Shown here: positions 1 to 64,000 of the stretch, one piece after another
How the letters are laid out: each line of letters opens with the position of its first letter
How positions within the stretch are numbered: the first letter of the stretch is position 1
NCBI GenBank assembly: GCA_043807255.1
Contig: JAZDGD010000009.1
Coordinates: 29,476-93,475, forward strand
DNA length: 64,000 nucleotides
Reading direction: 5' to 3'
Source of the DNA: Patescibacteria group bacterium
GTDB lineage: Bacteria > Patescibacteriota > Minisyncoccia > RBG-13-40-8-A
The notes under the pieces: generated by a model
Database searches by the model: none
Seen by the model: only the letters and a program-made list of their open reading frames with translations
What the model was told of the DNA's origin: nothing
Position numbers and translations under genes: made by a program

Positions 1-1240
1 TGGAATTGTTATTTGATACATTTCTAACTGATTTTTCGATTCTTAAGCTTGGATTATCATAAACAGTATTTACAGAAACCGTTGTTGAACAAGTATCCGA
101 ACCACCATTGTAACCATAACATGTAAGTGTATAGGTAGATGTTGAACTTGGTGAAACAGATTGGTTCCCTGACAATGATTTTGATCCCGACCAAGCATTT
201 GAAGCCGTACAATAACTTGCATTATTTGAACTCCAATTTAAATTTGAATAATTACCATTAGTAATTGAACTTGGACTTGCATAAATTGAACAGCTAGGGA
301 CCGAAGTGGTTCCTACGCTTATGGTTGTCTGACAATATGCTGGAACAGCAGTATCTCTTTCAACTTTAACATTTACCACGTAAGTGCCCGCCGAAGAATA
401 ATCACAAGCGTCTATTACTGTTTTTGGATTATCCAAAATACTATCGAATGCATGTTCCCACGTTCCGTCATTTTTACAATCAAATTTATAATTAATTGTT
501 CCCGTAGCGGTTCCTTGAACCGTGGCGGTCAAATCTACATCATTTAATGGAGATGTTCCTGAGTTCGGGGTGGCATAGACAGAACAAGAAAGAGTGGGAA
601 TAACTATATTTGTAACTGTAACTGGAGCAGAACAAGTAGTTGTTCCGCCAGCACCAGTACAGGTTAATGCATAGGTTGAATTTGAACTTGGTGAAACAGA
701 TTGGTTTCCTGACAATGATTTTGATCCCGACCAAGCATTTGAAGCCGTACAAGATGTTGCATTTGTCGATGTCCAAATCAATAAGGAAGACTGACTATTT
801 GTAATTGAGATAGGATTTGCTGAAATTGAACAGGTAGGAACTGGTTCATGATTTTGTTCACAATAATTATATCCTAATGCACCACTGATGTCGCAATGAA
901 AATCCGAACCACATATTGGATCTTCTCTATAATCTCCGCAAGGATAAAAATGTCTTCCTTTGCATTGACCACCGTAACAGTCCATGGTATTGTTCCAGGT
1001 GCTTCCGGTACAATCAGATGTAACGCTACAAGCTGAATCTGGCTGCGCCAAACAAACACCAAGCACACAACTGCCAGAGGCACATTCTGCATTTATTGAA
1101 CAACTGGATCCATTTGGTAAGCTTGTAGCATTTACGGTCCCGATTACAGCAAAAACAGAAATTAAAACACAGACACCGGTTAAAACAACCATTGCTGTAG
1201 TCGAAAATTTTACATTTTGATTAAATGTTAGATTTTTCAT
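1..1240 (-). CDS. Secreted/surface protein with tandem repeat domains (partial; start at 1240, 3' end beyond window edge)
   Basis: Minus-strand frame is open from ATG (rc of 1238-1240) to the window start. N-terminus MKNLTFNQNVKFSTTAMVVLTGVCVLISVFAVIG is a signal/TM anchor. Two near-identical ~100-nt internal repeats (ca. 100-250 and 640-780) imply tandem Ig-like domains. The protein is Ser/Thr/Cys-rich. Not listed in the ORF track because it is incomplete. Confidence 0.55.
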   Translation of the reverse strand, partial: MKNLTFNQNVKFSTTAMVVLTGVCVLISVFAVIGTVNATSLPNGSSCSINAECASGSCVLGVCLAQPDSACSVTSDCTGSTWNNTMDCYGGQCKGRHFYPCGDYREDPICGSDFHCDISGALGYNYCEQNHEPVPTCSISANPISITNSQSSLLIWTSTNATSCTASNAWSGSKSLSGNQSVSPSSNSTYALTCTGAGGTTTCSAPVTVTNIVIPTLSCSVYATPNSGTSPLNDVDLTATVQGTATGTINYKFDCKNDGTWEHAFDSILDNPKTVIDACDYSSAGTYVVNVKVERDTAVPAYCQTTISVGTTSVPSCSIYASPSSITNGNYSNLNWSSNNASYCTASNAWSGSKSLSGNQSVSPSSTSTYTLTCYGYNGGSDTCSTTVSVNTVYDNPSLRIEKSVRNVSNNNS

Positions 1241-1294
1241 AAATTTTTATATTTATACTGTTTTTATACTTATATGATAAGTATATCACAATAA

Positions 1295-1924
1295 CTAATT
1301 GTTGTCAAGGACTTGTACGGTTTTCACAACAATTCTTTTCCACGCTGTATTTACTGGCCAACAACTAACTAAATATAAAACTGAATTATTTTCATCCTTT
1401 TGAAAAATTAAATCCTTTGGTGCCTTGATTTCCTTGCCTTCTACTCTATAAACAAAACTTTTTTGCTTGGATAAAACAATAATTTCGTCTCCAATGTTAA
1501 GTTTGTTTAGTAATGCGAAAATAGACCCATATTGCCCCTTATACCATGGATAAGCAGAACTATGTCCCATAATAACCATAGTCCCGTTTTCGTTTAAAGC
1601 AGTTGAGCCGGGGAGGAAAATTACTCCCTTTTCAAGGTCTGCTTGCAAGCTTTTCTCTTCTGGGTTCTGTGAAAGAACTACTGGCGCCTCTATATTTAAG
1701 GAAGGAATTAAAAGTCTGTCGGGAAATAAATATTCTTTACTGGGCAACACCAAATTAATTATTCCCTGTAATTCAGATTGATTTAGGGTTAATTGGTCTG
1801 AAGCTGGCGGTGGTCCAATAAAAGAATATTTAATTTGCATATAGATAAATCTGCCATTAAAAATAATCATCATCACGCCCAAGACAATAATGCAGATTAA
1901 AATAAAAATTAAAACTTCTTTCAT
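1295..1924 (-). CDS. Sortase family transpeptidase
   Basis: 209 aa with an N-terminal TM anchor. Has the conserved His context (VIMGHSS) and an LVSCWP motif resembling the sortase TLxTC catalytic-Cys motif. Lies adjacent to the surface protein. Confidence 0.65.
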   Translation of the reverse strand: MKEVLIFILICIIVLGVMMIIFNGRFIYMQIKYSFIGPPPASDQLTLNQSELQGIINLVLPSKEYLFPDRLLIPSLNIEAPVVLSQNPEEKSLQADLEKGVIFLPGSTALNENGTMVIMGHSSAYPWYKGQYGSIFALLNKLNIGDEIIVLSKQKSFVYRVEGKEIKAPKDLIFQKDENNSVLYLVSCWPVNTAWKRIVVKTVQVLDNN

Positions 1925-1925
1925 A

Positions 1926-2879
1926 TTAAATTATATCTATTTTACTATTTAATAATGCTCCGCCATTAAACAATGCTATGGCCGCGATTAAAACAATAAA
2001 AATTAAAACCATTAAAATCATTTTTGGATATTGAATTTTTATGTTTATAAAGAAGCTAAGCATTAAAATTAAGCTCACAATGCCTAAGACAATTACGAAA
2101 ACAGTATTCATCCATGATTCTGGTTGATATAAGGCGCTCCTTTGCTTAAAAACTTCCGGACCTTTTAATAATTCTATTTCTTCTCCTTGAACAATCGGTT
2201 TGCTTACCGGGACATTAATGACTGCGGGGGTTTCTGTTTTATTGGCGTCTGGAGTTATAACTGGCGTTGGTAAAACAGCAACCTGTTGGGTTGTTGTTTT
2301 ACCAAAAAGCTCAACAGCAACTGTTGTTTCTTTGCCATTAATAGTTCCCCTAATCACGGCAATGCCAATGTCTTTATAGTTTCCATTTAGAATATTTGCT
2401 TTGTGTGTTGGAGAATTCATCCATGCTTGATGAACATATTCGCTTTCACTAAATCCCCTAGCCAAATTTTCTCCTGCTGCTGAATATTTATATCCTGCTT
2501 TTGTAAACCAATACCAGGGACTTAGCCCCTTGGGACTGGTATGAGAAAAATATCCTTGGTTTATCATGTCTATTGCTTTTTTGGTTGCTGCGTCGACTAG
2601 TCTGGCATTTACAATTAACGGCTCCAACCCTTGTGCTGACCTCTCTTGATTTGTTAATTCAATTAATTCGGCCCCCGTAACAACGGCAAAATTGCTGGTT
2701 TGAGGAAAATATGCCAACCAAGTAAAGGCAATAAATTTAAAAACCAATAAAACCACAGCCAACTTAAACAGATTTTTAGGCCTAAAAATCTGTGGTTTCC
2801 ATAAGTTCTTTTTCGTAGGAATAAACATCCTACTAAACCATTTGACAATATTTCTCATATTTGTCATTATAGCATACAA
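1926..2879 (-). CDS. CAP/SCP/PR-1 domain protein (YkwD-like) with C-terminal TM
   Basis: CAP-domain motifs GYFSHTSPKG, AAGENLARG, HQAWMNSPTHKANIL. Signal anchor at the N-terminus and a hydrophobic C-terminal tail. Confidence 0.65.
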   Translation of the reverse strand: MYAIMTNMRNIVKWFSRMFIPTKKNLWKPQIFRPKNLFKLAVVLLVFKFIAFTWLAYFPQTSNFAVVTGAELIELTNQERSAQGLEPLIVNARLVDAATKKAIDMINQGYFSHTSPKGLSPWYWFTKAGYKYSAAGENLARGFSESEYVHQAWMNSPTHKANILNGNYKDIGIAVIRGTINGKETTVAVELFGKTTTQQVAVLPTPVITPDANKTETPAVINVPVSKPIVQGEEIELLKGPEVFKQRSALYQPESWMNTVFVIVLGIVSLILMLSFFINIKIQYPKMILMVLIFIVLIAAIALFNGGALLNSKIDII

Positions 2880-2911
2880 ACCATATGCTCGTCAAGTTTT
2901 TTTTAAAAATG

Positions 2912-2937
2912 TCAGAGGTCATACCTCTGACATTTGT
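2912..2937. repeat. GC-rich palindrome tgtcagaggtcatacctctgaca; second copy at 63948-63975
   Basis: Perfect 10-bp stem read directly from the sequence. A near-identical copy sits at the other end of the window. Confidence 0.6.
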
Positions 2938-3000
2938 TATTTCGCGACATCGGATATTTCCTATATTACGACATCGCAAGTCGTAATATAGCCAACAAAC

Positions 3001-3570
3001 TTAAATTCTAAAAATATCATTTATTGTTTTTGGCGTAAGTTTAAATTTTTCTTTTCGAAAAGATTTTTTTGTTACCTCGTCAATGTCTTGTGTTGAAAAA
3101 GTGTCAGCACCAATCAACTCATAATGATCGTCCACTTTACCTATTCTGCCAAAAAACACATAACCCTTCTCGGTATCAAAAGTAGCCCTATATTCATTCA
3201 TCAACCATTTTTTGTTAGTTTGTAAATCCTTAATTGTAAGACTTTTGCTTCGTTCCATGTCTAACACTTCAAACATTCCGTATTCGCTATCAAGCAAATC
3301 TTTATAGAGTTTCATTTCTAATTCATTAAGATTAAAAGGATTAGTAATAATAAAATTTTTAATTGGCGTATAGCCATTATTTAATACAAAATCGTATAGG
3401 AACCATTCGTTAAAAAAGATTTCGCCTTGTTTGGTGGTTCCAAGAGAACCGCCTCTCTCTAAATCTGGACGATTATAAAATTCACGCAAAGCGCACATTA
3501 CTTCTTCGCTAAACTCGGGCGCAGTAAAATAATATTTATATACTTTTGCTATTGATCCTTTTGGTAGCAT
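3001..3570 (-). CDS. Hypothetical protein
   Basis: 189-aa ORF with typical AT-rich codon usage. No motif recognised. Confidence 0.4.
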   Translation of the reverse strand: MLPKGSIAKVYKYYFTAPEFSEEVMCALREFYNRPDLERGGSLGTTKQGEIFFNEWFLYDFVLNNGYTPIKNFIITNPFNLNELEMKLYKDLLDSEYGMFEVLDMERSKSLTIKDLQTNKKWLMNEYRATFDTEKGYVFFGRIGKVDDHYELIGADTFSTQDIDEVTKKSFRKEKFKLTPKTINDIFRI

Positions 3571-3573
3571 AAT

Positions 3574-3888
3574 TTATAAATTTTCAACGGCTTTTTTGCG
3601 ATATAACAAAATCAATCTTTCAGAATCATATTCTTTAATTTTATCTTGTGCCATAATTATTAATCCCTCCCATGCCAAAATATTAGCTTTTATTTGAGAA
3701 ATCGCTTCGTTCTTTAACTCGTGATTTTGGATTTCTGAATCATTTTCAGCAATTTTCAAAGTCGCTTTTTCTATTTCTATGTCTTCTTCCAATCTAACTA
3801 TATCGTCTTTCTCTTCCATTTTTATTTTCTCAAGTCCCTCTAATTCTTGATTTATTCTTTCCAGTTTTTTATTTTTAACTATTTCCAT
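3574..3888 (-). CDS. Hypothetical coiled-coil protein
   Basis: 104-aa Glu/Lys-rich ORF, tightly packed (3-nt gap) with the upstream ORF. Confidence 0.35.
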   Translation of the reverse strand: MEIVKNKKLERINQELEGLEKIKMEEKDDIVRLEEDIEIEKATLKIAENDSEIQNHELKNEAISQIKANILAWEGLIIMAQDKIKEYDSERLILLYRKKAVENL

Positions 3889-4112
3889 AAATTTATTTTA
3901 ATTAATTCGTTATCTTATCTTAAATCACCCTTAATTGCCTTAGATCTTTGAAGTTATGTTTTTCAACCAAAGTATCTCTATGCCAAACTTTTAAAAGTTT
4001 GGCATCCCATTCTAAATAATCGAAGGGTTCGCAAGTAGTCTTAAAATAAGAATAAATTTTATTATATTGAGATTGGAAAATTTTATATTTCATTTTTTAT
4101 ATTTTTTTAACT

Positions 4113-4880
4113 TCATAATAATTCGTATTTGCCCGAACCAATAAATCTTAAATAATTTTTATTTCTTAAAAATTGTAATTGTTGTCGGATTTTATCCTTA
4201 ATGTGTTTATTTTCCGGATGAATAATTTTTAGGTCAGTTTCGAAATTATAAATATCTTGTAAATAAAATTCTTTTTTATCTATAAAATCAATACAATTCA
4301 TAATATCTAAAATCCAGCCCCTTGCGTCTGCTTTTTTAATTTTTTTAAGAAAAACCGTTTTTTGCCATTTATCTAAAACTTGTTTTTTAGAAATTTCTTT
4401 TCCGTTTTCTACGTAAAATACTTGCCCCGCTTTGGGAATTTTTGAAAATAAAATATTTGAACCGATCCAGCCAGCTCTTCTGGCTGTCTCTTTTAGGGGT
4501 TTTCTTTTCTCAACAATTTCAGAAACAAAAAAATGTTTTGGCACAACTAAAAAATCATTTACATACAGCGACTCTAAATATCCCATAAAAAAGAAATTTG
4601 GTTTAACTTGAGAATTTATTCTTTCTATCATTTTCGAATATGCTCCAGCGGGTATAATTTTATTAATCTTTCCTTTTTTTGATTTTAATTCAAAATCTTC
4701 ATTACATTTTTCACAATAAAAATCTGCTACTGGCTTATTGTTCTCATAATTAGTAATCTTTATATTCCCACAATTAGGACAAAAAATTTCATTGTTGACC
4801 CAGTTCTCCGTTAAAACTCTCGTTTTTTGAGATAAACTTTTGTATTTATCGGCAATTTTTGTATCGAAAGATAAATTCAT
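4113..4880 (-). CDS. DpnI-like methylation-dependent (GmATC-type) restriction endonuclease
   Basis: 255 aa. N-terminus has SQKTRVLTENWV...FCPNCGN...NNKPVADFYCEKCNEDFELKSKKG (zinc ribbon plus PD-(D/E)xK region). C-terminus has IKDKIRQQLQFLRNKNYLRFIGSGKYELL (winged helix). The layout and many residues match my recollection of S. pneumoniae DpnI (254 aa). Confidence 0.55.
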   Translation of the reverse strand: MNLSFDTKIADKYKSLSQKTRVLTENWVNNEIFCPNCGNIKITNYENNKPVADFYCEKCNEDFELKSKKGKINKIIPAGAYSKMIERINSQVKPNFFFMGYLESLYVNDFLVVPKHFFVSEIVEKRKPLKETARRAGWIGSNILFSKIPKAGQVFYVENGKEISKKQVLDKWQKTVFLKKIKKADARGWILDIMNCIDFIDKKEFYLQDIYNFETDLKIIHPENKHIKDKIRQQLQFLRNKNYLRFIGSGKYELL

Positions 4881-4939
4881 ATATTTTTATCATACCTCTT
4901 TTAATAAATTTTTACCAGCATTATAGATATTTTAACAGA

Positions 4940-5137
4940 AATACCCGAGGTCTGACCTCGGGTATTTCTGTATCTTATGAGGCTAAGCCTCGTAAGATAT
5001 AATCCTGATATCGGGAGGTTCGACCTCTAACGCCCCCCCGCATCAACACTTAATATTGGGAGGTCGAACCTCTTATTATGTGGGACGTGCGACGTCCCAC
5101 ATAAATACGAAACATACGGAGAACTGTTCTCCGTATC
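4940..5137. repeat. Array of six different GC-rich hairpins in tandem
   Basis: Hairpins: cccgaggtctgacctcggg (4945), cttatgaggctaagcctcgtaag (4975), gggaggttcgacctc (5013), gggaggtcgaacctc (5058), gtgggacgtgcgacgtcccac (5080), atacggagaactgttctccgtat (5115). Confidence 0.6.
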
Positions 5138-5173
5138 TTCTATCTGTCCACTATTAATGAGAATTTGTTTGTC

Positions 5174-5291
5174 ACTGAGACAATTTCGCAGGCAAAATGC
5201 ATGGTTTCGTCCCAACAAACATGTCGTGGACGAAATTTTGCCGAGAATTAGCACGGCCACTCGCTGGAGTGGCCGATGCGTGTCGACATGA
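5174..5291 (-). ncRNA. Conserved structured element, copy A, in the 3' region of rpsI (candidate ncRNA or cis-RNA element)
   Basis: About 75% identical to 52317-52422. Compensatory changes preserve three stems. The element ends 18 nt from the rpsI stop codon. Confidence 0.4.
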
Positions 5292-5309
5292 CAAATAAAT
5301 TCGAGTGCT

Positions 5310-5843
5310 CTATCTCTTGCTCCACTGTGGCGCCTTACGGGCTTTCTTGAGGCCGAATTTTCGACGCTCTTTCTCTCTTGGGTCTCTTTTTAAAAATCCT
5401 GCCTTCTTTAGTTTCTTTCTAAAATTAATATCAAAAATAATCAATGCTCTAGAAATACCATGTCTGATTGCTTCCGCTTGTCCAGAAATTCCACCGCCAT
5501 TAACTTTCACTGTTCCTGAAAATCGGTTTGCTGATTTTAGCTTTGCAAACGGAGATTCGATTGTTTGTTGTAAAATTTGGGTTGGAAAATATTGCTTATA
5601 ATTTTTTCCATTAACTATAAGATTCCCTGCTTCCATTGATTCTGATGGATTGACAGTAAAAAGCCGAACACGAGCAACTGCTCTTTTTCTTCTGCCAACG
5701 GCCTCAATATATTCTGACTTTTTGAGCTTCCTCTCTCCAACAACGTCTTCAGAAATAGGCAGGACAACCTGAATATCCTCTGTACTTTCAGCGGGTTTTT
5801 TGGCCACTTTAACAGATTTAATTTTACTTGATTTCTCCGGCAT
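5310..5843 (-). CDS. rpsI: 30S ribosomal protein S9 (with N-terminal extension)
   Basis: C-terminus GRRKRAVARVRLF...RKFGLKKARKAPQWSKR is typical of S9. Confidence 0.85.
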   Translation of the reverse strand: MPEKSSKIKSVKVAKKPAESTEDIQVVLPISEDVVGERKLKKSEYIEAVGRRKRAVARVRLFTVNPSESMEAGNLIVNGKNYKQYFPTQILQQTIESPFAKLKSANRFSGTVKVNGGGISGQAEAIRHGISRALIIFDINFRKKLKKAGFLKRDPREKERRKFGLKKARKAPQWSKR

Positions 5844-6183
5844 ATAATTTTAAATTTTTTATTGTTTTATCTCTTAATGTATTTTTGGGGAGCATATCCC
5901 TCACTGCCATTCGTAGTGGCGCACTTGGATCTTTTACGATTAAATCCTTTAACTTGATCTCACTCACACCACCGGGATATCCTGAATGACGTCTATAAAT
6001 TTTCCCTTCCATTTTATTGCCCGTATAAATAATTTTTTCTGTATTAAAAACTACAACCTTGTTATCGCTTACCTTATAAGCCTTGAAGTCTGTACTATTT
6101 TTGCCACGCAAAAGAACAGCAATTTCAGTTGCTAATTTTCCGAGTTTTTTTTCTGAAGCGTCTATTGTGTAGTCCTTTGCCAT
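5824..6183 (-). CDS. rplM: 50S ribosomal protein L13
   Basis: 119 aa with L13-like sequence. In the conserved L13-S9 gene order. Confidence 0.85.
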   Translation of the reverse strand: MAKDYTIDASEKKLGKLATEIAVLLRGKNSTDFKAYKVSDNKVVVFNTEKIIYTGNKMEGKIYRRHSGYPGGVSEIKLKDLIVKDPSAPLRMAVRDMLPKNTLRDKTIKNLKLYAGEIK

Positions 6184-6187
6184 AAAA

Positions 6188-6541
6188 TTATTTTTTTATT
6201 AACTCTATAAAAGCCATTGGTGCGGCATCGTTCTTTCTCTGCCCGGTTTTCATGATTCTCGTATAGCCACCAGTTTGATTAATATATTTTGGTGCAATGT
6301 CTTTCATTAACTTGTCCACTATTCTTGGTTTAAAATCCATTAACAGCAACCTTCTGCTTGCCAGGGTATTTTTTCTGGCTCTTGTTATCGCCTTCTCAAT
6401 AAAAGGCTTAACTTTTTTTGCCTTACCTTCGGTTGTAGAAATCCTTCCTTTCAAAATTATTGCAGTCGCTAAGGAGCACAAGATTGCTTTGCGCTGATGA
6501 AACGAACTGCCTAATTTTTGTTTTTTCTTTCGGTGTCGCAT
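6188..6541 (-). CDS. rplQ: 50S ribosomal protein L17
   Basis: 117 aa, basic, L17-like. Follows rpoA as in the canonical alpha operon. Confidence 0.8.
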   Translation of the reverse strand: MRHRKKKQKLGSSFHQRKAILCSLATAIILKGRISTTEGKAKKVKPFIEKAITRARKNTLASRRLLLMDFKPRIVDKLMKDIAPKYINQTGGYTRIMKTGQRKNDAAPMAFIELIKK

Positions 6542-6544
6542 GGA

Positions 6545-7315
6545 TTACTTTTTCTTGGCTTTTTTTGTTACTTTTTTAGATTTTTTTTCTCCGACCTCGG
6601 TCCCGATCTTCATCGGGACAACGATTGGAGCGGGTGCGAAAACTCCAAATTGTTCAAGTAAAATTTCCGCTGCTCTATTAAATGCGTATTCTGGTTCAAC
6701 GCTACCGTCGGTTTCAATATCAATTTTAACTCTATTAAAATCGGTTTTATCTCCAACGCGCATATTCTCTACTTCATAATTAACCCTCTTTACTGGAGTA
6801 TAAATTGCATCTAAAGCAATTGCGCCAATTTCTAGTTTGTCTTTCTTTCTTTGTTCAACCGGAACATAACCTAACCCCGTCCCAATTTCAAGTTCCATTT
6901 CTAATTTTGCCTTAGCACTGGTGAGCGTTGCGATATGTGCATCTTTATTAACAACCTCAATTTCTGCGGTTGTTTTAATGTCTTTTGCCTTCACTTCTTT
7001 TTCTCCACTTGCCTTTAATTCTATTTTTATTGAAGGAATTTCTGCGTTTACCTTAAATCTTATTTGTTTTAAATTTAAAATTATTTGAATCACGTCTTCC
7101 AAAACATTGGGAATAGTAGAAAATTCATGACTTACTCCCTTAATCTTAACCGAAGTGATTGCAGCGCCAGACAAAGATGACAAAATCACTCTTCGAAAGG
7201 CGTTACCAATAGTTATGCCATAGCCGGGGTAACAATTATCTATTTCAAAAATTGCACGGTTATCGCCTTTTTTAATAACTTTCGGTTTTATTGGTAAAGA
7301 TATTTTGTGTTCCAT
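6545..7315 (-). CDS. rpoA: DNA-directed RNA polymerase alpha subunit, N-terminal domain only with a Lys-rich tail (no alpha-CTD)
   Basis: 256 aa with RpoA NTD motifs (GYGITIGNAFRRVLLSS-like). Ends in KKSKKVTKKAKKK. Bacterial RpoA is normally about 330 aa. Confidence 0.8.
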   Translation of the reverse strand: MEHKISLPIKPKVIKKGDNRAIFEIDNCYPGYGITIGNAFRRVILSSLSGAAITSVKIKGVSHEFSTIPNVLEDVIQIILNLKQIRFKVNAEIPSIKIELKASGEKEVKAKDIKTTAEIEVVNKDAHIATLTSAKAKLEMELEIGTGLGYVPVEQRKKDKLEIGAIALDAIYTPVKRVNYEVENMRVGDKTDFNRVKIDIETDGSVEPEYAFNRAAEILLEQFGVFAPAPIVVPMKIGTEVGEKKSKKVTKKAKKK

Positions 7316-7324
7316 ATAAATTAT

Positions 7325-7412
7325 TATTCAAATCTACAAATTGTTATGCGAATCTACGAATTATTCGTTGATTCGGATACAGATTCGTATCATTCGGATA
7401 ATGTATTAATTA
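7325..7412. repeat. Palindromic intergenic repeat, family 2 (rpoA leader); copies at 60245-60340 and, inverted, at 40935-41003
   Basis: Shared sequence cgaatctacaaatt..gcgaatctacgaattattcgttgattcggata...attcg.atcattcggataat. Confidence 0.6.
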
Positions 7413-7416
7413 AAAA

Positions 7417-8049
7417 TTATCTTGAATAAAATTCAATAATCATTGCTAGGTCAACCGGAAGTTCAACCTGTGCCCTGCCCGGAGCCCCATGAACAATTGC
7501 TTTAAATGTTTCACCCTCCTTGCTCTCAACTGAAAGCCATGACGGAATAGTTTGTTTTTTAATTTTTGCTTCCATGTCTTTAAATATGATCTTTTTTATA
7601 CTTTCTGGCCTGATTGCAATAACATCGCCCTTCTTAAGATGAATTGATGGAATGTCAACCCTTTTGTTGTTTAACAAAACATGACCATGGCTAACTATTT
7701 GTCTGGCCTTGGCCCTCGATCCGGCAATTCCTAATCTAAAAATAGCGTTATCTATTCTGGTTTCTAATTTTGCAATTAGAACATCGGGCACAACACCCTT
7801 TACCCTTGAAGCTTCTTCAAAATATTTTCTAAACTGTCTCTCGGTTATTCCATAAATTTTCTTAACTTTTTGTTTTTCAGCTAATTGAGCACCATATTCA
7901 GATAGAGCTGATTTATGTTTCTTTGCTTTCATGCCCGGAGGATATGGCTTTTTGATCATTGCGCACTTTACACTAAAACATCGCTCTTCTCGTAAAAAGA
8001 GTTTTTGCCCTGAACGTCTACATTTTTTACAAATTGGTCCTCTTAACAT
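7417..8049 (-). CDS. rpsD: 30S ribosomal protein S4
   Basis: 210 aa with the N-terminal Cys cluster and an S4 domain. Confidence 0.85.
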   Translation of the reverse strand: MLRGPICKKCRRSGQKLFLREERCFSVKCAMIKKPYPPGMKAKKHKSALSEYGAQLAEKQKVKKIYGITERQFRKYFEEASRVKGVVPDVLIAKLETRIDNAIFRLGIAGSRAKARQIVSHGHVLLNNKRVDIPSIHLKKGDVIAIRPESIKKIIFKDMEAKIKKQTIPSWLSVESKEGETFKAIVHGAPGRAQVELPVDLAMIIEFYSR

Positions 8050-8054
8050 AAATT

Positions 8055-8507
8055 TTAAACGCGCCTTGGTTTTGGTGGCCTACAACCATTGTGTGGAATC
8101 GGAGTAATATCTTTAATCGCCTGGATATCTAATCCCGCTCCAGCGATTGCTCGAATTGCTCCTTCTCGACCAGAACCGACGCCTTTTACATATACAAACA
8201 CCTCCCTAACTCCCGTTTTATTGACTTTATTCATTAAAGATTCAACAACTCTTGATGCGGCAAATGGAGTGGCTTTTTTGGGCCCCTTAAATCCGACAGC
8301 TCCTGCGCTTTCAGTGGCAACAACTTCGCCTTTCATGTCAGTCATAGTAATAATCGTATTATTATATGTTGCTTGAATATAAACCCTTGCCTGTTCTAAA
8401 TGACGGCCACCTTTTGCTTCTTTTTTGCCTTTTATTTTGGCATCAGTTGCCTCGCCTGCTTTTAAAGCCTCTTCTGTTGTTTCTTTTGTAATTTTTTTCT
8501 TTCCCAT
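8055..8507 (-). CDS. rpsK: 30S ribosomal protein S11
   Basis: 150 aa. S11-like C-terminus and conserved order. Confidence 0.85.
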   Translation of the reverse strand: MGKKKITKETTEEALKAGEATDAKIKGKKEAKGGRHLEQARVYIQATYNNTIITMTDMKGEVVATESAGAVGFKGPKKATPFAASRVVESLMNKVNKTGVREVFVYVKGVGSGREGAIRAIAGAGLDIQAIKDITPIPHNGCRPPKPRRV

Positions 8508-8515
8508 AATAATTT

Positions 8516-8911
8516 TTAGGTTTTTTCGGACGATTTCTTTCGACCGCTTCCCATTGTTTTTCTTTGATTACCCCTAATTGTTCGATTGTTGGTTTTAGTA
8601 TTTTGTCCTCTTACTGGCAATCCCTTAATATGTCGGAGGCCACGATAACAACCAATTTCCTTTAATCGTTTTATGTTCATCATTTTTTCTCTACGTAAAT
8701 CTCCTTCAATCTTATATTTACCACTTCCCTCAATAATTTCTCTTAATTTGGTGCTTTGATTCTCGTTTAATTCTTTGGTTCTTGTGTCTGGGTTTATCCC
8801 TGCTTTTTTCAAAATTTCTTGACTTAAAACCAAACCTATCCCATATACGTAGGTTAAAGCAACTTCTATTCTTTTGTTGTCTGGGACATTTACCCCTGCG
8901 ATTCTTAACAT
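8516..8911 (-). CDS. rpsM: 30S ribosomal protein S13
   Basis: 131 aa, S13-like ([16 protein letters not shown]...). Confidence 0.85.
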
Positions 8912-8919
8912 ATTAAAAA

Positions 8920-9033
8920 TTATCCTTGTCTTTGTTTGTGCTTAGGATTTGAACAAATAACGTAAATTCGACGTTTACGTCGAACTATTTTGCATTTACT
9001 GCAGATCTTTTTTACCGAAGTTCGAACTTTCAT
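8920..9033 (-). CDS. rpmJ: 50S ribosomal protein L36
   Basis: Hand-translated 37 aa: [37 protein letters not shown]. Below the ORF-track length cutoff. Confidence 0.8.
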
Positions 9034-9040
9034 AATATTT

Positions 9041-9256
9041 TTATTTTTCGCGATATACGATTCTTCCTCTTGTGCTGTCATAGGGGCTCAATTCAATCTT
9101 CACCCTATCTCCGGCCAAAATCTTAATGAAATGAATTCTCATTTTGCCAGAAACGTGTGCCAAAACCTCTGATCCGTCATCAAGTTTAACCTTGAAATTT
9201 GCGTTTGGCAATCCCTCGATAATTATTCCGTCTTTCTTTATTCCTTCTTGTTTCAT
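9041..9256 (-). CDS. infA: Translation initiation factor IF-1
   Basis: [40 protein letters not shown]... The longer listed ORF (to 9322) is probably an N-terminal over-extension. Confidence 0.8.
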
Positions 9257-9341
9257 TTTTATTTCTTGCCTGCCGATAGGCAGGAGTATTTTGAGTATAT
9301 ACAAAATATATTTACGCGTCAACCCCCTTTAATGTTTTTGC

Positions 9342-11006
9342 TTAATTTATTTTAATTAACACCTTAATTCTGCCTTCTTTGTCTGGAACCTGTTTTACCC
9401 AAAACGGCCACAATACTATCTTCGCTGTTTCAATTTCTGCCAAAGACGAAAGATACGTTCTTGCCTCTGTTTCTGTTTTGCCAATTAAGTCCTTCCTGAT
9501 CTGATTGGCATCGAAATTCCAAACCGAATCTGCTTCTACGCTACAAATTAAATTAGAGCTACCCTTTTTAGAATCAAATTTAGATGTCTTATAGTCAATT
9601 TTGATTGTTGAAAAAAGCAAAGTTCTATTTTCAGAAATTTTATCAGCAACATTTTTTTCTAATAAATTCAGAACGTCCTGTTCTTTGAATGCCAAGCCAA
9701 CGGCCCTTACTTTCACCGTAACTGTAAACTTTTCTCCCGGCATATTTGCTTTAACGGTCGAAGACGATTCTGTGACTTCTAGTGATTGACTATCGCTTAA
9801 TAATTTCAAATCATTGGGAATAGTTCCCCGAAACTCTTGTGATGCCCTTTCTTTAAGTCCTACGGCAACAATATTTATTGCTCCAGTAATATCGTCCTGG
9901 GTTGCAACTTTCATTTTTCCTTTTGCTCCGCCAGTCATTGGTTGTGTCGATTTGCCGTAAAATGCACTATATTTTGGTGTTCCCTCAAAGCCGGGAATTT
10001 TAAAATCTGAAGGACCAATATTAAAATCTGCTCCCGCCTCATCTGCCTCAACATCTACTTCTTTACTGCTGGCAACAATTTTTCCCTCGTCGATAATTGC
10101 TCCGGGAATTGTAACCGTGGCAGTCAATCTAAAAATTTTGCCATCAGTTGATTTTAATCGAGTCGTTTTAACTAATGTTTGTGGGCTTGAACTATATTGA
10201 TTGTAAATAGTAATTTTCCCCTTAGCTTTTTCTGAAACATCCCTTTCTCCTGTACTGGGAAATTCTCTGCTCTCCATTTTTTCAACTTCAAAAAGTTGCC
10301 CAGGAATTGTTGCCTGATCAACGTTTATGGCACTAATATCTTTATTAACCGCTATGTCCGTTTCAAATTTAACGCTTTCTTTTTTAGGATTAATTACAAT
10401 TTGAGCATGCGGTAAAACAAAATAAACCACATATGCTAAGCCCAAGACGGCAATTAAAATTCCTAAACTTATTAATATTTTTTTTATGGGAATTCTAAAT
10501 TTTCTTGTTTTCTTTATTCTTTGTATTTTTTCTGGCAACGGCTCGGCAAAAACTTTTTCATCGGAAAATCTTTCTTTGTAGAAAAAATCATTTTCTGGCT
10601 GTGTTTTTATTTGTGGTTCAAATTCAAATTTTGGTTCTGGTTCAAAATTCTCAACCACCTCTTCTTCTTTTCTGGAATTAACAACGTCTGCCATGGTTCT
10701 TAGGTCAACAACCCTACCCATAATTTTGTCTGGTCTTTTAATCTGTGGTTGTCCGGCATCCTGGACTTCTAAAATATCAATCCCTGCCTGCATCGAAAGT
10801 TTTCTAATCAATCCATCGGCAGTAGAAATATAAACCTTTTTACCTAGAAATATTGATTCCTCTTTAAGAATTCTTAGATTGATAATACTTTTCAATGCTG
10901 CTGTTCCCGACGGAACAACCAAGGCAAGGTTAATGTCCTTGCTTAATTTGATATTATCAATTATCGAAAAAAACTCTTCGTTTGATTTTAAATAAAACCT
11001 CTCCAT
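9342..11006 (-). CDS. Hypothetical single-pass membrane protein (large extracytoplasmic domain)
   Basis: 554 aa with a TM helix around residue 180. Downstream of a PilM/FtsA-like gene. Confidence 0.45.
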   Translation of the reverse strand: MERFYLKSNEEFFSIIDNIKLSKDINLALVVPSGTAALKSIINLRILKEESIFLGKKVYISTADGLIRKLSMQAGIDILEVQDAGQPQIKRPDKIMGRVVDLRTMADVVNSRKEEEVVENFEPEPKFEFEPQIKTQPENDFFYKERFSDEKVFAEPLPEKIQRIKKTRKFRIPIKKILISLGILIAVLGLAYVVYFVLPHAQIVINPKKESVKFETDIAVNKDISAINVDQATIPGQLFEVEKMESREFPSTGERDVSEKAKGKITIYNQYSSSPQTLVKTTRLKSTDGKIFRLTATVTIPGAIIDEGKIVASSKEVDVEADEAGADFNIGPSDFKIPGFEGTPKYSAFYGKSTQPMTGGAKGKMKVATQDDITGAINIVAVGLKERASQEFRGTIPNDLKLLSDSQSLEVTESSSTVKANMPGEKFTVTVKVRAVGLAFKEQDVLNLLEKNVADKISENRTLLFSTIKIDYKTSKFDSKKGSSNLICSVEADSVWNFDANQIRKDLIGKTETEARTYLSSLAEIETAKIVLWPFWVKQVPDKEGRIKVLIKIN

Positions 11007-11011
11007 ATATA

Positions 11012-12109
11012 TTAATTTTGAATTAGTTTGATTACTCTTTTTAAGATTGGAGAAAATATATTTTTCTCTTCCAATAAATTAGAACTTAATTGATCGAGTG
11101 CAATACAAGATAGATTTTTATTATCATTTGAATCCTCAATATTCAAAATTTTTAAATTTTTCTCTTTCTTTAAATTCGATTCTATAAACGGCATTTTTGA
11201 TCCACCGCCACATAAGAAAATTTTATTTGGCAAAGAGTCATATTTTTCTGAAAAATCTTTTAAAATAATCTTAAGTCCCTTAAACCAAAACGACGTACTT
11301 GGCACAAATAATTTATCTATCTTCTTTTTGGTTTCGACACTTAATCCGTTTTTATATTGTATTTTAATGTTCTCAACGTCTTCTGGTTTTAAATTAAGAA
11401 AGTTGGCCAGAGCCTGACTAACAATTTGCCCTCCCAAATGAAAATTTTTCGTATCAATTATTTCGCCGTTATTTTTGATTAATGTGATTTCGGTTAGTTT
11501 CCCCCCAACATCAATAATCAATGCTCCACTTTTTTGTAGTTTATCTAAACTCAAATAATGATATAAGGCATAGGCATTGGGAACAATACTCAATAAATTC
11601 ATCTTTAAGTCATCAGCTAATTTTTCTAAATTTTCCAATGCTTGTGAGGACGCATATGTGTTATAAACGCTCAAACAAATATTTTGTCCTTGATCACCTA
11701 TGGGATCCGCAACCAATCTATTGTCAATTTTAATGTCTGTTACAAAAGCATCTATAATTTTAATTTCCGTATCTTTGCATTCCGTTTCGTCTCTAAATTC
11801 TTTACGAATACTATCCAATGCCTTCCATTCTAATTTCTGAATTAAATACTTCAACTCTGCTGTATCAATTTTATTATGAGAATTTTCTCTTTTAAGACAA
11901 AGGGTTGTGGTTTTGCCTTTCAGGGTGTCGTTATTTACACCCAAAATAATATCTTCTGATTTTATTTTCGATTCTTTTAAAAGTTTTTTAACTACTTTTT
12001 TACAAGATGAAAAAATATCCTCCGAGCAACTTTCTCTCACAAACACATCTGAAAGTTTGGCTTTCACATATTGTGTTCCAATATCTAAAACAATAACATT
12101 TCTCATCAA
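11012..12109 (-). CDS. Actin-like ATPase, PilM/FtsA family
   Basis: 365 aa. VLDIGTQYVKAKL (phosphate 1), IIDVGGKLTEITL, and LCGGGSKMP motifs typical of PilM/FtsA. Confidence 0.45.
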   Translation of the reverse strand: MMRNVIVLDIGTQYVKAKLSDVFVRESCSEDIFSSCKKVVKKLLKESKIKSEDIILGVNNDTLKGKTTTLCLKRENSHNKIDTAELKYLIQKLEWKALDSIRKEFRDETECKDTEIKIIDAFVTDIKIDNRLVADPIGDQGQNICLSVYNTYASSQALENLEKLADDLKMNLLSIVPNAYALYHYLSLDKLQKSGALIIDVGGKLTEITLIKNNGEIIDTKNFHLGGQIVSQALANFLNLKPEDVENIKIQYKNGLSVETKKKIDKLFVPSTSFWFKGLKIILKDFSEKYDSLPNKIFLCGGGSKMPFIESNLKKEKNLKILNIEDSNDNKNLSCIALDQLSSNLLEEKNIFSPILKRVIKLIQN

Positions 12110-12212
12110 CTATATTATATCATTAATTTTAAAACAAAACAAAACAAAGAGCAAATAAAAAAAGTCTATACGGGTTCACCGCATAGACCAGACGATTTTA
12201 TAGTCCTTTCCA

Positions 12213-12512
12213 CTACAGGCCAGCAAAAATCTCTCCACCGAGCACATCTATCTCTTGTAACCATTTTCGAAATTTTATTAATTGTCTCACGATTGTATTA
12301 AACTCACCCGCCCCATAGAATAAGTTTCTCAAGTAAGTAATAGGATATTCCACAATCGTTATCGGAATAATTAAAATGGTTATTAATAGCGATGCTAGCT
12401 GAATTAAAACAAACCATAAAACAAGAAAAAATGTGACCATAAAAAAAAGCAAAAAAAATGATATTGCCAAAAACCATTCTCCAAGCCCATCACACAATTT
12501 TTCTTTTTGCAA
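12213..12512 (-). CDS. Small membrane protein, hypothetical
   Basis: 99 aa with two predicted TM helices. Confidence 0.35.
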   Translation of the reverse strand: MQKEKLCDGLGEWFLAISFFLLFFMVTFFLVLWFVLIQLASLLITILIIPITIVEYPITYLRNLFYGAGEFNTIVRQLIKFRKWLQEIDVLGGEIFAGL

Positions 12513-12639
12513 GGTACTCTCCTTTTCGCTTTTTAGCGATAATTTAATGTATCAAATTAAAAAAATTTCGTCAAGCGTTTGCAAACACAAACACCACATA
12601 AATACCATAAACACTATATCAATATTATAAACATTCTTT

Positions 12640-12675
12640 GTTTCCATTTTTGTACGGCCGTAATAAAATGGAAAC
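12640..12675. repeat. Nested-palindrome repeat, family A, 3' copy (gtttccatttttgtacggccgtaataaaatggaaac)
   Basis: 11-bp outer stem enclosing a tacggccgta inner palindrome. Lies 30 nt downstream of the stop codon of 12706..13266. Confidence 0.7.
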
Positions 12676-12705
12676 AAAATTATCTGTTAAAAAACATGAA
12701 CTATG

Positions 12706-13266
12706 TTATTCGAATCTTACTTTTTTAACTAAAAGAAAATCTACAAAAGATTTTAAATTATATTGTTCAATCAATTCTTTGGTTTCTTTCTCTGTGTCAT
12801 ATTGGCAAACCCAAATACTTTGTTGCATTTTTTTATATCCTAAATATTTCAATCCCCTCCTAAACCAATCCCTGTCTTTTCGCCTACTTTCCGATATGTC
12901 AAATAAAACCATTTGCCACTTTCTGTCTTTTCTTAGGTTATTGTCTGTCAATTTTAATTTTGTGATAAATAATTTTTCGAAACCTTTTGATGTAATTATT
13001 ACGGCCGATTTATCCTTCGCTCTTAACGTTTTCAAATAACCACTACTTTTTAACTTACAAACCGTTCCAGCAAATCTTCTTTTGCTTTTTTCCCTTTCGC
13101 GTTTCTTTTTGTTTTCATTTGTCCACTCGTCTCTGAATGTATTGAAGTCGGAAAAACGCAACCCTCCTCTTTCGGGAATAATTTTGCCAATTACGTCTTT
13201 TGTTTTATTTTTGAAATTATATAAATCCCAAAGAAATTGTTCGGTAAATGGTAATTTAAGTCTCAT
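12706..13266 (-). CDS. Winged-helix / Cas2-VapD-like fusion protein (paralog 1)
   Basis: The C-terminal half, KWQMVLFDISESRRKDRDWFRRGLKYLGYKKMQQSIWVCQYD, matches the Cas2 core pattern (hVhhhYDI..RR..h...L...G.RhQxSVFxC). The N-terminal half, CKLKSSGYLKTL...VIITSKGFEKL, looks like a winged helix. Confidence 0.55.
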   Translation of the reverse strand: MRLKLPFTEQFLWDLYNFKNKTKDVIGKIIPERGGLRFSDFNTFRDEWTNENKKKREREKSKRRFAGTVCKLKSSGYLKTLRAKDKSAVIITSKGFEKLFITKLKLTDNNLRKDRKWQMVLFDISESRRKDRDWFRRGLKYLGYKKMQQSIWVCQYDTEKETKELIEQYNLKSFVDFLLVKKVRFE

Positions 13267-13278
13267 AGAATATTATTA

Positions 13279-13315
13279 TGTTTCTATTTTATTACGGCCG
13301 TAATAAAATAGAAAC
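13279..13315. repeat. Nested-palindrome repeat, family A, 5' copy (gtttctattttattacggccgtaataaaatagaaac)
   Basis: 13 nt upstream of the ATG of 12706..13266. Differs from the 3' copy by a compensatory C/G to T/A change that keeps the outer stem intact. Confidence 0.7.
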
Positions 13316-13396
13316 AATTTGAATTTAATAATTAAAATTAATAAATCCCATAATTAATAAACGATTAAATTTATAAATCTTTCGATTATTAAAATT

Positions 13397-15160
13397 TTAT
13401 TCCAAAATTGCCTTGATGCGACGAACGCCGGATGATGATGCTTCTTCTTTTAAAATTTTAAAATGTCCCAATTCCCCTGTTTTTTGAACGTGTGGTCCAG
13501 AACAAATTTCCTGGCTGAAGGCCAGTACCGAGGCCGTCGAGGGAGCACCACCTATTGTATAAACTTTAACCATATCTCCATATTTTGATTCAAAAACTCC
13601 CATTGCTCCAATTTCTTTCGCTTTTTCTAATGACACCTCTACACAATTCACCGGTAAATTTTGTATAATCACTTCATTCACTGCATCCTCGACTTGTTTA
13701 AGTTGATCCGCGGTCATTTTTTCTGAATGCGAAAAATCTAAACGTAATCTTTCGGCAGTAATATTTGAACCTTTTTGAAAAACATGATCACCCAAAACTT
13801 TTCTTAGTGTTGCCAACAACAAATGTGTTGCAGTGTGATATTTTACAACTTGTTCTGAATTATCCGCTAATCCCGATTTAAATTTTCCTGCAGTTGCAGT
13901 GCGTGAAAGTTCTTGATGTTGTTCGAATTCTTTTTGAAATTTTTCTTTATCAATTTTTATTCCTTTTTCTTTTGCCAACTCTTCGGTGATTTCGATCGGA
14001 AAGCCGTAAGTTTGATATAAATTAAAAGCGTCTTTGCCAGAAATTAATTCTAATTTTTTCTCGCTACGCGAGATCTCGTAAAGCGAGACAAATTCTTTTA
14101 ATCCTTTTTCTATTGTTGCTCTAAATTTTCTAGTCTCATGAGAAAGTTTGTTTAAAACTTCCGCACATTTGTCTTCGAGTTCGAACTCTCGATAATCGTT
14201 TTTATAAACGTCTATAACTTTCTGAGCAACCGATTTCAAATTTTTGGAATCGAAATTTTTATCATTTGTATAGGTGTAAACTATGGCTCGTCGAATTAAA
14301 CGACGCAAAATATATCCCTGATCCTTATTAGATGGTTCAACGCCGTCAAAAAGTAAAAACACGCTAGCTTTTATATGGTCGGCAATTATTCTTTGAGACT
14401 TGAGATTAATTGATGGCAAAAGATCTTTAATTTTATCCATTATCGGTTTGAACGTATCAATTTCATAAACATTGTTATAACCATTTAAAATCGCAGTCGT
14501 TCTTTCTAACCCCATCCCTGTATCAACATTCTTTTGTTTTAACGGTTCAAGCTTTCCATCTGCTGTTTTATTAAATTCCATAAAAACATTGTTCCAAATT
14601 TCCACTCCATCATAAAAAATCTCTGTATCTGGACCACAAGGTCCGCCAGCTGATTGCCCCCACCAATTGTCTTCTTTTCCTAAAAATTTGATTTTATTTT
14701 TTGGAATTCCTAATGATTCCCAGGTTTTTGCTGAAATCTCATCTTTCGGAACAGCTTGCCCTGAGGAACTCGAAGGGTCGCCCTTAAAGCAAGTAACCGA
14801 TAATTTTTCGATTGGCAAATTTAATTCTTTGGTCAAAAATTCCCAACTCATCTTAATTGATTCTTCTTTCCAATATGATCCGAGCCCCCAATTCCCCAGC
14901 ATTTCAAAAAAGGTTAGATGCCAATTATCGCCAACTTCGTCAATATCGATTGTTCTGATGCATTTTTGTGAATTAACCAATCTATCGCCCATGGGATGTT
15001 TTTCTCCCAATAAATACGGAACCAATGGATGCATTCCTGCGGAAATAAATAAAGCACCAGGATCATTTTCCGGAATCAAAGAAGCAGAAGGAATAATTTT
15101 GTGTCCCCTCTCTTCAAAAAACTTCAGATATTTTTCTTTCAACTCTTTTGTCGTAATCAT
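13397..15160 (-). CDS. alaS: Alanyl-tRNA synthetase (short form lacking the C-terminal region)
   Basis: 587 aa with a class II catalytic core and the editing-domain motif HTATHLL. Confidence 0.8.
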   Translation of the reverse strand: MITTKELKEKYLKFFEERGHKIIPSASLIPENDPGALFISAGMHPLVPYLLGEKHPMGDRLVNSQKCIRTIDIDEVGDNWHLTFFEMLGNWGLGSYWKEESIKMSWEFLTKELNLPIEKLSVTCFKGDPSSSSGQAVPKDEISAKTWESLGIPKNKIKFLGKEDNWWGQSAGGPCGPDTEIFYDGVEIWNNVFMEFNKTADGKLEPLKQKNVDTGMGLERTTAILNGYNNVYEIDTFKPIMDKIKDLLPSINLKSQRIIADHIKASVFLLFDGVEPSNKDQGYILRRLIRRAIVYTYTNDKNFDSKNLKSVAQKVIDVYKNDYREFELEDKCAEVLNKLSHETRKFRATIEKGLKEFVSLYEISRSEKKLELISGKDAFNLYQTYGFPIEITEELAKEKGIKIDKEKFQKEFEQHQELSRTATAGKFKSGLADNSEQVVKYHTATHLLLATLRKVLGDHVFQKGSNITAERLRLDFSHSEKMTADQLKQVEDAVNEVIIQNLPVNCVEVSLEKAKEIGAMGVFESKYGDMVKVYTIGGAPSTASVLAFSQEICSGPHVQKTGELGHFKILKEEASSSGVRRIKAILE

Positions 15161-15199
15161 TGCTTAAATTATACAATAATAAAAAAAACAAATCCACTG

Positions 15200-15228
15200 T
15201 TGACAAAAATAATGGATATGGTACAATT
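15200..15228 (+). promoter_or_regulatory. Consensus sigma70-type promoter (TTGACA, 17-bp spacer, TACAAT)
   Basis: Exact hexamers with optimal spacing, read directly from the sequence. Confidence 0.6.
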
Positions 15229-15261
15229 ATATTGTCTTAAAAATTCTACTGGAGGTGTAAA

Positions 15262-15426
15262 GTGTTTAAAAAGAATTATTTTGTGATGCTGGAAGACGGC
15301 AAGATGATATCCGAACCCTTCGGATGGCGTGGCGTCCACAAGCAGGTCAAATTCCTGTTCGAGAAGGGAAAGACGTGCCGGGTCTTCAAGGAAAGAAAAA
15401 TCGGACTGAGGGTCAAAGTAGTATAG
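15262..15426 (+). other. GC-rich small transcription unit: sRNA or 54-aa small protein (GTG start, SD GGAGG)
   Basis: GGAGG lies 6 nt upstream of GTG. The reading frame VFKKNYFVMLEDGKMISEPFGWRGVHKQVKFLFEKGKTCRVFKERKIGLRVKVV uses GC-rich codons unlike neighbouring genes. The unit is bracketed by a consensus promoter and a strong terminator. Confidence 0.35.
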
Positions 15427-15455
15427 CTCCACCGACATCAGTTCTCGATCACAAC

Positions 15456-15492
15456 GGCCGATGCGGGCGAACCCGCATCGGCTTTTTTTATT
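15456..15492 (+). terminator. Intrinsic terminator (cggccgatgcgggcgaacccgcatcggc plus T8)
   Basis: Perfect GC-rich stem followed by a T tract. Confidence 0.7.
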
Positions 15493-15569
15493 TAACCCCT
15501 CCACACCTCCCCTTATCAAGGGAGGTTATTGTTTTTTGCCGAATAAAATAGAGGTGGCCCGTGCCACCC

Positions 15570-16193
15570 CTACATGTTTCTTATTCTATCGAACTCCTCC
15601 TCAGAAAATACCATCCACCGTTTTTGGTGCTTGGCGTAATATTTTTCGGCGTTTGTGCGTGTAGTTATTATCCTCCTATTGTCATTAAAAAAATAACTTT
15701 TTCTGTCGGTATTGAACGCCTTGTCATGCTCGCCAATAATCCTCTCTAAGGCACTGGCCATGCATCTTGTATCGTAATGCATGCGTGCCAACAACTTTAT
15801 TGTTGCGAAATCAACGGAAGCCTCTCGCTCTTGATCGTCAAATGCTACAATATTGTTCAAGGCATGGCAAATCTCATGCAAAACAATGGAGACTAGTTCG
15901 GCTTCGTTGTTAACAGCCTCAACAACCCTTTCGTCGATATATATTTCTTTCGTATCATTAATAATATATGCCCATTCGGGATTATTGAGCGAGGCACTAA
16001 CATAATAAATTTTAAATCCGATTTTATTTGCCCCGTCAACAAAATTAATGATTTTGTCGAGAATCTTATTTAACAATACATCACCATAGACGCCCTTATT
16101 CTCAAAATCATTAATTGTTTGCGCGAAGCAAAAATACAGGACGAGAAAGAACAAGGCCACTAAACCTTTCTTTTCCATTGTTTCCCTCCTCAA
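15570..16193 (-). CDS. Secreted/lipoprotein HExxH zinc metallopeptidase
   Basis: 207 aa with a signal peptide and the HEICH motif. Confidence 0.5.
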   Translation of the reverse strand: MRRETMEKKGLVALFFLVLYFCFAQTINDFENKGVYGDVLLNKILDKIINFVDGANKIGFKIYYVSASLNNPEWAYIINDTKEIYIDERVVEAVNNEAELVSIVLHEICHALNNIVAFDDQEREASVDFATIKLLARMHYDTRCMASALERIIGEHDKAFNTDRKSYFFNDNRRIITTRTNAEKYYAKHQKRWMVFSEEEFDRIRNM

Positions 16194-16228
16194 AATGACT
16201 TATGTTTATAATACCAAATAATTAAATT

Positions 16229-17230
16229 TTAGTCAATAATCCCCCCTCCAATAAGTTCGCTGCCTAGATAAAATACTGCGCTTTGACCAGAGGTTATCGC
16301 ACGTTGCGACTTTTTGAAAATAATTTTATTACCTTTTATTGTTGCATCTTGTGCTTTCGTAGTAGAGCGGATTTTAACTTTGCATTTTCCGTTATACTGT
16401 TTTCCCGATAGCCAATTTACATCTTTTATAATTAATTCTTTTTGCATTAAATCTTTTTCATTTTTTGATACGATTAAAATATTTTTCTTAAAATCTTTTT
16501 TCACAACATAGAACGGACCAATGCCACCAATCTCTATTCCTTTACGCTGTCCGATGGTATAGAAAATCAATCCTTTGTGCTCGCCCATCTTTTTGCCATC
16601 AACAGTAATTATATCTCCCGTTTTTGTTTTAATGTTTTGTCTTAAAAAATTATTTAAATCATTTATGAAGCATATTTCTTGACTATCTGGTTTTTTATAG
16701 ACCGGGAGTTTAAATTTCTTCGCCAATTCCCTAACTCGTTCTTTGGTGTAATCACTAAGCGGAAATAAAACTTTATTTAATTGTTTTTGATCTAATTTCC
16801 AAAGAAAATATGATTGGTCTTTTTGTTTGTCCTTGGCAACCAATAATTTTGAGCTTTTTATTTTCGCGTAATGACCAGTGGCAACATAATCCGCGCCGAG
16901 TTCCATCGCCTTGTCAATTAAAAATTTAAATTTAATATGCTTATTGCACATTACACACGGATTTGGTGTGTTTCCTTTTTTGTATTCATCAATAAAATAA
17001 TCGACAACTTTTTTCTTAAATTCTTTTTGCACATCAAGAACGTAAAATGGAATTTTTAATTTTTGAGCAACAATCTTTGCGTCTTTAGCGTTGCTATTTT
17101 TGTGCATGCGCATAAAAACACCGACAACATCATATCCTCGGTTTTTTAACAGGGCGGCAACAATAGAACTATCTACTCCGCCACTCATTGCGACAAGAAC
17201 CCTGCCTCCTCGGCGGGCAAGTTTTTTCAT
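16229..17230 (-). CDS. mnmA: tRNA-specific 2-thiouridylase MnmA
   Basis: VLVAMSGGVDSSV PP-loop and full-length similarity to MnmA. Confidence 0.8.
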   Translation of the reverse strand: MKKLARRGGRVLVAMSGGVDSSIVAALLKNRGYDVVGVFMRMHKNSNAKDAKIVAQKLKIPFYVLDVQKEFKKKVVDYFIDEYKKGNTPNPCVMCNKHIKFKFLIDKAMELGADYVATGHYAKIKSSKLLVAKDKQKDQSYFLWKLDQKQLNKVLFPLSDYTKERVRELAKKFKLPVYKKPDSQEICFINDLNNFLRQNIKTKTGDIITVDGKKMGEHKGLIFYTIGQRKGIEIGGIGPFYVVKKDFKKNILIVSKNEKDLMQKELIIKDVNWLSGKQYNGKCKVKIRSTTKAQDATIKGNKIIFKKSQRAITSGQSAVFYLGSELIGGGIID

Positions 17231-17232
17231 AA

Positions 17233-17733
17233 CTATTTTTTACTTCTAAAAATTCCGATAAAAATTAATGGCACTATAAACCAAATTATCCGTGCAAGGG
17301 TTGTATTAAAAACTTCTAATGGCAAACTACTAAACTTAGAAATCAAATCAGCGGGCAAAAAAGAAAAAATCATACTTACAACAATCCCAACCAAAAATAT
17401 TCCATAAAAAAATGCTTGAAAAATTGCACGATTGGCCTTTCTTCTTGCTTTTAATATTGATTTTGAAAACAAGAGATAGACAATGCCAATTAACAATAAA
17501 AACAAAACAATCATCACCACAAAATTTTCTTCTGCTTTAAAAAAATCGGGCAGAAGTTTTTTAATCGGCACGATACTTATTATTGCCGAGGAAACATAAC
17601 CACCCAACAACATTAAAAAAAGCTTGTCCTTGCCAATCATTAGTCCCAATAAAAATCCCCCCGCGAACAAAAACAAAAAAACAATCATCTCCCAACTCGT
17701 AATATTTAAATTTACATTCGCTAATTGCGTCAT
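17233..17733 (-). CDS. Membrane protein (CvpA-like)
   Basis: 166 aa with four predicted TM helices. Confidence 0.35.
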   Translation of the reverse strand: MTQLANVNLNITSWEMIVFLFLFAGGFLLGLMIGKDKLFLMLLGGYVSSAIISIVPIKKLLPDFFKAEENFVVMIVLFLLLIGIVYLLFSKSILKARRKANRAIFQAFFYGIFLVGIVVSMIFSFLPADLISKFSSLPLEVFNTTLARIIWFIVPLIFIGIFRSKK

Positions 17734-18857
17734 AATCCCTCCCCTTTTAGTTCTTCGATTAATTCTTCTTGCTTTCTTGATAATTTATGCGGGACTTTGA
17801 TGTGAATTTTTACATACTGATCACCGCGACCATAAGAATTGAGTCGTGGCATCCCCTTGCCCGACAACCTGAAAGTTTTTCCAGCCTCGGTCCCTGCCGG
17901 AATCTTCAATTGCAAATCCCCTTCTAATGTTAAAATATTAATCTTATCTCCTAAAATTGCCTGACTATATTTTATTTCTGTATCAGAATACAAATCATCT
18001 CTTTTGCGTGTAAAATAGTCGTGTTGCTTTAAATGCACCCGCACATACAAATCCCCAGAAACCCCGCCTTTTTTGGCCGCCTCACCTTTCCCAGAAATTT
18101 TTATAGTTTGTTCATTATCAACTCCCGCCGGTAAATCAATCTTAATATTCTCAATTTCGTGGGTTCTTCCCGACCCCTTACATTCCTTACATTCTTTTTC
18201 GTTAAGCTCACCTTCTCCTAAACATTTAGGACAAGTTATAACTTGCGAAAAAGTTCCAAACATAGTTCTTCTGGTTTGTTGAACCTGTCCTTGACCATCA
18301 CATTCTGAACATTTTTTCTTGCCACTCCCCGGTTCTCCGCCAACACCCTTGCAGTGCTTACAAATAATATATTTCTTTAAATTGATTTCTTTAGAAACTC
18401 CTGCAAATGCTTCTTCTAGGTTAATGTCTAAATCAACAACAATGTCTTTGCCTTTTTCTTTTCTTGTTCTGCGTCCACCCCCACCACCATTGCCACCAAA
18501 GAACTGACTGAAAATATCCGAAAATCCACCACCACTTCCACCAAAAATATCGTTTAAATCAAATTCTACATTTTGACCCTGTGACTGATAATTTCTAAAT
18601 ATATCATCCCAACTCATCCCCCCACCAAAACCAGCTTGTCCGCCTTGAGTGGAAAAAATATCTCCAAATTGATCGTATTGCTGACGCTTTTCGTCGTTAG
18701 ACAAAATAGAATATGCCTCATTAATTTCTTTGAATTTCTTCTCATCACCGCCTTTATCGGGATGGTGCTGATGCGCAAGTTTTCTAAAAGCCTGCTTGAT
18801 TTCATCCCTGGAAGCATTTTTTTCTACACCCAATAATTTGTAGTAATCTTTTGACAT
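17730..18857 (-). CDS. dnaJ: Chaperone DnaJ
   Basis: J-domain with HPD, a Gly-rich linker, and four CxxCxGxG repeats. Confidence 0.9.
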   Translation of the reverse strand: MSKDYYKLLGVEKNASRDEIKQAFRKLAHQHHPDKGGDEKKFKEINEAYSILSNDEKRQQYDQFGDIFSTQGGQAGFGGGMSWDDIFRNYQSQGQNVEFDLNDIFGGSGGGFSDIFSQFFGGNGGGGGRRTRKEKGKDIVVDLDINLEEAFAGVSKEINLKKYIICKHCKGVGGEPGSGKKKCSECDGQGQVQQTRRTMFGTFSQVITCPKCLGEGELNEKECKECKGSGRTHEIENIKIDLPAGVDNEQTIKISGKGEAAKKGGVSGDLYVRVHLKQHDYFTRKRDDLYSDTEIKYSQAILGDKINILTLEGDLQLKIPAGTEAGKTFRLSGKGMPRLNSYGRGDQYVKIHIKVPHKLSRKQEELIEELKGEGL

Positions 18858-18929
18858 GTTTTATTAACTTGACAATATATTTATAATATGATAGTATCAA
18901 ATTGACCAAATTTAACAAGGAGGATTCTA

Positions 18930-19112
18930 ATGATTTTAGAGACTTTCGAATCGCAAGAGTTTAGTTCCCTGAAAACGTCAATCGAATTTTATACGAGAGA
19001 AAAGAGGTACAAGGTCTTGTTCGTAAGTATCGCTTTCAACAGCATCGTTGATCCCAAAAAAGATTATTTTCCCTATATCGCTATCGTGGGATTTAAACGA
19101 AAATTTTTTTAA
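18930..19112 (+). CDS. Small hypothetical protein (60 aa) with its own promoter, SD and terminator
   Basis: TTGACA-17-TAGTAT at 18869-18897. AAGGAGG sits 6 nt before the ATG. Terminator hairpin at 19142-19177. Confidence 0.4.
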   Translation: MILETFESQEFSSLKTSIEFYTREKRYKVLFVSIAFNSIVDPKKDYFPYIAIVGFKRKFF

Positions 19113-19184
19113 TCATCGCGTGCTCAATTTTAATTCGATCCGACCCTGATTTTATAAATCGGGGTCATTTTTTTATTTAAAAAG

Positions 19185-20057
19185 TTACAAACTAATCATT
19201 TCTACTTCTTTTTGAATTTTTTCAAATTTAATAAATTTAAACTTGGTTAATAATTTGACCATCCCCCAACTCAACATTATCACTATTCCGACATACAGCA
19301 TGCTCACTATCTTTAGGGTAATGAACAATCCAACCGCCAATCCTAACGGGATTAAATACTGATAAGCACCGGTAACATTGTTTAATTGATAATCAATTAT
19401 TTTATATAAAACTTTTCTGCCCGTGTCATCTTTTTCCACTTTAATCCCAAATTTATTTTCCAATTCTTGTTTTTGTGACTCCTGAAGAATTTTATCGGCA
19501 TTTGAATCTAAATCAATCCCCAATGGAAGCTTTTTCTCAATTAGTCCTTCAAGTGGTTTTAAAATTGCATTTATGGTTTTTTCTGGAACATTTATTTTGG
19601 TCGTACTCTTTCTTGTTAGTTCTGGTGAAAAATAATAAACAATCGAAACAACCAGAATTAAAGCAGTTAAAAATATTGGCAGTCCTCTTTTAAAAATTCT
19701 AAAAAAGTTTAAATCAATTTGGACATCTTCTTCTTTTTTAATCTTTTTAGAAGCAGACATAAATGCCAGGAACAATAAGCCCAAAACAATCAGATAATAT
19801 AACGGTTCGGCGTTGAAGAAAATAAAAAATAGCAACAAGCTAATCACAAATCCACCAAAAAGAATTCGTTTATCTTTAACTAAAAGCATCGTCAAACAAT
19901 TGGCAATGCCGAATAGAACAAAAATTCCCACAATCAATGCCCAATGACTAACGAAATAATTGTGGCCATAAAATATCATTCTTAACATCCACCAACACAA
20001 AAAACTAAATAACACTAAAACACTAGCCAAAACTATTTCTTTTTGTTTCGTTTGCAT
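19185..20057 (-). CDS. Polytopic membrane protein, hypothetical
   Basis: 290 aa with multiple TM helices. Confidence 0.4.
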   Translation of the reverse strand: MQTKQKEIVLASVLVLFSFLCWWMLRMIFYGHNYFVSHWALIVGIFVLFGIANCLTMLLVKDKRILFGGFVISLLLFFIFFNAEPLYYLIVLGLLFLAFMSASKKIKKEEDVQIDLNFFRIFKRGLPIFLTALILVVSIVYYFSPELTRKSTTKINVPEKTINAILKPLEGLIEKKLPLGIDLDSNADKILQESQKQELENKFGIKVEKDDTGRKVLYKIIDYQLNNVTGAYQYLIPLGLAVGLFITLKIVSMLYVGIVIMLSWGMVKLLTKFKFIKFEKIQKEVEMISL

Positions 20058-20095
20058 ATTAGACCAATTAGGTTAATTAGAATAATTAGGTTAAT

Positions 20096-21960
20096 TTATT
20101 TTGTTGTCTCTCCTTCCTGGATATCCGGATTTTTGTCGTCTTTTTTTTGCGCTTCTTGTTGTGCTTTATATAATTCAGTTCCAACTTTTTGAATTGCTTG
20201 CGATAACGATTCTGACGCTTTTTTAATGCCCTCGATATCATCGCTATCTTTTATTTTCTTCAATGCCTCCACCCTGTCTTCAATTTCTTTTTTGTCTTCT
20301 GCTTTTATTTTATCACCAAATTCTTTTATTGTCTTCTCGGTTGAAAAAACTAAAGTATCGGCAGTATTTCTAATATCAACAACTTCTTTTTTCTTTTTAT
20401 CTTCTTCTGCGTGAATCTCTGCGTCTTTTTTCATTTTTTCAATGTCTTCTTTCGATAAACCTGAAGACGCTTCAATCCTAATTGATTGTTTTTTGTTTGT
20501 TGCTTTATCCAAGGCAGAAACATTTAAAACTCCGTTTGCATCAAGATCAAACGTAACTTCAACTTGCGGAATTCCTTTTGGTGCTGGCGGAATGCCATCC
20601 AAAATAAACCTACCTAGAGTTTTATTGTCACCAGCCATTGGTCTTTCGCCCTGAAGCACATGAATTTCAACTGACGGCTGATTGTCGCCTGCGGTAGAAA
20701 ACACCTGTGTCTTTGCAGCTGGAATGGTTGTGTTTTTTCAACCAATCTAGTCATAACACTACCTAAAGTTTCTATCCCCAATGATAATGGAGTGACGTCT
20801 AACAATAAAACATCTTTAACGTCTCCTTGAAATATGCCACCCTGAACAGCGGCACCCAAAGCAACTACTTCGTCGGGATTAATATCTTTGTGTGGTTCCT
20901 TGCCAAACAAATCTTTAACTTTTTGTTGCATTAATGGCATTCTGGTTTGACCGCCAACTAAAACAACTTCATCAATATCGGTAATTTTAAATCCTGAATC
21001 ATCAACAACTTGTTTGGTGATTTTTATTGCTTTGTCGATATATTCGCCAACTAAGTCCTCTAATTTTGCACGAGTAAATTTAACGTTTAAATGTTTTGGT
21101 CCATCCGAACCGCTAGTAATAAATGGAATGTTTACCTCTGTTTCAATCGCCGAAGATAATTCATGTTTTGCTTTTTCGGCAGCGTCTTTTAATCTCTGAA
21201 TTGCTAATTGATCTTTTGCCAAATCAATTCCCTCTTGTTTTTTAAATTCGTCAACAAGCCAATTCATAATGATTTGATCAAAGTCATCTCCGCCCAAGTG
21301 TGTATCGCCACCGGTTGATTTAACTTCGACGGTGTCTTTAGAAACTTCAAGCACTGAGACATCAAACGTTCCACCACCGAAATCAAAAACAACAATTTGC
21401 TCGTCTTTCTTTTTATTCAATCCGTAGGCAAGAGCAGCTGCGGTTGGTTCGTTAATAATTCTTTTAACTTTTAATCCAGCAATTTCCCCAGCGTCAATGG
21501 TCGCTTTTCTTTGTGCGTCATCAAAATAAGCCGGAACAGTAATAACTGCTTCAGTGATTTTTTCTCCCAACTTGTCTTCGGCGTCTTGTTTTAGTTTCTG
21601 TAAAATCATTGCAGAAATTTCAGCTGGTCCTTGCCATTTACCATTTAAATTAACTTCTACCGCACCTTCTTTTGATGCTCTGATTTCATAGGGTAAAAGT
21701 TTTTTATCACGCTGAACTTCGGCATCAGAAAATCTTCTGCCGATTAATCTTTTTACAGAATAAACTGTATTTTTCGAATTGGTTACAGCTTGTCTTTTTG
21801 CTAAAAGACCAACCAAACGTTCGCCTGCTTTTGAAACAGCAACAATCGAAGGAGTTGTTCTGTTTCCTTCTTTGTTTTCAATTATTCTTGGCTCGCCTCC
21901 CTCAACAATTGCCATCGCTGAATTAGTCGTGCCCAAATCGATACCTAATATCTTTGACAT
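20096..21960 (-). CDS. dnaK: Chaperone DnaK (Hsp70); reading frame broken by a -1 shift at a T6 homopolymer (20733-20738)
   Basis: ORFs 20614..21960 and 20096..20704 together span DnaK. With 7 T instead of 6, translation reads ...[33 protein letters not shown]. Confidence 0.85.
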
Positions 21961-22014
21961 ATATTTGCTTGCCCCGTTAAATCTCGCGAAGCGAATATTT
22001 AACTGGGGTTTTAC

Positions 22015-22527
22015 TTACTTATTAATTTTAACCTTACTTGCTCTAATTATTTTATTATTAAACCTATAGCCTTTTTGAATTTCTTCGGCGACAATCCCCT
22101 GTTCGCCACTGTCAACTTCGCCAACTGACTCATGAAACTCTGTGTTAAATTTTTCACCAAGTGCTTGAATTTCTTCGAGCCCTTGGCTTTTTAAAATACC
22201 CTTGAGCTGATTGTAAATCTGCGAAAGCCCGATCGCCTCTGGCGATTTAGAGTCCCCGTGTTTTATTGCTAATTCAAAACTATCTAAAACCGGCAAAATT
22301 TCATAAATCAAACCCTCGTTTGCAAATTTAAAAATTTCGGAAATTTTTGCTTCTTGCTCCTTTTTATAATTTATCAAATCTGCTTTTGCTCTTTGCCATC
22401 CACCCAAATATTCCGCCCTTTCTTGTTCGCAAAGACCCAATTTATCTTTGGTCTTCTTTATTTTGTGTTCGGCTTTTTCCGTATCTTCTTCCGTTTCGTA
22501 TTTAATTTCTTCGTTATCTTTATTCAT
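22015..22527 (-). CDS. grpE: Nucleotide exchange factor GrpE
   Basis: 170 aa, GrpE-like. Sits between hrcA and dnaK. Confidence 0.75.
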   Translation of the reverse strand: MNKDNEEIKYETEEDTEKAEHKIKKTKDKLGLCEQERAEYLGGWQRAKADLINYKKEQEAKISEIFKFANEGLIYEILPVLDSFELAIKHGDSKSPEAIGLSQIYNQLKGILKSQGLEEIQALGEKFNTEFHESVGEVDSGEQGIVAEEIQKGYRFNNKIIRASKVKINK

Positions 22528-23044
22528 AGAATTCCTCTAACATTTCTTTTAGTTTATTAATCAACGAAATATTGTGATCGTAATTTGTTCTCGTTGGACT
22601 TAAAAAACCAACAATTTCGTTTTTATTATTAGGGGTTTTATGCCCCGTAACAATCAATGAATATTTTTTGGTTTTAATCATTGGGATGTCTTTACCAATA
22701 AAAACCTGTGTTGTCTCTTCACCAACTTCCTTAAATAAATAATTAAAGTGTTGTTCAAAAATATCTTCTGTCGATTGTTGATTAATTTCTGTTGAAGCCT
22801 CTGTTTTCTTTTCTGATAAATTTATAAAAAATCGATATGCTTTTTCTGTGGGCACTCTTCCCGCTGATGTGTGTGGCTGATTTAAATACCCCGCCTGTTT
22901 TAATTCCATCATTTCGTTTCTTAGGGTCGCTGAACTTAACCCAAGCTTTTTTTGAGTTAATATTTTTGAACTTACGGGCTTAGAATTCTTAACATAATCT
23001 TTAACAATAAGTTCTAATATTTTTTGTTGTCTTTCTGTTATCAT
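22520..23044 (-). CDS. hrcA: Heat-inducible repressor HrcA (short form; ATG at 23044, the listed ORF uses an upstream TTG)
   Basis: MITERQQKILELIVKDYV...SSATLRNEM..PHTSAGRVPTEKAYRFF matches the HrcA N-terminal domain. Confidence 0.7.
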   Translation of the reverse strand: MITERQQKILELIVKDYVKNSKPVSSKILTQKKLGLSSATLRNEMMELKQAGYLNQPHTSAGRVPTEKAYRFFINLSEKKTEASTEINQQSTEDIFEQHFNYLFKEVGEETTQVFIGKDIPMIKTKKYSLIVTGHKTPNNKNEIVGFLSPTRTNYDHNISLINKLKEMLEEFYE

Positions 23045-23092
23045 AATATTGGCATCGCGCTGAGCGCGATTAGCCAACCACGCTCAGCGTGG

Positions 23093-23119
23093 TTGGCACT
23101 CTATTAATACGAGTGCTAA
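23093..23119. promoter_or_regulatory. CIRCE operator (TTGGCACTC-N9-GAGTGCTAA)
   Basis: Close match to the TTAGCACTC-N9-GAGTGCTAA consensus. Positioned directly upstream of hrcA-grpE-dnaK-dnaJ. Confidence 0.75.
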
Positions 23120-23235
23120 TTCAATATTATTACATAAAATAGAACGTGTCAAGTTTATCCCGACTCCACGTCGGGGCCCGACGCAAGGCCGGGGCAAGGT
23201 TTGTTGTATGAGATTTATTTTGGTATAATTAAGGC

Positions 23236-24150
23236 ATGCAAAAAATTCAAATCAAAAATTTAACTTGGGTTGACATAACTGACCCCAAAAAAGAAGATAT
23301 TGATTATCTTCAATCTTTAAGCTTTCACCCTGTTGTTTTAGGAGAACTACAATCTCCCACTTTGCGACCAAAGGTAGAAGAATATGACAATTATCTTTAT
23401 ATGGTCTTACATTTTCCAATTTACCATCCCAAAGAAAAAACCAGCAAATCAATGGAAATAGATTTTCTTATAACCAAATACTCCCTAATTACAGTACGAT
23501 ATGGAAAAATTCAACCCCTACAAGAGTTCTGGGAAAAATGTAAGTCTGGAGATGAAAGTATATTGTTTAATTACTCTTCTGCTTCTTTGCTCTATTACAT
23601 GCTTCAAGAACTAAATAAATTTTCATTTAGACAAATTGATCATATTACCAAAAAAATAGACGCACTCGAAGAAAAAGTTTTCAAAGAAAGAGACCCTAAA
23701 AACGAGGAAAAATTAGTTGAAGAAATTTCTATCATTAGACGAGACATCCTAGATTTTAGAAGAACCATTAAGCCGCAAGAAACAATTCTTAGTTCTCTAA
23801 AAACCAGAGGTGTCAATTTTTTTGGACAAACCACTCTTCCCTATTTTAACGATATAATTGGAGATCATTTAAGGGTGTGGGAACTATTAGACAATCACAA
23901 GGAAACGATAGAATCGTTACAACAAGCCAATGATTCACTTTTGTCGAACAAAACAAACCGCATTATGAAATTAATTACGTTGTTTGCGGTCATTGTTTTC
24001 CCGCTCAGCTTACTTGCTGCATTGTTTGGCATGAACACCCATTATATGCCAATTGTTGGCATTGAGCATGATTTTTGGATTATCTTAGGAATAATGGCCA
24101 CAGGAACATTCGGAATGATTGCCCTGTTTAAAAGAAAAAAATGGCTATAA
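23236..24150 (+). CDS. corA: CorA-family magnesium transporter
   Basis: FGMNTHYMP (GMN motif) followed by C-terminal TM helices. Confidence 0.75.
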
Positions 24151-25532
24151 GATTATACAATACGCTAACCAGAAAAAAGGAAATTTTTAAACCCATTAAG
24201 AAGGGTTTTGTTGGTATTTATACTTGCGGGCCAACCGTTTATTCTTTTGCTCACATTGGGAATTTAAGAAGTTATGTTTTTGCTGATATTTTAAAAAGAA
24301 TTTTTATTTACAATAAATATAAAGTAAAACACGTAATCAATGTAACTGATGTTGGACATTTAACCTCTGATGCCGATGAAGGCGAAGATAAAATAGAAAA
24401 AGCGGCCTTGCGCGAAAATAAAAAAGCTGAAGATATCGCAAATTATTATTTTGGATTTTTCAAACGAGACCTAGAAAAACTTAATATTTTAAAACCAGAA
24501 ATTTATTGTAAGGCAACCGAACACATTAAAGAACAAATTGAGTTAATCAAAAAGCTTGAAAAAAAAGGATTTACTTATAAAACCTCTGATGGAATTTATT
24601 TTGATACATCTAAAATAAAAGACTACGGTAAGCTTGCACAATTAAAAAAAGAAGGGTTAATTGCTGGCAAGAGAATTGATTTTAAAGAAAAGAAAAATAT
24701 CACTGATTTTGCTTTATGGAAATTCTCCCCGCCTATCGGCGGGGCAAGCTTCTCTCTTAAGAGACAACAGGAATGGAAAAGTCCTTGGGGCGTTGGCTTT
24801 CCCGGCTGGCACATTGAATGCTCGGCAATGTCTATAAAATATCTCAGTGAACATTTTGATATTCATACTGGCGGGATTGACCACATTCCAATTCATCACA
24901 CCAACGAGATTGCCCAGTCCGAAGCAGCTACCGAAAAGAAATTCGTAAATTATTGGATACACGGCGAATTCCTTAATTTTAAAGGGAAAAAAGTTTCGAA
25001 ATCGAAAGGCGGGCTTTATACCGTTTCGGAGTTGCAAGAAAAAGGATTTAATCCCCTTGCATTTCGTTATTTAACATTTATCACTCATTATCGTGACCCA
25101 TTAAATTTTTCCCTAGAATCATTACAAAGCGCACAAGAATCATATAATCGATTAAAAAATATTATATGGGAGAACCGAGACAAAAGAACCAAAAAAGAGT
25201 ATTTGAAAGAATTTCAAAAAGCTATTAACGATGACTTAAATATGCCCAAGGCATTAAGCATTGTTTGGAAAATGGTACGAGACAAGAAACCCGCCCGCAA
25301 CGCCAGCAAGCTGTCTTGCTTGGCAGGCGAGGTGGACAAGGTTTTTGGATTGGATTTGTTAAAGAAAGAAAAGATAGAAATTTCTTCCGGCGTTGAGGAT
25401 TTAATCAAAGACCGCGAACAATCAAGAAAGAATAAGGACTGGCAAAAATCCGACGAGCTTCGTGACAAAATAAAATCCCTCGGTTATACCGTCGAAGACA
25501 CCCCCGAAGGACAAAAAATTAAGAAAATATAA
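24141..25532 (+). CDS. cysS: Cysteinyl-tRNA synthetase
   Basis: HIGN and KVSKSKG (KMSKS) motifs and the SPWG..GWHIECS zinc site. Confidence 0.9.
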
Positions 25533-25604
25533 TACACCAGATATAAACAGATTCTTAGCAAAAGCTCGTTTGACGACGGGCTTTTCGATTGCTAAAATTA
25601 GGGT

Positions 25605-26972
25605 ATGGCAAAACATAACCAAGAGAAACAAGACAAACTTCCACCACAAAGCATTGAAGCAGAACAATCTGTTTTGGGTTCATTGCTTTTAAATAAAAAA
25701 GCGATTATTAGAATTGCTGATATTTTACATCCTGAAGATTTTTATCGCGATACCCACAGAATCATCTATGAAACAATGATTCAGCTTTTTGAAAAAAATG
25801 AACCAATCGATGTTTTGACTGTCGCTTCTCGACTGGAAGACAATGGACAATTGGAAAAAATTGGCGATTCAAGTTATCTAACCAATCTTGTAAATTGCGT
25901 TCCAACTGCCTCTAATATTGTCCATTACGCAAAAATTGTTCAAAGGAAAAAGCTTTTAAGAGACTTAATTGACGCAGCATACGATATTACTCAATTAAGT
26001 TTCGAGGAATCGCAAGATATTGAAAATATTTTAGATCAAGCAGAAAAAAATATATTTGCTGTCTCACAAAAATCATTAAAACAATATTTTATACCAATTA
26101 AACCCGCGCTTGCAGAAGCGTTTGAAAGAATTGATTTAATACACAAACACGAAGGTGGTGCGCTTCGCGGGACCCCAACTGGATTTAAGGATTTAGATAA
26201 TATTTTGGCAGGACTTCAAAAATCCGATTATATCTTATTGGCAGCCAGACCAAGTTTAGGAAAAACCACGTTAGCCCTTGATATCGCCAGACATGTTGCA
26301 ATTAGAGAAAAGAAAACTGTGGGGATTTTCAGTTTAGAAATGTCTTCTGCCCAACTTGTTGATAGAATGCTTTGCGCTGAAGCAAAAATTGATTTATGGA
26401 AATTAAGAACTGGCCGACTTTCAGATAAAGGCGAAGATAATGATTTTTCAAGAATTCAAGAGGCAATGGGAACACTTTCAGAAAGTCCAATATTTATTGA
26501 TGACACCGCTGGCTCGACAGTGCTAGAAATTAAAACTAAAGCCAGACGACTTCAATCAGAACACGAGTTAGGACTAATTATTGTTGATTATATTCAATTA
26601 ATAAATGCTCCTGGATACCAAAACAACCCCGTTCAACAAATGACTGATATTTCCAGATCATTGAAGGCATTGGCACGTGAATTAGATGTTCCCGTTTTAG
26701 CGGTTTCCCAATTAAATCGCGCAACCGAACAAAGATCACCAAGAATCCCGCGTTTATCTGACCTTAGAGAATCCGGCTCCTTAGAGCAAGATGCCGATGT
26801 TGTAATTTTGATTTACAGAGAGGACGTTGACATTAAACAAAGTGAAAGAAAAAATATTGCTGATATTTTTATTGCCAAACACAGAAACGGCCCAACCGGA
26901 CAAATCGAACTTTATTTCGACCAAGACAAGGTAAGCTTTCAAAATCTTGCCAAGCAAACATACGAGGAATAA
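25605..26972 (+). CDS. dnaB: Replicative DNA helicase DnaB
   Basis: Walker A GKT and full-length DnaB-like helicase motifs. Confidence 0.9.
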   Translation: MAKHNQEKQDKLPPQSIEAEQSVLGSLLLNKKAIIRIADILHPEDFYRDTHRIIYETMIQLFEKNEPIDVLTVASRLEDNGQLEKIGDSSYLTNLVNCVPTASNIVHYAKIVQRKKLLRDLIDAAYDITQLSFEESQDIENILDQAEKNIFAVSQKSLKQYFIPIKPALAEAFERIDLIHKHEGGALRGTPTGFKDLDNILAGLQKSDYILLAARPSLGKTTLALDIARHVAIREKKTVGIFSLEMSSAQLVDRMLCAEAKIDLWKLRTGRLSDKGEDNDFSRIQEAMGTLSESPIFIDDTAGSTVLEIKTKARRLQSEHELGLIIVDYIQLINAPGYQNNPVQQMTDISRSLKALARELDVPVLAVSQLNRATEQRSPRIPRLSDLRESGSLEQDADVVILIYREDVDIKQSERKNIADIFIAKHRNGPTGQIELYFDQDKVSFQNLAKQTYEE

Positions 26973-27005
26973 CGTCTAATTATTCTAATTGATCTAATTA
27001 TTCTA

Positions 27006-27626
27006 ATGTTACCAAGATCCATACAAAATTTAATTGATGAGTTTGCCAAACTTCCATCAGTGGGGCCGAGACAAGCGGCTCGTTTTGTTTTTTATTTATT
27101 AAATGAGCCCAAAGAAGATATTGAAAAATTCGCTAAGAAATTATTTATCCTAAAAAAGATTAAACATTGTCATTTCTGTAATCGTGCAATCGAGCCCTCC
27201 TTCGCCAAGGCTACGGAGGGCAAGCCCGCCTTGTGTGATATTTGCAAGAACAAAGATAGAGACAGAAGTTTAATCTGTATTATAGAAAAAGACACCGACA
27301 TTGAATCAATTGAAAAAACTAAAAGATACGATGGCATTTATTATGTAATTGGAACCGAAGATGAAAATATCCAATTGAACCGACTCAAGGATTTAATCTC
27401 GCGAATTAAAAAATCCGAAAAGGAATTAAATGAAATTATTATTGCTACTGACGCCACAACTGAGGGCGAAACAATTGCCCTATATTCCGCAAGACAACTC
27501 GAGGAACTTAAAAAAACCTACCCAGGGCTTAAAATAACCCGCTTAGGACGCGGTTTATCCACTGGAGCAGAGTTAGAGTATATGGACGAAGATACGCTTT
27601 CCAACGCATTGTTGGGGAGAAAATAA
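27006..27626 (+). CDS. recR: Recombination protein RecR (zinc finger carries an inserted loop)
   Basis: C4 zinc finger CHFC...CDIC and a Toprim domain (IIIATDATTEGE). Confidence 0.8.
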   Translation: MLPRSIQNLIDEFAKLPSVGPRQAARFVFYLLNEPKEDIEKFAKKLFILKKIKHCHFCNRAIEPSFAKATEGKPALCDICKNKDRDRSLICIIEKDTDIESIEKTKRYDGIYYVIGTEDENIQLNRLKDLISRIKKSEKELNEIIIATDATTEGETIALYSARQLEELKKTYPGLKITRLGRGLSTGAELEYMDEDTLSNALLGRK

Positions 27627-27642
27627 AGATTTAAGAATAAAA

Positions 27643-27680
27643 AAAACGCCCCGATGAACATCGGGGGCGTTTTTTTTATT
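27643..27680. terminator. Bidirectional intrinsic terminator (aaaaaaacgccccgatgaacatcgggggcgtttttttt)
   Basis: GC stem flanked by an A run on one side and a T run on the other. Lies between the convergent recR and rplU. Confidence 0.7.
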
Positions 27681-27691
27681 ATACAATTCAA

Positions 27692-28006
27692 TTAAGCAGC
27701 AATGATTTCTTTGATTTCGACTTCCGTATATGGTTGTCTGTGGCCTCTTTTTGTGTGCTGTCTTTTTTTTGCTTTGTATTTGAAAACGATAATTTTTTTG
27801 GCCCTGTCTTGTTTTAAAATGGTGCCAGTAACTTTGGCGCCTTTTATAAATGGCTTACCAATTTCAATAACTTTGTCATCTTCAAATAACAAAACATCAG
27901 TGAATTCAACTTGTCCACCCACTTCGCCTTCGAGTTTCTCAATTTTAAGTTTTTGTTTTGGAGAAACAATATATTGTTTCCCGCCAGTTTTTATAATTGC
28001 TAACAT
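27692..28006 (-). CDS. rplU: 50S ribosomal protein L21
   Basis: MLAIIKTGGKQYIVSP..., L21-like. Confidence 0.85.
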   Translation of the reverse strand: MLAIIKTGGKQYIVSPKQKLKIEKLEGEVGGQVEFTDVLLFEDDKVIEIGKPFIKGAKVTGTILKQDRAKKIIVFKYKAKKRQHTKRGHRQPYTEVEIKEIIAA

Positions 28007-28017
28007 ATTTTTATTTA

Positions 28018-29097
28018 CTATTCTTCCATATTTAGTGGTCCTTCAATTTCGATTGCCTCAACCTTTTCTTTGCCACTAGTAAGTTTAGCTGTGTCTTTTT
28101 CAATTTTAGCAAACTCCTTATAGGCCTTATTATAAGTACTAACCGTAGTTTGAAGGTGTGAACCCAGTTTAGCAAGAAATTCATTATAATTCAAGAGGTG
28201 CTTCCTTAAAACCTCAACTCTGCCCAAAATCTCCTTTGCCGACTCCTCTATACTTAATGCTCTTAGCCCCTGTAGAACGGTCTGCAAATAAGCATAAAAA
28301 GATGTTGGCGAAACAATAATTACATGTTTTTCTTTAAATGCGTACTCAATTAAGTCATAGGTGCTAACCTTAACTGCGCCAACTTGATTGATTAACAAAT
28401 CATAATAAATTCCCTCCGAAGGAATAAACATAAATGCAAAATCCATCGTCCCTTCTGTGGGTCGAATATACTTTGCAGTTTCTTCGATTCTAACTTTAAG
28501 GTCCTGTTTAAACAATTTTTCGAATTCCCCTTTTTTGGTCTCGTCTTTTTCTTCGACAATACGATTATAATTTTCTAAAGAAAACTTTGAATCAATCGGT
28601 ACAATTTTATCTTTAATAAAAATTACTGCGTCAACTTTATCGCCATTTTTAAATTTATATTGTAATTGATACTGATTAGGCGCAAATACATTTTGTAATA
28701 ATGTTTCCAAAAAATATTCTCCCAAACTTCCTCTTTGCTTAGGATTGGCTAAAATATCAGTTAATTTACCCAATTGATTTTTAACGTCAACCACATGTTG
28801 ATTATCAACATGAATTTTTTCCAATTGCGAAGTAATTTCTTTAATTCGGCTATTTGCGTCTCGAGAAATTCTTCCGCTCTCCTCAAATTGTCTTTGTAAT
28901 GACTCTAAACTCTTGTCTCTTGATTCACTCAATTCTTTTCTAATCTCTTTTAACTCGTCTCTTAGTTCCCTATCAGCATTTCCGCCCTTGTTTTGTTTGA
29001 AAAACAAATAAAAAATCCCTGCAATCAAAATAATTATTATAATATATAAAAAATATGTCATTGATATAATTCTACTACCTAAATATAAATTCCGCAA
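28018..29097 (-). CDS. rmuC: DNA recombination protein RmuC
   Basis: N-terminal TM helix, coiled coil, then an RmuC-like C-terminal domain. Confidence 0.6.
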   Translation of the reverse strand: MRNLYLGSRIISMTYFLYIIIIILIAGIFYLFFKQNKGGNADRELRDELKEIRKELSESRDKSLESLQRQFEESGRISRDANSRIKEITSQLEKIHVDNQHVVDVKNQLGKLTDILANPKQRGSLGEYFLETLLQNVFAPNQYQLQYKFKNGDKVDAVIFIKDKIVPIDSKFSLENYNRIVEEKDETKKGEFEKLFKQDLKVRIEETAKYIRPTEGTMDFAFMFIPSEGIYYDLLINQVGAVKVSTYDLIEYAFKEKHVIIVSPTSFYAYLQTVLQGLRALSIEESAKEILGRVEVLRKHLLNYNEFLAKLGSHLQTTVSTYNKAYKEFAKIEKDTAKLTSGKEKVEAIEIEGPLNMEE

Positions 29098-30028
29098 TTA
29101 AAAATAAAACATAAACACCAATCAAAATCCAGCCCTCTTTTTTGGAAACCTTTCTCCCGCTGGCCAAAAAAATATTAGCCAAAAAAATTGCCAATAACAT
29201 AAATCCCGCACCGATAAAAGTTACATTCAAATTCTCAAGTTTAATTGGACTAATGATTGCTGAGATTCCCAAAATAAATGTTGAATTAACCACAATGCTT
29301 CCAATAATATTCCCCAAACACATCCCCTCGTGTTTCACAATTGCAGATTTTATGCCAAAAACCAATTCCGGCAAAGCGGTTCCCATTGCCACCAAAACTA
29401 TACTTACCAGCGCCAACGGAATATATAATTCTTCGGCAATTAATTTGGCGCATTCAACAACTCCCCACGCAGACAAAATCAAAACCAATACTGCTAATGC
29501 AAAAAAACCAACAACTTTCAATAATTTATGTGAATTATTAATCTCACCTTTAATGTGATGAACTCTGTGTGTAAACGCATCTTTTGACTTTAATAAATGC
29601 CAAGCATACCAACCAAAAATAATCAATAACACAAATCCTTCTGGCCGTGAAAGTTTTTTATCAAGCAACAGAAGCAATGGAATTAAAGAAATAAAAAACA
29701 CAATCCAGGCATCCTTTTTGGCAATCTTGCTTTCAACTTTCAGCCCCCCAGAAACAACTGCGACCAACCCCAAGATAAAAGTTAAATTTATAAAATTCGA
29801 ACCGATAACATTGCCCAAAGAAACAACCGAAAGCCCCTTTATCCCGGAAGTAATGCCCACGACCAATTCTGGCAATGTGGTTGCAAAGGTAACCAAAATA
29901 AAAGCCAAAACAAATTCAGTTAACTTTAAATATTTCGATAATTGTGCTAATGACCTTACCAAATGTGCCCCACTGCGTATTAATATATAGCACAAAACAA
30001 CAAAAATTAAGAGATACAGAATAATCAT
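29075..30028 (-). CDS. Ca2+/Na+ antiporter (CaCA/YrbG family)
   Basis: 317 aa with two internally repeated membrane halves carrying GNVIGSN-type alpha repeats. Confidence 0.6.
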   Translation of the reverse strand: MIILYLLIFVVLCYILIRSGAHLVRSLAQLSKYLKLTEFVLAFILVTFATTLPELVVGITSGIKGLSVVSLGNVIGSNFINLTFILGLVAVVSGGLKVESKIAKKDAWIVFFISLIPLLLLLDKKLSRPEGFVLLIIFGWYAWHLLKSKDAFTHRVHHIKGEINNSHKLLKVVGFFALAVLVLILSAWGVVECAKLIAEELYIPLALVSIVLVAMGTALPELVFGIKSAIVKHEGMCLGNIIGSIVVNSTFILGISAIISPIKLENLNVTFIGAGFMLLAIFLANIFLASGRKVSKKEGWILIGVYVLFLIAEFIFR

Positions 30029-30117
30029 ATCTGTTTACATTTTAACACAAAAAAATCTTTTATTGAATTAAAAAGCGGTCATCCGCAGGATGACCGCTTT
30101 CGTATAATTAATTCTGA

Positions 30118-30780
30118 TTATTTATTAAACAATTTTACCAGCCAACCAAACAAACTAAACCTACTTTCGTTTGTTTTCACAAAATTTTCAATATTCAGTC
30201 TTTCTTGTTCCATGATCTGAATTTGGTTTTGAAGTTCGGTTTTATCTATTTCATCGGTTGTTTGTTCCATTAATCCTGTTAGTTTTTCTAATCTATTTCT
30301 GGTTTGTACCATTTCACTGCGTAATGCTCCGAGATTTTTATAGTTAGAACCGAACAAAAATGTCTTTATTTTGTTTCTTTCCTGAATTGATTCTATCTCG
30401 TCGGCAATTTTTTCCCTAACCTGATTTTGCTCTTGAGCAATAGTTCTCACCTGCGCACCAATTCCATCACCCTGATTGTCTGCAATCCCCTCTAGTTGAT
30501 GAATAAAGGTAGAAACCGTACTGCTGTGTTCTTCAATATTAATTCTTAATTGCTTGGTTTCTTGTACTTGATTCCCGTTTTGTAAAGAATTTTCTTCGCC
30601 CTCATTTTCCTGCCCTTGATTCTGTTCTTGGTTTTGGATGTCTTCTCCTTGGTTTTGTTCTTGATTCTGATTCTGATTTTGCTCAGTATCGCCAGTTTGA
30701 GCATTGTCTGATTTTGCCAAAACAAAACCAGCCAAACCCAAAACCAACACGCACACACAAATTATAGATAAAATTTTCAT
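30118..30780 (-). CDS. Secreted low-complexity Gln/Asn/Glu-rich protein, hypothetical
   Basis: Signal peptide, then QNQNQEQNQGE repeats and a coiled-coil tail. Confidence 0.4.
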   Translation of the reverse strand: MKILSIICVCVLVLGLAGFVLAKSDNAQTGDTEQNQNQNQEQNQGEDIQNQEQNQGQENEGEENSLQNGNQVQETKQLRINIEEHSSTVSTFIHQLEGIADNQGDGIGAQVRTIAQEQNQVREKIADEIESIQERNKIKTFLFGSNYKNLGALRSEMVQTRNRLEKLTGLMEQTTDEIDKTELQNQIQIMEQERLNIENFVKTNESRFSLFGWLVKLFNK

Positions 30781-30885
30781 TTTTTTATATATATTAATTA
30801 TTAATTTATTAATTGTTAGTTAATATACAGTATAGCACACATTTAATGTGGTGCCATGGGAATTCAAGCCCAAGTTTTTTAGAAT

Positions 30886-30916
30886 AAATCTTACGAGGTT
30901 AAACCTCGTAAGATTT
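30886..30916. repeat. REP-like palindrome, copy 1 (aaatcttacgaggttaaacctcgtaagattt)
   Basis: Perfect 14-bp inverted repeat overlapping the transposase stop codon. Confidence 0.7.
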
Positions 30917-31610
30917 ATTCTAATGACAATTCTCTTGCGTCGTTTACTGCCATGTCCTTCAGCCATTTTTCTATATTTTGTTTGTATTTCCCATCTCCAC
31001 CAAACACTCCCAATAAAAATTCTCTATTTGTAATTGAAGGAAAGTTCTTTTTACCTGCGTAATCCAAATAACTAGACCAACGATAATTGCCTAAATATTC
31101 CATCGCTCCGTTATAATTATTTAGTTTTCTTGCTCGCCATTCCGGAAAACTGAGATCTAGTGGATTCAAATGAATATAATATGGAAGGTTTAAGAAATGA
31201 TTTTGTTTGTCGATTAAAATTGATTTATACGTACTCTGAAATAATGTTCCCCTTCTTTTGTATTTTTTATTGAATGACATCGTATAACCGGTTCCTAATT
31301 TTTGCATAAACCTAGAAATACCATTATCTTTTTTCTGTTTCAACAATAAATGATAATGATTTGGCATCAAACAAAATGCTAAAATTTCCACAAGCAATTT
31401 TCTCTCTTTAATCTTGCGAGGTTTAACCTCGTAAGATTCTAGGTCCATAGATTTATAATATATATTTTCTGCGGGTGCCTCATCGTTAAATTCATACAGA
31501 TCGTGAATAAAACGAAGATGGTCCTTGTCGTCTGCAAATATGTTTCTCTGTTCAACTCCGTGATTTAAAACGTGATAAATTTCATTATTTTCAAATTGTG
31601 GTTTTTTCAT
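30915..31610 (-). mobile_element. tnpA: IS200/IS605-type Y1 (HUH) transposase, REP-associated (RAYT-like)
   Basis: N-terminal YHVLNHGVEQRNIF, HUH motif PNHYHLLL, and catalytic Tyr context GTLFQSTYKSILID. Flanked by REP-like palindromes. Confidence 0.6.
31410..31438. repeat. REP-like palindrome, copy 2, inside the transposase CDS in-frame
   Basis: aatcttgcgaggtttaacctcgtaagatt, which encodes SYEVKPRKI. Confidence 0.65.
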
Positions 31611-31640
31611 AATATTTTTATATTATCATAATTAAAATAT

Positions 31641-31667
31641 GTTTACGAGGTTAAACCTCGTAAGATT
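31641..31667. repeat. REP-like palindrome, copy 3
   Basis: gtttacgaggttaaacctcgtaagatta. Confidence 0.7.
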
Positions 31668-31721
31668 AATTGTAACATAAAAATTGATATTTAGATATAA
31701 TTCTGCTATATTTTAACTAAC

Positions 31722-31794
31722 GGCCCCATCGTCTAGTGGCCCAGGACATCAGATTCTCATTCTGAAAACACCGGTTCAACTCCGGTTGGGGCTA
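31722..31794 (+). tRNA. tRNA-Glu (anticodon CTC)
   Basis: Hand-folded cloverleaf: acceptor GGCCCCA/TGGGGCT, anticodon loop TTCTCAT, T-loop TTCAACT. Confidence 0.7.
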
Positions 31795-31800
31795 AAACCA

Positions 31801-31833
31801 AAAATCTTACGAGGTTTAACCTCGTAAGATTTT
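31801..31833. repeat. REP-like palindrome, copy 4
   Basis: aaaatcttacgaggtttaacctcgtaagatttt. Confidence 0.7.
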
Positions 31834-31862
31834 ATAATACAACCGAATAATCAGAATTAAAA

Positions 31863-33152
31863 TTATTTTTTAAGCCAAGTTTTGTCTTGACGGACTAAAA
31901 GCTGTTTTATTTTTTCTGGCTCTGCCATAATTTCCTCTATTATCTTTTCTAGTCTTATTGATTGAGATCCTTTTACAAAAACAATATCTTCTTCTTTTAT
32001 TTCTTTTTGCACAATTAATTTTGCTTCTTCGGATGTTGAAAATTTAAAAATCTTACTTTCATCAAAACCAACGCTCTTTGCTCCTTGTGCAATAAATTCT
32101 GTACTACTTCCAATTGCAAAAATTAGATTTACTGTTTCGCCCGCCTTTTTGCCAAGCTTGATATGTGCTTGTTCTGAATATTTCCCAATCTCCAACATAT
32201 CTCCCAAAATTGCGATTTTTCGTTTATCTGTAAAAACTTTTAAGGCATTAAGTCCTGCCTCCATTGATAGTGGTGCTGCGTTGTAGGAATCATCAATAAT
32301 AACACTATTTTTTATCCCTTTTAATAAATGCATTCTTCCTGGCAAAGGAACAATTTCTTTGATTGCCTGAGAAATCTCTACTAAGTTCATATTAAAAATA
32401 ATTCCTACCGCAGCTCCGGCCAAGGCCGAATATAAATGTTGTGTGCCCAAAACATTAATTAATTTTGCTGGCACACTGCTCCCCTTAAAATCTAATTTAA
32501 AATTAAGCTCACTAACGTTTTCTTTTTCAAACAACAATTTTAATTCATAATTTGTTGCCTTAATATCCGCTTTTTCATTCAATCCAAAGGTCATAACTTT
32601 AGCGTCGATATCATTTTCCATTTTTCTTACTCTTTCGTCGTCGTAATTTAAAATCGCAATTCCATCCTTGTCCAATGTTTTGACTATGGTCTTTTTTTCT
32701 TCAGCAACTTTTTCTGGGCTTTCGAAAAATTCAACATGAACTGGAATATCACCAACCGTAGTGACTACGCCAATTTTATGTTTTACAAAACCAAGCAAGT
32801 ACTTTATGTCTCCCGGTTTATCAGCCCCCATTTCTAAAATTAGGAAATCGGGATAATCAACTTTAACCAAAATCATATACAACATTTTAATAAATTTTGG
32901 AATCCATCTTAAAATTGAATTTCCTCCAGTTTTTAAATTAAAAATCGTTAACGGGACACCAATTTCATTATTATAATTTTTTTCATTCCTTCTGATTCGT
33001 TTTTCGCCAAAATGACTTTTTAAAACAGCATAAATTGCCTCCTTGGTAGAGGTTTTACCTACGCTACCAGTAATCGCAATAACAATTGGCTTATATTTTT
33101 TTAAAGCAATGATTGCTAATCTTTTTAATATTTTTTGTAAAATTTTTATCAT
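31863..33152 (-). CDS. murF: UDP-N-acetylmuramoyl-tripeptide--D-alanyl-D-alanine ligase MurF
   Basis: ITGSVGKTSTKE P-loop and Mur ligase domains. Confidence 0.8.
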   Translation of the reverse strand: MIKILQKILKRLAIIALKKYKPIVIAITGSVGKTSTKEAIYAVLKSHFGEKRIRRNEKNYNNEIGVPLTIFNLKTGGNSILRWIPKFIKMLYMILVKVDYPDFLILEMGADKPGDIKYLLGFVKHKIGVVTTVGDIPVHVEFFESPEKVAEEKKTIVKTLDKDGIAILNYDDERVRKMENDIDAKVMTFGLNEKADIKATNYELKLLFEKENVSELNFKLDFKGSSVPAKLINVLGTQHLYSALAGAAVGIIFNMNLVEISQAIKEIVPLPGRMHLLKGIKNSVIIDDSYNAAPLSMEAGLNALKVFTDKRKIAILGDMLEIGKYSEQAHIKLGKKAGETVNLIFAIGSSTEFIAQGAKSVGFDESKIFKFSTSEEAKLIVQKEIKEEDIVFVKGSQSIRLEKIIEEIMAEPEKIKQLLVRQDKTWLKK

Positions 33153-33153
33153 A

Positions 33154-34869
33154 TTATTCGCTTGGCATTATCTCATAATAATTTAACACATACTTGGCTA
33201 TTTCTCCAAACAATGGTGCTGATGTACTTTCGGCATATTGTGCGCCAACTGGTCTGTCCAATTTCACCAACATTGAAAATTGAGCATTAAAAGCTGGATA
33301 ATAACCAATTACAGAATGAATTGTTTCGTTTTCTAAATATCCTTTTACTGGATCTGGAATTTGAGCAGTCCCAGTCTTTGCAGCAATTTGATATCCTTCG
33401 ACTCCTGCACGTTGTGTGTGACCGTTTTCAACAACACTTACAAGCATTGCAGTTAACCTTGAGGCGGTGTCTTGAGAAATTACACGTCTTATTTCTTTGG
33501 GCCGTGTTTCTTCTTCTTTGTCACCGCGAATGATTTTTTCAACCACGTAGGGTTTCATCATTATGCCATTGTTAGCAATCGCTGCAAATGCGGTTACCAT
33601 TTGAATTGGCGTTACAGCAATGCCCTGACCAAAAGAAATGTTTGCGTAATTGATATCAATATCTTTATTCAAATTTAGAATGCTTCCTTTTACTTCGCCG
33701 TTTAAATCAATGCCCGTTTTCTCTCCGAAGCCAAATTTAATAACATACTCCTTAAACGCACTCTTACCCAGTTCTTGTTGGGCAAAAACAGCTCCTAGGT
33801 TCAGTGATTTTTCCAAAACCTGTGTCATTGTCTGAATTCCCTCTGCGCGCCTCAAGGCGTTTTCAATTATCTTGCCAGACACCTCTATCTTGCCGGTGTC
33901 ATTATAAGTAGTTTGGGGATTAACAACTTTTTTGTCAAGCGCAGCAGCCATGGTTATTGGCTTAAATATTGATCCTGGTTCATATAAACTTTGCACGATT
34001 GGATTTATAAAAACGTTTATATTTTTAACATTTCCGTAATTGTTGGGATTAAATTTTGGATAACTAGCCATGGCAATAATTTTGCCAGTTTGTACTTCCA
34101 TAATTACTACGCTGCCGGATGGAGATTTAAATTTATCAATATATTCTTTTAATTTATTTTCTACAAAAAATTGAACATTGGGATCGATAGTCAAAATTAA
34201 GTCTGCTCCCTCTTCTGGTTGTTCAATTATCTTTTTGCTTATGGGAATTAATTGCCCCTTGCTATCTTTTTCCATTATTGCTGACCCTGCCCTTCCTGAC
34301 AATTCTTGATTATACGCTTCTTCTACTCCATACTGACCCTGATCTGCTTCTCCGCTTGTCTGACGCACAAAACCGATTAAGTGGCAAACTGTTTCATTCG
34401 CAGGAAAATATCTTCTTTGTTCGACTTCGAATTTTATACCCTGCAAATTTAATTCTTTAATCTGTTCAATAATTTCCTCGCTGACCTTATTTTTTAATGG
34501 TTCATAGGGATCATTTTCCTTATAAATTCTTTCTCTAATTTTGTCTGCGTCCATTTCTAATAATGGAGCTAATAATTCTGCCGTTTCTTCTTTCTCTTCG
34601 ATCTCCATGGGAACGGCATAAAGATTGTAAAAATTTTTATTAATTGCTATTGGAGAAAATAAAGAGCGGGAGTTTTTCTCGATATACCGATCTTTAAGAA
34701 AAATTTCCCCCCGCTGAGGATAAATATTTTGATACACCTGTTGTTGGTTTTCGGCCTTCCCTTTATAGGAGCTGTGTTTTAATATTTGAAGATTAAACAA
34801 GCGAAAAACTACACCCGCAAAACAAAAAAATATAACCACGCTTAAAAAATAAAAACGCCAATTTTTCAT
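33154..34869 (-). CDS. ftsI: Penicillin-binding protein 2/3 transpeptidase (FtsI-like)
   Basis: N-terminal TM helix and transpeptidase motifs (S..K context, KTGTA). Confidence 0.8.
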   Translation of the reverse strand: MKNWRFYFLSVVIFFCFAGVVFRLFNLQILKHSSYKGKAENQQQVYQNIYPQRGEIFLKDRYIEKNSRSLFSPIAINKNFYNLYAVPMEIEEKEETAELLAPLLEMDADKIRERIYKENDPYEPLKNKVSEEIIEQIKELNLQGIKFEVEQRRYFPANETVCHLIGFVRQTSGEADQGQYGVEEAYNQELSGRAGSAIMEKDSKGQLIPISKKIIEQPEEGADLILTIDPNVQFFVENKLKEYIDKFKSPSGSVVIMEVQTGKIIAMASYPKFNPNNYGNVKNINVFINPIVQSLYEPGSIFKPITMAAALDKKVVNPQTTYNDTGKIEVSGKIIENALRRAEGIQTMTQVLEKSLNLGAVFAQQELGKSAFKEYVIKFGFGEKTGIDLNGEVKGSILNLNKDIDINYANISFGQGIAVTPIQMVTAFAAIANNGIMMKPYVVEKIIRGDKEEETRPKEIRRVISQDTASRLTAMLVSVVENGHTQRAGVEGYQIAAKTGTAQIPDPVKGYLENETIHSVIGYYPAFNAQFSMLVKLDRPVGAQYAESTSAPLFGEIAKYVLNYYEIMPSE

Positions 34870-34891
34870 AAGAAGTCAGACTTCTTCATAC

Positions 34892-35257
34892 TTATTTAAC
34901 TAGCATTGCACTGGCTCTGGGCAAAGAAACATATTCCGTTCTAGAAACCCTAATCATTTCTAATTGGCCAACTTTTGCTTCTAAAATATTTACCGAATTA
35001 AGGCTGGATATTTCAACTTGCAAATCTTTATTTATTGATTCTAACTCACCTAATTGTTTTGACAAGCTTCTTATTTTATATCCTTTTGCAGCAATACTAT
35101 TTGTTGCAAAAACATACAAAAAACCAAAAACAAATACAAATAAAATCAAAACACAGGCCGTACATTTTCTAGCTTTTATGCGTTGATTAACTTCCGCCCC
35201 ATAGACAGATCGATGAGAGCGAACAACATTTGTATGTACCAATGATGCTACTGTCAT
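34892..35257 (-). CDS. ftsL: Cell division protein FtsL-like
   Basis: 121 aa with a single TM helix and coiled coil. Sits between rsmH and ftsI. Confidence 0.5.
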   Translation of the reverse strand: MTVASLVHTNVVRSHRSVYGAEVNQRIKARKCTACVLILFVFVFGFLYVFATNSIAAKGYKIRSLSKQLGELESINKDLQVEISSLNSVNILEAKVGQLEMIRVSRTEYVSLPRASAMLVK

Positions 35258-35259
35258 AA

Positions 35260-36132
35260 TTATATATACATCGCGGCTCGCAGTTTTGCACTACGGCTAC
35301 GAGAATTAGCAATAAGCTCTGCCTCTCCGGCAGTAATCGGCTTCTTTGTCAGAATTTTTATCTTCCCTTGCTTTTCTAAATCCCTAAAGAACCATTTCAC
35401 TATTCGATCTTCTAATGAGTGAAACGAGATAACCACTACTCTACCCTCTTTGTTTAAAATTTGAAATGCTTGTTCCAGTCCTTTCTTTAAATTTTCCATT
35501 TCATCGTTAACTACAATTCTTAATGCTTGAAAAATTCTCGCTGCTGTACGATCCACCCTATAATGTCCTGCTTTTGAAAAGGGAACGCTTCTTTTTATAA
35601 TCTCAAATAATTGCGAGGTTGTCTGAATTGAACTTAGTCCCCTATGTTGAACAATCCTTTGTACAATTCTTCTGGCAAATCTTTCCTCGCCATAATCTCT
35701 AAAGATCTTAATCAACTCCTCTTCTGGCCAAGTATTGATTATTTCTTGCGCTGTCACCACCTGGCTACTATTAAAAATCATTGTCAGAGGTTCGTCTTTT
35801 TTGTACGAGAATCCCTTCTCGCTTTCATCAAGTTGCCAACTCGATAATCCTAAGTCAAATAAGACGCCATCCACTTTAATAAAATTATTTTCCTCTGCAA
35901 TTATTTTAAGATCTCTAAAGTTTCCGCAAACTAAATTTAATCTTTCTGTGGATTGAATTCTTTTTAATGATTCTGCGTCCACATCAATCCCCAAAATTTT
36001 TCCATCAGGAATTGTTTTTTCTAATATTTTTAAACTGTGCCCTGCCTCACCAACCGTGCAGTCAATAAAATTTTCATTCGGTTGTGGGTTAAGATATTCA
36101 ATTACTTCATTTAAAAGTACTGGTTTATGCAT
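35260..36132 (-). CDS. rsmH: 16S rRNA m4C1402 methyltransferase RsmH (MraW)
   Basis: Full-length similarity to RsmH. Conserved mraZ-rsmH order. Confidence 0.85.
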   Translation of the reverse strand: MHKPVLLNEVIEYLNPQPNENFIDCTVGEAGHSLKILEKTIPDGKILGIDVDAESLKRIQSTERLNLVCGNFRDLKIIAEENNFIKVDGVLFDLGLSSWQLDESEKGFSYKKDEPLTMIFNSSQVVTAQEIINTWPEEELIKIFRDYGEERFARRIVQRIVQHRGLSSIQTTSQLFEIIKRSVPFSKAGHYRVDRTAARIFQALRIVVNDEMENLKKGLEQAFQILNKEGRVVVISFHSLEDRIVKWFFRDLEKQGKIKILTKKPITAGEAELIANSRSRSAKLRAAMYI

Positions 36133-36138
36133 AGGACG

Positions 36139-36570
36139 TTAAACGCCCAAGTTACCTAAGCGTTCGGCAATATTATCAACTTCTTTTTCGCTTTGACTTT
36201 TGAATGCATTCCACTTAATTTCATCCCAAATTTCTAAACGATTATAAACTCCAGCAATCACAACATTCTTTTTAAGTTGAGCGTATTCTTTTAGGTAGTC
36301 GGGAATAAGAACTCTTCCTAGTGTGTCTAGATCAACTTCGCTTGCACCAGCAAGCATTAATCGACTGAATCCCCTGGTGTCGCGTTGACCAATTGGTAAA
36401 TTGCTTAACTTTTCAACTAACTTCTGCCACTCTTTAGACGGATAAATAAAAAGACAGTTATCCAGTCCCCTGGTAATAACCGCCTTAGCACCAAGCTCTT
36501 TCCTGATTTTCGCAGGAATCGCTAATCGCTTTTTGTCGTCTATTATGTGTGTGTATTCGCCAATTAACAT
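36139..36570 (-). CDS. mraZ: Transcriptional regulator MraZ
   Basis: 143 aa with MraZ duplicated motifs. Confidence 0.8.
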   Translation of the reverse strand: MLIGEYTHIIDDKKRLAIPAKIRKELGAKAVITRGLDNCLFIYPSKEWQKLVEKLSNLPIGQRDTRGFSRLMLAGASEVDLDTLGRVLIPDYLKEYAQLKKNVVIAGVYNRLEIWDEIKWNAFKSQSEKEVDNIAERLGNLGV

Positions 36571-36827
36571 TTTGTTTCTTTGTCTTGTTTCGGGGAGTTA
36601 TCCCCCGTTATGATTAGTTATCAACACTTCTATCCACATCTCACCACCTTGATTACATTTTAATCCACAAAAATACACGTGTCAACCCCGCAGCTGCGGG
36701 GTAAATCCCTTGTGGCTAAAATTACAAATTCCCCTCTATGCAAGGGGAATTTTCAATAATCACACAAAAAGTTATGCACAGCTTTTACACTATACTGATT
36801 TTATTAAAATTAATTTGTTAAATAAAA

Positions 36828-36860
36828 TAGCCCTTAACCGCTTCGCGCGATTAAGGGCTT
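36828..36860 (-). terminator. Intrinsic terminator of the GC-rich gene (gcccttaa..ttaagggc followed by TATTTT on the minus strand)
   Basis: 8-bp stem read on the minus strand, followed by a T-rich tract. Confidence 0.5.
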
Positions 36861-36874
36861 CTGAAATTCAGAGA

Positions 36875-37486
36875 CTAGAGATTTGGCTCTTTGGCAGAAG
36901 CGAGGCCGATGCTACTGTCGTCGTTGGAGTCATCCCAGTCGATGATGCGGAGACCGTCCTTGTCGAAGATGCCGAGACTGAAAGAATCGCCATACGAATT
37001 CACATTCGAAGTTCTGACCCAGATGCGTTTAAACAAGCGTTCATTGTTCTCCAGACAATTCAGCATGATGGCATAGGCCATTTGTCGAACCATGGGAACA
37101 ACTTCGTTGGTCTGGAGCAGATGCTGCTGTTTGCCCCAGTTCTTTTTGCGGGAATTGGGAACTTCTGCTTTCCGAATCAGACGCCACTGCGGAGTTTCCT
37201 GCTCCTCGGCCCAGCCGTACGATTCGCAAAAGCCTAAATGCTGGTCGCAGAATAGACCATCCTTCACTCTGCCACGAACATCAAGAAGCGAGATCCCGAA
37301 GTCGGCAATGAGGATATGGTCGTTCTTCGTTGCTTCCAACACCTCTTCGGTAAACGGAATCACCGAAAACGCCTTGGCGATTTCATTGGTCATCGAGACA
37401 TTGAAACGCCGGACGGCTACGTCTACGCCGAGAAGATTACGACCCATGATTTCACGAACAGAATTGAGTTTTAAAAACTTGCTCAC
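36875..37486 (-). CDS. GC-rich hypothetical protein of atypical composition (probable GTG start with SD AAGGAG; alternative ATG at 37447)
   Basis: Region 36880-37480 is far more GC-rich than its flanks. The 203-aa ORF VSKFLKLNSVREIMGRNLLGVDVAVRRF...HILIADFGISLLDVRGRV... has balanced amino-acid composition. Overlapping plus-strand ORFs look spurious. Confidence 0.45.
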   Translation of the reverse strand: MSKFLKLNSVREIMGRNLLGVDVAVRRFNVSMTNEIAKAFSVIPFTEEVLEATKNDHILIADFGISLLDVRGRVKDGLFCDQHLGFCESYGWAEEQETPQWRLIRKAEVPNSRKKNWGKQQHLLQTNEVVPMVRQMAYAIMLNCLENNERLFKRIWVRTSNVNSYGDSFSLGIFDKDGLRIIDWDDSNDDSSIGLASAKEPNL

Positions 37487-37607
37487 TCTAAATCTCCTTT
37501 TAATATAAATTTTATGGCTCTCTCCGACTTTTACGTCGTAGCTCGCCATAATTTCAAAGGACAAATACAATTCATATATACCATATCGCAAAAATCTTGT
37601 CAAATTA

Positions 37608-37648
37608 TTTCTTGTCGCCATTAGAACGCCATGGCGTAATTATGGCGT
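37608..37648. repeat. Nested-palindrome repeat, family B, 3' copy (tttcttgtcgccattagaacgccatggcgtaattatggcg)
   Basis: Inner perfect palindrome acgccatggcgt with an outer cgccat/atggcg stem. Lies 31 nt downstream of the stop codon of 37680..38255. Confidence 0.7.
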
Positions 37649-37679
37649 ATCAATTAATTGAGCAATATTGGCCAACCGA

Positions 37680-38255
37680 CTAATTGATTTTAAATGTTTC
37701 TCTTAACTCTCTATCATCTCCTATTCTGTCGGCCACGATTAATCTAATTTCGTTTTCGGTTAATCCAAAAAAATCTCTCAACAAATCGATTTCATCTTTA
37801 CAATTAAATGGATGGATCCAAACACTTTTTTGAATTAATTGAAATCCCAACTCTTTTAATTTTCCGCGAAAAGCATCTCTATGGGCCTTTTTCAAATGTG
37901 CAATATCAAACATAACCAATCTCCATTTCTTGTCCCATTTTTTCGGTTTACCGATCTTTAATTCGTCTATCTGCATCCAACCAGCTTTTCTCTTGCCTTT
38001 GTCCGTAAGCGAAATATGCATGCCACCTTTTTTGATTTCTATCTTTATCAATCCTTGTTTCTTGAGTTTATAAAAATTGTCTTGCACCTTTTTGTTGCCA
38101 TATCTTTTAAATTGCTTCAATCCCCTCATTAAATTTCGTATAAAATAAGGAGAACTAGCCGCGACGACAACTGCACCAGAAATTAATAGTGCTATCAAAA
38201 TATCTTTAACAATTTCAGATTTTGGTTTTTTAAAATAATATTTATATTTTGTCAT
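37680..38255 (-). CDS. Winged-helix / Cas2-VapD-like fusion protein (paralog 2, with N-terminal TM helix)
   Basis: KKWRLVMFDIAHLKKAHRDAFRGKLKELGFQLIQKSVWIHPFN is Cas2-like. FYKLKKQGLIKIEIKKGGMHISLTDKGKR is wHTH-like. Aligns along its length with paralog 1. Confidence 0.55.
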   Translation of the reverse strand: MTKYKYYFKKPKSEIVKDILIALLISGAVVVAASSPYFIRNLMRGLKQFKRYGNKKVQDNFYKLKKQGLIKIEIKKGGMHISLTDKGKRKAGWMQIDELKIGKPKKWDKKWRLVMFDIAHLKKAHRDAFRGKLKELGFQLIQKSVWIHPFNCKDEIDLLRDFFGLTENEIRLIVADRIGDDRELRETFKIN

Positions 38256-38268
38256 ATTTGTAATTCAC

Positions 38269-38310
38269 TTTCTTGTCGCCATTAGAACGCCATGGCGTAA
38301 ATACGGCGAC
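38269..38310. repeat. Nested-palindrome repeat, family B, 5' copy
   Basis: ctttcttgtcgccattagaacgccatggcgtaaatacggcgac, 14 nt upstream of the ATG. Confidence 0.7.
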
Positions 38311-38389
38311 AACAAATAAATAATTAACAATAGATCATAGAAACATAAATAAAAATAAAATAATAATTTAAATTAAAACTCAACAATAA

Positions 38390-40927
38390 TTATACTCCGC
38401 CACCGATTTCGCTTGCTTCAATTTTTACAAAATCACCACGTTTTAAGTCTTGTTCTAAAATTATTTTTGCAACCCGACTCTCAACTTCGTCTTGAATTGC
38501 CCTTCTCATCGGCCTTGCACCAAATTCTGGTTTATATCCAATTTTAACAATTTTCTCAATTAAATCAGGAGTTATTATTAATCTCACTCCCGTACCATCT
38601 AACAATCTCTTCGATAAATCGTTCATCATTAAAATCGCAATCTTAATTAAATGTTCGTGTGCCAATGGCCTAAATACCATAACCGCATCAAAACGATTTA
38701 AAAACTCTGCTCTAAATATTCCATCTTTCATTAAATAATCAACCAAATCATCTTTAAATGTTCGCAAATCTCTCCCCTGTCTTACGCATTGTCTAATTAA
38801 TTCTGCTCCGGCATTAGAGGTTCCAATAATTATTGATTCAGAAAAATTTATTTTTCTGCCAAAAGCATCAGTCAAGAATCCTTCATCCAAAACTTGTAAA
38901 AATAAATTCAAAATATTGGGATGAGCTTTTTCAATTTCATCCAAAAGAATAACTGAAAATGGATCATCCAAAACCGCTTTTGCCAAAAGCCCTGGTTCAT
39001 CTTTTTCTAAAGAACCAATTAAACGACTAATATTAGAAATTTCTTGATATTCGGACATATCGAATCTAATCATTTTCGTTTCTGATCCAAAATACGCTTC
39101 GGCCAATGCCTTAGCTGTTTCGGTTTTTCCAACTCCAGTTGGTCCAAGAAATAAAAAACTACCAATTGGTCTTTTATGAGATTTAATGCCCACCCTTGCC
39201 CTGCGCATTGCTTGAGCGATCGCCTTTACTGCCTCTTCCTGGTCAACTACTCGCCGATGTATTCTTTGTTCTAATTCTAAAAGTTTTTTCTTTTCATCTT
39301 CTTTAATCGCACCAATTGGGATCTCTACTCTTTCGGAAATAATTCGATTAACATATTCTGGAGGAATTATTTTTTCGCCTTTTTGCTTTGCATAAATTAG
39401 AACTTCGGTTAAAATATCAATTGCTTTTTGTGGAAATGGCTTGTCTTGTATGTAACGATCCGTCAATTGAACAATGTTTCTTAAAATTTTATAACTTACA
39501 GAAATGTCGTATTGTTTTTCAAATTTTGGCAACATGTCTTGAAGAACAAAAATCACCTGTTCTTGGGTTGGCATGTTCATTTCAACTTTCACAAATAAAT
39601 TTTTCACTGATGCATTATTTTCAATGTGTCTGTGCCAACCATCGAAGGTTGTCAGACCAATGATTTGAAAATTTGAAGAATTTAAATATGGCAATAAAAT
39701 CGAGGTAATATCTATGGTCCCCGGCCCCTTGTTAACACCTAAATAATTATGTATCTCGTCGACAATTAAAATTATATTCCCCGCGCTTACTGCTTCGGAA
39801 AAAATAATTCTTAATCTCTCTAATATTTTTCCCGGATCACTAATTCCAGCCAAAACTGCTTGCATATCCAACTCCAAGATTCTTTTATCGTTCAAATTTG
39901 AAAATGATCTACCTTCAATTACTTTTTTGGCAAATCCATATGCGACCGTTGATCTACCAGACCCCGACTCTCCAACCAATAAAACATTATTCTCTCCACT
40001 ACGAGATAAAATTCTTTCAATGGCATAAATTTCTTTTTGATGGCCAAGTAAGTGTATGGACAAGTCTTGCTTTTTAAAAACATCATTAATTTCAACACTG
40101 TAGTTATCTAAATTCACAGTGTAGCCAGCCGCCCAACGCTTGCCTACGCCCCTTTTACGCAATAAGTTTTCCAGTCTCCAAAATTGACTTTTTCTTCTTA
40201 TTTCGTTTTCAATATAATCTTCCCAAACCGCAACACGATCAACGTCTTCGGGATTCATTTCGTATTTAGACAGAATGTTTATAAAATTTTCATCTTCTTC
40301 TGCGGCTGCGATTAAAAAGTCTCTAATGTCAATGTTTCTGTGAAAATGAGAAATCGCTAATGTTGTGGCCCTTTTTAGGGTGGTAATAAATTTTTGTTCA
40401 TCAATATTGTCTTCAACGCTTTTTTTCATTTCCGTGATTAATTTTTCCCGAAACAAACCCTCATCCAGTCCTAATTTGGTAAAAATTTCTTTGCCTCGCG
40501 AATCGTTCCAAAAGTTACAAACAACTGCAAAAACATTTAATCCTCTTTTTTTTCTTTGACAAAATCTTATCGATTTTATAATTGCTCTCGCAACTCTAAA
40601 ATCCAAATATTCTGCCAAATTCACATCTTTTATCTTTTCTTCGGACAGTCTTTCTGCTAATGGTTTTTTAATTAAAAAGTTCTGACGCAAGGCATCAATA
40701 AACGCAACATAAATAATGCAAACAACAAAAAAACAAACGAAAATTATAAATAAAGCAAAATTCTGTTGCGTGTTCAATCCCAAAAGTCCTGGTTTGAAAA
40801 TTCCCAAGAAAAATATCAGTGCAATGACTATAAACACCATTCCCCAAATTCGTATAAATTTAAGAGGAAAGACTTTTTCCAATTGCACCGACCTATATAC
40901 AAGATTGTTTTTTTCTAAATCAAACAT
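38390..40927 (-). CDS. Clp/Hsp100-family double AAA+ ATPase with an N-terminal two-TM membrane anchor
   Basis: D2 Walker A GPTGVGKTE. D1 P-loop is GESGSGRST, with Arg in place of Lys. Clp N-domain-like repeats follow the TM segment. Confidence 0.7.
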   Translation of the reverse strand: MFDLEKNNLVYRSVQLEKVFPLKFIRIWGMVFIVIALIFFLGIFKPGLLGLNTQQNFALFIIFVCFFVVCIIYVAFIDALRQNFLIKKPLAERLSEEKIKDVNLAEYLDFRVARAIIKSIRFCQRKKRGLNVFAVVCNFWNDSRGKEIFTKLGLDEGLFREKLITEMKKSVEDNIDEQKFITTLKRATTLAISHFHRNIDIRDFLIAAAEEDENFINILSKYEMNPEDVDRVAVWEDYIENEIRRKSQFWRLENLLRKRGVGKRWAAGYTVNLDNYSVEINDVFKKQDLSIHLLGHQKEIYAIERILSRSGENNVLLVGESGSGRSTVAYGFAKKVIEGRSFSNLNDKRILELDMQAVLAGISDPGKILERLRIIFSEAVSAGNIILIVDEIHNYLGVNKGPGTIDITSILLPYLNSSNFQIIGLTTFDGWHRHIENNASVKNLFVKVEMNMPTQEQVIFVLQDMLPKFEKQYDISVSYKILRNIVQLTDRYIQDKPFPQKAIDILTEVLIYAKQKGEKIIPPEYVNRIISERVEIPIGAIKEDEKKKLLELEQRIHRRVVDQEEAVKAIAQAMRRARVGIKSHKRPIGSFLFLGPTGVGKTETAKALAEAYFGSETKMIRFDMSEYQEISNISRLIGSLEKDEPGLLAKAVLDDPFSVILLDEIEKAHPNILNLFLQVLDEGFLTDAFGRKINFSESIIIGTSNAGAELIRQCVRQGRDLRTFKDDLVDYLMKDGIFRAEFLNRFDAVMVFRPLAHEHLIKIAILMMNDLSKRLLDGTGVRLIITPDLIEKIVKIGYKPEFGARPMRRAIQDEVESRVAKIILEQDLKRGDFVKIEASEIGGGV

Positions 40928-40934
40928 AAGATAT

Positions 40935-41003
40935 TATTATTCGAATGATGCGAATTCTTATCCGAATCAACGAATTCGTAGATTCGGATATTTTATTTGT
41001 AGA
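40935..41003. repeat. Palindromic intergenic repeat, family 2, inverted copy (Clp ATPase leader)
   Basis: tatccgaatcaacgaattcgtagattcggata is a near-perfect 32-bp palindrome and the reverse complement of the 7325/60245 copies. Confidence 0.6.
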
Positions 41004-41378
41004 TTAGGATAATAAAATTATACTAAAAATTAAAAGCCCCAATATTAATAAGGGCAAAATAATCCACAAAATAAAGAATATTCCTCCAATAATAACCGTT
41101 AATACTAAATAAATAATCCCGACCAAAATTGTAAAAAATCTAATCAGAAAACCGGTTCCACGAGAAATCATATTGAATGCTAGATATTCAAAAAGTTTTT
41201 TAAAATCTAACCCCTGTGGTTTTTTTGTAATATCCCTTCTCCAGGGCGCAAATAGGGTTTTAAACAATAAGGGAATAGAAAAATAGCTTAAAGCAAAAAT
41301 AATAAAATTTCGCCAAGCGTCTAAAACGTTTCTCAGCGCCTCCCCGTAATACCATCTCCAAAACACCAAAACTATCAT
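41004..41378 (-). CDS. Small membrane protein, hypothetical
   Basis: 124 aa with three or four TM helices. Confidence 0.35.
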   Translation of the reverse strand: MIVLVFWRWYYGEALRNVLDAWRNFIIFALSYFSIPLLFKTLFAPWRRDITKKPQGLDFKKLFEYLAFNMISRGTGFLIRFFTILVGIIYLVLTVIIGGIFFILWIILPLLILGLLIFSIILLS

Positions 41379-41523
41379 ACCCCTATATTATACAATATTT
41401 TAGGAAAATAAAAAATAAACCGACAAGAAATCGGCTTATTTCCAAAAAATGCGCGCGGATGGAATCGGACCATCAGTCTCTGCAATGTGAATGCAATGTT
41501 ATCGTAATTCAATAACGATAACA

Positions 41524-43056
41524 TTATCGAATAGAAGCATTCTTTGAAAGTTTTTCTGCCCAAGATGGTAGTTTTCCGCCTTGTGCATTCGGCACCATTG
41601 TCTCGGGATTTATGCCAGCTAATTTTATCATTTGTTCAAAATATTTTTTTGCAGAATCTTTTAAATTTTTAGGAGCTAATTTTGTTTCCCCTCTTTTTTG
41701 AGTTTCTTGATATGCAAGCTCGAAAGACAATTGTGTAAATCCAGCGATCATTTCATTATATGATATTTGAAGATATTTTTTGTCATCTCCGCGGTCTTTT
41801 AAATCCATTGCCCTAAAAAGTTTATTGAGGTTTTTTGGTTCTGGGGCATAACTAATCCCTCGCACAATAGAAGTACTACTTGGCATATTTTTTTTCGCAC
41901 ATGCATCTTCTGGACATAATTTTTTAAATGCCTCCATAACTTTTCCCATTTCTTCATCACTAACATTATCAGTTTGATACACAATGATTGTTTCTTGACG
42001 ATTTGCAAGTTCCCCGGTTAATTTAAAATAAATTTTATCTTGTAATCCAGTTTCTATAAGCGCATTTTTCCACGCACTTACTAATTTTTCTGGTGAGCCA
42101 GAAAGATTAGCGCTTAAATAAAACCGATTTTTTACATTTTTATCTTCATCATCTTTTCTATTAAAATGATAAAAAACGCCTTCATAAATAATTTTATCTT
42201 CTCCATAAAAATCATATAAATCTTGGGTAGCTGCAAGATATTTTTCTTTTGCCTCTTCGCTTGGCTCTTCGGGATTTTCGACAATGTTATTATAATAATA
42301 ACTTTCTTTTAATGTGCGAAAATTCTCTAAAAATACTTTTGCAGTAAATAAATCTACTTCCCCGGACTGAATTAATTGATTAATATTTTTTTTAAGCCCT
42401 AAATACATTTCACTGTAATCTGCATTTCGTTTCTTATAGTCATCTTGATCTTTAGAAAAACGCATAAGTTTCTTTGCCATACCTTCTGTCCATATTCTTT
42501 CAAGCACCTGATCAATAGATTCATTTTCATCAATTTTTTCAATATGCACATCTTGATATTGTGCAAGCTTTTCTACAAAATTTTGCCCATTCTTTTTTTC
42601 ATCTATGCCTGGTTTTGGCTTTAATTGTTCATAAACATTATTAAAAATATTCTGAGCTTGTGATAAATTTTCATTTGTTGACTCTTGTTCTATGCCTAAT
42701 CTTTTTCTAACCTCTACCAATTTTTCTTTATCCTCTTGCTCTCGTTCGGCTTTCTCTTGTGCAAAACTTTTTCTCAAAATTCTTTTCTCTCCATTAATTC
42801 CAAGAACAACAGCTTCGTAGTCTCCCTTTTCTCCTTTATTTATTATAAATCTTTCTCCTTCTTGCAGTTCGTGGTATGTGCCATCAGGTGCGACTATCCC
42901 TTTTTCTGTCCTTTGCCCATTTTTTCCTGTTTCTATTTTTGATTGCCAAAGAGTATCCTCGGGTACAACACCACCTGGTCGCTTTGTTTCGTTAGAAACA
43001 ATATTTGGTTCTATATTTTCCGCGGGGTTAAATTGTGGTTCTTTATCAAGTTTCAT
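41524..43056 (-). CDS. Hypothetical 510-aa soluble protein
   Basis: Long, charged ORF with no recognisable motif. The next ORF lies 5 nt downstream. Confidence 0.45.
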   Translation of the reverse strand: MKLDKEPQFNPAENIEPNIVSNETKRPGGVVPEDTLWQSKIETGKNGQRTEKGIVAPDGTYHELQEGERFIINKGEKGDYEAVVLGINGEKRILRKSFAQEKAEREQEDKEKLVEVRKRLGIEQESTNENLSQAQNIFNNVYEQLKPKPGIDEKKNGQNFVEKLAQYQDVHIEKIDENESIDQVLERIWTEGMAKKLMRFSKDQDDYKKRNADYSEMYLGLKKNINQLIQSGEVDLFTAKVFLENFRTLKESYYYNNIVENPEEPSEEAKEKYLAATQDLYDFYGEDKIIYEGVFYHFNRKDDEDKNVKNRFYLSANLSGSPEKLVSAWKNALIETGLQDKIYFKLTGELANRQETIIVYQTDNVSDEEMGKVMEAFKKLCPEDACAKKNMPSSTSIVRGISYAPEPKNLNKLFRAMDLKDRGDDKKYLQISYNEMIAGFTQLSFELAYQETQKRGETKLAPKNLKDSAKKYFEQMIKLAGINPETMVPNAQGGKLPSWAEKLSKNASIR

Positions 43057-43061
43057 AAATA

Positions 43062-43595
43062 TTATTCTAAAAACTTATTTTTTAAAAATTTAGCAAAATC
43101 ATTCATTTCTTTCTGATAAATCAATAGTTTTTCTTTTTGTTCTACGTCGGAAATTATCGGCATTCTTTCTACGCTCATGCTTTGAATCCGAAATCCACCA
43201 TAAATACCGATATTACTAAAATTTAATTTCGCATCAAATGGTGTCTCTCTGTCTTTATAGAATTCTTCAAGCAATTCCATTGTTTTGACTCTATGTTTCA
43301 AATTTTCCACAATCCATTCTTTTTCTTTCTCCCCGCCTTCTTCCCATCCTCCCGGCTCTGGCGCATAAACCTCAATCCACGGAAATGATGCACCCTTTTC
43401 TTGCAAATGGCCTTCGCAGGATTGACTGGTTGGAATCCCCCAAACATTTAAAGCCACTACAGCATCTTTTATTTCTTTATCAATCGGCATTCCTAATTTA
43501 TCGGCAATTTCATCAACTTGTCTTTCAATATCTTTAATCCGACCTTCCCTTTCAGATTCGGGTTTTGTTTCAAAGTTTGGGTTTTCTCTGTTCAT
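43062..43595 (-). CDS. Hypothetical 177-aa acidic protein
   Basis: No motif recognised. Confidence 0.4.
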   Translation of the reverse strand: MNRENPNFETKPESEREGRIKDIERQVDEIADKLGMPIDKEIKDAVVALNVWGIPTSQSCEGHLQEKGASFPWIEVYAPEPGGWEEGGEKEKEWIVENLKHRVKTMELLEEFYKDRETPFDAKLNFSNIGIYGGFRIQSMSVERMPIISDVEQKEKLLIYQKEMNDFAKFLKNKFLE

Positions 43596-43646
43596 GTTTC
43601 TATTCTACCAAAAAATCGCCTCAATTAAAAGACGATTTCAATAATT

Positions 43647-43718
43647 TGGACGCGAGAGGGATCGGACCTCTGACCTTTCCGATGTGAACGGAACGCTCTA
43701 CCACTGAGCCACGCGTCC
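43647..43718 (-). tRNA. tRNA-Val (anticodon CAC)
   Basis: Hand-folded from the rc strand. Acceptor GGACGCG, anticodon loop TTCACAT. Confidence 0.65.
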
Positions 43719-43987
43719 TAATCAATTGACTCTGGTAGTATATCAAGTTTTAATCTATCTTTCAAAAATCTTCTGCCAAAACCTGTTTTAAAATATTTTT
43801 CTCTTTTTATTGCACTTTTTTCGTCCAAGCAAGCTTCATAATAAATTAATTCTATGGGTCTTCTATTTTTTGTAGAATCAACTTTTCCTGCTTGATGTTC
43901 TTCAAATCTTCTCTTTAAATTTTCTGTATACCCAATATAATGCTTCTTGTCTTTTAAACTTAACAATACGTAAGTATAATAAAACAC
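43718..43987 (-). CDS. GIY-YIG nuclease superfamily protein
   Basis: YTYVLLS...HYIGYTENLKRRFEEH. Confidence 0.65.
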   Translation of the reverse strand: MFYYTYVLLSLKDKKHYIGYTENLKRRFEEHQAGKVDSTKNRRPIELIYYEACLDEKSAIKREKYFKTGFGRRFLKDRLKLDILPESID

Positions 43988-44050
43988 GTTAATGTGAATG
44001 CAATGTTCCCTGCCCGCAACGCCAGCAAGCTGGCTTGCGTGGCGGGCGGG

Positions 44051-44734
44051 TTACCACAAATTCAGCTTGTTAATCAAAACGTCCTTATTCTCGTTAATCA
44101 AGTCTCTAACAAAACGGTCATACATATCATAACGATAATTAAATTCTTTTGCTGACATTGTGACAAAATTTAATTCCTTGCCTACCTCCGCTTCCAGGTC
44201 CTTGGAAAAAGTTGTTAATTTTCTTGTATTTATCTTGTCACCCACAATCAATAAATCCGCTCCGTCGGCTTCATTGTTTCTAAAAATTCCACCCAAAACC
44301 AAAAGCTTAACATTGCCAATTTTTCGTACATTATTAATCAATTCACCTTTTGAGGAAATTGTTGATTTTAAAATTAAGTCTTTTAATTCTTTCAAAAAGT
44401 CAAAATTATTATTCAAAGAATAAACTATTCTCCCCTGTTTTTTTCTGCTTTCAATCAGGCCAATTCTTTCTAATTTTTTAATTTCTTGTTTTACGGCAGA
44501 ATTATTCGTTCTTACCATTTTCAGAATTTCTCTAACCTGAAAGGCATCAACCGAATTTCTAAAAAAGAATTTCATCAATTTTACCTTTGCCAACGATTCA
44601 AATAACTGCTCTAATGTCCCCTTGCCTATTATGTTTTTGGCCTTTTGTCGGGATTTGTGCTTTAAAATTCGCTTCCTCGCCTTTTTGACGGGTTTTTTGG
44701 TCATTTTCTTGGTTTTCTTTATCTTCTTTTTCAT
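44051..44734 (-). CDS. Putative transcriptional regulator (Lys-rich N-terminus, wHTH, nucleotidyltransferase-like C-terminus)
   Basis: wHTH-like VREILKMVRTNNSAVKQEIKKLERIGLIE. C-terminal LGGIFRNNEADGADLLIVGD. Confidence 0.35.
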   Translation of the reverse strand: MKKKIKKTKKMTKKPVKKARKRILKHKSRQKAKNIIGKGTLEQLFESLAKVKLMKFFFRNSVDAFQVREILKMVRTNNSAVKQEIKKLERIGLIESRKKQGRIVYSLNNNFDFLKELKDLILKSTISSKGELINNVRKIGNVKLLVLGGIFRNNEADGADLLIVGDKINTRKLTTFSKDLEAEVGKELNFVTMSAKEFNYRYDMYDRFVRDLINENKDVLINKLNLW

Positions 44735-44798
44735 ATGCTTTCATCCTACATCTTAATTCCCCTTTTGTAAAGGTTTTTTTAATGGTAAAATAATATTA

Positions 44799-46784
44799 AT
44801 GGATTCAGAAAATCTTAATTTATATTACCGAGAAATTGTCTATCAAGACCCCAAAAAGAAAAAAGATTCAATTTGCGGGGTTTTTTCGTATGAAGCGATA
44901 AACAAACAAGACCTGGGACTAGGCAATCTTTATATTGTAGGAGAAATTACAAATATTCCCAAGAAAAAATATAAAAATTCTGACTTTATTTTAAACCTCT
45001 TAAGTTCGGCAATTAGGAGAGATTTTTATTCTAACCCACAAAGAAACACGCTGGAAGCATTAGAGTCAGCGCTTCAAAGCGCAAATATTTATTTAACCGA
45101 TTTCGTTAAAAAGGGACACAATGAATGGATTAACAATCTGCATTTTACTTGTTTAACCTTTTCTGGAAACAATATTCACGTGGGTCAAACCGGAGAAATG
45201 ATCGTACAATTGTTCCGCAACAACACAATGTCTAATATCAGTAGAAAATTTGAAACACCAGAAATCCCAGAGCCAACAAAAACATTTTCCAATATTGCCA
45301 GCGGAGAGATAGAAAAAGGCGACAAAATATTAATTAGCACTACCAATATTTCAAAAATTCTACCCTCTTCCAAAATAAAAGAAATAATTTCCAGTTCCAC
45401 TACCGACAAACTTTATCACTACATTAAAAACAATTTATCAGAATCAAGTTCATTGGCTTGCCTACTATTGGATGCGGCAACTCAAAAACCGGAAGAAGCT
45501 CCGACCGCAATCCAAGCCCAAGTCAGGACAGAAACCAGAAAAGAAGGGCCAACTAATTTTGGGTTAAACCTTAGGCAATCAATTGATTTTAAAATGGAAA
45601 AAATAGATCAAATTATAAAAGATCAAATTACTTTTCCTAATAAAATAACGATCTTTTTTCTAAAACATCAAATTATAAAATATTTTTTAATTTTATTTAT
45701 CGGATTAACAATTATCATTTCTCCGTACTTGATTTTGAAAATCAGTTATGACATTAAAATTAGACAAATAAACGAATTAATTCAACGCACACAGGAGAAT
45801 GTCGAACGCAGTAAGTTGTCTTTGGTCTACCAAAATCAACCAGAAGCAAAAACATTTTTAAAACAAGCGACTGTTTTTTTGGAAAATGCAAATTTATTAT
45901 TTGCCAACCTTCCTTTGGACGCAAAAAATAAAGTATCCAATAATCTACAATTAATACAGGGTCTGCTTGATCAACAAAAAAATAGTCTAAATAATGTTAT
46001 CAATATTCAGTTACCAGAAAAAATTACTGATTTATCACAAAGCGTCTATCCATTCAACCCCCAGGGATTAGTAAAACTAGAAAACCTGATTTATCTCTAC
46101 GAATTGAATTCTGGATTTTTGCATCAAATCGATTTAATTGATAACTCTTCAAAGCTTATATTCCTCTCATCAAAAGACACATTTAAACTCGGAACAGCTA
46201 CAGACAACGAAGTGCTATTGTTGGCCAACCCAGAAAAAATCGCTGTTTATAATTATAATGAAAATTACAATATCTATTTGCTTAAACCAAATCTAGAAAA
46301 CACCCTAAACATCAAAAGCATGACGAGTTATGATGATAATCTATTCTTTCTGGATGTCCAAAGATTAAATGTGTTTAAATATTCTAAAACCGAAGATATT
46401 TTAAACGGCTCGCAATGGATTATGAAAGGCCCAACTGACGAATTAAAAGACGCAACCTCTATTGCTGTAGATGGCGACATATATATTTCATTAAACACTG
46501 GAAAAATTATTCAATACTCCCAAGGCAAAAAAAATAAAGAATTAAAAATTGACATCTCCCCCGCCCTAATCAACGCAGAAAAATTATTTACTCAGTCCGA
46601 TTTCAAAAATTTATATATCCTAGATAAGACAAACAGCAGAATTATTTCTTATAATAAGAAAGATGGATTAATAAAACAATATTTTCTTTCTGGGCTTAAC
46701 AATCTTAAAGACTTTTGGGTTGATTATGACGAAAGCATAATTTATCTACTAAACGGTTCAGAAGTTTATAAAATAGAAATCTAA
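44799..46784 (+). CDS. Membrane protein with an N-terminal PP2C/SpoIIE-like phosphatase domain and a large extracytoplasmic region
   Basis: GDKILISTTNISKIL resembles the PPM GDxxLLxTDG motif. TM helix around residue 285. Confidence 0.35.
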   Translation: MDSENLNLYYREIVYQDPKKKKDSICGVFSYEAINKQDLGLGNLYIVGEITNIPKKKYKNSDFILNLLSSAIRRDFYSNPQRNTLEALESALQSANIYLTDFVKKGHNEWINNLHFTCLTFSGNNIHVGQTGEMIVQLFRNNTMSNISRKFETPEIPEPTKTFSNIASGEIEKGDKILISTTNISKILPSSKIKEIISSSTTDKLYHYIKNNLSESSSLACLLLDAATQKPEEAPTAIQAQVRTETRKEGPTNFGLNLRQSIDFKMEKIDQIIKDQITFPNKITIFFLKHQIIKYFLILFIGLTIIISPYLILKISYDIKIRQINELIQRTQENVERSKLSLVYQNQPEAKTFLKQATVFLENANLLFANLPLDAKNKVSNNLQLIQGLLDQQKNSLNNVINIQLPEKITDLSQSVYPFNPQGLVKLENLIYLYELNSGFLHQIDLIDNSSKLIFLSSKDTFKLGTATDNEVLLLANPEKIAVYNYNENYNIYLLKPNLENTLNIKSMTSYDDNLFFLDVQRLNVFKYSKTEDILNGSQWIMKGPTDELKDATSIAVDGDIYISLNTGKIIQYSQGKKNKELKIDISPALINAEKLFTQSDFKNLYILDKTNSRIISYNKKDGLIKQYFLSGLNNLKDFWVDYDESIIYLLNGSEVYKIEI

Positions 46785-46839
46785 CAGACCACGAATTACT
46801 AATCTGTACGAATATACAGATAAAAACAGAAACGCCCTG

Positions 46840-46878
46840 CAGTTGCAGGACGTTTCTGTTTGGAGGCCGAACCTCCGC
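46840..46878 (+). terminator. Intrinsic terminator (11-bp stem aaacagaaacg...cgtttctgttt)
   Basis: Nested hairpin plus a T tract after the 44799..46784 gene. Confidence 0.6.
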
Positions 46879-46951
46879 CTATTATTTCAATTCAATCGTT
46901 GCACCAATCCCGATCTCTATCGAGGATCCCGACCCGAGGTCGGGACTGCAC

Positions 46952-47359
46952 CTATTTAAGCTCTACGGTGGCTCCAACGCCTTCTAACCTTGTTTTTAAC
47001 TCTTCTGCATCTTCTTTCTTAAGATTTTCCTTAATAACTTTCGGAGCCGCGTCAACAATTGCTTTTGATTCCTTTAATCCAAGCCCAGAAATTTCACCGA
47101 TGATTTTAATAACCTGAATCTTTTGATCTCCAGCTGATTTTAATTCGACATTAAAAGCTGTTTTTTCAACTTCGACGCTCGCTTCTGGCGAGGTCGGAGT
47201 CCCGACTCCCGCGGACGTCGGGATTGCCGCACTAACTCCAAATTTTTCTTCTAAAACTTTAACAAGTTCAGACAAATCCATAACAGTCATTTTTTCAATT
47301 TCATCAACTAATTTTTTGAATTTTTCTGGAACCTTTACGTCCTTGTTTTTTTCAGTCAT
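46952..47359 (-). CDS. rplL: 50S ribosomal protein L7/L12
   Basis: Ala/Glu-rich and L12-like. Confidence 0.85.
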   Translation of the reverse strand: MTEKNKDVKVPEKFKKLVDEIEKMTVMDLSELVKVLEEKFGVSAAIPTSAGVGTPTSPEASVEVEKTAFNVELKSAGDQKIQVIKIIGEISGLGLKESKAIVDAAPKVIKENLKKEDAEELKTRLEGVGATVELK

Positions 47360-47364
47360 CTTAT

Positions 47365-47455
47365 TATGATGCCAATCTACTAATCTTATGCCAATCTACA
47401 GACTGCGAATTCGCAGTTCGCATAATTGGCATTAAATTCGCATATTCGCATTATG
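47365..47455. repeat. 90-bp palindromic leader repeat, family 1 (rplL leader); near-identical copy at 62985-63075 in the rplK leader
   Basis: gccaatctactaatcttatgccaatctacagactgcgaattcgcagttcgcataattggcat... Confidence 0.7.
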
Positions 47456-47966
47456 ATTTATTGCTTATCGCACTTAATACTCCAATCAAATTCCTTAAAT
47501 TGCCCTGCAATACGTTTGCAAAACCACTGATTGGACTCTTTATTGAACCAACTAATTTGGCCAATAAAATTTCTCGAGAAGGAATTTTTGATAACTCTTT
47601 AATTTCTAATGCCGACAAAACTCTGCCTTCAACCATACCGCCTAAAATTTTAAATTTATCATTGGTTTTGGCTAGCTTAGTAAGAACCTTGATTAAAGAT
47701 ATCGGATCGCCATATCCAAAACTTGATGCCAAAGAACCACTAAATTCTGACAAATCCATTTCTTTGCCTTCTTTTTTGAGAGCCAATTTCATTAAAGTTT
47801 TCTTCGCAACTCTATATTCCCCTTCTAGTTTTCGAAGTTCTTTTCGAATAATTTGAATGTCTTTAACCTTAACCCCTTTGGCGTCGGTAAAAATCAAAGA
47901 TTTCTGGCGTTTAATTTTGTCAGCTAACTCCTCTACAATTTCCTGTTTTTGTTTTTTTGTTAACAT
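47451..47966 (-). CDS. rplJ: 50S ribosomal protein L10
   Basis: MLTKKQKQEIVEELADKIK... The listed ORF is extended 23 codons upstream. Confidence 0.8.
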   Translation of the reverse strand: MLTKKQKQEIVEELADKIKRQKSLIFTDAKGVKVKDIQIIRKELRKLEGEYRVAKKTLMKLALKKEGKEMDLSEFSGSLASSFGYGDPISLIKVLTKLAKTNDKFKILGGMVEGRVLSALEIKELSKIPSREILLAKLVGSIKSPISGFANVLQGNLRNLIGVLSAISNKS

Positions 47967-48158
47967 TGTTTTTTTAATTAAAAATCTGCGACCTTTCCGC
48001 AGACAAACCTCTAAACTTATGGATATTAAACCCACAAATTTTCAGTCTCGACAGGATTTAAGCTTTCGCAACCTGTTGTCTACGACCATCTAATTATGCA
48101 TTAATAGTATTACAATTTTAAACCGTTGTCAAGCTTGCCCGCCTCTGACGAGATACCC

Positions 48159-49127
48159 TTAATTTAAATATTTCGCCTTGTTCGCATTGTGTTCTTCAAT
48201 TGTTTTTGAATAGATCATTGTGCCATCTGGAGCATTTAAAAAATACAAATAATCTGTTTGCTGGGGATTAAGTGCCGCCTCAATTGCTGATAATCCAGGG
48301 TTATTTATCGGTCCTGGCGGAAGTCCGGGATAAAGATAGGTATTGTATGGCGATTTTATGCGCGTATCTTCATATGTATATTGTGCCTTATCAACACCCA
48401 AAATATATCCTATTGTTGCGCATGATTGTAATGGAATGCCGGCGTTAATTCTTTTCCAAAAAATATTAGAAACAATTATTTTGTCCTGTTCGGTTTTAAC
48501 TTCTTTTTCAATAATGCTTGCCATAATTACTGTGTCGCGTAATTTCATACTAGAATCGAGCAATAAATTTTCTGAAATCCCTCCTATTTTTTGAAGAAAA
48601 TTATCACGCATTTTTTTTACAACCAAATCAACACTAGAGTTTGTATAGAAATAATAGGTATCAGGGAATAAATATCCTTCATTCTCTGTAGAAATTTTTG
48701 CGTCTTCGTTAATTACGTTATTATCTTTCAGGCGTGCTTCGATTTTTTTAATATCCCATCCTTCGGGAATCGTAATTTTTACATAATCTTCTTTAATTTC
48801 ACCATTAACAATTATCTTGGCAATCTGCGACATACTCATCTGTGAATTTAATAAATACTCCCCTGCCTGTATATGGTTAATGTGTCCCTTGGTCCATAAA
48901 TAAAACACAAACCCCCACTTACTATTTATGATTCCATTGTCTTTTAAAACCTGTGCAGTCTCATCAGAACCAAGTCCTTTTTCAATAACCACAATCTTGT
49001 CTTCTCCGCTACATTTTGGTTGTATCAATCCCAAACCAAGAATTAAAAAAAACAAAACAGCAAAAAATATTATTACTACTTTTCTATTTTTTGATAATTT
49101 AATTATTTTTTCGAATATTGGTTTCAT
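48159..49127 (-). CDS. mltG: Endolytic murein transglycosylase MltG (YceG-like)
   Basis: N-terminal TM helix; LQSCATIGYILG and GLPPGPINNPG motifs. Confidence 0.75.
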   Translation of the reverse strand: MKPIFEKIIKLSKNRKVVIIFFAVLFFLILGLGLIQPKCSGEDKIVVIEKGLGSDETAQVLKDNGIINSKWGFVFYLWTKGHINHIQAGEYLLNSQMSMSQIAKIIVNGEIKEDYVKITIPEGWDIKKIEARLKDNNVINEDAKISTENEGYLFPDTYYFYTNSSVDLVVKKMRDNFLQKIGGISENLLLDSSMKLRDTVIMASIIEKEVKTEQDKIIVSNIFWKRINAGIPLQSCATIGYILGVDKAQYTYEDTRIKSPYNTYLYPGLPPGPINNPGLSAIEAALNPQQTDYLYFLNAPDGTMIYSKTIEEHNANKAKYLN

Positions 49128-49132
49128 GCTTT

Positions 49133-49203
49133 CAGGCCCGGGAGGAATTGAACCCCCGACTAAGATTTTGGAGATCTTCGTGATACCACTTCACCACGAG
49201 CCT
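49133..49203 (-). tRNA. tRNA-Trp (anticodon CCA)
   Basis: Hand-folded. Anticodon loop CTCCAAA. Confidence 0.65.
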
Positions 49204-49209
49204 AATTTC

Positions 49210-49368
49210 CTATTTTTTTGTTTCCTTATGAATCGTGTTTTTTCTGCACCATTTGCAGAACTTGCTCAACTGCAATTTTTCCTCAACAGTTTTTTTATTT
49301 CTGCGAGTAAAATGGTTGACGCGCTTACACTTTTCACAAGCTAATTTTACCGTAAAATCTTTTTTCAT
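49210..49368 (-). CDS. rpmG: 50S ribosomal protein L33
   Basis: MKKDFTVKLACEKCKRVNHFTRRNKKTVEEKLQLSKFCKWCRKNTIHKETKK. The longer listed ORF runs over tRNA genes. Confidence 0.8.
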   Translation of the reverse strand: MKKDFTVKLACEKCKRVNHFTRRNKKTVEEKLQLSKFCKWCRKNTIHKETKK

Positions 49369-49394
49369 ATATTTGTTTTTATTTTTATTATTTT

Positions 49395-49470
49395 TGGAGC
49401 CAAGATCGGGAATCGAACCCGAGACCTTCCCCTTACCATGGGGATGCTCTGCCAGCTGAGCTATCTTGGC
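49395..49470 (-). tRNA. tRNA-Thr (anticodon GGT), CCA encoded
   Basis: Hand-folded. Confidence 0.65.
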
Positions 49471-49511
49471 ATTGTGGGCCTGCCCACCGAAGCTCCGCGG
49501 TGCGGAGCGAA

Positions 49512-49595
49512 GGTGGGAGCGGGTGGACTCGAACCACCGAAGCCGTGAGGCGACAGATTTACAGTCTGTTGCAATAGCCGCTATGCGACGCTCCC
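49512..49595 (-). tRNA. tRNA-Tyr (anticodon GTA), long variable arm
   Basis: Hand-folded. Anticodon loop CTGTAAA. Confidence 0.65.
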
Positions 49596-49600
49596 TCAAA

Positions 49601-49672
49601 AGCCGACGGGGTGAATCGAACACCCGACAAATAGTTTACAAAACTATTGCTCTACCACTGAGCTACATCGGC
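49601..49672 (-). tRNA. tRNA-Thr (anticodon TGT)
   Basis: Hand-folded. Anticodon loop TTTGTAA. Confidence 0.65.
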
Positions 49673-49974
49673 GGATCTTGTTTCTTCTTTTTTAAATAAC
49701 TAGTTATTCTTGCAGAAGAATTGTGAAGTTTTAAAACAAACACTCTAAATTTTCTTAAAAATTTTTCCGTTTTAGGAATAATGGCATTGTGTAAAACTTC
49801 GCTTTGATTTGCACTCTCTTTTATTTTTTTAATTCTACTAACAATCTTGTGCTTTAACGATGTTTCTTCAAATGGACGTCGCGGATAATTTAAAAGAACA
49901 GGGATCTTTTTGAAAACCACAACAAGAAACCCTGCGATGCCCACTCCTAAAATAATTTGAAAAACTAATACCAT
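49663..49974 (-). CDS. Small membrane-anchored basic protein, hypothetical (3' end overlaps the tRNA)
   Basis: 103 aa with an N-terminal TM helix. Overlaps tRNA-Thr by about 10 nt. Confidence 0.25.
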   Translation of the reverse strand: MVLVFQIILGVGIAGFLVVVFKKIPVLLNYPRRPFEETSLKHKIVSRIKKIKESANQSEVLHNAIIPKTEKFLRKFRVFVLKLHNSSARITSYLKKKKQDPPM

Positions 49975-49980
49975 CGTTAA

Positions 49981-50430
49981 TTAAAGCTCATATCTAATGA
50001 ACTTTTCTATTTTAATATTCTCTCCCAGCTTACCAATTTTAGCTTCAATTAAATCCTTAACGGTGATTGAAGGATTTTTTATAAATGGTTCGGCTAATAA
50101 TGTTTCTGGGTCTTTTGAATTCATGCCAGCAATATGCATTGCAATTTCATGTGCTAGTTCTTTAAATTCCTCGTTCTTGGCAACAAAATCGGTTTCGCAT
50201 TTTAATTCTAATAAAACACCAATTTTTGCATTGGCATGAATATATGCTTCAATTACACCCTGATTTGCGGTTCTGTCTGATTTTTTCATTGCCGTTAATT
50301 TGTCTTTTTCTTTTAAAATTTCGGTTGCCTTTGTTTCGTCGCCATTCGCCTCTTCCAGCGCCTTTTTACAATCCATCATTGAAGCTCCTGTTTTTTCTCT
50401 TAATTGTTTGACTAGGTCTGCGTTTATCAT
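49981..50430 (-). CDS. tsf: Elongation factor Ts (short form)
   Basis: UBA-like N-terminus LVKQLREKTGASMMDCKKAL. Confidence 0.8.
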   Translation of the reverse strand: MINADLVKQLREKTGASMMDCKKALEEANGDETKATEILKEKDKLTAMKKSDRTANQGVIEAYIHANAKIGVLLELKCETDFVAKNEEFKELAHEIAMHIAGMNSKDPETLLAEPFIKNPSITVKDLIEAKIGKLGENIKIEKFIRYEL

Positions 50431-50449
50431 ATATTGTTTACTTGCCCCA

Positions 50450-51187
50450 TTATGCGGGGATTATTACTTTTTCAACTTGATTAAGCATGAATTGAAGCGC
50501 ACTTACTGCTTCATCATTAGCGGGAATAATATAGTCCACTAACGCTGGATTACTGTCCGTATCAACCAAAGAAATTACTGGAATTTTCTTTATCTTGGCC
50601 TCCCTAATTGCGGTCAAATGATCCTTAACCCCCAAAACAAATATTGCGTCTGGCAATTTATCTAATGATTTTAATCCGCCAAAATTTTTATTCAATTTAT
50701 CGATTTCCTTATCGAATGCTTTTTGTTCTTTTTTGGTATATTTCTTTAGCTCCCCTTCTTCTCTTTTCTTTTCCAGGCCGATAAAGTGATCGATTCTTTT
50801 TCTGATTGTTCTGAAGTTTGTTAAAAGTCCACCAATCCAACGCAAAGAAACATATGGCATTTTACATCTTTCCGCTGTTTCTTTTAAAATTAACTGAGAT
50901 TGTGGTCTAACCCCAACAAAAAGAATTTTTCCACTATTTTTAATTATTTCTTCAATAAAATCCAATGCTTTTTCTAATCCTTTCATCGTTTCCTCTAAAT
51001 TGATAATCTGAATGTTGTTTTTTATGCCATGGATATATGGATCCATTTTTGGATGATGATTGCCTTTTTTGTGTCCAAAATGAACACCAGCACTAAACAT
51101 TTCTTTAGCTAATTCCTCTGAAACTATTGTTTTTTTATTTTCATTTGTCATATCAATTATACTATCATAAGAATTTCGATATTGCAA
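50450..51187 (-). CDS. rpsB: 30S ribosomal protein S2
   Basis: S2-like. Conserved rpsB-tsf order. Confidence 0.85.
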   Translation of the reverse strand: MQYRNSYDSIIDMTNENKKTIVSEELAKEMFSAGVHFGHKKGNHHPKMDPYIHGIKNNIQIINLEETMKGLEKALDFIEEIIKNSGKILFVGVRPQSQLILKETAERCKMPYVSLRWIGGLLTNFRTIRKRIDHFIGLEKKREEGELKKYTKKEQKAFDKEIDKLNKNFGGLKSLDKLPDAIFVLGVKDHLTAIREAKIKKIPVISLVDTDSNPALVDYIIPANDEAVSALQFMLNQVEKVIIPA

Positions 51188-51324
51188 GTCAACCCCACCA
51201 AGGCGGGGTTGACTCTTATATATTTATATTATATCATATACTATATGAAAAAAGATATTCATCTCCCGACCGCTGTCGGGATCCCGACCGAAGTCGGGAC
51301 AGGCCCAATAAGTAAAAATAGTTT

Positions 51325-51537
51325 ATGAAAAAAAATATACATCCAGAATATTACGAACAAGCAACAGTCCATTGTGGTTGTGGCAAAATATTTAAAATGG
51401 GTGCAACCAAGCCGGAAATACACGTTGAGGTGTGTAGCGCTTGCCATCCTTTTTATACTGGTCAAGACAAAATCTTGGACTCTGCTGGACGTGTTGATAA
51501 ATTCAAAAAACGATTAGCCAAAAAAACAATTAAATAA
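51325..51537 (+). CDS. rpmE: 50S ribosomal protein L31
   Basis: [11 protein letters not shown]...CGCG...[10 protein letters not shown]. Confidence 0.85.
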
Positions 51538-51551
51538 CAGTTACGCAACCT

Positions 51552-52286
51552 ATGAGCGCTAATCCCAACAGTATAATTATAGAAATTAGAGCTGGTGCTG
51601 GTGGCGACGAAGCTGCCATTTTTGCTGCTGATTTGTATCGAATGTATTCTCGTTTTGCCGAAAAACAGGGATGGAAATTAAGAGTTTTAGATTCTAGTGA
51701 ATCTGGATCGAAAGGGATCAAAGAAATTAGTTTTCAAATTTCCGGAGCTGATGTTTATAATCTATTGAAACAAGAAGGTGGGGTTCATCGCGTACAAAGA
51801 ATCCCTGAAACAGAAAAAAACGGTAGAATTCATACTTCAACCGCATCAGTGGCAGTACTTCCCTACGTTGAACCAAAAGAATTTGAAATTAAAGCAAGTG
51901 ATTTAAAAATTGACACTTTTAAGTCGTCTGGTCCAGGCGGGCAATACGTGAATAAAACCGAATCCGCAATTAGAATCACGCATATGCCATCTGGGTTTGT
52001 TGTTGCCTCTCAGCGCGAACGAAGCCAGGCGGCGAACAAAGAAACGGCCATGAACTTATTACGTTCACGGCTTTTCGCATTTTTAGAAAACAAAGAAATA
52101 CAAAAATTGGGACAAGAAAGAAATGCACAAATTGGCACCGCTGATAGGTCGGAAAAAATCCGCACCTACAACTTTCCCCAAGATCGCATCACCGACCATC
52201 GCATCAAAAAAGAATGGCACAATATTGAAGACATCATTAATGGCAACTTCTACCCGATTATCAAAAAATTCCAAAGACCCGAATAA
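51552..52286 (+). CDS. prfA: Peptide chain release factor 1, domains 2-4 only (domain 1 absent; PET in place of PAT)
   Basis: GGQ motif [44 protein letters not shown] aligns to the RF1 PAT region. 244 aa against about 360 aa typical. Confidence 0.75.
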
Positions 52287-52287
52287 A

Positions 52288-52315
52288 CCCTCACCCAAAG
52301 TGAGGATTTATTTTA
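52288..52315. terminator. Bidirectional terminator (ccctcacccaaagtgaggg with flanking T/A tracts)
   Basis: Hairpin followed by TTTATTTT. Confidence 0.65.
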
Positions 52316-52316
52316 T

Positions 52317-52422
52317 ACTGAGACAACTTCGGAAGCCAAAAGCACGGTTTTTTCTGAAAGAAAAATTTTGGCTGAGAATTAATGCAGCCACCCGCTGGGG
52401 TGGCTGACATGTGTCGACATAT
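52317..52422 (-). ncRNA. Conserved structured element, copy B (3' region of the SLT-domain gene)
   Basis: Aligns with 5174-5291. Ends 18 nt after the stop codon of 52441..53763. Confidence 0.4.
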
Positions 52423-52440
52423 AAAATGAATCTGAGCGTC

Positions 52441-53763
52441 CTACCCTTTTTCCATAATATCAATTTGTTCTTGAAAATTTTCTGCTCTTTCCATCACTTG
52501 ATCACCATAAAAACGCAAAGACGATTTTTGCCAATTTGCACCGGCCAAATACATCATTGTTGCTTTCCATTCTGCTTTTTCTGTTTTTTGATCAGCCCCC
52601 TTATTCACCAAATATAGTGCCGAAGCAATAAATGCATCTTTAACATTCCACGGTGATGGCGGATTATTTCCTGTTATTTCTGCAATTTTTGCCTTATACC
52701 CCAACCAAGTGGCTGGCATCATTTGCGCTGGGCCCATTGCCCCACCCCAACCATACCAAACCTTTTTTGATACTGGATATTTATCTGGGTCAATTCCCAA
52801 TTCTTCACAAATCTGTAAATAATAAGTTCTTTGGCTTAGTTTCATATCAACTCGCCACGTTCCTTTGCCAATATTTTTTCCCAATTCTGATTCTCTGCTT
52901 AAAATTGCCAAAAGAAACGCTGGCCTTATTCCAGTATGAATTCCTGCAAATTTTGCATATTTATATGCATCTTCAAACCTTAACGAACCATCAGTTGATA
53001 TGTCTTGCAAAAAATAAAGTTTGTTTTTTATCGTTTCTATGTCGGCCTGAGTTTTTTTCATTAACTGATTAAACAGATTTTCTTGGCCATTGGTTTGGGC
53101 CAATAAATTATTCCTTTGTTTTTTCTTTAGTTCCAACCCAGCCCTCTGTTCGGCTTGTATATATTTTAATGATGCCTGTTCTTCTTTCTCGTTCACTAAA
53201 TCTGTTTTTTCTTTTTCTAAGGTTGATTTTGCATTAGAAATTTTCTTAAGCTGTTCTTGAACCTGTTGATGAAAATTTTCTAAAGATCTTATTTCCGAAA
53301 GAAAATCCGATAAACTCCCTTCAGTCAAAACCACTTCTACAAGCGAAGTGTCGTCATATTTTCTCACTTCTCTCAATAATTCGGCAATAGTTGTTTTTTC
53401 TAAATCAACTTCGCGCTCTATTTCGCGAATTGATTTTTCTTTTTGATTTATTTGCTTGTCGAGTTTCTTAATCAACAAATCAGTTCTTTGAATTTCTAAT
53501 TCTGCAGAATTAATTTGTGCATCTAAAATCACGATTTCTGTTTTTAATGATTTTGCCTGTTGTTGATTTTCGGTTATTGCTTGCTGATACTGGCCAATTT
53601 TTGATTCCAATTCTTTTAGTCGTGCCTCTGCTTCTTGCTCTTGGACATCAATATCGAGAGATGTCTCGGCAAAAACAAAACCCGCTCTAAGCGGAAAAAC
53701 GCAAAAAATGGCAATAATTGCCATTAAAATAAAACTTTTATTAAGTTTAACAAACTTAATCAT
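52441..53763 (-). CDS. Secreted coiled-coil protein with a C-terminal lytic transglycosylase (SLT) domain
   Basis: Signal peptide, long coiled coil, and GGAMGPAQMMPATW with SLT-domain-like context. Confidence 0.6.
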   Translation of the reverse strand: MIKFVKLNKSFILMAIIAIFCVFPLRAGFVFAETSLDIDVQEQEAEARLKELESKIGQYQQAITENQQQAKSLKTEIVILDAQINSAELEIQRTDLLIKKLDKQINQKEKSIREIEREVDLEKTTIAELLREVRKYDDTSLVEVVLTEGSLSDFLSEIRSLENFHQQVQEQLKKISNAKSTLEKEKTDLVNEKEEQASLKYIQAEQRAGLELKKKQRNNLLAQTNGQENLFNQLMKKTQADIETIKNKLYFLQDISTDGSLRFEDAYKYAKFAGIHTGIRPAFLLAILSRESELGKNIGKGTWRVDMKLSQRTYYLQICEELGIDPDKYPVSKKVWYGWGGAMGPAQMMPATWLGYKAKIAEITGNNPPSPWNVKDAFIASALYLVNKGADQKTEKAEWKATMMYLAGANWQKSSLRFYGDQVMERAENFQEQIDIMEKG

Positions 53764-54428
53764 TCTTTGGGTTGTGGTTCTGTTTTTCCCTCCCCTTCAT
53801 CAACCTTCTTTTCCTCTTTAACTAGTTCTGGTTCGACAGTTTCTTTAACTTCGTCAGTAGATTTAATTTCTTCTTCAGTTCTTGGAGGTATCACAGAAAC
53901 AATTACCTCTTCTAAGTCAAGATCTATTTTTACGCCTGTTGGTAAAACTAAATCTTTAATTCTAATATTTTTATCAAAAGAATCTAAAATAGAAATATCG
54001 ATTCTGATTTCGTGTGGTAGATCTTTTGGCAATGCCTCTACTTCGATATGGTTCATGTTCTTAATCAAAACACCTTCCAAATTTTTAACTGCCGGCGCTT
54101 CGCCCTCAAAAATTAATGGTACTTCTGCTTTAATCACTTGATCCATTCTTACCTGGTAAAAATCAACATGGATAAATCGATCACTCATTGGATCTTTTGC
54201 AATTTCATTAATTAAAACATTTTTTGATTCACTGCCAATTTTTAATTTAACAAGCGTGTTTTCTCCTGATTGCTCAAAGATTTTTCTAAATTCTTCATAA
54301 TCAACCTGAACCGAAACTGACTTATGGCCCGAACCATAAATTACAGCAGGAATAATCCCTTTTTCTCGAAGGGCTTCCAACTTTTTTCCCACATCTTCTC
54401 TTTTTTCAGCTTTTAATTCTAAATCCAT
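53760..54428 (-). CDS. rplY: 50S ribosomal protein L25/general stress protein Ctc
   Basis: L25-like N-terminus with an acidic C-terminal extension. Confidence 0.75.
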   Translation of the reverse strand: MDLELKAEKREDVGKKLEALREKGIIPAVIYGSGHKSVSVQVDYEEFRKIFEQSGENTLVKLKIGSESKNVLINEIAKDPMSDRFIHVDFYQVRMDQVIKAEVPLIFEGEAPAVKNLEGVLIKNMNHIEVEALPKDLPHEIRIDISILDSFDKNIRIKDLVLPTGVKIDLDLEEVIVSVIPPRTEEEIKSTDEVKETVEPELVKEEKKVDEGEGKTEPQPKE

Positions 54429-54462
54429 TGCGTTTTTATATTATCAGAACTTAATTTAAAAA

Positions 54463-55329
54463 TCAAGCTTTGTTTTGGCCACCGAATAATACAACTTTAT
54501 CTGCGACTACCTTTTTTACTGCTTCCATCGCTGGAAACAAAATTTTGTACGGTTTTACTTCGTCTAAATTTTCTTCTAAAAATTTCTTTAAGGCGTTTTT
54601 ATAAGCAATCCTAATTTCTGTATTAATGTTAATTTTAACTATCCCTTTTTTAATTGCTTGTTGCAAATCATCTCTTGGTGTTCCCGATCCACCATGCAAA
54701 ACCAACATCGTGCTGGGCACGGCTCGTCTAATTTCTTCTAAACGATCAATATATAAATGTGGATCGTCATCACCGCCTTCTTTCATGCCATGAATGTTTC
54801 CAATTGCAATCGCCAACAAATCAACTCCTGTTTTTTTAATAAACTCCTTTGCTTCCTCTGGCTGGGTTAAATCAGAAAGTTTTATTTTCACATCTTGATG
54901 AATATCTGAACCGCCTGGCAAACAACCAATTTCTGCCTCCACCACAATATCTGGATTCACGCTTTTTGCATATTCAATAACTCGTTTCGTAATTGCTACA
55001 TTTTCATCAAACGGCAATTTAGATCCATCAAAGTGAACACTGTCGTAGCCAGCATCAACGACTTCTTTAATGCTTTCGAATGTTTTGCAATGATCAGCGT
55101 TCAAAATAATTGGTAAACCAGTTTGTTTTTGCCACGATTTAACCAAAGCAACAATCTGATCAACGCCAATAAATTCTCTCTCTCCCTCCGATGTCCCAAT
55201 AATCACTGGCGCATTTAATTCTTTGGCAACCTCAACAATCGCCGTTATTTGTTCGTCTGTAGAAACATTAAACTGACCAATCGCATAACCGTGCATTTGC
55301 GCTTTTTCAAAAATTTCTATTGTTTTCAT
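54463..55329 (-). CDS. fba: Class II fructose-bisphosphate aldolase
   Basis: 288 aa with aldolase class II motifs (LVLHGGSG). Confidence 0.8.
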   Translation of the reverse strand: MKTIEIFEKAQMHGYAIGQFNVSTDEQITAIVEVAKELNAPVIIGTSEGEREFIGVDQIVALVKSWQKQTGLPIILNADHCKTFESIKEVVDAGYDSVHFDGSKLPFDENVAITKRVIEYAKSVNPDIVVEAEIGCLPGGSDIHQDVKIKLSDLTQPEEAKEFIKKTGVDLLAIAIGNIHGMKEGGDDDPHLYIDRLEEIRRAVPSTMLVLHGGSGTPRDDLQQAIKKGIVKININTEIRIAYKNALKKFLEENLDEVKPYKILFPAMEAVKKVVADKVVLFGGQNKA

Positions 55330-56564
55330 AGTTCTATAAAACCTTTGTCAAAATTATCAACCATTAATTTTTCTAAATTTTCTGGGCCCATGTATTCGGA
55401 AAAAATTTCGTTCCACAATGCTTCCTGGTGATGATAAAGATATTTTAAACTTTGTTCTTTATTTACCAATCCCATCCAATTATCAATTAAATCAAAGCTA
55501 ACTAATTCCTCTTTGCCCTGATTATTTTTAAAGAATCCGCCAACCCAATCTAAATCATACCATAATTCTAAATCAATATTTTCAAATCTCTTTCCTAAAT
55601 CACTGATATCTTTTTCCGTTTTTTTCCAATGCAATGCTTCGGGATTAACGTGCGGAACAAACAAATACGGATCTTCTGGATTGTCCTTGGCCAAATATCT
55701 TTGAATAATCGGCCAGATCATTTTTTCTTGATTTTTTGGTTGTTCTAAAATTTCACCCTTCAACAGGGAAATAACCTTTTTACCAAAATTTTCCGACAAA
55801 CTAGCTTTTCTAAATAATCTTGAATAAAATTCTGTTTCGTGTAAATAATGCAAAACCATTGAAAACACCCTCAATGTTTCTCCGGGAGTATTAATTTTTA
55901 AAGGAATCACGAACACGACCCCCAACTCCTTAAGATGGCTAACATTATGATATTTCTTTTTTACAAATCCCTCTGCTATTTTTAACCATTTTTCTGACAG
56001 AACAATCAATTTTGTTTTTCTTTCTTCAAAGTCATCAGGAATTAGTTTTTGATATGTTTCATCAAATGCTTTATGCATCCACTCATTGTTTTCCACAAAG
56101 CGAAATGCAGCAAAAATTTCATACAAGTTTTCTTTTTCCAAAAGCTCATCCACATCCTTATACCCCAATACCTTCATTATGTTTGGTGGTGGGTTTTTTC
56201 TTAAAATATCTTTAGCAATTTCTTCTTTTAAAACAAACAACGGTTCGGTATTTGCTAATTCTAGGGCAAAATTAAATAAAGTTTTGTATCCCTCAACGCT
56301 GGCTCCGTCAGGATTTCTGAATAATTCACATACAGCGCGATCGTCTTTCTGTAATTTTGTGATTAAAGACAGGGCAACATTTTCTGCTGAATAATCGTGA
56401 CAATTCAAGGCAGACATTGTTTTACTGATTCGAAATTCGTTTTCTTTAACCACCTTATCGAGTACTCCCGTTTTTCCGGTAACTTTATTCATCTTTTCTT
56501 CCATTTCTTTGACAATTTCTGGTTTAGCCCTAAATATTCTTGCTATATATTCATATGATTTCAT
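55326..56564 (-). CDS. Hypothetical protein (412 aa), co-transcribed with sugar-phosphate genes
   Basis: 4-nt overlaps with both neighbours. No motif recognised. Confidence 0.4.
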   Translation of the reverse strand: MKSYEYIARIFRAKPEIVKEMEEKMNKVTGKTGVLDKVVKENEFRISKTMSALNCHDYSAENVALSLITKLQKDDRAVCELFRNPDGASVEGYKTLFNFALELANTEPLFVLKEEIAKDILRKNPPPNIMKVLGYKDVDELLEKENLYEIFAAFRFVENNEWMHKAFDETYQKLIPDDFEERKTKLIVLSEKWLKIAEGFVKKKYHNVSHLKELGVVFVIPLKINTPGETLRVFSMVLHYLHETEFYSRLFRKASLSENFGKKVISLLKGEILEQPKNQEKMIWPIIQRYLAKDNPEDPYLFVPHVNPEALHWKKTEKDISDLGKRFENIDLELWYDLDWVGGFFKNNQGKEELVSFDLIDNWMGLVNKEQSLKYLYHHQEALWNEIFSEYMGPENLEKLMVDNFDKGFIEL

Positions 56565-57553
56565 AATTTTATTTTACTTGTTTCTAATTTCTCCCAACGC
56601 GATTCGGTTTCGAATCGTTTTTTTGTTAATAAACCATTTTTTGCTCCCATCGCCTCTACAACCGCGGTACCATTGGCAGTTCCCAGTCTTATGGCTTCTT
56701 CAATTGTGTCGTAACGCATTATCCCGGAAACAAAACCCGAACCAAATGCATCTCCAGCACCAGTTCGATCAATGAATTTTTCTTCTTTAAACGTTCCCGC
56801 CCTATAGATATATTCTCCATCAGAAACAACAACTCCTTCTGGCCCCTTAGTCATAATAACGATTCCCCTGACATATTCGTCTAATTTTTTAAAAATCTCA
56901 TTCTCTTGTTCAAATGGAAGTTCGGCTAATTTTGCGCCCTCTTCTTGATTTAAATTTAAAATATCAACGGCATTCAAAACATCTTTCAATCCCTCTAGCC
57001 CCAAAGACAATTGATCCTTCCCTGGATTTAATGCAACTTTAATATTATTTTTCTTGGCAAAATTTATTATTGGCAAAAGTGTTTTTGCTGATTCTCCCGG
57101 CAAGGGTGCAATATAAAACCATTTTGCTTTTAGTTTATTAAGGGGTATATCATTTTCATTTAAATAATAACAAGCTCCGGGATAATTTAAAATTGTTCGT
57201 TCTTTGTCAGAAACTGACAGAATAATTGAATGCCCGGTTATTTGCTTTTTGTCCTCAATAATAAAATCTTTAACTTTTAATTCTTTAAGTTCCCTCTTAA
57301 TTGATTCTCCACTAATATCGTTCCCAACTTTTCCTACGCAACCAACCTTAAATCCCTGATAAGCAAAAGTGGTCGAAACATTTGTTCCACCGCCACCAGA
57401 AGCAAAAAATATCTCATCAATTTGATTTTTTGAACCCAAATCAAAACATATCCCCTGCCCGGTTGCAAAATCATCGCTTTTTATTACTCTAAAATTCTTA
57501 CTTCTTAAAAAGAAATCTCTAGTTGCCGAGCCGAATGTAATAATATCGAACAT
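56561..57553 (-). CDS. PfkB-family carbohydrate kinase
   Basis: DRTGAGDAFGSGFVSG (PfkB signature 2) and a GG motif. Confidence 0.75.
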   Translation of the reverse strand: MFDIITFGSATRDFFLRSKNFRVIKSDDFATGQGICFDLGSKNQIDEIFFASGGGGTNVSTTFAYQGFKVGCVGKVGNDISGESIKRELKELKVKDFIIEDKKQITGHSIILSVSDKERTILNYPGACYYLNENDIPLNKLKAKWFYIAPLPGESAKTLLPIINFAKKNNIKVALNPGKDQLSLGLEGLKDVLNAVDILNLNQEEGAKLAELPFEQENEIFKKLDEYVRGIVIMTKGPEGVVVSDGEYIYRAGTFKEEKFIDRTGAGDAFGSGFVSGIMRYDTIEEAIRLGTANGTAVVEAMGAKNGLLTKKRFETESRWEKLETSKIKL

Positions 57554-57560
57554 ACTTTGT

Positions 57561-58292
57561 TTATTTAATTAATTTGTTTAATTTTTCAATTGCTTTTTTA
57601 ACCCTATCACCTTCGTCCAAAGGTGAGGGGTTAATATCTTTGCTGCGATAAATATAGGTTCCCACGCCAAATAAATTTGTGCCTGCTTTGGCAATTTTTT
57701 TGATATTTTCATCATTCACTCCACCATCAACCTCGATATCTCCTTTCGGCCATCTTTTTCTTAGCGCTTCAATCTTTTCTAAAACCCAATATTTAAATTC
57801 TTGCCCACCCCACCCCGGCTGAACAGTCATAAATAAAACCAAATCCAAGTCCTTAATAAATGGCAAAACCGCTGCAAAATGAGTTTCCGGATTTAAGACC
57901 AAACCAAACTCCTTCCCCTGTGCATGCGCTTTTTCAATCATTGCCCGAATTCCCAATTCACGATTTGTGATTTTTGATTCAAAATGTACAAAAATTCTAT
58001 CTGCAACTTTCAACCAATCATCAAATTCATCTTCTGGCCTTTCTACCATTAAATGAATTTCGATTTTTAATTTTGTGTTTATTTTTTTTAATTTTTCAAT
58101 CTCTTTCGTATATGCTTTCCCTCTTTTCGCTTTCCCTGGCACAGCCGAATGTGGCCAAGTTTCATTATATACAAAAACACCGTCCATAACATCAATTTGG
58201 ACCCATTCCACATAGTCTTCAACCAGCTTAATCTTCTCTTCAACTTCTTCAAATGTCTTAACTAAAATTGTAGGTATTATTTGTTTTTGCAT
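57561..58292 (-). CDS. rpe: Ribulose-phosphate 3-epimerase
   Basis: Full-length RPE-like. Confidence 0.75.
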   Translation of the reverse strand: MQKQIIPTILVKTFEEVEEKIKLVEDYVEWVQIDVMDGVFVYNETWPHSAVPGKAKRGKAYTKEIEKLKKINTKLKIEIHLMVERPEDEFDDWLKVADRIFVHFESKITNRELGIRAMIEKAHAQGKEFGLVLNPETHFAAVLPFIKDLDLVLFMTVQPGWGGQEFKYWVLEKIEALRKRWPKGDIEVDGGVNDENIKKIAKAGTNLFGVGTYIYRSKDINPSPLDEGDRVKKAIEKLNKLIK

Positions 58293-58293
58293 T

Positions 58294-58731
58294 TTAATTT
58301 TCTAATTTTTTAATTTTATTTATTCTTCGAATATATCTTTCGGCATTGAAAAAATCCGTTTCCAGCCAAACTTTAATAATTTTCTTTGCCTCTCGGAACG
58401 ACAACGCATGTTCGCCTAAACACAAAATATTAGAATCTAAATCCTCTCTTGATCTTATCGCTGATTTTTTTGTTGACGGACTAACGGCAACAATCCCTTT
58501 AATTTTATTTGCTGCAACACACATTCCATCGGCGTGAGTGCAAATTAAAATCCCTTTCTGCTTCGTTTCTACAACCTTGTTCGCCACCAAAACAGCATAA
58601 TCTACAAAATCATCATCGCCTTGAAATTTCAAATTGCCCAAATCAACAAAATCTGTTTTTAGTTCTTTCAAATATTCTTTGATTTTTTCCTTAAAACTAA
58701 ACCCGCCATGATCAGCGCCAAGATATATCAT
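58294..58731 (-). CDS. rpiB: Ribose-5-phosphate isomerase B
   Basis: MIYLGADHGGFSFKEKIKEYL... Confidence 0.8.
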   Translation of the reverse strand: MIYLGADHGGFSFKEKIKEYLKELKTDFVDLGNLKFQGDDDFVDYAVLVANKVVETKQKGILICTHADGMCVAANKIKGIVAVSPSTKKSAIRSREDLDSNILCLGEHALSFREAKKIIKVWLETDFFNAERYIRRINKIKKLEN

Positions 58732-58770
58732 ATGTTTGTGAATTAAAAATTAAAAGTCAAAAATTAAAAG

Positions 58771-59142
58771 TTATTTTCCCCTCATCGTCCTAACACTAGA
58801 AGCTAAAATGTTTGCTAACTCAATTAATTCTTTCAATAATTCGTTAATTTCATTTTTGTCGCCCTTATTCGCGTCTCGTAACAGTGCCAACCAAAACTTT
58901 GATTCATTTGCAGACTTTAGGGCATAACTTAAAAAATTTACAAATTCTTTTTTAGAGCTTCCGGCTATTGCTTCAACATAATTAGCGCCAATACTTGTGC
59001 CACACCGCATAAGTTGATTATCAGCGGTTTTACATAAAGTATCTGTTTTCGATAAGGTGTCTAAAAATTTTATTAATCTCAATATCCAATTATAAATCCT
59101 TCTTTTTAATTCCTCGCTAAATTTTTTATTATCTTGTGACAT
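58771..59142 (-). CDS. Four-helix-bundle protein (23S rRNA intervening-sequence protein family)
   Basis: RCGTSIGANYVEAIAGSSKKEF..FLSYALKSANE matches the family signature. Confidence 0.55.
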   Translation of the reverse strand: MSQDNKKFSEELKRRIYNWILRLIKFLDTLSKTDTLCKTADNQLMRCGTSIGANYVEAIAGSSKKEFVNFLSYALKSANESKFWLALLRDANKGDKNEINELLKELIELANILASSVRTMRGK

Positions 59143-59197
59143 TTTAATTATTAAATTTAATACTGCAACTTTAAACTTTTGATTTTTAACTTTAAAC

Positions 59198-60229
59198 TCA
59201 CTTAATAAGTTTTCCGCTTTTAATTACATGTTCAACCAAAGTTGATGAATAACCCCATTCATTATCGTACCAGGCCATAACTTTTACTAAATCGCCATCA
59301 ATAACTTTTGTAAATCCCAAATCAACAATAGCAGCGGTAGTAATGCCAATAAAATCCGAGGAAACCAATTGTTCACTAGTTACACCTAAAATCCCTTTCC
59401 AGTGTGGTTTTTTAGATGCCTCAATTAAAATATTATTAATTTCCTCAACTGAAGTTTTTCGGTTGGCTACAAAAGTTATGTCCGCCAAAGAAACCGTTGG
59501 CACCGGAGTCCTGATTGCTAGACCATCAAATACGCCTTTTAAGTTTTTTACAACCTTCGTAACTGTAATCGCTGCTCCCGTAGAAGACGGAACCAAACTA
59601 ATTGCTCCCGCCCTGCCCCTGCGCCAATCCTTCGCATCTGGACCATCAACAATTTTTTGCGTTGCCGTATAAGCATGGGTTGTATTTAAGACTGCCTTTT
59701 TTATCCCTGGATTTTCTGATAAAACCGCCATCACCGGTGCAACTGCATTGGTTGTGCAAGAACCGTTAGAAGTAATGTTTACTCGCGACATATCTTTTTC
59801 ATTAATCCCTAAAAGCACGGTTCCGCCAAGCTTAAAGCTCTCGTCGTCGTCTTTTGATGGCGCAGTGATTACCACTCTCTTGGCTCCAGCTTTTATGTGC
59901 GCAGAACTTCCCTCAAAAGAATCAAAAAATCCTGTTGCCTCAACAACCACATCTATTCCCAATCTTGCCCATGGCAATTTTATTGGATCTTTTTCTTGAA
60001 AAAAATCAATTTTTTGATTATCAATAATTAATTTTTTTTGCTTTAAATCAACACTAACCCTGTGGTCATATGCACCATAAACGCTATCGTGTTTTAAAAG
60101 ATAGGCCAAATTTTCTAAATCAGCCAAATCATTAATTGCCACGATTCTTAAATCGTTTCGTTCATGGGCTATCCTTAAAAAACTTCGACCAATTCTCCCA
60201 AATCCACTTATTGCTACTTTCGTAAACAT
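59198..60229 (-). CDS. gap: Glyceraldehyde-3-phosphate dehydrogenase
   Basis: NGFGRIGR and SCTTN motifs. Confidence 0.9.
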   Translation of the reverse strand: MFTKVAISGFGRIGRSFLRIAHERNDLRIVAINDLADLENLAYLLKHDSVYGAYDHRVSVDLKQKKLIIDNQKIDFFQEKDPIKLPWARLGIDVVVEATGFFDSFEGSSAHIKAGAKRVVITAPSKDDDESFKLGGTVLLGINEKDMSRVNITSNGSCTTNAVAPVMAVLSENPGIKKAVLNTTHAYTATQKIVDGPDAKDWRRGRAGAISLVPSSTGAAITVTKVVKNLKGVFDGLAIRTPVPTVSLADITFVANRKTSVEEINNILIEASKKPHWKGILGVTSEQLVSSDFIGITTAAIVDLGFTKVIDGDLVKVMAWYDNEWGYSSTLVEHVIKSGKLIK

Positions 60230-60244
60230 ACAATTAAATATTCG

Positions 60245-60340
60245 AATCTACAAATTAGTATACGAATCTACGAATAATTCGTTGATTCGGATAAATATTC
60301 GCATCATTCGGATAATATTACTTATATTGTAATTATACCA
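60245..60340. repeat. Palindromic intergenic repeat, family 2 (gap leader)
   Basis: cgaatctacaaattagtatacgaatctacgaataattcgttgattcggataaatattcgcatcattcggataat. Confidence 0.6.
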
Positions 60341-60343
60341 CTT

Positions 60344-61420
60344 TTAAAACTTTTTTATAATCGCATCAATCATTTCAATTGTGCCCACAGCACTGGGATC
60401 ATTTCTGTCTAACTTTAGATCATAGGTTACATCCTTCCCCTCTTTGATCACTTCCTTCCATGCATTTTCTATTTTTAGAGCAATCTTATCTTCGCCAATG
60501 TGTCGCAACATCATAATCCCCGACAAAAGAGTTGCTGATGGATTAACTTTGTTTAAACCAGTATATTTTGGCGCTGAACCGTGCGTTGGCTCAAAAACAA
60601 CAATCCCCTCACCAATATTTGCCCCCGGCGCAACTCCCAATCCCCCAACCAGTCCTGCACATAAATCAGAAATAATATCGCCATACAAATTCGGCAGAAC
60701 TAAAACATCAAAATTGTTTGGTCTCAAAACAAGTTGCATTGTTAAATTATCCACAATTACTTCTTCAAATTCAATTTCTTTATATCGTCCTGCAATTTCC
60801 CTGGCCACTTTTAAGAATAAGCCATCTGTAAATTTCATAATATTTGCCTTATGGATACAGCTAACTTTTTTACGTTTATTTTCTACTGCATACTTAAAAG
60901 CAAATTCAATTATTCTTCTTGATGCCTTTTCAGAAATCGGTTTTATGCCCAAAGCAGTGCTCAAATCAAGATTTTTATTTGTTTTTTCTTTAATCCATTT
61001 CAATAATTCTTCAGTCTCTAGTTTGCCTTTTTCAAATTCAATTCCCGCATATAAATCCTCACTGTTTTCTCTCACGATTACAATATCAATATTGCTATAT
61101 TTAGAGTTTATCCCCGTATATGACCGACATGGCCTTAAACAAGCGTACAAGCCCAATTCTTGCCTTAAGGCCACATTAACAGAACGAAATCCACCACCAA
61201 TCGGCGTTGTAATTGGCCCCTTCAAGGCAACTTTGTTTCTTTTTATTGAATCTAATGTTTTGGGTGGAAACGGTGTTCCATATTTTTCAATTGCCGACAA
61301 TCCCGCGTCCATTTCTTCCCAATCGATATTTGCACCAGCAGCATCAATACATTTTTTTACTGCATAAACAATTTCTGGTCCCGTTCCGTCGCCGGGTATT
61401 AATGTAATTTTATGATTCAT
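60344..61420 (-). CDS. Isocitrate/isopropylmalate dehydrogenase family protein (probably NAD-dependent isocitrate dehydrogenase)
   Basis: [19 protein letters not shown], and NLYGDIISD motifs. Confidence 0.7.
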
Positions 61421-61422
61421 AA

Positions 61423-62331
61423 TTATTTTTTATTATTTAAAAATTTAAACACCTCCAATGTTGCAATTGCGCCTTCAGAGACAGCCGTAACAACTTGTCG
61501 GAAATTATTGGAATTAGTTGTAATGTCTCCGGCGGCAAAAATTCCAGAAACATTTGTTTTTTGTGCTTCGTCCACTTTAATAAAACCAAATTCATTGGTT
61601 ACAATGCCCAGATCTTGTAATAAAACGGTATTTGGCACTGAACCCGCTTCAATAATTAAACCGCTTGCCTCTAATTTTTTGCCATTGTCTAAAATAACTT
61701 CTTCTAACCAATCTTTTCCATTTACCTCTGTAACATTGGCATTGTAAATTATTTCCACATTTTTTAATTCCCCAACTCTCTTGGTCCATAAATCGTCTGC
61801 CCTTAATTTATCTTTTCTGTAAATTAAATAAATTTTTTCTGCTTCTTCGGCAAGCATGACCGCACCCATCACTGCCGAATTTGCACCGCCAACAATGGCG
61901 ATATTTTTGTGTTTAAATAAAGAGACACAGTTTTGTGAGCAATAACTCACTCCTTTTTGTTCAAATTTTTCTACGTTTTTAATTTCTAATTTTTTAGTTT
62001 CCGTGCCAATTGCTAAAATAATTGATTTCGCTTGATACTCCTCTTTTTCGGAAACAATTTTAAATCCATCATCAATTTTGGCAACTTGATTAACTCTGGT
62101 TTGTTCAAAATTAACTTTTAAATGTTCCAGATGTTCATAAAATTTTCCGGCCAATTCCTTACCATTTACTCCGAATATTCCTGGATAATTTTCTACTTTA
62201 TAGGCAGTATTAATAAGTCCGCCAGAAACTTCGCCAAGAACCAAAGAATTTATGCCGAAATTCTTAGCATAAATACCCGCCGAAACCCCCGCCGGCCCGG
62301 CACCAACAATAATTAAATCATAATTTTTCAT
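61423..62331 (-). CDS. Thioredoxin reductase-like FAD/NAD(P)-binding oxidoreductase
   Basis: [11 protein letters not shown] and a second GxGxxA motif. The redox-active Cys pair is CSQNC rather than the canonical CATC. Confidence 0.65.
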
Positions 62332-62557
62332 ACCCTGTAGTAGATTTTTGACTAATTTATTATCGTCCCTCGTAGCATTTTGATCCGATGAACATCGGAC
62401 CAGTCAAAAATTCACTACGGGGCATGTTTTTATTGTAACATAAAAAGCGGTCTTTTCCAACCGCTTTTTGTTTATCCCGACGCCCTGGTCGGGGACCTAA
62501 TCAACAATCTCTATGCCCCTATATCAAGCCATTGGCTTGATCGGGGCGACATTGAAT

Positions 62558-62980
62558 TTATTCAATGTTTATGCCCATATTCTTTGCCGTTCCTTCGATG
62601 ATTTTCATTGCTGCTTCGATGTCATTGGCATTTAGGTCTTCCATTTTTGTTTCTGCAATTTGTCTTACCTGTTCTCTGGTAACTTTTCCAACTTTGTCTT
62701 TTTGTGGAACCCCAGACCCCTTTTCAATTCCTGCTGCTTTTTTTAATAAATCAGCTGCTGGTGGAGTTTTTAATACAAAGCTAAAGGTTCTATCTGTAAA
62801 AATTGTAATTTCCGCTGGAATTACATTTCCCATTTTATCTTTTGTTGCTTCATTAAATTTTCCACAAAAATCTTGAAGGTTTAATCCGTGTGGACCTAAA
62901 ACCGTACCCACTGGTGGAGCTGGTGTAGCGCCTCCGGCGGGAAGTTGAATTTTAATAATTGTCTTTATTTCTTTTGCCAT
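62558..62980 (-). CDS. rplK: 50S ribosomal protein L11
   Basis: [23 protein letters not shown]. Confidence 0.9.
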
Positions 62981-62984
62981 AATA

Positions 62985-63075
62985 ATTATTATAATGCCAA
63001 TCTACTAATCTTATGCCAATCTACAGACTGCGAATTCGCAGTTCGCAATATTGGCATTAAGTTCGCATATTCGCA
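62985..63075. repeat. 90-bp palindromic leader repeat, family 1 (rplK leader copy)
   Basis: About 90% identical to 47365-47455. Confidence 0.7.
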
Positions 63076-63621
63076 TTATATCTTTTTGACTTGTAGGAAA
63101 TCCAACTCTACTGGAGTTTCCCGTCCAAACATATTTACTAAAACTTTAATTTTACCTTTGCCATGATCAACTTCGCTGATTTTGCCTTCCATGTCCTTAA
63201 ATGGCCCATCGGCAATTTTCACAATATCGCCAACCTCAACATCAATTTTATAAACTGGCTCATCTTTGGTTTCTGCTTTTAATATTTTTGTAATTTCCTC
63301 ATCAGAAACTGGAACCGGCGTAATCCCCGAACCAATAAAACCCGTTACTCTTGGCGTATTTCTAACCACATACCAGGAATCATCGGTCACAATCATGTCT
63401 ACAAAAACATAGTTTGGAAAAAATTTCTCTTCAATTATTTGTCTTTTTCCGCCCTTTATTTTTATCTTTTTTTCCTTGGGAACCACAATATTAAAAATTT
63501 TATCACCCATTCCCAACGACTCAATTCTTTGTTTCAAATTAAAAGCAACCGTATCTTCTGATGCAGGATAGGTATGAATTGCATACCAGTGTCTTTCCCC
63601 CGTTGTTTCTTGCTTTGGCAT
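63076..63621 (-). CDS. nusG: Transcription antitermination factor NusG
   Basis: NGN domain (WYAIHTY) and KOW domain. Confidence 0.85.
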   Translation of the reverse strand: MPKQETTGERHWYAIHTYPASEDTVAFNLKQRIESLGMGDKIFNIVVPKEKKIKIKGGKRQIIEEKFFPNYVFVDMIVTDDSWYVVRNTPRVTGFIGSGITPVPVSDEEITKILKAETKDEPVYKIDVEVGDIVKIADGPFKDMEGKISEVDHGKGKIKVLVNMFGRETPVELDFLQVKKI

Positions 63622-63830
63622 TATAACAAAAATTTACTAACTAAAAATGTAAACAAAAAATCTAGACCACCCAAAAAAATCGCAACAACCAAACTTAACC
63701 CGATAACAATTAGGGTATATTTTATGGTTTCTTGCTTGGTGGGCATATTTACTTTCTTAATTTCCACCTTAACCTCTTTTAAATAATTCGTTAATTTGCT
63801 TAAAATGCTCATGGTTTTTAAAATGGCCAA
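63621..63830 (-). CDS. secE: Preprotein translocase subunit SecE
   Basis: 69 aa with a single TM helix. Conserved secE-nusG-rplK order. Confidence 0.7.
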   Translation of the reverse strand: MAILKTMSILSKLTNYLKEVKVEIKKVNMPTKQETIKYTLIVIGLSLVVAIFLGGLDFLFTFLVSKFLL

Positions 63831-64000
63831 AGGCCATCTTAATTACAAGTTTATTATAAAATAATTCCCGTGTCAATAATTATTTATAACTATCTCTTTC
63901 GTAATTTGAATTAAAAAAATTTAATGATTTTGTTCATATTTGAAGATGTCAGAGGTCATACCTCAGACATCTATATTTTTAAGACTGTAAACTAAATTCA

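Follow-up and report, generated by a model that had tools for sequence, protein, structure and literature searches.

A variable small-gene slot next to alaS in a Patescibacteria genome holds a probable orphan gene for a 54-aa basic protein

Between alaS and a metallopeptidase gene of this Patescibacteria genome lies a short GC-rich unit with a promoter and a terminator of its own, which raises the question of whether it specifies a small RNA or a small protein. The original prediction had put forward both possibilities. We analysed the window (the whole 64-kb stretch of DNA in which the unit lies) together with related loci, and consider that the unit is probably an orphan gene for a 54-aa basic protein, located in a variable small-gene slot. 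Its location between the two genes was confirmed by the Pfam match of the AlaRS protein and by the HEICH sequence in the product of the second gene, and the features of the locus are as follows:

15160, minus strand: ATG of alaS, the left neighbour, encoding a short-form AlaRS of 587 aa (Pfam E=1.6e-123)
15161..15199, minus strand: alaS promoter half, with TATAAT at 15173-15168, ending 7 nt before the alaS ATG, and the -35-like TGGATT at 15196-15191
15200..15227, plus strand: rightward σ70-type promoter, with TTGACA at 15200-15205, a 16-bp spacer and TACAAT at 15222-15227
15251..15255, plus strand: Shine-Dalgarno (SD) sequence GGAGG, 6 nt upstream of the GTG start
15262..15426, plus strand: 54-codon ORF with GTG start and TAG stop (15424-15426), sequence MFKKNYFVMLEDGKMISEPFGWRGVHKQVKFLFEKGKTCRVFKERKIGLRVKVV
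15456..15489, plus strand: intrinsic terminator T1, with a 12-bp stem at 15456-15483 containing 9 G-C pairs, a CGAA loop and T7
15505..15540, plus strand: hairpin with T-rich tail, a possible and weaker back-up terminator T2 (-12.2 kcal/mol, z=-2.8)
15540..16178, minus strand: convergent HExxH metallopeptidase-like gene, 202 aa, with a signal-peptide-like N-terminus and HEICH

Both promoter hexamers, TTGACA and TACAAT, are present as originally predicted, but their spacer is 16 bp rather than 17 bp. The site scores 11/12 plus a TG at 15219-15220 that gives an extended -10 box (TGgTACAAT), and it was the top site of a 3-kb promoter scan. Similarly, the predicted terminator is indeed a strong GC-rich stem (-24.8 kcal/mol, z=-5.45), although its T-run has seven residues and not eight, while the GGAGG and the GTG-started 54-codon frame were found as predicted at 15251-15255 and 15262-15426. 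The unit thus has the parts expected of a σ70 promoter and an intrinsic terminator, with -35 and -10 boxes spaced within 16-18 bp and a U-tract behind a GC-rich stem, and the ORF combines an open frame and a start codon with a ribosome-binding site within 5-9 nt, as expected for a bacterial gene. A leader of 28 nt with the GGAGG inside is predicted, and 29 nt separate the stop codon from the terminator stem. The view that this is a transcription unit was borne out by the promoter motif and its position, which are kept in eight relative loci, and by the strength of the terminator. The features that exceed chance level are the promoter, the terminator and the codon periodicity described below.

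In the reading that we prefer, the near-consensus σ70 promoter with its extended -10 box would start an autonomous monocistronic transcript near G15234, the 28-nt leader would present the GGAGG for translation to start at GTG 15262, and the transcript would end at the -24.8 kcal/mol intrinsic terminator, giving a predicted total of ~256 nt (~15234 to ~15490). The product would be a strongly basic (+8.6) protein of 54 aa with a predicted beta-beta-alpha-beta fold. The gene would be a lineage-specific accessory, recently gained and foreign-looking in composition, in a variable slot that lies behind one half of a conserved, back-to-back divergent promoter, the other half of which would drive a leaderless alaS.

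The alaS start has no SD sequence, and with a TATAAT so close to the ATG the alaS mRNA is probably leaderless. The back-to-back -35 elements TGGATT (alaS) and TTGACA (small gene) are 3 bp apart, and the 45 nt from the alaS ATG to the end of TTGACA form a block which was compared between 160 alaS loci and a few more from an exact protein look-up. The AlaRS relatives come from Paceibacterota-, Buchananbacteria- and Portnoybacteria-like MAGs, with none above 88% BLASTP identity in the database. The block has about one mismatch in 44 nt against L085 and is near-unchanged upstream of alaS in L085, L086, L089 and L098, with variants in L084, L093, L002 and L092, the last two also being detected with a promoter HMM. 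The AlaRS proteins of these block-bearing relatives are only 64-71% identical to that of the window, and the block is conserved more strongly than the adjoining coding DNA. TTGACA is invariant in L084, L085, L086, L089, L093 and L098, a -10-like TAnnnT is present 16-17 nt past it in all these relatives, and TG precedes this box in 6/7 aligned sequences. The block was not found in viral contigs.

The two closest relatives found both lack the unit. In L081, the closest relative found (AlaRS 88% identical by tblastn, 91% by alignment), alaS directly abuts mnmA and there is no counterpart of 15161-16217, i.e. of the small unit and the peptidase gene. L082 (AlaRS 72-76% identical) does have the peptidase, with 73% aa identity and only ~46 nt between the peptidase terminator and alaS, and lacks the ~380 nt bearing the promoter block, the ORF and both plus-strand hairpins; the peptidase was thus dropped as a candidate obligate partner of the small unit. 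The mnmA and alaS genes are adjacent (gap ~6-13 nt) in L081, L162, L163 and L083, while elsewhere their junction holds a small ORF, a peptidase, a PaaX-like gene or a membrane protein. In the AlaRS tree the window groups with the block-less L081, L161, L082, L162 and L163, with the block-bearing loci more distant, and the 5' coding region of the window alaS is closest to L082 and L081. L085 has the block and L083 lacks it, at 90% identity between their AlaRS proteins, which indicates fast turnover at the slot. Comparison of the insertion junctions with L081 and L082 showed neither target-site duplications nor flanking repeats. Judging from these sequences, the block may either be ancestral with several losses, or have been passed on laterally up to a sharp limit at the start of alaS.

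Downstream of the promoter, wherever the contig continues, the relatives have a strong SD sequence and an ORF, with a GC-rich terminator as well on those contigs that reach the 3' end. These ORFs are unrelated to the window ORF and mostly unrelated to each other:

L084 and L086: Cys-rich family, 87-92 aa
L089: double zinc-ribbon protein, 91 aa
L093, L002 and L098: one family, 69-114 aa
L161: membrane protein, 126 aa, with a different promoter

Comparison of the L093 and L002 genes gave a dN/dS of 0.11, and the L084 and L086 proteins share 55% aa identity with saturated synonymous sites; the two comparable cargo families are genuine proteins under protein-level selection, and by analogy the window slot would hold a protein gene as well. 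Most of the relatives' slot ORFs are enriched in GC and GC3 (GC3.38-.57). Recent lateral exchange between L093 and L002, of which the small proteins are 94% identical, was considered and dropped, as the alaS 5' flank is ~90% identical too. Members of the L084/L086 family, 25 in all, occupy varied places in their genomes, and of two extra members that were inspected, the one in L164 has the promoter-SD-terminator design, while the one in L167 has the terminator without an evident TTGACA promoter. No relative of the L084-type cargo was found in viral contigs. At 3390-3930 of L164 (JGI Ga0526691_0000006) there are two consecutive small-gene units amid a run of small hypothetical genes, both with a TTGACA promoter, an extended -10 box and GGAGG, the first with a GC-rich terminator, and both with a common CAAGCCAGTCrGAT motif just upstream of the -35 box.

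With regard to composition, GC content at the unit is 46-54% (150-nt windows) against a mean of 34.7% (sd 5%) for the whole window, and seven GC peaks, this unit among them, occur along the 64 kb. The peaks at 24726-24925, 46776-47050 and 59451-59775 reach at least 47% in 200-nt windows and mostly seem to lie within ORFs or at ORF ends. The codons of the ORF had been described as unlike those of any neighbouring gene, and this holds in so far as GC3 is.65, compared to.20-.36 for host ORFs, but GC3 is raised as well (.44) in the adjoining peptidase gene, which belongs to the same compositionally atypical segment as the 54-codon unit. The peptidase gene has its own SD sequence (GAGGAGGG) and its own terminator (stem 15573-15548), and the matches of its product to SprT-like and M48 families were below threshold. 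SD sequences are rare in this host, with GGAG or GAGG upstream of the start in ~3 of ~60 long ORFs, and only four ORFs of at least 30 aa in the 64 kb have GGAGG and a start codon, including the 54-codon ORF and the peptidase gene. In many core genes (e.g. starts at 1924, 12106 and 15160, and also 23236, 41378 and 51151) the ATG is preceded at 6-12 nt by a TATAAT-like box, which suggests that leaderless mRNAs are widespread among core genes, alaS included. The low GC3 of the host and its rare SD sequences make the 54-codon cargo look foreign, and GC3 and SD use unlike those of the host core point to foreign origin rather than de novo birth.

The rarity of SD sequences in core genes also makes it less certain that GGAGG is read here. 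Roughly half of the 16S genes of Parcubacteria reportedly lack the anti-SD motif (PMC9297842), and SD-poor core genes are consistent with such anti-SD loss in many Parcubacteria; the 64 kb do not include the 16S gene of this host. Against this, the retention of SD sequences in all slot genes of the relatives argues, by analogy, that GGAGG would be read by this host.

The predicted 54-aa product has a pI of 10.2, a net charge of +8.6 and a GRAVY of -0.32, and lacks a hydrophobic segment. Single-sequence AlphaFold2 gave a compact beta-beta-alpha-beta model (mean pLDDT 69.5), and these properties of the product favour a translated small basic protein. The model is only moderately confident, and a Foldseek search with it against the PDB gave nothing significant (best E=0.5), both of which weigh against a protein gene. 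With low confidence, the size, charge and predicted fold of the product may point to binding of nucleic acid or another polyanionic partner. The features of a type I toxin-antitoxin system were not seen, as the peptide is not hydrophobic and the opposite strand has only weak 9/12 promoter-like sites. An exhaustive HMMER search over 1.84 billion representative proteins gave 0 matches, and there was no homologue in a word-index protein search, in back-translated scans of genome, metagenome and viral contigs, or in a PDB sequence search, while tblastn against 50,697 phage records gave a best E of 1. The Pfam, NCBIfam and PADLOC profiles gave no match; the sole family hint came from PHROGs (phrog_2692, E=0.0094), which is below significance and concerns a family without assigned function. 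As for the DNA, blastn, tblastn and nhmmer found no syntenic orthologue of the unit across the 160 alaS loci, nor was any homologous sequence found in 167 related loci or in public collections. At no level was there a homologue, a point that counts against the preferred reading, and the ORF is an orphan.

This orphan state, together with the foreign composition, is also what would be expected if the unit were a functionless fragment, recently acquired or decaying, i.e. foreign DNA behind a resident promoter that is transcribed and perhaps translated, but selectively neutral and bound to be lost. The fast turnover of the slot, as seen in L083 versus L085 at 90% AlaRS identity and in the absence of the unit from L081, is in line with this, and at 54 aa the ORF is the shortest among the slot genes. 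We nevertheless regard such a fragment as unlikely, since its signals are intact (extended -10 box, optimal SD spacing, start codon, uninterrupted frame and a perfect 12-bp terminator stem) and the AlphaFold2 model is compact and not disordered. The ORF was also considered as a truncated copy of another slot gene, which was dropped because it has no similarity to any slot protein, and hence nothing marks it as a truncated remnant.

The other way to dispense with a protein is a noncoding small RNA, in which the 256-nt transcript would act by base-pairing or protein sequestration with the ORF being incidental. The short transcript with its strong promoter and terminator would suit this, as would a GC-rich island in an AT-rich genome, which is common for structured RNAs, and the lack of any protein homologue. 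The length of the ORF is uninformative by itself: when first-order Markov sequences were modelled after the body of the transcript, 36% of them had an open frame of 54 codons or more, which speaks for an RNA as much as against a protein gene. The use of GTG as start codon also counts against a protein gene. Periodicity is another matter: GC content at the three codon positions is.48/.26/.65, and among 8118 ORF-conditioned Markov ORFs, only 6 reached the observed periodicity by chi-square and only 1 by GC3-GC2 (p ~1e-3 to 1e-4), which is very unlikely for noncoding RNA. GC skew is positive on the plus strand at the unit and negative at the neighbouring minus-strand genes, meaning that in both cases G exceeds C on their own sense strand.

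A scan of the whole window with Rfam 15 at gathering thresholds gave six tRNAs and nothing else, and at E<=10 the best hit in 15100-15650 was FinP, whose 19 bits fall short of the threshold of 45 and come from the terminator hairpin alone. Known RNA families were thus rejected on both scans, in agreement with the earlier failure to match the unit to tmRNA, RNase P RNA, SRP RNA or 6S RNA. The transcript body without the terminator (15234-15452) folds at -50.5 kcal/mol, no better than the mean of shuffled sequences (-53.1 kcal/mol, z=+0.59), which speaks against a structured RNA, while the full transcript with terminator reaches z=-1.94. The two internal hairpins that had been taken as a sign of an sRNA both exist, but with this folding energy of the body they are at the level expected by chance for the composition of the unit. 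Absence from related genomes, named beforehand among the refuting signs, was seen in L081 and L082, so that close relatives do not share the unit. As the GGAGG is also ideally spaced from the start codon, and as the equivalent slots in relatives encode proteins where this is testable, we consider a noncoding RNA quite improbable. The structured-sRNA reading of the original prediction therefore did not hold up for want of an Rfam match, of excess body structure and of the region itself in L081 and L082, and its alternative, the 54-aa protein, is favoured by the codon periodicity, the spacing of the GGAGG, the skew and the SD-led ORFs in the slots of relatives. We infer that the 54-codon ORF is translated, and the sequence features make a protein gene rather than a conserved regulatory RNA the most likely nature of the unit.

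A dual-function RNA, which would encode the small protein and also have regulatory action via its 5' or 3' untranslated parts, has precedents in SgrS/SgrT, RNAIII/hld and SR1/SR1P, and could draw on the ~36% of the transcript that is untranslated and on the CCUCC/GGAGG-like and hairpin elements in the leader and 3' region, but is very unlikely here, as without homologues no target complementarity or conserved untranslated element is identifiable, as there is no excess structure beyond the terminator, and as the convergent peptidase transcript stops short of any overlap with the small-unit transcript.

The window does contain another element that is a far better noncoding-RNA candidate than the 54-codon unit. 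This structured element of ~160 nt is found at 5147-5314 and 52290-52445 of the window (both minus strand), and at 7746-7899 and 5141-5300 of L025 (both plus strand), and it has no match in Rfam; ARAGORN was run on the side region 4700-5500 only. The wider region 4930-5310 folds at -171 kcal/mol versus -100 kcal/mol when shuffled (z=-12.3). The four copies have compensatory changes in 29/36 predicted pairs, and 95.8% of the cells in their alignment are paired versus 36-44% in slid controls, with the alignment having been fitted to the model so that these pair counts lean towards structure. Each copy starts at the stop codon of an upstream gene on the same strand, being an S9-type gene, a 440-aa gene, the L025 alaS gene and a 245-aa ORF, and the element could belong to 3' UTRs or be a structured repeat of the ERIC/REP kind.

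Besides the 54-codon unit, the window has two more small units of similar design:

18869-19175, plus strand: second mini-gene with a 60-aa ORF, with TTGACA, 17 bp, TGaTAGTAT, AAGGAGG and ATG at 18930
12150-12600, minus strand: third SD-led unit, for a 99-aa hydrophobic protein, with a TTGACG promoter, AAGGAGAG and a TTG start

The three promoter-SD-sORF-terminator units (54, 60 and 99 aa) break a tightly packed run of core genes on one strand, and all are in segments missing from L081. The terminator of the 99-aa unit (12153-12190, minus strand) is homologous to 15456-15493 on the plus strand, with 30/38 nt identical and compensatory differences in the stem; this shared hairpin occurs nowhere else in the window, nor in any of the 167 loci. 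The 60-aa unit has its terminator at 19142-19166, followed by a T-run, and is divergent from a gene for 375 aa (17730-18857, minus strand) that was taken as dnaJ by synteny with L161. Its segment without counterpart in L081 is 18861-19198, and its product has no family in NCBIfam.

Near the 99-aa unit lies a PaaX_M/Cas2-like gene (12706-13266, minus strand, 186 aa), which is bracketed by near-identical palindromes of ~38 bp at 12637-12680 and 13279-13317, centred on TACGGCCGTA; the complete unit (~12124-13391) is missing from L081. The PaaX-like gene of L089 is likewise bracketed (~2100-2140 and 2790-2830), by a different palindrome centred on CCGATCGG, and these palindromes could be operator sites or the ends of a mobile unit. 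A second PaaX_M/Cas2-like gene (37680-38255, minus strand) adjoins a 248-aa ORF at 36875-37621 (minus strand, GC3.56), a compositionally foreign orphan without match in Pfam or PADLOC that lies within the GC peak 36826-37475.

Several known systems resemble parts of this locus. In size (less than ~60 aa), in its own monocistronic unit with promoter-SD-ORF-terminator layout, in the lack of family assignment and in its strain-specific distribution, the window ORF is similar to orphan bacterial small proteins, although it is unlike the host core in GC3 (.65 versus.20-.36) and SD sequence, and its translation is predicted. The promoter block resembles promoters shared by housekeeping and divergent genes in having its -35 elements 3 bp apart and in being conserved beyond the flanking coding DNA, but differs in that the alaS arm is apparently leaderless and that the cargo of the other arm varies between genomes. 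In E. coli, AlaRS represses transcription from its own promoter; no regulator or operator was identified at the divergent alaS promoter. With an integron platform and its Pc promoter the locus has in common that the resident promoter is conserved, and that the short ORFs behind it are unrelated, atypical in composition and different between relatives, but the window slot has a single cargo and not an array, and one slot cargo family is also found at other loci with its own promoters. No integrase, attI or attC was seen, with recombinase domains looked for in the immediate neighbours, and the 3' hairpins of the unit are perfect GC-rich terminators with U-tracts and not attC-like imperfect palindromes. 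High identity between loci stops at the -35 hexamer, and each cargo may therefore carry its own -10 box. Finally, the slot is similar to flexible genomic islets in that the mnmA-alaS junction is tight in some relatives and has varied insertions in others, but it differs in its tiny scale (0.3-1 kb) and in having one promoter block in most of the occupied loci.

A more far-reaching proposal would be that the alaS-divergent block is a fixed 'expression dock' of this Patescibacteria lineage, at which unrelated SD-led small-gene modules are repeatedly swapped, with the 54-aa gene as one such cargo; this is speculative and probably not the case. If it were true, the modules would consist of leader, SD sequence, ORF and GC-rich terminator, with some of the terminator hairpins being homologous, mobile small genes would form a class of their own, recognisable by SD-led translation amid a core that is mostly SD-less or leaderless, and the 54-aa cargo would have a strain-level role such as in host interaction or phage conflict.

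Returning to the preferred reading of an orphan gene for a basic protein, the unit by itself contributes a further small orphan protein to a phylum which is rich in uncharacterised ones, and is ordinary in kind, while its context, a small-gene slot with SD-led cargo in an SD-poor genome, is modestly novel. If this were general, strain-specific small proteins in Patescibacteria would be findable as SD-led, GC3-enriched ORFs in SD-poor genomes, and the slot would provide a testable case for the coexistence of SD-dependent and leaderless initiation of translation in Patescibacteria.

Follow-up and report, generated by a model that had tools for sequence, protein, structure and literature searches.

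Several families of short, REP-like, GC-rich hairpins are probably a normal constituent of the genomes of this Patescibacteria clade, with copies that arise sporadically and are filtered by selection. The window, the whole stretch of 64,000 nucleotides analysed here, carries such hairpins both in spacers and, in frame, within conserved genes. Judged from alignments, the segments found in CysS, RecR, AlaS, GrpE, MnmA and L7/L12 are lineage-specific insertions or replacements. Orthologues of CysS, RecR and AlaS were aligned, as the original prediction had proposed, and the segments were found to be missing from most of them; the same residues written in AT-rich codons, as expected of conserved loops, were not encountered in relatives for these three proteins.

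Short GC-rich hairpins in coding and non-coding DNA

The GC content of the window is 34.7%. Perfect GC-rich hairpins occur in clear excess, with 17 having stems of at least 7 bp (0.8 expected) and 44 having stems of at least 6 bp (7.7 ± 2.6 expected), the null being a shuffle of 30-nt blocks that preserves local GC islands. Of the 17 strong hairpins (at least 7 bp), about 4 are in genuine coding sequence, and about 13 fall in the non-coding DNA that makes up about 8% of the window. Across 131 loci, the hairpin density was 0.227 per kb in non-coding and 0.039 per kb in coding DNA, and most intergenic copies are situated at the 3' ends of genes. The elements, 15–54 nt long, belong to several repeat families of short imperfect palindromes with stems of 6–15 bp, and the families are common to spacers and to different genes of different genomes.

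Every intragenic copy found in well-conserved genes is in frame and free of stop codons, and the segments are located in loops or linkers, as was seen for those of CysS, RecR and the L12 hinge. Many coding copies overwrite native residues instead of purely adding to them; the replacement is of 27 by 39 nt at CysS site 2 and of 18 by 36 nt in RecR, with a net change of 0 in the L12 hinge. The idea that REP-like elements invade surface loops thus holds for the loop and linker sites and for the repeat families, which are intergenic as well, but not for the many cases that are replacements rather than pure insertions. Target-site duplications were looked for at 18 elements, and at 17 of them the flanks showed no direct repeat beyond background; the exception was rpmE.

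An Rfam scan of the window matched six tRNAs only and placed no hairpin in a known RNA family. Hairpins with a T-rich tail were seen at 27649–27666, where runs of A and T lie on the flanks, and at 52385–52406. In a scan of 43000–53000 for terminator-like sites, neither the CCCGAC hairpins nor the copy at 44012 (both described below) were among the sites.

Elements in CysS and their intergenic copy

The first element in CysS (24727–24755, forward strand) consists of a hairpin and a GC-rich tail and encodes PPIGGASFS. Its hairpin, CCCCGCC-TATC-GGCGGGG at 24727–24744, had been predicted from position 24726 onwards as a palindrome encoding PPIGGA, and it is indeed present in frame (SPPIGGA) with a 7-bp all-GC stem. 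Folded as single-stranded DNA, it gave −9.5 kcal/mol (z = −3.6). The element occupies the loop ahead of the conserved SPWG motif, where residues 200–202 of the AlphaFold model are coil with a pLDDT below 50. Most homologues read WKFSEKPGxRQQEW here, and many relatives have different inserts at the same spot; in L129 the site holds TCCGCCCAAGGCGGA in doubled form.

The second element (25290–25332, forward strand) encodes 13 residues and supplants the ancestral A-x-G-K-I-x-T-I-K; residues 384–389 of the model are again coil with a pLDDT below 50. A match of about 85% between 25288–25335 and an intergenic stretch at 44008–44050 had been proposed, and the identity measured was higher, 36 of 40 nt (90%) between 25293–25332 and 44012–44051, an exact 21-mer included. 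A degenerate form of this 40-mer hits these two sites and no others, and 100 shuffles gave an expectation of 0. The intergenic copy (44008–44051; spacer copies are given here without a strand) is the better palindrome of the pair, reaches −17.8 kcal/mol as single-stranded DNA (z = −3.3) and adjoins the stop codon of the gene at 44051–44734 on the reverse strand.

The site-2 element is carried by the window and by L081, L083, L168 and L169, and is absent from L001, L165 and most homologues. All carriers use the same GC-rich codons. Among four genomes, identity at silent sites is 85–93% in the element and 55–62% in the rest of the gene. Decay of element copies towards AT was observed in L169 and L001. 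In L018, a different hairpin has taken up a CysS loop that bears an element here.

RecR and AlaS

In RecR, 36 nt encoding PSFAKATEGKPA (27195–27230, forward strand) stand in place of 18 nt encoding HDEKLI at the tip of the zinc-finger loop. The palindrome and the spacing CxxC-x18-CxxC that had been proposed for this gene were both confirmed; the stem is GCCCTCC-N14-GGAGGGC at 27194–27221, the corresponding spacing in solved RecR (PDB 3vdp) is x8, and the alignment with solved RecR structures shows a 10-residue gap. The element is private to the window and missing from relatives at 83–86% identity. Its hairpin alone is no more stable than composition-matched shuffles (z = −0.5). A related sequence is found in the N-terminus of L12 in L167 (SPSAKATEE), and the RecR loop itself carries an independent hairpin in L071 and an independent insert in L077.

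AlaS carries three inserts, all on the reverse strand. Insert 1 (14750–14786) includes 27 nt of GC-rich sequence, CCTTCGAGTTCCTCAGGGCAAGCTGTT (14750–14776), which encodes PSSSSGQAV and replaces DNA (Asp-Asn-Ala). The palindrome predicted around 14775 exists as AAGGG-TCG-CCCTT (14774–14786), but its 5-bp stem is marginal, being weak alone, and the real insert is the neighbouring non-palindromic GC-rich repeat that it abuts. Insert 1 is missing in P0392/L165 (88–91% identical) and in six other homologues, and in P0398 the site is occupied by PSTRSARSGQV, which is an independent insert; 22 of 26 nt of insert 1 are identical to an insert in DnaK of L083. Insert 2 (14042–14092; 45 nt, 15 residues, SLYEISRSEKKLELI) contains the palindrome TCTCGCTACGCGAGATCTCGTAAAGCGAGA and was found in the window only. 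In insert 3 (13510–13552), the GC-rich patch GAPSTASVLAF replaces TPDCPY, a net gain of five residues.

GrpE, MnmA and L7/L12

The GrpE insert (22231–22246, reverse strand) is TCGCC-AGA-GGCGA-TC, encodes SPEAI and is missing from L165 and L001. The N-terminal insert of MnmA (17189–17221, reverse strand) encodes LARRGGR (GCCCGCCGAGGAGGCAGGG) and is related to the CCTGCC...GGCAGG family. It is absent from L001, at 84% identity, and present as variants in L083 and L081. L083 has the 18-nt palindrome CTGCCTGCCGGCAGGCAG at two sites, namely in MnmA and near AlaS, and L071 has it as well.

The hinge of L7/L12 (47171–47224, reverse strand) is made of two hairpins, TCCCGAC-N10-GTCGGGA followed by CTCCGACCTCGC-CAGAA-GCGAGCGTCG. 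The hinge peptide of the window is IPTSAGVGTPTSPEASVE, and the closest homologues have MPMMAGGAAGGGEPAEK instead. L167, with 68% amino acid identity in the protein, shares 22 of 22 nt of the hinge, all silent sites included.

Spacer copies and constraint on the stems

The motif CCCGAC-N3-12-GTCGGG was found six times in the window (0 expected), five times in spacers and once in the L12 hinge; single TCCCGAC half-sites are over-represented only about two-fold. A TCCCGAC/GTCGGGG cluster lies in the hrcA-corA spacer (23155–23204); it is missing from the orthologous spacer of L165 and has an orthologous copy in L001. A TCCCGAC-CCG-AGGTCGGGA hairpin (46925–46947) stands immediately 3' of the L12 stop codon. 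It has no T-rich tail; the terminator-like hairpin that does have one is a distinct structure about 90 nt further downstream (46824–46861). CCCGAC-GCCCTG-GTCGGG (62476–62493) is situated downstream of the L11 gene. A tandem pair of TCCCGAC-N4-GTCGGGA hairpins (51264–51299; z = −3.8) lies upstream of rpmE, between the two copies of a 25-nt direct repeat that is a duplication of the rpmE start. This is the one out-of-frame case, and it is rescued by the duplicated start codon rather than tolerated in place.

The stems TCCCGAC/GTCGGGA are conserved and their loops vary across lineages with 43–57% identity in CysS. Two related stems, CTCCCCCT/AGGGGGAG and CCCCTCCT/AGGAGGGG, are found on the same gcccg loop, and the differences between them preserve pairing. 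It may be asked whether the hairpins, instead of being passengers, are selected nucleic-acid signals, acquired or evolved repeatedly wherever the protein tolerates them, either as RNA structures (for transcript protection or processing, or for ribosome pacing between domains) or as DNA sites recognised by a protein of binding, nicking or uptake. The kept stems, the silent sites of CysS site 2 and of the L12 hinge, the position of most intergenic copies at gene 3' ends and the occurrence of several coding copies between domains (L12 hinge, zinc-finger tip) would all agree with this. Nevertheless, the identity between CysS and the 44012 copy spans the loop too, which looks like copying and not like convergence; close relatives lack the elements at the same sites, copies decay towards AT, many different sequences serve one loop, and the L12 CCCGAC hairpin is not followed by a T-rich tail. 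Such signals are considered a rather unlikely explanation, though one to be taken seriously. Silent-site conservation, variable loops and pairing-preserving differences in stems would fit a selected function too.

Ordinary inserts and GC-rich motifs

Inserts were also surveyed broadly, in a sample of 166 from eight genes at roughly 150 loci of many lineages. Taken together, the 166 inserts showed a small excess in GC (0.40 against 0.36), and 9% had stems of 7 bp or more, against 3.5%; on average the signal is weak. The elements are a subset of inserts and do not represent a general property of inserts.

Two GC islands were tried as elements and rejected. The one in CysS at 24781–24812 (11 residues, with the SPWG motif) is invariant across homologues and shows no indel, and that in the DnaB linker at 26147–26183 (HEGGALRGTPTGF) is a conserved motif, likewise with no indel; both are conserved Gly/Pro/Arg/Trp motifs. 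The frameshift in dnaK was also dismissed as a hairpin-caused disruption, being an unrelated 1-nt difference in a run of A.

Motifs of this kind raise the question of whether any DNA element exists, or whether these are surface loops of high variability in which Gly, Pro, Ala, Ser and Arg abound and whose codons simply happen to be rich in GC. The two rejected islands are exactly such motifs, L12 hinges are Ala/Gly/Pro-rich in all homologues, and the overall GC excess of inserts is small. Loops by themselves do not account for near-identical DNA of 15–40 nt in unrelated genes, spacers and different genomes, for perfect palindromy far above that of composition-matched shuffles or for conserved silent sites. 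This explanation is regarded as very improbable and is already contradicted for the main cases.

Occurrence among relatives

In the comparison with L165, whose AlaS is 88% identical, three inserts in AlaS and those in GrpE and CysS are private to the window, whereas one in DnaK is private to L165; intergenic copies are likewise present or absent between relatives. The relatives possess their own private sets of inserts, in DnaK, DnaJ, MnmA, AlaS, RecR and CysS. What had been taken for an unusual trait of a single genome is, accordingly, a trait of the clade. The sequence TCCGCCCAAGGCGGA is found in the dnaB-recR spacer of L001, L081 and L085 and inside DnaJ of L083, and the related GGCGGATCCGCC in AlaS of L081. 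Lineages that share an element at one and the same site are not sisters on a neighbour-joining (NJ) tree; such a distribution requires recombination, homing or repeated loss.

Since the source is a metagenome-assembled genome (MAG), and a homopolymer error is probable in dnaK of the window, the possibility was considered that chimeric GC-rich reads had entered an AT-rich genome during assembly or binning. Identical elements were observed, however, in the same places of assemblies that are independent of one another and come from different archives, namely L081 (ENA), L082 (Logan) and L085 (JGI), L083 (NCBI) and L084 (JGI), and L165 (ENA) and L166 (JGI), which excludes an assembly artefact for these sequences. 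The reading frame is moreover preserved in all copies, and an artefact of assembly or binning is hardly conceivable as the general explanation.

Viral contigs were searched for possible vectors. The 15-mer TCCGCCCAAGGCGGA gave 68 matches, mostly in contigs of 52–66% GC and taken as about chance level, and a 19-mer of the CysS element gave one match, in an unrelated contig of 59% GC. A phage vector was set aside, as these viral contigs offered no evidence for one.

The AT-rich transposase system

A Y1 (HUH) system occupies 30879–31833 on the reverse strand and comprises a transposase gene (30915–31610) and four copies of the AT-rich palindrome AATCTTACGAGGTTWAACCTCGTAAGATT, at 30879–30923, 31410–31438 (inside the coding sequence), 31640–31665 and 31801–31833. 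The enzyme belongs to Pfam PF01797, and its best match is the REP-associated tyrosine transposase NF047646 (NCBIfam), at 46.6 bits against a cut-off of 80; the match is partial, covering residues 70–151. No homologue was found by sequence among solved structures, and the cassette is absent from L001.

The copy at 31410–31438 had been counted among the GC-rich palindromes inside essential genes. It is real, and one of four copies of CTTACGAGGTTWAACCTCG, with 0 expected, but it is AT-rich, belongs to a different family and lies in a gene that is not essential. The residues that it encodes (EV[KQ]P, YE..PRK, SYEVGLRKI) recur in homologues at about 50–60% identity, and the internal palindrome is hence a feature of the transposase family and not a private invasion. 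Within the window, no link was found between this transposase and the GC-rich families, the palindrome that flanks it being a different, AT-rich one.

Origin and fate of the copies

In the reading that we favour, that of REP-like families with sporadic, selection-filtered copies, the elements would normally reside in non-coding DNA, in most cases directly 3' of a gene. Fresh copies would appear sporadically at other sites and then be filtered by selection, those surviving in essential genes being the ones that keep the frame, bring no stop codon and fall in a structurally tolerant loop or linker; stop codons would be rare in them because the elements are GC-rich. Translation of the surviving copies would yield short peptide patches with much Pro, Ser, Gly, Ala and Arg. 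The copies may persist as neutral passengers, and old ones would erode towards AT or disappear. Copying may be due to an HUH/Y1 transposase acting in trans on hairpins of single-stranded DNA, which is the preferred guess. Hairpin-primed template switching or gene conversion may be responsible instead and would better fit the replacement-type events. Several observations count against the element model: simple transposition does not predict the replacement of native residues, no mobilising enzyme is tied to the GC-rich families, the end tags of REPs are not consistently found in the copies inspected, non-sister lineages share an element at one site, the GC excess over all inserts is small, and the constraint on silent sites and stems would fit a function as well.

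Translation of the patches would not take place if the intragenic elements were cut out of the mRNA or skipped by ribosomes. The elements form stable hairpins, and translational bypass of GC clusters has been described in Magnusiomyces capitatus (PMC8811140). However, the intragenic copies in well-conserved genes are all in frame and stop-free, and the out-of-frame rpmE case is rescued by a duplicated start codon. Peptide signatures such as PSTSSGQA and SAQGG also turn up in several genes with their frame unchanged, which would be expected under selection at the peptide level. Removal or bypass thus appears to be a most doubtful account of these copies.

A further possibility is that the hairpins, far from being tolerated junk, form a nucleic-acid code that is under selection throughout the clade and is repeatedly introduced into coding sequence by a mechanism of the replacement type, resembling patching, gene conversion or homing. 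This would explain the recurrence in the same loop of non-sister lineages, the frozen silent sites, the co-varying stems and the overwritten native residues. The code might function, for example, as a recognition hairpin for a protein of recombination, uptake or RNA processing, or as a co-translational pause signal between domains. We deem it improbable, though it deserves mention.

Patescibacteria have genomes among the smallest and most streamlined, yet their essential genes for translation, replication and chaperones are repeatedly altered by short stretches of repeat DNA. Good documentation of coding palindromes comes mainly from Rickettsia and from the mitochondria of fungi and nematomorphs. 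If confirmed genome-wide, the present elements would extend them to a major bacterial radiation and in a much smaller form (5–18 codons). Many of the small, unusual insertions and of the patches rich in Pro, Ser and Gly that were seen in the proteins examined would be explained by them, and the same may hold more widely in the candidate phyla radiation. The elements provide presence/absence markers between close lineages, and they call for caution in alignment-based phylogenies and structure prediction. How hairpin DNA moves, and whether it is used, are the questions posed by the replacement events, by the frozen silent sites and by elements recurring at identical sites.

Comparison with known systems

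No description of this phenomenon in Patescibacteria or the candidate phyla radiation was found in open-access papers. MITEs have terminal inverted repeats and a target-site duplication and measure about 50–500 bp, whereas the elements here are shorter single hairpins with no target-site duplications. The uptake sequences of Haemophilus (USS) and Neisseria (DUS) consist of a single motif in hundreds to thousands of copies, often as inverted pairs near gene ends. They resemble the present elements in being short motifs, constrained at the DNA level, lying in tolerant parts of proteins and often forming inverted pairs near gene ends, and differ in that many unrelated families with few copies each are found here.

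IS200/IS605 and REP elements insert without target-site duplications. The likeness to IS200/IS605 lies in hairpin-bearing DNA, the lack of such duplications and the nearby Y1 HUH enzyme of that superfamily; no conserved target tetra- or pentanucleotide was found beside the elements, however, and replacement of native sequence is foreign to the IS200/IS605 mechanism. REPs are closer, as imperfect palindromes of 20–40 nt that are mostly extragenic, often at gene 3' ends and sometimes in adjacent pairs (compare 51264–51299). Neither group shows target duplications, and the window contains a Y1/HUH transposase with palindromes of its own. An extragenic position is part of the definition of REPs, though, whereas an intragenic minority exists here. 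A RAYT gene is flanked by REPs of its own family, and in the window this is seen for the AT-rich palindromes and not for the GC-rich families. Most REPs are marked by GTAG/CGTC end tags (PMC3733652); the flanks of the six CCCGAC copies and of the CysS/44012 pair share no such tag. Membership of the GC-rich families in the REP/RAYT class proper is not established.

Rickettsia palindromic elements (RPEs) are dispersed, occur in spacers and in frame in unrelated housekeeping genes and fall into several families (PMC10969869). Here too, palindromic repeats of several families occupy in-frame and apparently fold-compatible sites in a small AT-rich bacterial genome, and the unrelated housekeeping ORFs concerned are CysS, RecR, AlaS, GrpE, MnmA and L12 in the window and DnaK, DnaJ, MnmA, AlaS and RecR in relatives. 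RPEs are about 100–150 bp long with a conserved peptide of their own, whereas the present elements have 15–54 nt, are strongly GC-rich against a background of 35%, often replace residues and belong to an unrelated phylum; the comparison of the two is one of form.

The GC clusters of yeast mitochondria are mostly intergenic, with in-frame copies in var1, and their loops change faster than their stems; they merge and shuffle and have been tied to gene conversion (PMC8811140). They differ in being organellar and in having AG/TAG terminal repeats that are read as target-site duplications, none of which were found here. Some clusters have also been proposed to act as ribozymes or to be bypassed, for which there is no evidence here. 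Being short, palindromic and GC-rich, and having in-frame copies in a genome that is otherwise AT-rich, they are the closest match to the present elements in size and composition, the analogy being one of form.

Hairpin repeats and the genes that carry them

The window has a GC content of 34.7% and is about 92% coding. Pfam confirmed the genes named in the original prediction, which are those of CysS (24141-25532, + strand), RecR (27006-27626, +), AlaS (13397-15160, −) and a Y1/IS200-like transposase (30915-31610, −), and also recognized those of DnaB, MnmA, CorA and L7/L12. The palindromes predicted within coding sequence were found to be real: they are located at the named genes, and perfect GC-rich hairpins lie far above the expectation of a shuffle that left local GC islands intact. 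With a minimum stem of 6 bp the window contains 44 where 7.7 were expected, and with one of 7 bp it contains 17 where 0.8 was expected. The majority of elements folded significantly better than shuffles, though the RecR element by itself did not. The reading that base composition alone is at work and that no DNA element exists is weak.

Syntenic DNA was compared in relatives' loci with the CysS neighbourhood (L numbers), namely L001 (a 626-kb chromosome, CysS 82% identical), L081, L083, the closest relative L165/L166 (paired independent assemblies, AlaS 88-91% identical) and about 160 more, and the presence of inserts was read from codon-aware alignments. Judged from sequence, most elements are copies of repeat families. 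Hairpins of the form CCCGAC-N3-12-GTCGGG (the TCCCGAC family) occur six times in the window, where no copy was expected; five are intergenic and one is in the L12 hinge, and the family was found in more distant lineages as well. Between dnaB and recR, the repeat TCCGCCCAAGGCGGA is present in L001, L081 and L085; it also occurs in a second L081 spacer, within DnaJ of L083 and, doubled, within CysS of L129. The related GGCGGATCCGCC lies in AlaS of L081, and CTGCCTGCCGGCAGGCAG has two copies in L083 and one in L071. Since assemblies made independently and taken from different archives share identical elements, the suggestion that they are assembly artefacts is also weak.

No flanking direct repeats were found at 17 of the 18 elements checked. 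The sole exception is at 51238-51350, where a 25-nt direct repeat (ATACTATATGAAAAAAGATATTCAT / ATAGTTTATGAAAAAAAATATACAT) brackets tandem TCCCGAC hairpins with a score reached by 0 of 400 random controls. This repeat doubles the beginning of rpmE (L31), its start codon and first six codons. Of the two copies, the upstream one now opens a dead-end ORF of 27 codons, and the downstream one, 80 nt on and out of frame, starts the intact rpmE. It looks like an insertion at the 5' end of the gene that was rescued via duplication.

Elements within CysS

At CysS site 1 (24727-24755) the predicted palindrome is a hairpin, CCCCGCC-TATC-GGCGGGG, at 24727-24744. Among 120 aligned CysS homologues this site most often reads WKFSEKPGxRQQEW, and at least five distinct insert types are dispersed across the tree. 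A hairpin with an 8-bp stem occupies the site in L018 and a perfect 34-nt palindrome in L129. Site 2 (25290-25332), where 39 nt replace a native 27 nt, was rightly held to resemble an intergenic copy (44012-44051): 36 of 40 nt are alike, including an exact 21-mer, and a degenerate 40-mer search of the window returned only these two sites, where none was expected. An AlphaFold model (mean pLDDT 84) has the two sites in coil, at residues 200-202 and 384-389, where pLDDT falls below 50.

The site-2 element is carried by a patchy minority of the 120 homologues. In codons for the same amino acid, the window, L081, L083 and L168 show 85-93% identity at its third positions, against 55-62% in the remainder of cysS. 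Such silent-site conservation favors the main rival explanation, in which the hairpins are nucleic-acid signals under selection; the L169 copy, on the other hand, has drifted towards AT, and decay of this kind speaks against it. Separately, many of the closest CysS genes (59-67% identity; L002, L004-L010 and others) within the species-representative genome set belong to MAGs labelled DPANN archaea (Woese-, Pace- and Nanoarchaeota), which points either to genes passed between Patescibacteria and DPANN or to mis-binned or mislabelled MAGs.

Elements within other genes

The RecR element (27195-27230, stem GCCCTCC/GGAGGGC at 27194-27221) occupies the tip of the zinc-finger loop. The widened loop that had been predicted was borne out, the window having CxxC-x18-CxxC against CxxC-x8-CxxC in solved RecR structures. 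The element is exclusive to the window: relatives 83-86% identical have HDEKLIL in place of PSFAKATEGKPAL, and 36 nt replace a native 18 nt. An insert at the L12 N-terminus of L167 resembles it, and L071 has a hairpin with a 9-bp stem in the same loop.

The predicted alaS palindrome is present, but its stem is of 5 bp only. Compared with a protein 88-91% identical, AlaS has three changes confined to the window (14750-14786, 14042-14092 and 13510-13552, −): in this order, Asp-Asn-Ala becomes PSSSSGQAV, an insert of 15 residues bearing a palindrome is added, and TPDCPY becomes GAPSTASVLAF. A window AlaS insert matches an insert in DnaK of L083 at 22 of 26 nt, and the latter occupies the exact site of a different hairpin in L165. 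GrpE of the window carries TCGCC-AGA-GGCGA and the MnmA N-terminus a GC-rich insert of seven residues, both missing in the nearest relatives. Between alaS and mnmA, directly adjacent in L165 and L081, the window has two extra ORFs (15161-16228), one with a weak match to SprT-like metalloproteases, and three GC-rich hairpins (15457-15482, 15505-15526 and 15553-15568).

The L12 element (47171-47224, −) is the inter-domain hinge, equal in length to that of homologues and different in sequence; 22 of 22 nt are shared with L167 although the protein is 68% identical, which again favors selection on the nucleic acid. The predicted location at protein loops holds for the CysS coil, the RecR loop tip and the L12 hinge, with the correction that several elements replace residues and are not added to them.

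Gain and loss among relatives

The alignment of orthologues agreed with lineage-specific insertion for the RecR and AlaS segments, which are absent from close relatives. The relatives' sequences indicate private element sets of their own: DnaK of L165 contains CCCCGC-CAATA-GCGGGG, and further hairpins are found in MnmA, DnaJ and another RecR site of L083 and in AlaS of L081. The same loops, by sequence comparison, were struck independently in other lineages, both at CysS site 1 (L018, L129) and in the RecR zinc finger (L071). Intergenic copies are gained and lost as well: L165 lacks the 23155-23204 cluster in its orthologous spacer, and the window lacks the hairpin that L001 and L081 have between dnaB and recR. 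Loss by close relatives weakens the case for selected signals; in its favor, TCCCGAC stems are kept while loops vary, and two related gcccg-loop hairpins differ in their stems yet still pair. Taken together, this rival was judged rather unlikely.

An inverted repeat upstream of hrcA (23096-23116, GCACTC-N9-GAGTGC, ttagcactctattaatacgagtgctaa), kept in L165, is recognizable as a CIRCE-type operator; it is an ordinary regulatory repeat outside the GC-hairpin families. At 20614-20704 dnaK is split into two overlapping ORFs by an A run (gaaaaaacacaacc) one base shorter than in L001 and L165, whose genes are intact at about 620-630 codons. The split is unrelated to hairpins; the probable cause is an error in sequencing or assembling the homopolymer, and a possible one is a real frameshift.

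The transposase and a possible mechanism

The palindrome predicted within the transposase gene is present and codes for SYEVKPRKI, in a stretch whose length varies. It is AT-rich (AATCTTACGAGGTTWAACCTCGTAAGATT) and has four copies at 30879-31833, of which this one alone lies within the coding sequence. EV[KQ]P, YE..PRK and SYEVGLRKI recur in homologues about 50-60% identical, and the core of the internal palindrome is GAGGTTNAACCTC; because its residues recur, it is a conserved feature of the transposase family, possibly a conserved cis element, and not a private invasion. The whole cassette is absent from L001. The best match of the transposase is to REP-associated tyrosine transposases, at 46.6 bits, below the curated cut-off of 80. 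Flanked as it is by an AT-rich palindrome distinct from the GC-rich families, it is at most a candidate for their mobilizer.

The elements are probably REP-like hairpin repeats acted on by a selective filter. New copies would arise without target duplication, and a copy within a gene would survive only if it is in frame, free of stops and placed in a tolerant loop; stop codons seldom occur in GC-rich sequence. Survivors would then be translated and slowly eroded by AT-biased mutation; that intragenic elements are instead bypassed and not translated is a weak alternative. Copying may proceed through a Y1/HUH transposase acting on single-stranded hairpins. The replacements would fit better with the other candidate, hairpin-primed template switching or gene conversion. 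Simple insertion is complicated by residue replacement, missing flanking repeats, silent-site conservation and the conservation of stems with variation of loops.

Other repeats in the window

Long, AT-rich, near-perfect palindromes of a separate family, with arms ending ...CAGAAA / TTTCTG..., lie between genes at 4935-4971, 12637-12678, 13279-13316 and 46824-46861, the last scored terminator-like; these are probably the ordinary bidirectional terminators of the genome. A gene for a DpnI-like (Dam-replacing, methyl-directed) restriction endonuclease (4113-4880) follows that of ribosomal protein S9, is missing at that position in L165, and has GC-rich and terminator-like hairpins around it (4935-4971, 5011-5042 and 5250-5285). 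Two copies, 93% identical, of an AT-rich intergenic element of about 95 nt, with internal repeats ATGCGAAT and GATTGGCAT and a central hairpin ACTGCGAATTCGCAGT, occupy the spacer separating the L10 and L12 genes (47363-47457) and the one separating nusG from the gene for L11 (62990-63080). An identical 36-nt stretch at 171-206 and 711-746, 540 nt apart, points to a long direct repeat that may encode a repeated protein domain.

Comparison with known systems

No description of such coding palindromes in Patescibacteria was found in the open-access literature, and a specialist would be moderately surprised by them; replacement, frozen silent sites and recurrence at the same site pose testable questions. 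The elements share their form and intergenic bias with REP elements but in the window show neither the defining end tags of these nor their linkage to RAYTs (REP-associated tyrosine transposases). In-frame palindromic repeats are known from the palindromic elements of Rickettsia, which measure about 150 bp and form ten families; for three of these families, close to half of the copies lie in ORFs (PMC10969869). The AT-rich mitochondrial DNA of yeast has a var1 gene with in-frame GC-rich palindromes (PMC8811140), and these come nearest to the present elements in size and composition.

Follow-up and report, generated by a model that had tools for sequence, protein, structure and literature searches.

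A candidate REPtron-like cassette of Patescibacteria with cognate palindromes at both edges and in frame within its Y1 HUH gene

Introduction

Why should the gene of an HUH-type tyrosine transposase carry, in its own reading frame, a copy of the palindrome that also flanks it? This question is raised by a locus downstream of murF in a 64,000-nucleotide stretch of Patescibacteria DNA (called the window), in which a sequence-only reading had described four near-identical palindromes around and inside such a gene as a classic REP/RAYT module. Few bacterial repeat systems are as abundant and at the same time as poorly understood as REP/RAYT systems, and how their enzymes are controlled and why they are retained are open questions. 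Patescibacteria have small genomes and are usually considered poor in mobile elements.

Results

Palindromes, Y1 gene and tRNA in the window

The core palindrome searched for was CTTACGAGGTT-N-AACCTCGTAAG, which was found at four places in the window (from 30886, 31410, 31641 and 31801). These are the four copies of the sequence-only reading, and copy 1 proved to be longer than described there. Its tRNA-Glu gene between copies 3 and 4 and its related variant at 4975 were also recovered. The features are as follows:

4975..4997: solo palindrome of a different class (GAGGCT-A-AGCCTC), inside a cluster of scaffold-type palindromes (4935-5139)
30849..30885, minus strand: apparent decayed 3' half of a tRNA-Glu gene, adjoining palindrome D and aligned to the tRNA-Glu of L087-L090
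30879..30923 (core 30886-30916): downstream palindrome D (copy 1), perfect, with arms of 22+22 nt
30915..31610, minus strand: Y1 (HUH) tyrosine-transposase-like gene, 231 aa
31410..31438: internal palindrome I (copy 2), in frame at codons ~57-67, encoding the peptide E-S-Y-E-V-K-P-R-K-I
31625..31654, minus strand: promoter-like site of the Y1 gene, TTAACC-18-TATGAT
31641..31667: upstream palindrome U (copy 3), centred 43 nt 5' of the ATG; left cassette edge
31722..31794, plus strand: tRNA-Glu(CTC), inverted with respect to murF, between copies 3 and 4
31801..31833: fourth palindrome with 16-nt arms, between the convergent murF and tRNA-Glu genes

The four palindromes, the 231-aa HUH gene and the tRNA-Glu gene are real and far above chance: the window holds 10 half-site matches where 0.61 were expected, with none of 100 shuffles having as many, and folding of copies 1 to 4 as single-stranded DNA yielded -19.8, -9.2, -7.9 and -14.4 kcal/mol (z = -4.4 to -10.4). 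No further exact copy was present in the other ~63 kb of the window. Palindrome D covers part of the stop codon (30915-30917). The internal copy has a single A.C mismatch (CGC replacing CGT) and is not followed by a T-run. Copy 4 is terminator-like by score on the murF (minus) strand, and so is the upstream copy. The GAGGCT class at 4975 is cognate to paralogues in other genomes (such as L008, L009 and L029). Further small genes of the window have palindromes of their own on both sides as well.

The encoded protein

The gene with the motif PNHYHLLL was borne out by the Pfam model Y1_Tnp, which matched residues 70-147 with 42.6 bits (cut-off 23). The comparison with the RAYT and IS200 families proposed by the sequence-only reading was passed at the Pfam level but failed at both NCBI thresholds, with NF047646 (REP_Tyr_transpos) scoring 46.6 bits, below its cut-off of 80, and NF033573 (transpos_IS200) scoring 12.9 bits, below its cut-off of 55. 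The HUH motif is formed by H85 and H87 (nt 31350-31358), which together with Y145 are invariant among 75 homologues. The likely nucleophile is Y145 (nt 31176-31178), located within YYIHLNP in a helix (138-148) that follows the last strand of the structural model. The tyrosine originally proposed, Y128 in QSTYKSIL, is not conserved, and the family consensus at this position is F. Residues 150-231 constitute a conserved C-terminal extension.

The Foldseek top match of the structural model was 4ER8 (E. coli RAYT with REP hairpin), followed by the TnpA proteins of ISDra2 and IS608; the model is of moderate confidence (pLDDT 68.7; TM 0.39/0.52 to 4ER8). Searched as a single protein against PDB sequences, the protein had no match, and a PDB profile search gave an alignment restricted to the HUH strand of ISDra2 (E = 0.11), in which MPNHFHLLL aligns with MPDHVHLLL. 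A transposase-type HUH protein with a predicted Y1 (IS200/RAYT-type) fold is supported by these data. The family comprises 570 relatives among GTDB species representatives and at least 290 clusters (50% identity, E <= 1e-30).

Promoter, tRNA-Glu and murF neighbourhood

The Y1 gene has a promoter-like site whose -35 region is overlain by the U copy. In an alternative reading the -10 element has the extended form TGaTAATAT and ends 9 nt 5' of the ATG, so that the mRNA would be leaderless or near-leaderless. Across the family, TGnTAnnnT occurs between U and the ATG at 34 of 74 loci compared to 3.9% of control windows. The tRNA-Glu gene has a promoter-like site of its own (31684-31712, TTGATA-17-TATATT).

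The sequence-only reading had the module split the division and cell-wall cluster by separating murF from it. This did not hold, since murF (31863..33152) directly adjoins ftsI (33154..34869), and the mraZ-mraW-ftsL-ftsI-murF block is unbroken with the module downstream of murF. Comparison of the ftsI-murF region with related genomes revealed that the cassette is missing in the closest genome, L087 (MurF 88% identical), which has the order murF-tRNAGlu-220aa, and present in L003 (MurF 72% and Y1 78% identical), where the arrangement is identical to that of the window. The position after murF is common to two lineages. The insertion is not clean: the tRNA-Glu gene at the murF site is inverted and of a different allele, which indicates a complex history of the site, and the segment 30849-30885 looks like the remnant of an ancestral, direct-oriented tRNA-Glu gene. 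A permissive Rfam scan of 30781-30900 gave no credible match, and at the gathering threshold the window contained tRNAs only. tRNA genes as a general target were rejected, with a tRNA within 300 bp in just 2-3 of 60 loci.

Three-copy layout across Patescibacteria

Dozens of related genomes share the three-site layout, which is a conserved property of the family. Among 83 loci the upstream copy was found in 74, the internal copy in 64 and the downstream copy in 76, and a more sensitive search detected a cognate copy within the ORF in 72 of 80 homologous Patescibacteria loci, with protein identity falling to ~51%. The intra-ORF copy lies nearly always at codons ~58-66 and in one reading frame (71 sites at nt 150-239, 4 at ~460 and 2 at ~600), and loci without a copy at the usual site often have one at ~nt 460 or ~600 of the ORF. 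The palindrome differs from locus to locus and matches within a locus. Some genomes hold two to three paralogues, and those of one genome bear different palindromes.

The central base of the palindrome flips and its arms are lengthened by locus-specific sequence. We found no rule that fixes how the three copies are oriented: going by the central base of these near-symmetric copies, U and D are inverted at 34 loci and in the same orientation at 21. On a Rhodospirillum rubrum plasmid, a distant relative (26.5% identity) shows the same geometry, with U at -53 and D at the stop codon, and has no cognate internal copy.

Co-variation and the level of constraint

Within a locus, 75-80% of comparisons shared at least 8 of 9 arm positions, compared to 8-9% between loci. 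In the internal stem 90% of cells pair (slid controls 32-47%), double changes occur in 12 of 14 stem pairs with 163 compensatory cells, and covariation was 0.517 versus 0.150 after shuffling, a value reached in none of 500 shuffles. The peptide follows the DNA in a single frame (SYEVKPRK, SKEVGLPK, CLEVQPLN, TMEVEPQY), and the non-coding U and D copies conserve the same positions, e.g. G/C at +-6 in 92-100%. The internal copy is not an accidental invasion; what had been read as a palindrome invading the gene is a conserved, in-frame and co-varying part of the gene family.

Mismatches (G.T 14, A.C 20) are without a sense-RNA bias, and since RNA wobble is not favoured, the constraint as judged from these patterns acts on the DNA, neither on the peptide nor on the mRNA. 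Folding the whole region as RNA gives a stable structure (z = -3.7) in which U pairs with the internal copy over 27 bp; an explanation by mRNA structure was rejected, because the likely transcription start lies downstream of U and there is no G.U bias. Palindromic co-variation alone fits a hairpin and a dyad-symmetric duplex operator alike and cannot tell the two apart. Protein identity, with palindrome-coded residues masked, tracks the identity of the flanking palindromes (Spearman 0.28, equalled in 0 of 500 permutations). Beyond +-15 nt of the palindrome centre no conservation was detected, inner positions such as GTAA are class-specific, and no conserved cleavage motif was found outside the palindrome.

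These data bear on three other readings of the palindromes. The first holds that they are no more than the usual intrinsic terminators or RNA regulatory hairpins that an AT-rich genome has, and that they have nothing to do with the activity of the protein. The terminator-like scores of copy 4 and the upstream copy, the palindromes around other small genes of the window and the stable fold of the region speak for it, and we nevertheless give it hardly any weight: a terminator at codon 60 inside an ORF would be harmful, the internal copy lacks a T-run, the G.U bias is missing, the palindrome class tracks protein lineage and cassette boundaries, and the enrichment is specific to the Y1 family (see the copy numbers below).

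Alternatively, the internal palindrome could be a neutral relic of an ancient REP-like insertion in a tolerant loop, devoid of a function and resembling the flanking copies solely through gene conversion or hairpin-templated repair. Its residues form a low-confidence loop in the structural model (between helix 28-40 and strand 74-81) where the peptide is free to vary, the central-base flips and locus-specific arm extensions would be signs of hairpin-templated copying, and the distant proteobacterial relative lacks the copy. We consider this reading unlikely, given that the copy is kept in most loci despite protein divergence, that the alternative ORF sites are often occupied when the usual one is empty, that the frame is always kept and that the conserved positions are those of the flanking copies; conversion would have to outpace decay in dozens of lineages.

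Finally, the internal hairpin might be an origin-like nick site of the HUH enzyme, with the outer copies as termination or transfer sites. Hairpins are where HUH enzymes nick, pT181 repC and phiX174 gene A offer parallels, and the nearly universal internal copy stays between the outer copies even where its position shifts. This appears highly improbable in view of a fold of Y1 transposases rather than Rep proteins and of a chromosomal family that is absent from viral contigs; no circular or amplified form was seen and the sequence bears no nick mark.

Cassette edges, solo copies and mobility

In three different contexts (the window together with L003, L001 and L004) homology starts at U and stops at D, the right edge in the window, beyond which nothing is shared with cassettes from other genomic contexts. 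This comparison delimits a cassette of ~0.79 kb, the edges of which coincide with the outer palindromes. Cognate copies numbered 242 within 1 kb of the gene and 17 in the other 813 kb. In metagenomes, 44 of 84 exact copies were solo, and 35 of those 44 were intergenic. Solo copies of the palindrome do occur in related genomes, and they are sparse away from the gene. No second Y1 gene was found beside distant solo copies, save a fragment in L026.

Recent mobility was not detected. There was no identical second copy of the cassette, and 618 flank comparisons among partial genomes gave no cassette/empty or cassette/solo pair, so that mobility is deduced solely from the existence of paralogues at different genomic locations and from the patchy distribution of the cassette. 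PilB relatives were used to look for a clean empty site of the L001 cassette, and this was discarded as upstream synteny is not conserved there. No family member was found on viral contigs, and on plasmids there were only relatives at <=35% identity. Paralogues that share a genome show only 55-70% identity and differ in their palindromes, and are therefore not recent copies. Between syntenic genomes the Y1 gene is conserved on par with MurF (78% versus 72%). The gene evolves slowly.

An IS200/IS605-type insertion sequence that is active and autonomous, with the outer palindromes as end hairpins, the gene as transposase and single-strand 'peel and paste' transposition, would account for the Y1 fold with HUH motif and tyrosine, for the palindromes that bound the cassette, for two to three paralogues in some genomes, for the absence of the cassette from the murF site of the closest relative and for a promoter partly within the element end, as in many insertion sequences. 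We regard it as rather unlikely. The protein of 231 aa with a conserved C-terminal extension scores far below the NCBIfam IS200 cut-off and contrasts with IS200/IS605 transposases, which average <150 aa (PMC2817692); the palindromes are perfect and the same at both ends, with no outside guide or cleavage motif; and the diverged paralogues, the MurF-like conservation, the missing insertion polymorphism and the distribution on viral contigs and plasmids described above all argue against it.

Discussion

On balance, we favour the reading that the locus is a REPtron-like cassette of ~0.79 kb, characteristic of Patescibacteria and consisting of a Y1 HUH gene, two perfect palindromes that bound it and a third copy in frame. 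By analogy with IS200/IS605 TnpA and RAYT proteins, the enzyme would bind the hairpin form of its own palindrome. The outer copies would be the ends used when the cassette, or on rare occasions a solo copy, was moved. The upstream copy might double as operator and read-through insulator; a hairpin upstream of the IS200 gene is described as blocking read-through, and U could do likewise. The downstream copy and copy 4 would serve as terminators. The internal copy is a putative further cis-acting site for the same protein, perhaps an autoregulatory roadblock or a sink that holds the enzyme on its own gene. The system would now be largely sedentary and vertically inherited, like domesticated RAYTs.

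More tentatively, the internal palindrome may be a functional cis site of its own enzyme, either a self-operator and roadblock or an origin-like nick site, which would make the family a 'self-marked' class of domesticated Y1 proteins. If so, the class would be previously undescribed. It would both seed terminator-like palindromes and keep them in place in bacterial genomes that rank among the smallest, and its specificity would have been rewritten in step at the three sites and in the protein. A regulatory internal site would provide a simple and testable model for tying a potentially dangerous nuclease to its own gene. The dozens of natural matched sets of a protein, two flanking sites and a coding-embedded site amount to a specificity table for an HUH enzyme. 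The locus is also a clear case in which DNA structure constrains a protein, with base-pairing dictating the peptide at codons 58-66.

A three-copy layout with a different palindrome each time was not found described for such elements. In the REP/RAYT papers searched we found no description of an in-frame intragenic cognate palindrome in a RAYT gene, and searches for literature tying RAYT or IS200 to Patescibacteria/CPR returned nothing relevant.

Comparison with known systems

Members of the IS200/IS605 family (IS608, ISDra2, IS200) have the same fold and HUH motif, and one small gene between end hairpins, as in the ~0.8-kb cassette described here. They differ in a shorter protein, the cassette protein having its extra conserved C-terminal region and leaving the IS200 model unmatched, and in imperfect subterminal hairpins, whereas the end palindromes here are perfect, identical to each other and strand-symmetric. 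Cleavage in IS200/IS605 is set by flanking guides and a conserved target tetra- or pentanucleotide, whereas no flanking position is conserved here. Multiple near-identical copies or insertion polymorphism are typical of these elements, in contrast to the absence of identical copies within a genome in the present family, which in addition has the internal cognate copy.

Rolling-circle initiators share an HUH nuclease gene with a hairpin site in its own frame, the pT181 origin lying within repC and the phiX174 origin within gene A. They are plasmid or phage replicons with Rep-type proteins, whereas we deal with a chromosomal cassette and a predicted Y1 transposase fold, and the resemblance may serve as a lead only.

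TIRYT/TIRtron elements (Di Nocera 2013, PMC3733652) resemble the cassette in a RAYT-like Y1 gene, in flanking repeats without a GTAG tag and in a repeat family of low to moderate copy number or absent elsewhere in the genome. Their repeats are long terminal inverted repeats, unlike the short self-complementary palindromes found here, one of which is intragenic; the intragenic REPs reported in that study lie in other genes only, among them uvrA and recB (PMC3733652).

Of the 'classic' RAYT arrangement put forward by the sequence-only reading, the Y1 gene and its cognate flanking palindromes stand, but not the RAYT threshold, motifs, GTAG head and copy number. RAYTs are defined by a conserved N-terminal Thr and by NP(L/V)(R/K)xG beside the tyrosine (PMC2817692). 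The Thr is absent here, the N-terminal strand reading IYH(V/I)xN(R/H)G, and the second motif is matched in part by NPLDL(S/K), with NPL present and (R/K)xG absent. The palindromes carry no GT(A/G)G head, solo copies are few whereas REPs of REPtrons usually exceed 100 copies genome-wide, and the near-symmetric flanking copies, judged by their central base, occur in both relative orientations, the two cognate REPs of a REPtron being inverted. Further differences are the score below the NCBI RAYT threshold and the cognate copy in frame within the ORF. Perfect palindromes also occur among group 3 REPs, and Marinomonas REPs concentrate near the gene (PMC8266576). The closest likeness is to the REPtrons themselves (Nunvar 2010, PMC2817692; Ton-Hoang 2012, PMC3333891; Corneloup 2021, PMC8266576): both have Y1 HUH proteins, with the RAYT 4ER8 as the closest structural match, and in both the gene is framed by cognate palindromes, protein and palindrome co-evolve, one genome can hold several systems with different palindromes, and evolution is slow and largely vertical.

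Genes and palindromes next to murF

The sequence-only reading had described four palindromes around and within a 231-aa ORF containing PNHYHLLL, next to a tRNA-Glu gene, and all of these were recovered.

Features of the Y1 module in the window, with copies named by their position relative to the Y1 gene
30849-30885 (-): decayed 3' half of tRNA-Glu, directly after the D palindrome
30879-30923: copy 1 (downstream, D), perfect 22+22 nt palindrome overlapping the stop codon of the Y1 ORF
30915..31610 (-): Y1 ORF, 231 aa, containing PNHYHLLL
31410-31438: copy 2 (internal, I), within the Y1 ORF, one mismatch
31641-31667: copy 3 (upstream, U), 31 nt upstream of the ATG, centre at 43 nt
31722-31794 (+): tRNA-Glu(CTC), functional copy, inverted relative to murF
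31801-31833: copy 4, 16-nt arms, beyond tRNA-Glu

Folded as single-stranded DNA, the copies yielded -7.9 to -19.8 kcal/mol, and the window contains 10 occurrences of the 11-nt half-site (0.61 expected). The proposed separation of murF from the division genes did not hold up: murF abuts ftsI, and the module sits downstream of an intact mraZ-mraW-ftsL-ftsI-murF block.

The 231-aa protein and its family

The protein passed the cut-off of Pfam Y1_Tnp (42.6 bits, cut-off 23) and failed those of the NCBI equivalogs REP_Tyr_transpos (46.6, cut-off 80) and IS200 (12.9, cut-off 55). An AlphaFold model of moderate confidence (pLDDT 68.7), built from 75 homologues, had its best PDB match in 4ER8, the E. 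coli RAYT with a REP hairpin, and its next best in ISDra2 and IS608 TnpA; a profile search aligned MPNHFHLLL to the HUH strand of ISDra2. The catalytic tyrosine had been assigned to QSTYKSIL, a choice the alignment speaks against, as this residue (Y128) is not conserved and is F in most homologues. The invariant tyrosine is Y145 in YYIHLNP; its helix follows the last strand in the model, which is the place of the nucleophile in Y1 transposases. The family comprises more than 7,900 matching database proteins, with 570 relatives in GTDB species representatives and 290 50%-identity clusters at E <= 1e-30 within a superfamily of 19,410. The closest named relatives are from Patescibacteria, e.g. 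Wolfe-, Nealson- and Colwellbacteria. None was found in the viral contigs searched, and the plasmid search returned relatives only at <=35% identity.

Cognate palindromes at three sites

As the protein alignment suggested conservation of the peptide that the intragenic palindrome encodes (S-Y-E-V-K-P-R-K), homologous loci were fetched (83 loci, 51-86% identity, mostly different species). Nearly all carry palindromes at three sites: U 20-60 nt ahead of the start codon, I at ORF nt ~150-240 and D on or shortly past the stop codon. With the flanking palindrome as probe, a cognate copy was detected within the ORF in 72 of 80 loci. Most intragenic sites (71) fall within nt 150-239, with 4 others around nt 460 and 2 around nt 600, and several loci without the usual site have an alternative one. 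The palindrome varies among loci and is the same at all three sites of one locus (examples: TTACGAGGCT.., CTTACGAAGTT.., TTAACGTCCTT.., TTAGGAAGTC.., TAAGGCTGTC.., ATATTCGGACTTGCGAAGTCCGAATAT); at least 8 of 9 arm positions were in common in 75-80% of within-locus versus 8-9% of between-locus comparisons. Protein identity and palindrome identity were related with a Spearman coefficient of 0.28, and Y1 paralogues of one genome (55-70% identical) have different palindromes. Five metagenome contigs (L095, L108, L128, L136, L137) share one homologue, 60% identical, with the exact window palindrome twice within the ORF, near residues 66 and 175 (query numbering) and 327 bp apart.

The constraint acts on DNA

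In an ungapped alignment of 60 internal copies, 90% of the cells of a 14-bp stem were paired, compared with only 32-47% in slid controls. Both sides had changed in 12 of 14 pairs (163 cells), and the covariation score of 0.517 (0.150 shuffled) was reached by 0 of 500 shuffles. This constraint is on DNA, not on peptide or mRNA. The frame of the internal copy is constant (codon ~59), and the encoded peptide follows complementarity (SYEVKPRK, SKEVGLPK, CLEVQPLN, TMEVEPQY, NKAVGQPY); its residues fall in a low-confidence loop of the model that links the first helix to the second strand. Near-invariant positions of the coding copy show the same degree of conservation in the non-coding U and D copies, the conserved palindrome positions being G/C at +-6 and A/T at +-5, +-10 and +-13. 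Stem mismatches comprised 14 G.T and 20 A.C and thus show no bias towards wobble pairing in the sense RNA. Close relatives differ in the central base, which switches from N to its complement, and the arms reach 22-29 bp through locus-specific extension, both of which would fit hairpin-templated copying in DNA.

The internal copy is most likely an additional putative binding site of the enzyme, which might serve autoregulation or cis-sequestration. The main alternatives are that it is an origin-like nick site or a neutral relic maintained by conversion.

Cassette boundaries and promoter

The cassettes of the window and L003, of L001 and of L004 lie in three different genomic contexts, and their DNA homology begins exactly at U and ends exactly at D, which defines a cassette of ~0.79 kb. 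No conserved positions were found beyond +-15 nt of the palindrome centres in the compared loci, hence neither a GTAG-like head nor a target motif. U overlaps the promoter of the gene, its centre in the window containing a -35-like hexamer, with a -10 element 18 nt downstream. An extended -10 (TGnTAnnnT) is present between the U centre and the ATG in 34 of 74 loci (3.9% of control windows) and ends 6-9 nt ahead of the ATG in 26 of these 34, implying that the Y1 mRNAs may be leaderless. Where the spacing is short, TAAGAT of the palindrome arm itself takes the place of the -10.

Dispersed palindromes

The density of cognate copies is ~50 times higher close to the gene (242 within 1 kb, 17 in the remaining 813 kb), and no second Y1 gene was found beside the distant ones except for a fragment in L026. 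A metagenome scan for the exact 27-mer returned 84 copies, 40 in or adjoining Y1 genes and 44 solo, of which 35 are intergenic. The window contains nine one-base-loop palindromes of the family scaffold (0.19 expected), five of them of other classes, located at 2921 and clustered at 4935-5139; a class with three-base loops adds copies at 2961-2991 and 63944-63972. REP-like populations therefore exist, each class being small. The solo palindromes of other classes (2905-2991, 4935-5139, 63944-63972), some clustered, share the scaffold (GA at -6/-5); that at 2961-2991 belongs to the 'GCG-loop' type, whose cognate paralogues include those of L024, L045 and L056. At least four solo palindromes lie inside 200 bp between rpsI and a DpnI-like restriction endonuclease gene (4113-4880 (-); Pfam DpnI, 250 bits, plus DpnI_C). 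DpnI cleaves methylated DNA.

Each of two small PaaX_M/Cas2-like genes, 12706-13266 (-) and 37680-38255 (-), lies between two copies of a ~40-bp palindrome of its own (12637-13316 and 37616-38316; cores TTACGGCCGTAA and AACGCCATGGCGT), with no copy inside either gene. The second gene and a 248-aa ORF (36875-37621) are absent between clpB and mraZ in L087, the closest relative; the region looks like another palindrome-bounded indel cassette.

History of the murF/tRNA-Glu site

L087, the closest available genome (closed 626-kb chromosome, MurF 88% identical), has the order clpB-mraZ-mraW-ftsL-ftsI-murF, with tRNA-Glu in direct orientation 3 nt past the murF stop, and then the 220-aa, Na/Ca-exchanger and RmuC genes that the window also has; neither Y1 gene nor palindrome is present at this site. 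The cassette is likewise absent from L088 and L089, with the tRNA in direct orientation; L089 has an additional half-tRNA. L090 retains one 45-bp palindrome and an inverted tRNA-Glu without a Y1 gene, and L003 has the arrangement of the window (MurF 72%, Y1 78%). The functional tRNA-Glu(CTC) of the window differs in allele from the tRNA-Glu of the closest relative and has a promoter-like site of its own (region 31684-31794 (+)). Together with the tRNA-Glu remnant, this inverted allele suggests that the block sits in a disrupted ancestral tRNA-Glu. The site could go back to a single old event with later losses or to recurrent events; a cassette/solo polymorphism was not found. In L088 (5311-5559, MurF 80% identical) murF and tRNA-Glu are separated by an inserted 82-aa GIY-YIG ORF, so this spot accepts different small nuclease-type genes.

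Comparison with known Y1 systems

A Rhodospirillum rubrum plasmid relative (26.5% identical) has the same U (-53) and stop-codon palindromes and lacks a cognate internal copy, a hint, from a sample of three loci only, that the internal copy may have arisen within the Patescibacteria lineage. On an Iodobacter plasmid that carries a distant relative (L157 1641-1673), two identical GTAG-containing palindromes (GTGTAGCAAGTTGCTACAC) flank the gene at some distance (-180 and 270 nt past the stop), and an unrelated 13-bp hairpin at ORF nt 182 occupies the relative position of the Patescibacteria internal copy. We found no description of a cognate copy inside the ORF: in the REP/RAYT papers searched, intragenic REPs are described only for other genes, with no mention of one inside the RAYT gene.

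Slow evolution, shared synteny, no carriage on viral contigs and plasmids with distant relatives only point to a largely sedentary, probably domesticated system. RAYT groups of low repeat number have likewise been argued to be domesticated (PMC5581495).

With REPtrons and IS200/IS605 the cassette has a logic in common, a Y1 enzyme with cognate hairpins at both gene ends. It differs from RAYTs in the curated threshold, which the family fails, the Thr and NP(L/V)(R/K)xG motifs, the GTAG head and abundance, and from IS200/IS605 in the curated threshold, again failed, the imperfect hairpins with guide sequences and the identical copies. As defining features of both fail, we describe it as a cassette that works like a REPtron and is a member of neither RAYT nor IS200/IS605.

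Follow-up and report, generated by a model that had tools for sequence, protein, structure and literature searches.

The stretch of Patescibacteria DNA analysed here (64 kb; referred to as the window) carries on its minus strand a small gene whose predicted product adopts a lectin-type fold and whose coding sequence stands out by its base composition. As the earlier note on this DNA had described, the gene is positioned downstream of, and on the same strand as, the second of two paralogous genes encoding PaaX_M/Cas2-like proteins with a wHTH, and a copy of a 40-nt repeat (37608-37647) separates the two. The features of the locus are:

36819..36859, minus strand: intrinsic-terminator-like hairpin with T-run (13 bp, 7 of them GC); nearly identical in the syntenic locus L048
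36875..37486, minus strand: lectin-fold coding sequence of 203 codons, GTG start at 37486-37484, TAG stop; GC 49.8%, GC3 61%
36878..37003, minus strand: equivalent of a variable region (VR), the last 42 codons (VNSYGDSFSLGIFDKDGLRIIDWDDSNDDSSIGLASAKEPNL); sole match in the window of a profile made from 27 template repeats (TRs) of the family
37457..37483, minus strand: junction of an in-frame deletion of 168 nt (56 codons), from the alignment with L048
37499-37494, minus strand: ribosome-binding site (RBS) AAGGAG, 7-nt spacer to the GTG; kept in L048
37565..37593, minus strand: possible promoter picked out by eye (TTGACA at 37593-37588, 17-nt spacer, TATATA at 37570-37565)
37608..37647, no strand assigned: palindrome-rich 40-nt direct repeat, copy 1, between paralog 2 and the lectin-fold gene, 15 nt upstream of the putative -35 hexamer
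37680..38255, minus strand: upstream neighbour, wHTH plus PaaX_M/Cas2-like protein (paralog 2; PF20803, E=2e-19)
38269..38308, no strand assigned: 40-nt repeat, copy 2, 95% identical to copy 1, directly upstream of the start of paralog 2 (38255)

The 203-codon reading frame is real and intact, and its opening, internal and closing peptides are those that the earlier note had quoted; the AAGGAG sequence named there is likewise present 7 nt ahead of the GTG codon. Two longer versions of the protein compete with this assignment, the NCBI call of 224 amino acids and an ATG-initiated reading frame of 248 amino acids; we favour the GTG start because L048 shares the RBS and has an ATG at the homologous position. 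A promoter scanner, which accepts only second hexamers with T as the sixth base, called no consensus promoter for the lectin-fold gene. The note had also credited the gene with a terminator of its own, and a hairpin of 13 pairs (36859-36829) indeed begins 16 nt past the stop codon and is followed by ATTTTATTTA. Alternatively, this element could be a GC-rich inverted repeat of the type present downstream of some DGR VRs; the IGLASA-coding end of the VR that precedes it is kept, and the T-run behind the hairpin makes it equally a terminator.

L048 is a JGI contig from a close relative, whose MraZ, RsmH and FtsL proteins are 98.6%, 94% and 86% identical to those encoded in the window. Its order of RBS, lectin gene, terminator, mraZ, rsmH and ftsL is that of the window, and the lectin gene was hence already present at this site before the two lineages split. 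With the same order found on an independent contig, a chimeric assembly is unlikely and, at the downstream junction of the lectin-fold gene, excluded. The alignment of both loci revealed that the in-frame deletion in the window gene took an N-terminal helical domain of ~56 amino acids that is found in L048 and in most family members. The deletion spared both the shared RBS and the start, which is homologous to that of L048 with GTG in place of ATG.

The earlier note had considered the lectin-fold gene as cargo or partner of the repeat-flanked cassette formed by its wHTH/Cas2-like neighbour and had proposed to look for the co-occurrence of the two in other genomes. When both window paralogs were used as tblastn queries, none of 84 loci with a homolog of the lectin-fold gene had a PaaX-like neighbour. 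Hence, the adjacency of the two genes is not conserved, and the homologs reside in contexts without such a gene, an outcome that the note itself had named as speaking against the partnership. Its remark that paralog 1 has no equivalent gene holds, since the window contains no second lectin-fold homolog. The sole local link that remains is the 40-nt repeat, which precedes both the PaaX-like and the lectin-fold gene. It has a symmetric layout (CGCCAT-N5-CGCCATGGCG-N5-ATGGCG) and might be bound as an operator by the PaaX-like regulator encoded next to it. Paralog 1 (12706..13266) is bracketed by a different palindromic repeat of its own (12638-12703 and 13252-13317). At both paralogs, the paralog-specific repeats of ~39-66 nt are placed with one copy just upstream of the start codon and the other between the stop codon and the next downstream gene, a layout that suggests putative regulator-specific operators rather than shared mobile-element ends.

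Further repeats are scattered over the window. An intergenic element of 45-90 nt (…ATTCGTTGATTCGGATA…ATTCG…) is present in three copies with 82-91% identity, two in direct orientation (7313-7402 and 60227-60316) and one inverted (40932-40976); one copy lies directly upstream of the start of a ClpB-like gene (40927), and the three copies may share a regulatory role. A palindromic unit, some 25-33 nt in length (TTACGAGGTTAAACCTCGTAAGATT), occurs five times (4975-5007, 30891-30923, 31414-31446, 31643-31675 and 31807-31839), with four of the copies clustered around the gene for tRNA-Glu (31722-31794). Two copies of a GC-rich 40-nt repeat (CCCGCCCGCAACGCCAGCAAGCTG.CTTGC.TGGC.GGCG; 25290-25329 and 44009-44048) with 90% identity are found 18.7 kb apart in a genome that is otherwise AT-rich.

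Searches of Pfam, NCBIfam, PHROGs and Rfam and a profile search of the PDB gave no match for the window gene or its product. An RNase H-like or nucleotidyltransferase-like fold had been guessed in the earlier note, which had suggested structure prediction as a check. The resulting model is confident and shows a C-type-lectin/FGE-like fold, so that neither guess can be upheld; structural similarity to RNase H-like or nucleotidyltransferase proteins was not found. As modelled, the fold is of the C-type-lectin type with the variable segment at the C-terminus. FGE-sulfatase/EgtB-type models of Pfam and NCBIfam and PDB sequences matched neither the window protein nor any of 14 family members.

A word-indexed protein search recovered only 14 relatives; a pattern-plus-tblastn scan of JGI metagenomes yielded at least 337, and 80 loci were kept. 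When genome contigs were scanned for a degenerate VR/TR pattern, most matches were due to chance; they lay in GC-rich genomes and were without tblastn support. Matches to the protein that tblastn confirmed were found in Patescibacteria only, and only L020, L023 and L028 are real. The phage and IMG/VR collections held no relatives of the window protein. The window protein conforms to the family alignment at each of the 22 columns that are invariant.

The relatives revealed what kind of gene this is. In locus L001, a homolog with 65% identity (P0002) adjoins genes for bAvd and an RVT_1 reverse transcriptase (RT), and the last ~120 nt of the homolog recur 423 nt downstream; the two copies differ chiefly where the downstream one has adenines. 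This arrangement is a diversity-generating retroelement (DGR) whose variable protein (VP) is the homolog. Target, TR, Avd and RT are likewise present in the MAGs L023 (Saccharibacteria) and L028 (Patescibacteria). Among the 54 non-redundant loci that have enough downstream sequence to be assessed, 32 possess a TR in cis, and in 17 of those 32 both avd and RT are located within the flank. The family TR is typically 120 nt long, lies 270-500 nt past the stop codon and is 78-91% identical to the VR; 469 of the 566 TR-to-VR mismatches (83%) are at adenines of the TR, against an A content of only ~25% in the TRs. The closest relatives of the window protein (65-66% identity) are L046, L047 and L105, which represent one strain from three samples. 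Their coding sequences are identical over ~620 nt outside the VR, and spacer and TR are identical or nearly so, whereas at least 18 sites distinguish the VRs; this variation, confined to the VR, shows directly that diversification is under way in the closest relatives of the window protein. Collectively, the TRs in cis, the adenine-directed mismatches and the VR-only variation establish the family as a DGR variable protein, and the window protein is homologous to genes whose 3' end pairs with such an adenine-mismatched TR.

The 22 of 54 loci without a cis TR keep intact reading frames and the VR scaffold. Short, N-terminally truncated forms of the protein occur only among TR-less copies (5/26 vs 0/38; one-sided Fisher p ~0.009). 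In three independent pairs of near-identical strains whose copies lack a TR (L069/L071, L072/L078 and L002/L073), the VRs are identical, an observation that mildly favours orphan copies being static.

Several loci of the family show peculiarities of their own. Compared with L105 and L046, the consensus VR of L047/L001 (8612-8740) has a 1-nt deletion relative to the TR that shifts the reading frame of the C-terminus (P0002 ends ...STGLTTAAAALSVSLPPGNPEPLIFERLNPCSS); the DGR apparently gave rise to this allele, which, at the level of the population consensus, is probably non-functional. Tandem pairs of VP genes with one shared downstream TR are found in L054, L066, L074, L089 and L102, and the two copies in L089 have identical VRs. 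RT fragments directly downstream of the VP gene, with TR and avd undetected, are present in L063 (1204-1506) and L092 (6742-6936); these loci may be partly deleted DGR cassettes, intermediates on the way to orphan targets. In L002, a family member lies between rplK and nusG, in the orientation opposite to theirs, and the ~130 nt ahead of these two genes, start codons included (ATGGCAAAA), form direct repeats with 87-94% identity (7605-7735 and 9538-9666), which look like a leader duplicated when the ~1.9-kb segment originated.

In the window itself, the profile of 27 TRs (nhmmer) matched the 3' end of the lectin-fold gene (37008-36893, E=2e-12), and no second match, and thus no TR besides the gene's own VR, was obtained over the 64 kb. 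Self-blastn of the window detected no cognate TR of this VR. Neither RT nor Avd was found in the 64 kb by tblastn with the L001 proteins or by family HMMs run against all six-frame reading frames (best E 0.013 at 10 bits, which is noise). With all these searches negative, the window copy is stand-alone, as are 22 of the 54 assessable loci. In a search for RT homologues, the best 120 of at least 7878 matches included none with the V1686 locus-tag prefix of the MAG, a depth too shallow to inform on a remote RT.

The VR of the window gene keeps the family scaffold G..F..G.F...GL.....W.D......IGLASA. At the ten sites that are AAY in at least 50% of the TRs, its codons are GAT, AGT, ATC, GAC, CGC, ATC, GAC, AAC, GAC and AGC. 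All ten are thus of the form NNY and one of the ten encodes Asn, against a third-base Y fraction of 0.56 in the core of the gene. To judge from these codons, the NNY pattern is a fossil imprint of past adenine mutagenesis. The window VR is 79% identical to the TR of L105, a heterologous one, when only non-A positions are counted, against 75% in the core, so that this comparison does not discriminate.

When window and L048 are compared, the lectin-fold gene departs from its surroundings. Nucleotide identity is 70% in its core and 55% in its VR, compared with 82% in the adjacent intergenic region and 86-93% in the neighbouring genes, and dS amounts to 1.24-1.44 for the lectin coding sequence against 0.35-0.53 for mraZ, rsmH and ftsL. 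The dN/dS ratio of the lectin coding sequence is 0.21, a value indicating purifying selection. VP cores are not generally more diverged than their flanks, since core identity equals or exceeds flank identity in most locus pairs; the excess divergence is specific to the window/L048 pair. Outside the VR, the window protein is 69-70% identical to the DGR-linked L046, L047 and L105 and 58% identical to the syntenic L048. Given a coding sequence that is more diverged than its flanks and nearer to DGR-linked genes elsewhere, its replacement at the window locus by a divergent allele or paralog is plausible and would be the simplest reading. The VRs of window and L048 differ at synonymous sites of the scaffold as well, so that no recent overwriting of both from a shared TR has taken place.

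The earlier note had called the gene foreign-looking on account of its GC content and codon usage, had taken this as a sign of horizontal acquisition, and had proposed a sliding GC profile. The composition is indeed far from uniform. With a GC content of 0.498, the gene is the highest-GC 612-nt stretch of the window (mean 0.347, SD 0.034 for windows of 612 nt); GC is 0.54, 0.35 and 0.61 at the three codon positions, with a GC3 of 0.29 for the host reading frames, and the step in GC is sharp and coincides with the bounds of the coding sequence. Apart from this gene, GC peaks in the window at a cluster of tRNA genes and in two segments poor in ORFs. The latter (~15170-15560 and ~5010-5305; GC about 0.44-0.46 vs 0.35) have no match in Rfam even at E<=1 and are candidates for unannotated structured RNAs.

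This offset is a property of the family. Every one of the 49 non-redundant loci has a positive offset, with a mean of +14 points and in hosts with 30-50% GC, and the value of the window gene (+0.149) is typical. A dependence on an active DGR in cis was rejected, as loci with and without a cis TR have equal offsets (0.145 and 0.136; p=0.64). For 14 loci with target, RT, avd and enough host reading frames, we calculated mean compositions with the VR excluded from the VP gene. The VP core has 54% GC (GC3 69%), compared with 37% (GC3 37%) for RT, 36% (GC3 39%) for avd and 40% (GC3 39%) for the host reading frames; the adjoining RT and avd genes are thus host-like in composition, unlike the VP gene. 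At the third positions of VP codons, A and T are both rare (A3 0.13 vs 0.29; T3 0.18 vs 0.31), so that an adenine-specific depletion, or simple adenine loss, is not the source of the enrichment. Moreover, GC3 in the window/L048 pair is still 0.51-0.59 although synonymous sites are saturated (dS >1), and the composition is therefore maintained and not the fading signature of a donor. The GC richness of the VP gene is a maintained, family-wide trait; synonymous-site selection and GC-biased conversion are candidates for its source. Deviating GC content of DGRs has been taken as evidence for horizontal transfer (Wu et al.; PMC5758913), and we found no description of the VP offset in the DGR literature that we searched. 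What stands of the earlier claim is that the gene is aberrant in composition and belongs to a system associated with mobile elements. Its composition is no sign of a recent arrival, because a close relative has the homolog at the same locus and because the offset of about 15 points is intrinsic to the family.

TvpA (Treponema denticola variable protein 1; PDB 2Y3C) is a lipoprotein on the surface of a spirochaete whose genome also contains the DGR. With TvpA, the window protein shares only 16% identity and no detectable sequence homology, and, unlike TvpA, it has no export signal visible in its sequence. Mtd, the major tropism determinant of the Bordetella phage BPP-1 (PDB 1YU0), is a protein of the phage tail fibre, trimeric and 381 amino acids long; compared with Mtd and TaqVP (PDB 5VF4), the window family is cellular, about 255 amino acids long and equipped with a different N-terminal domain. 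The closest description is that of cellular DGR clade 2, which is restricted to Patescibacteria and has targets without TM segments or known domains (Roux et al. 2021; PMC8144416); DGRs of the CPR had also been surveyed before. The likeness, drawn from this clade description, consists in cellular Patescibacteria as hosts, in a small protein that lacks a signal peptide, TM segments and any domain recognised by Pfam, and in relatives that mostly have a C-terminal VR templated by a TR beside avd and RT and that include no viral members. The window copy differs by lacking TR, avd and RT in cis and the N-terminal domain of ~56 amino acids.

We consider it very probable that the gene encodes a C-type-lectin-fold variable protein of a DGR clade restricted to Patescibacteria (CPR) and that the window copy is a stand-alone descendant of it. 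In intact members, the stop codon is followed after 270-500 nt by the ~120-nt TR and then by avd, on the opposite strand, and RT. From TR RNA, RT-Avd makes a cDNA in which bases are misincorporated at random opposite adenines, and this cDNA replaces the last ~40 VP codons, the VR. In this way, some 11-14 codons templated by AAY are randomised on the putative ligand-binding face of the lectin fold. The window copy has lost its N-terminal domain of ~56 amino acids by the in-frame deletion while keeping RBS and start position. With respect to its present role, we lean slightly towards expression as a non-secreted binding protein of fixed specificity.

A live but less probable reading is that the gene is a remote target, still diversified in trans by an RT-avd-TR set located elsewhere in the genome, outside the 64 kb. 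DGRs with remote targets are known and are missed by cis-based surveys (PMC8144416). The intact reading frames and VR scaffolds of the 22 TR-less loci would fit such a state, as would the NNY imprint, the 3' IGLASA scaffold and the downstream GC-rich hairpin of the window gene, and a core that is nearer to DGR-linked L046/L047/L105 than to L048. Against it stand the absence of TR, RT and Avd from the 64 kb, the identical VRs in the three TR-less strain pairs, and the scaffold synonymous differences between the window and L048 VRs. The same static VRs, the deleted N-terminal domain, the restriction of truncated forms to TR-less copies and the scanner's failure to call a promoter could also mean that the gene is a non-functional relic, decaying towards a pseudogene after loss of the DGR cassette. 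This is unlikely, however, in view of an intact frame whose deletion preserved RBS and start, a dN/dS of 0.21 over dS >1, the presence of all family-invariant residues in a confidently modelled protein, and a terminator of its own together with an elevated GC3 kept in an AT-rich genome.

Still less probable is a recent foreign origin, with the GC content contributed by a GC-rich donor and the gene perhaps being cargo or partner of the PaaX/Cas2-like cassette. It would account for the highest-GC stretch of the window adjoining a repeat-flanked gene and for the divergence of the coding sequence from L048, which suggests allele replacement, and it would agree with the published reading of DGR GC deviation as horizontal transfer; yet the offset recurs at all 49 loci irrespective of host GC and beside host-like RT and avd, and L048 shares homolog, RBS and terminator at the same site. 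Relatives are absent from the phage and IMG/VR collections, and the real matches of the narrow-pattern scan of genome contigs, all in Patescibacteria, are weak evidence against GC-rich donors. The cargo or partner version is largely refuted by the 84 homolog loci without a PaaX-like neighbour. Finally, the protein could be an enzyme of the formylglycine-generating-enzyme, EgtB or SenA type rather than a binding protein. We regard this as highly improbable. Members of the FGE family (SUMF2, 1Y4J; EgtB; SenA; PvdO) are enzymes without a hypervariable, TR-templated C-terminus, and the window protein has no sequence-family match to them. The window gene encodes an orphan, N-terminally truncated DGR variable protein of Patescibacteria with a C-type lectin fold, of a kind already known.

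The composition offset and the excess divergence bounded by the coding sequence are simple, testable observations on the evolution of DGR targets. As a tentative and rather doubtful proposal, a gene-bounded process beyond VR mutagenesis might hold the whole VP coding sequence 10-25 GC points (GC3 ~+30) above both the host and the RT and avd of the element, whether a DGR is present in cis or not, and might at the window locus also have produced the sharp island of ~3-fold excess synonymous divergence. The process may consist in strong selection on synonymous sites, or in GC-biased gene conversion or replacement that recurs between paralogous copies of the VP gene. If it is real, it would represent an undescribed layer of DGR target biology, and orphan or remote targets of DGRs could be recognised by their composition alone. 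About 40% of the assessable loci (22/54) sit away from a retroelement, and cis-based DGR surveys cannot see such copies. The locus also counsels caution, in that an atypical GC content need not mean recent horizontal transfer and is here a stable trait of a gene family. What had been a hypothetical, foreign-looking gene is a recognisable lectin-fold variable protein of a DGR clade that is abundant in the ultra-small Patescibacteria.
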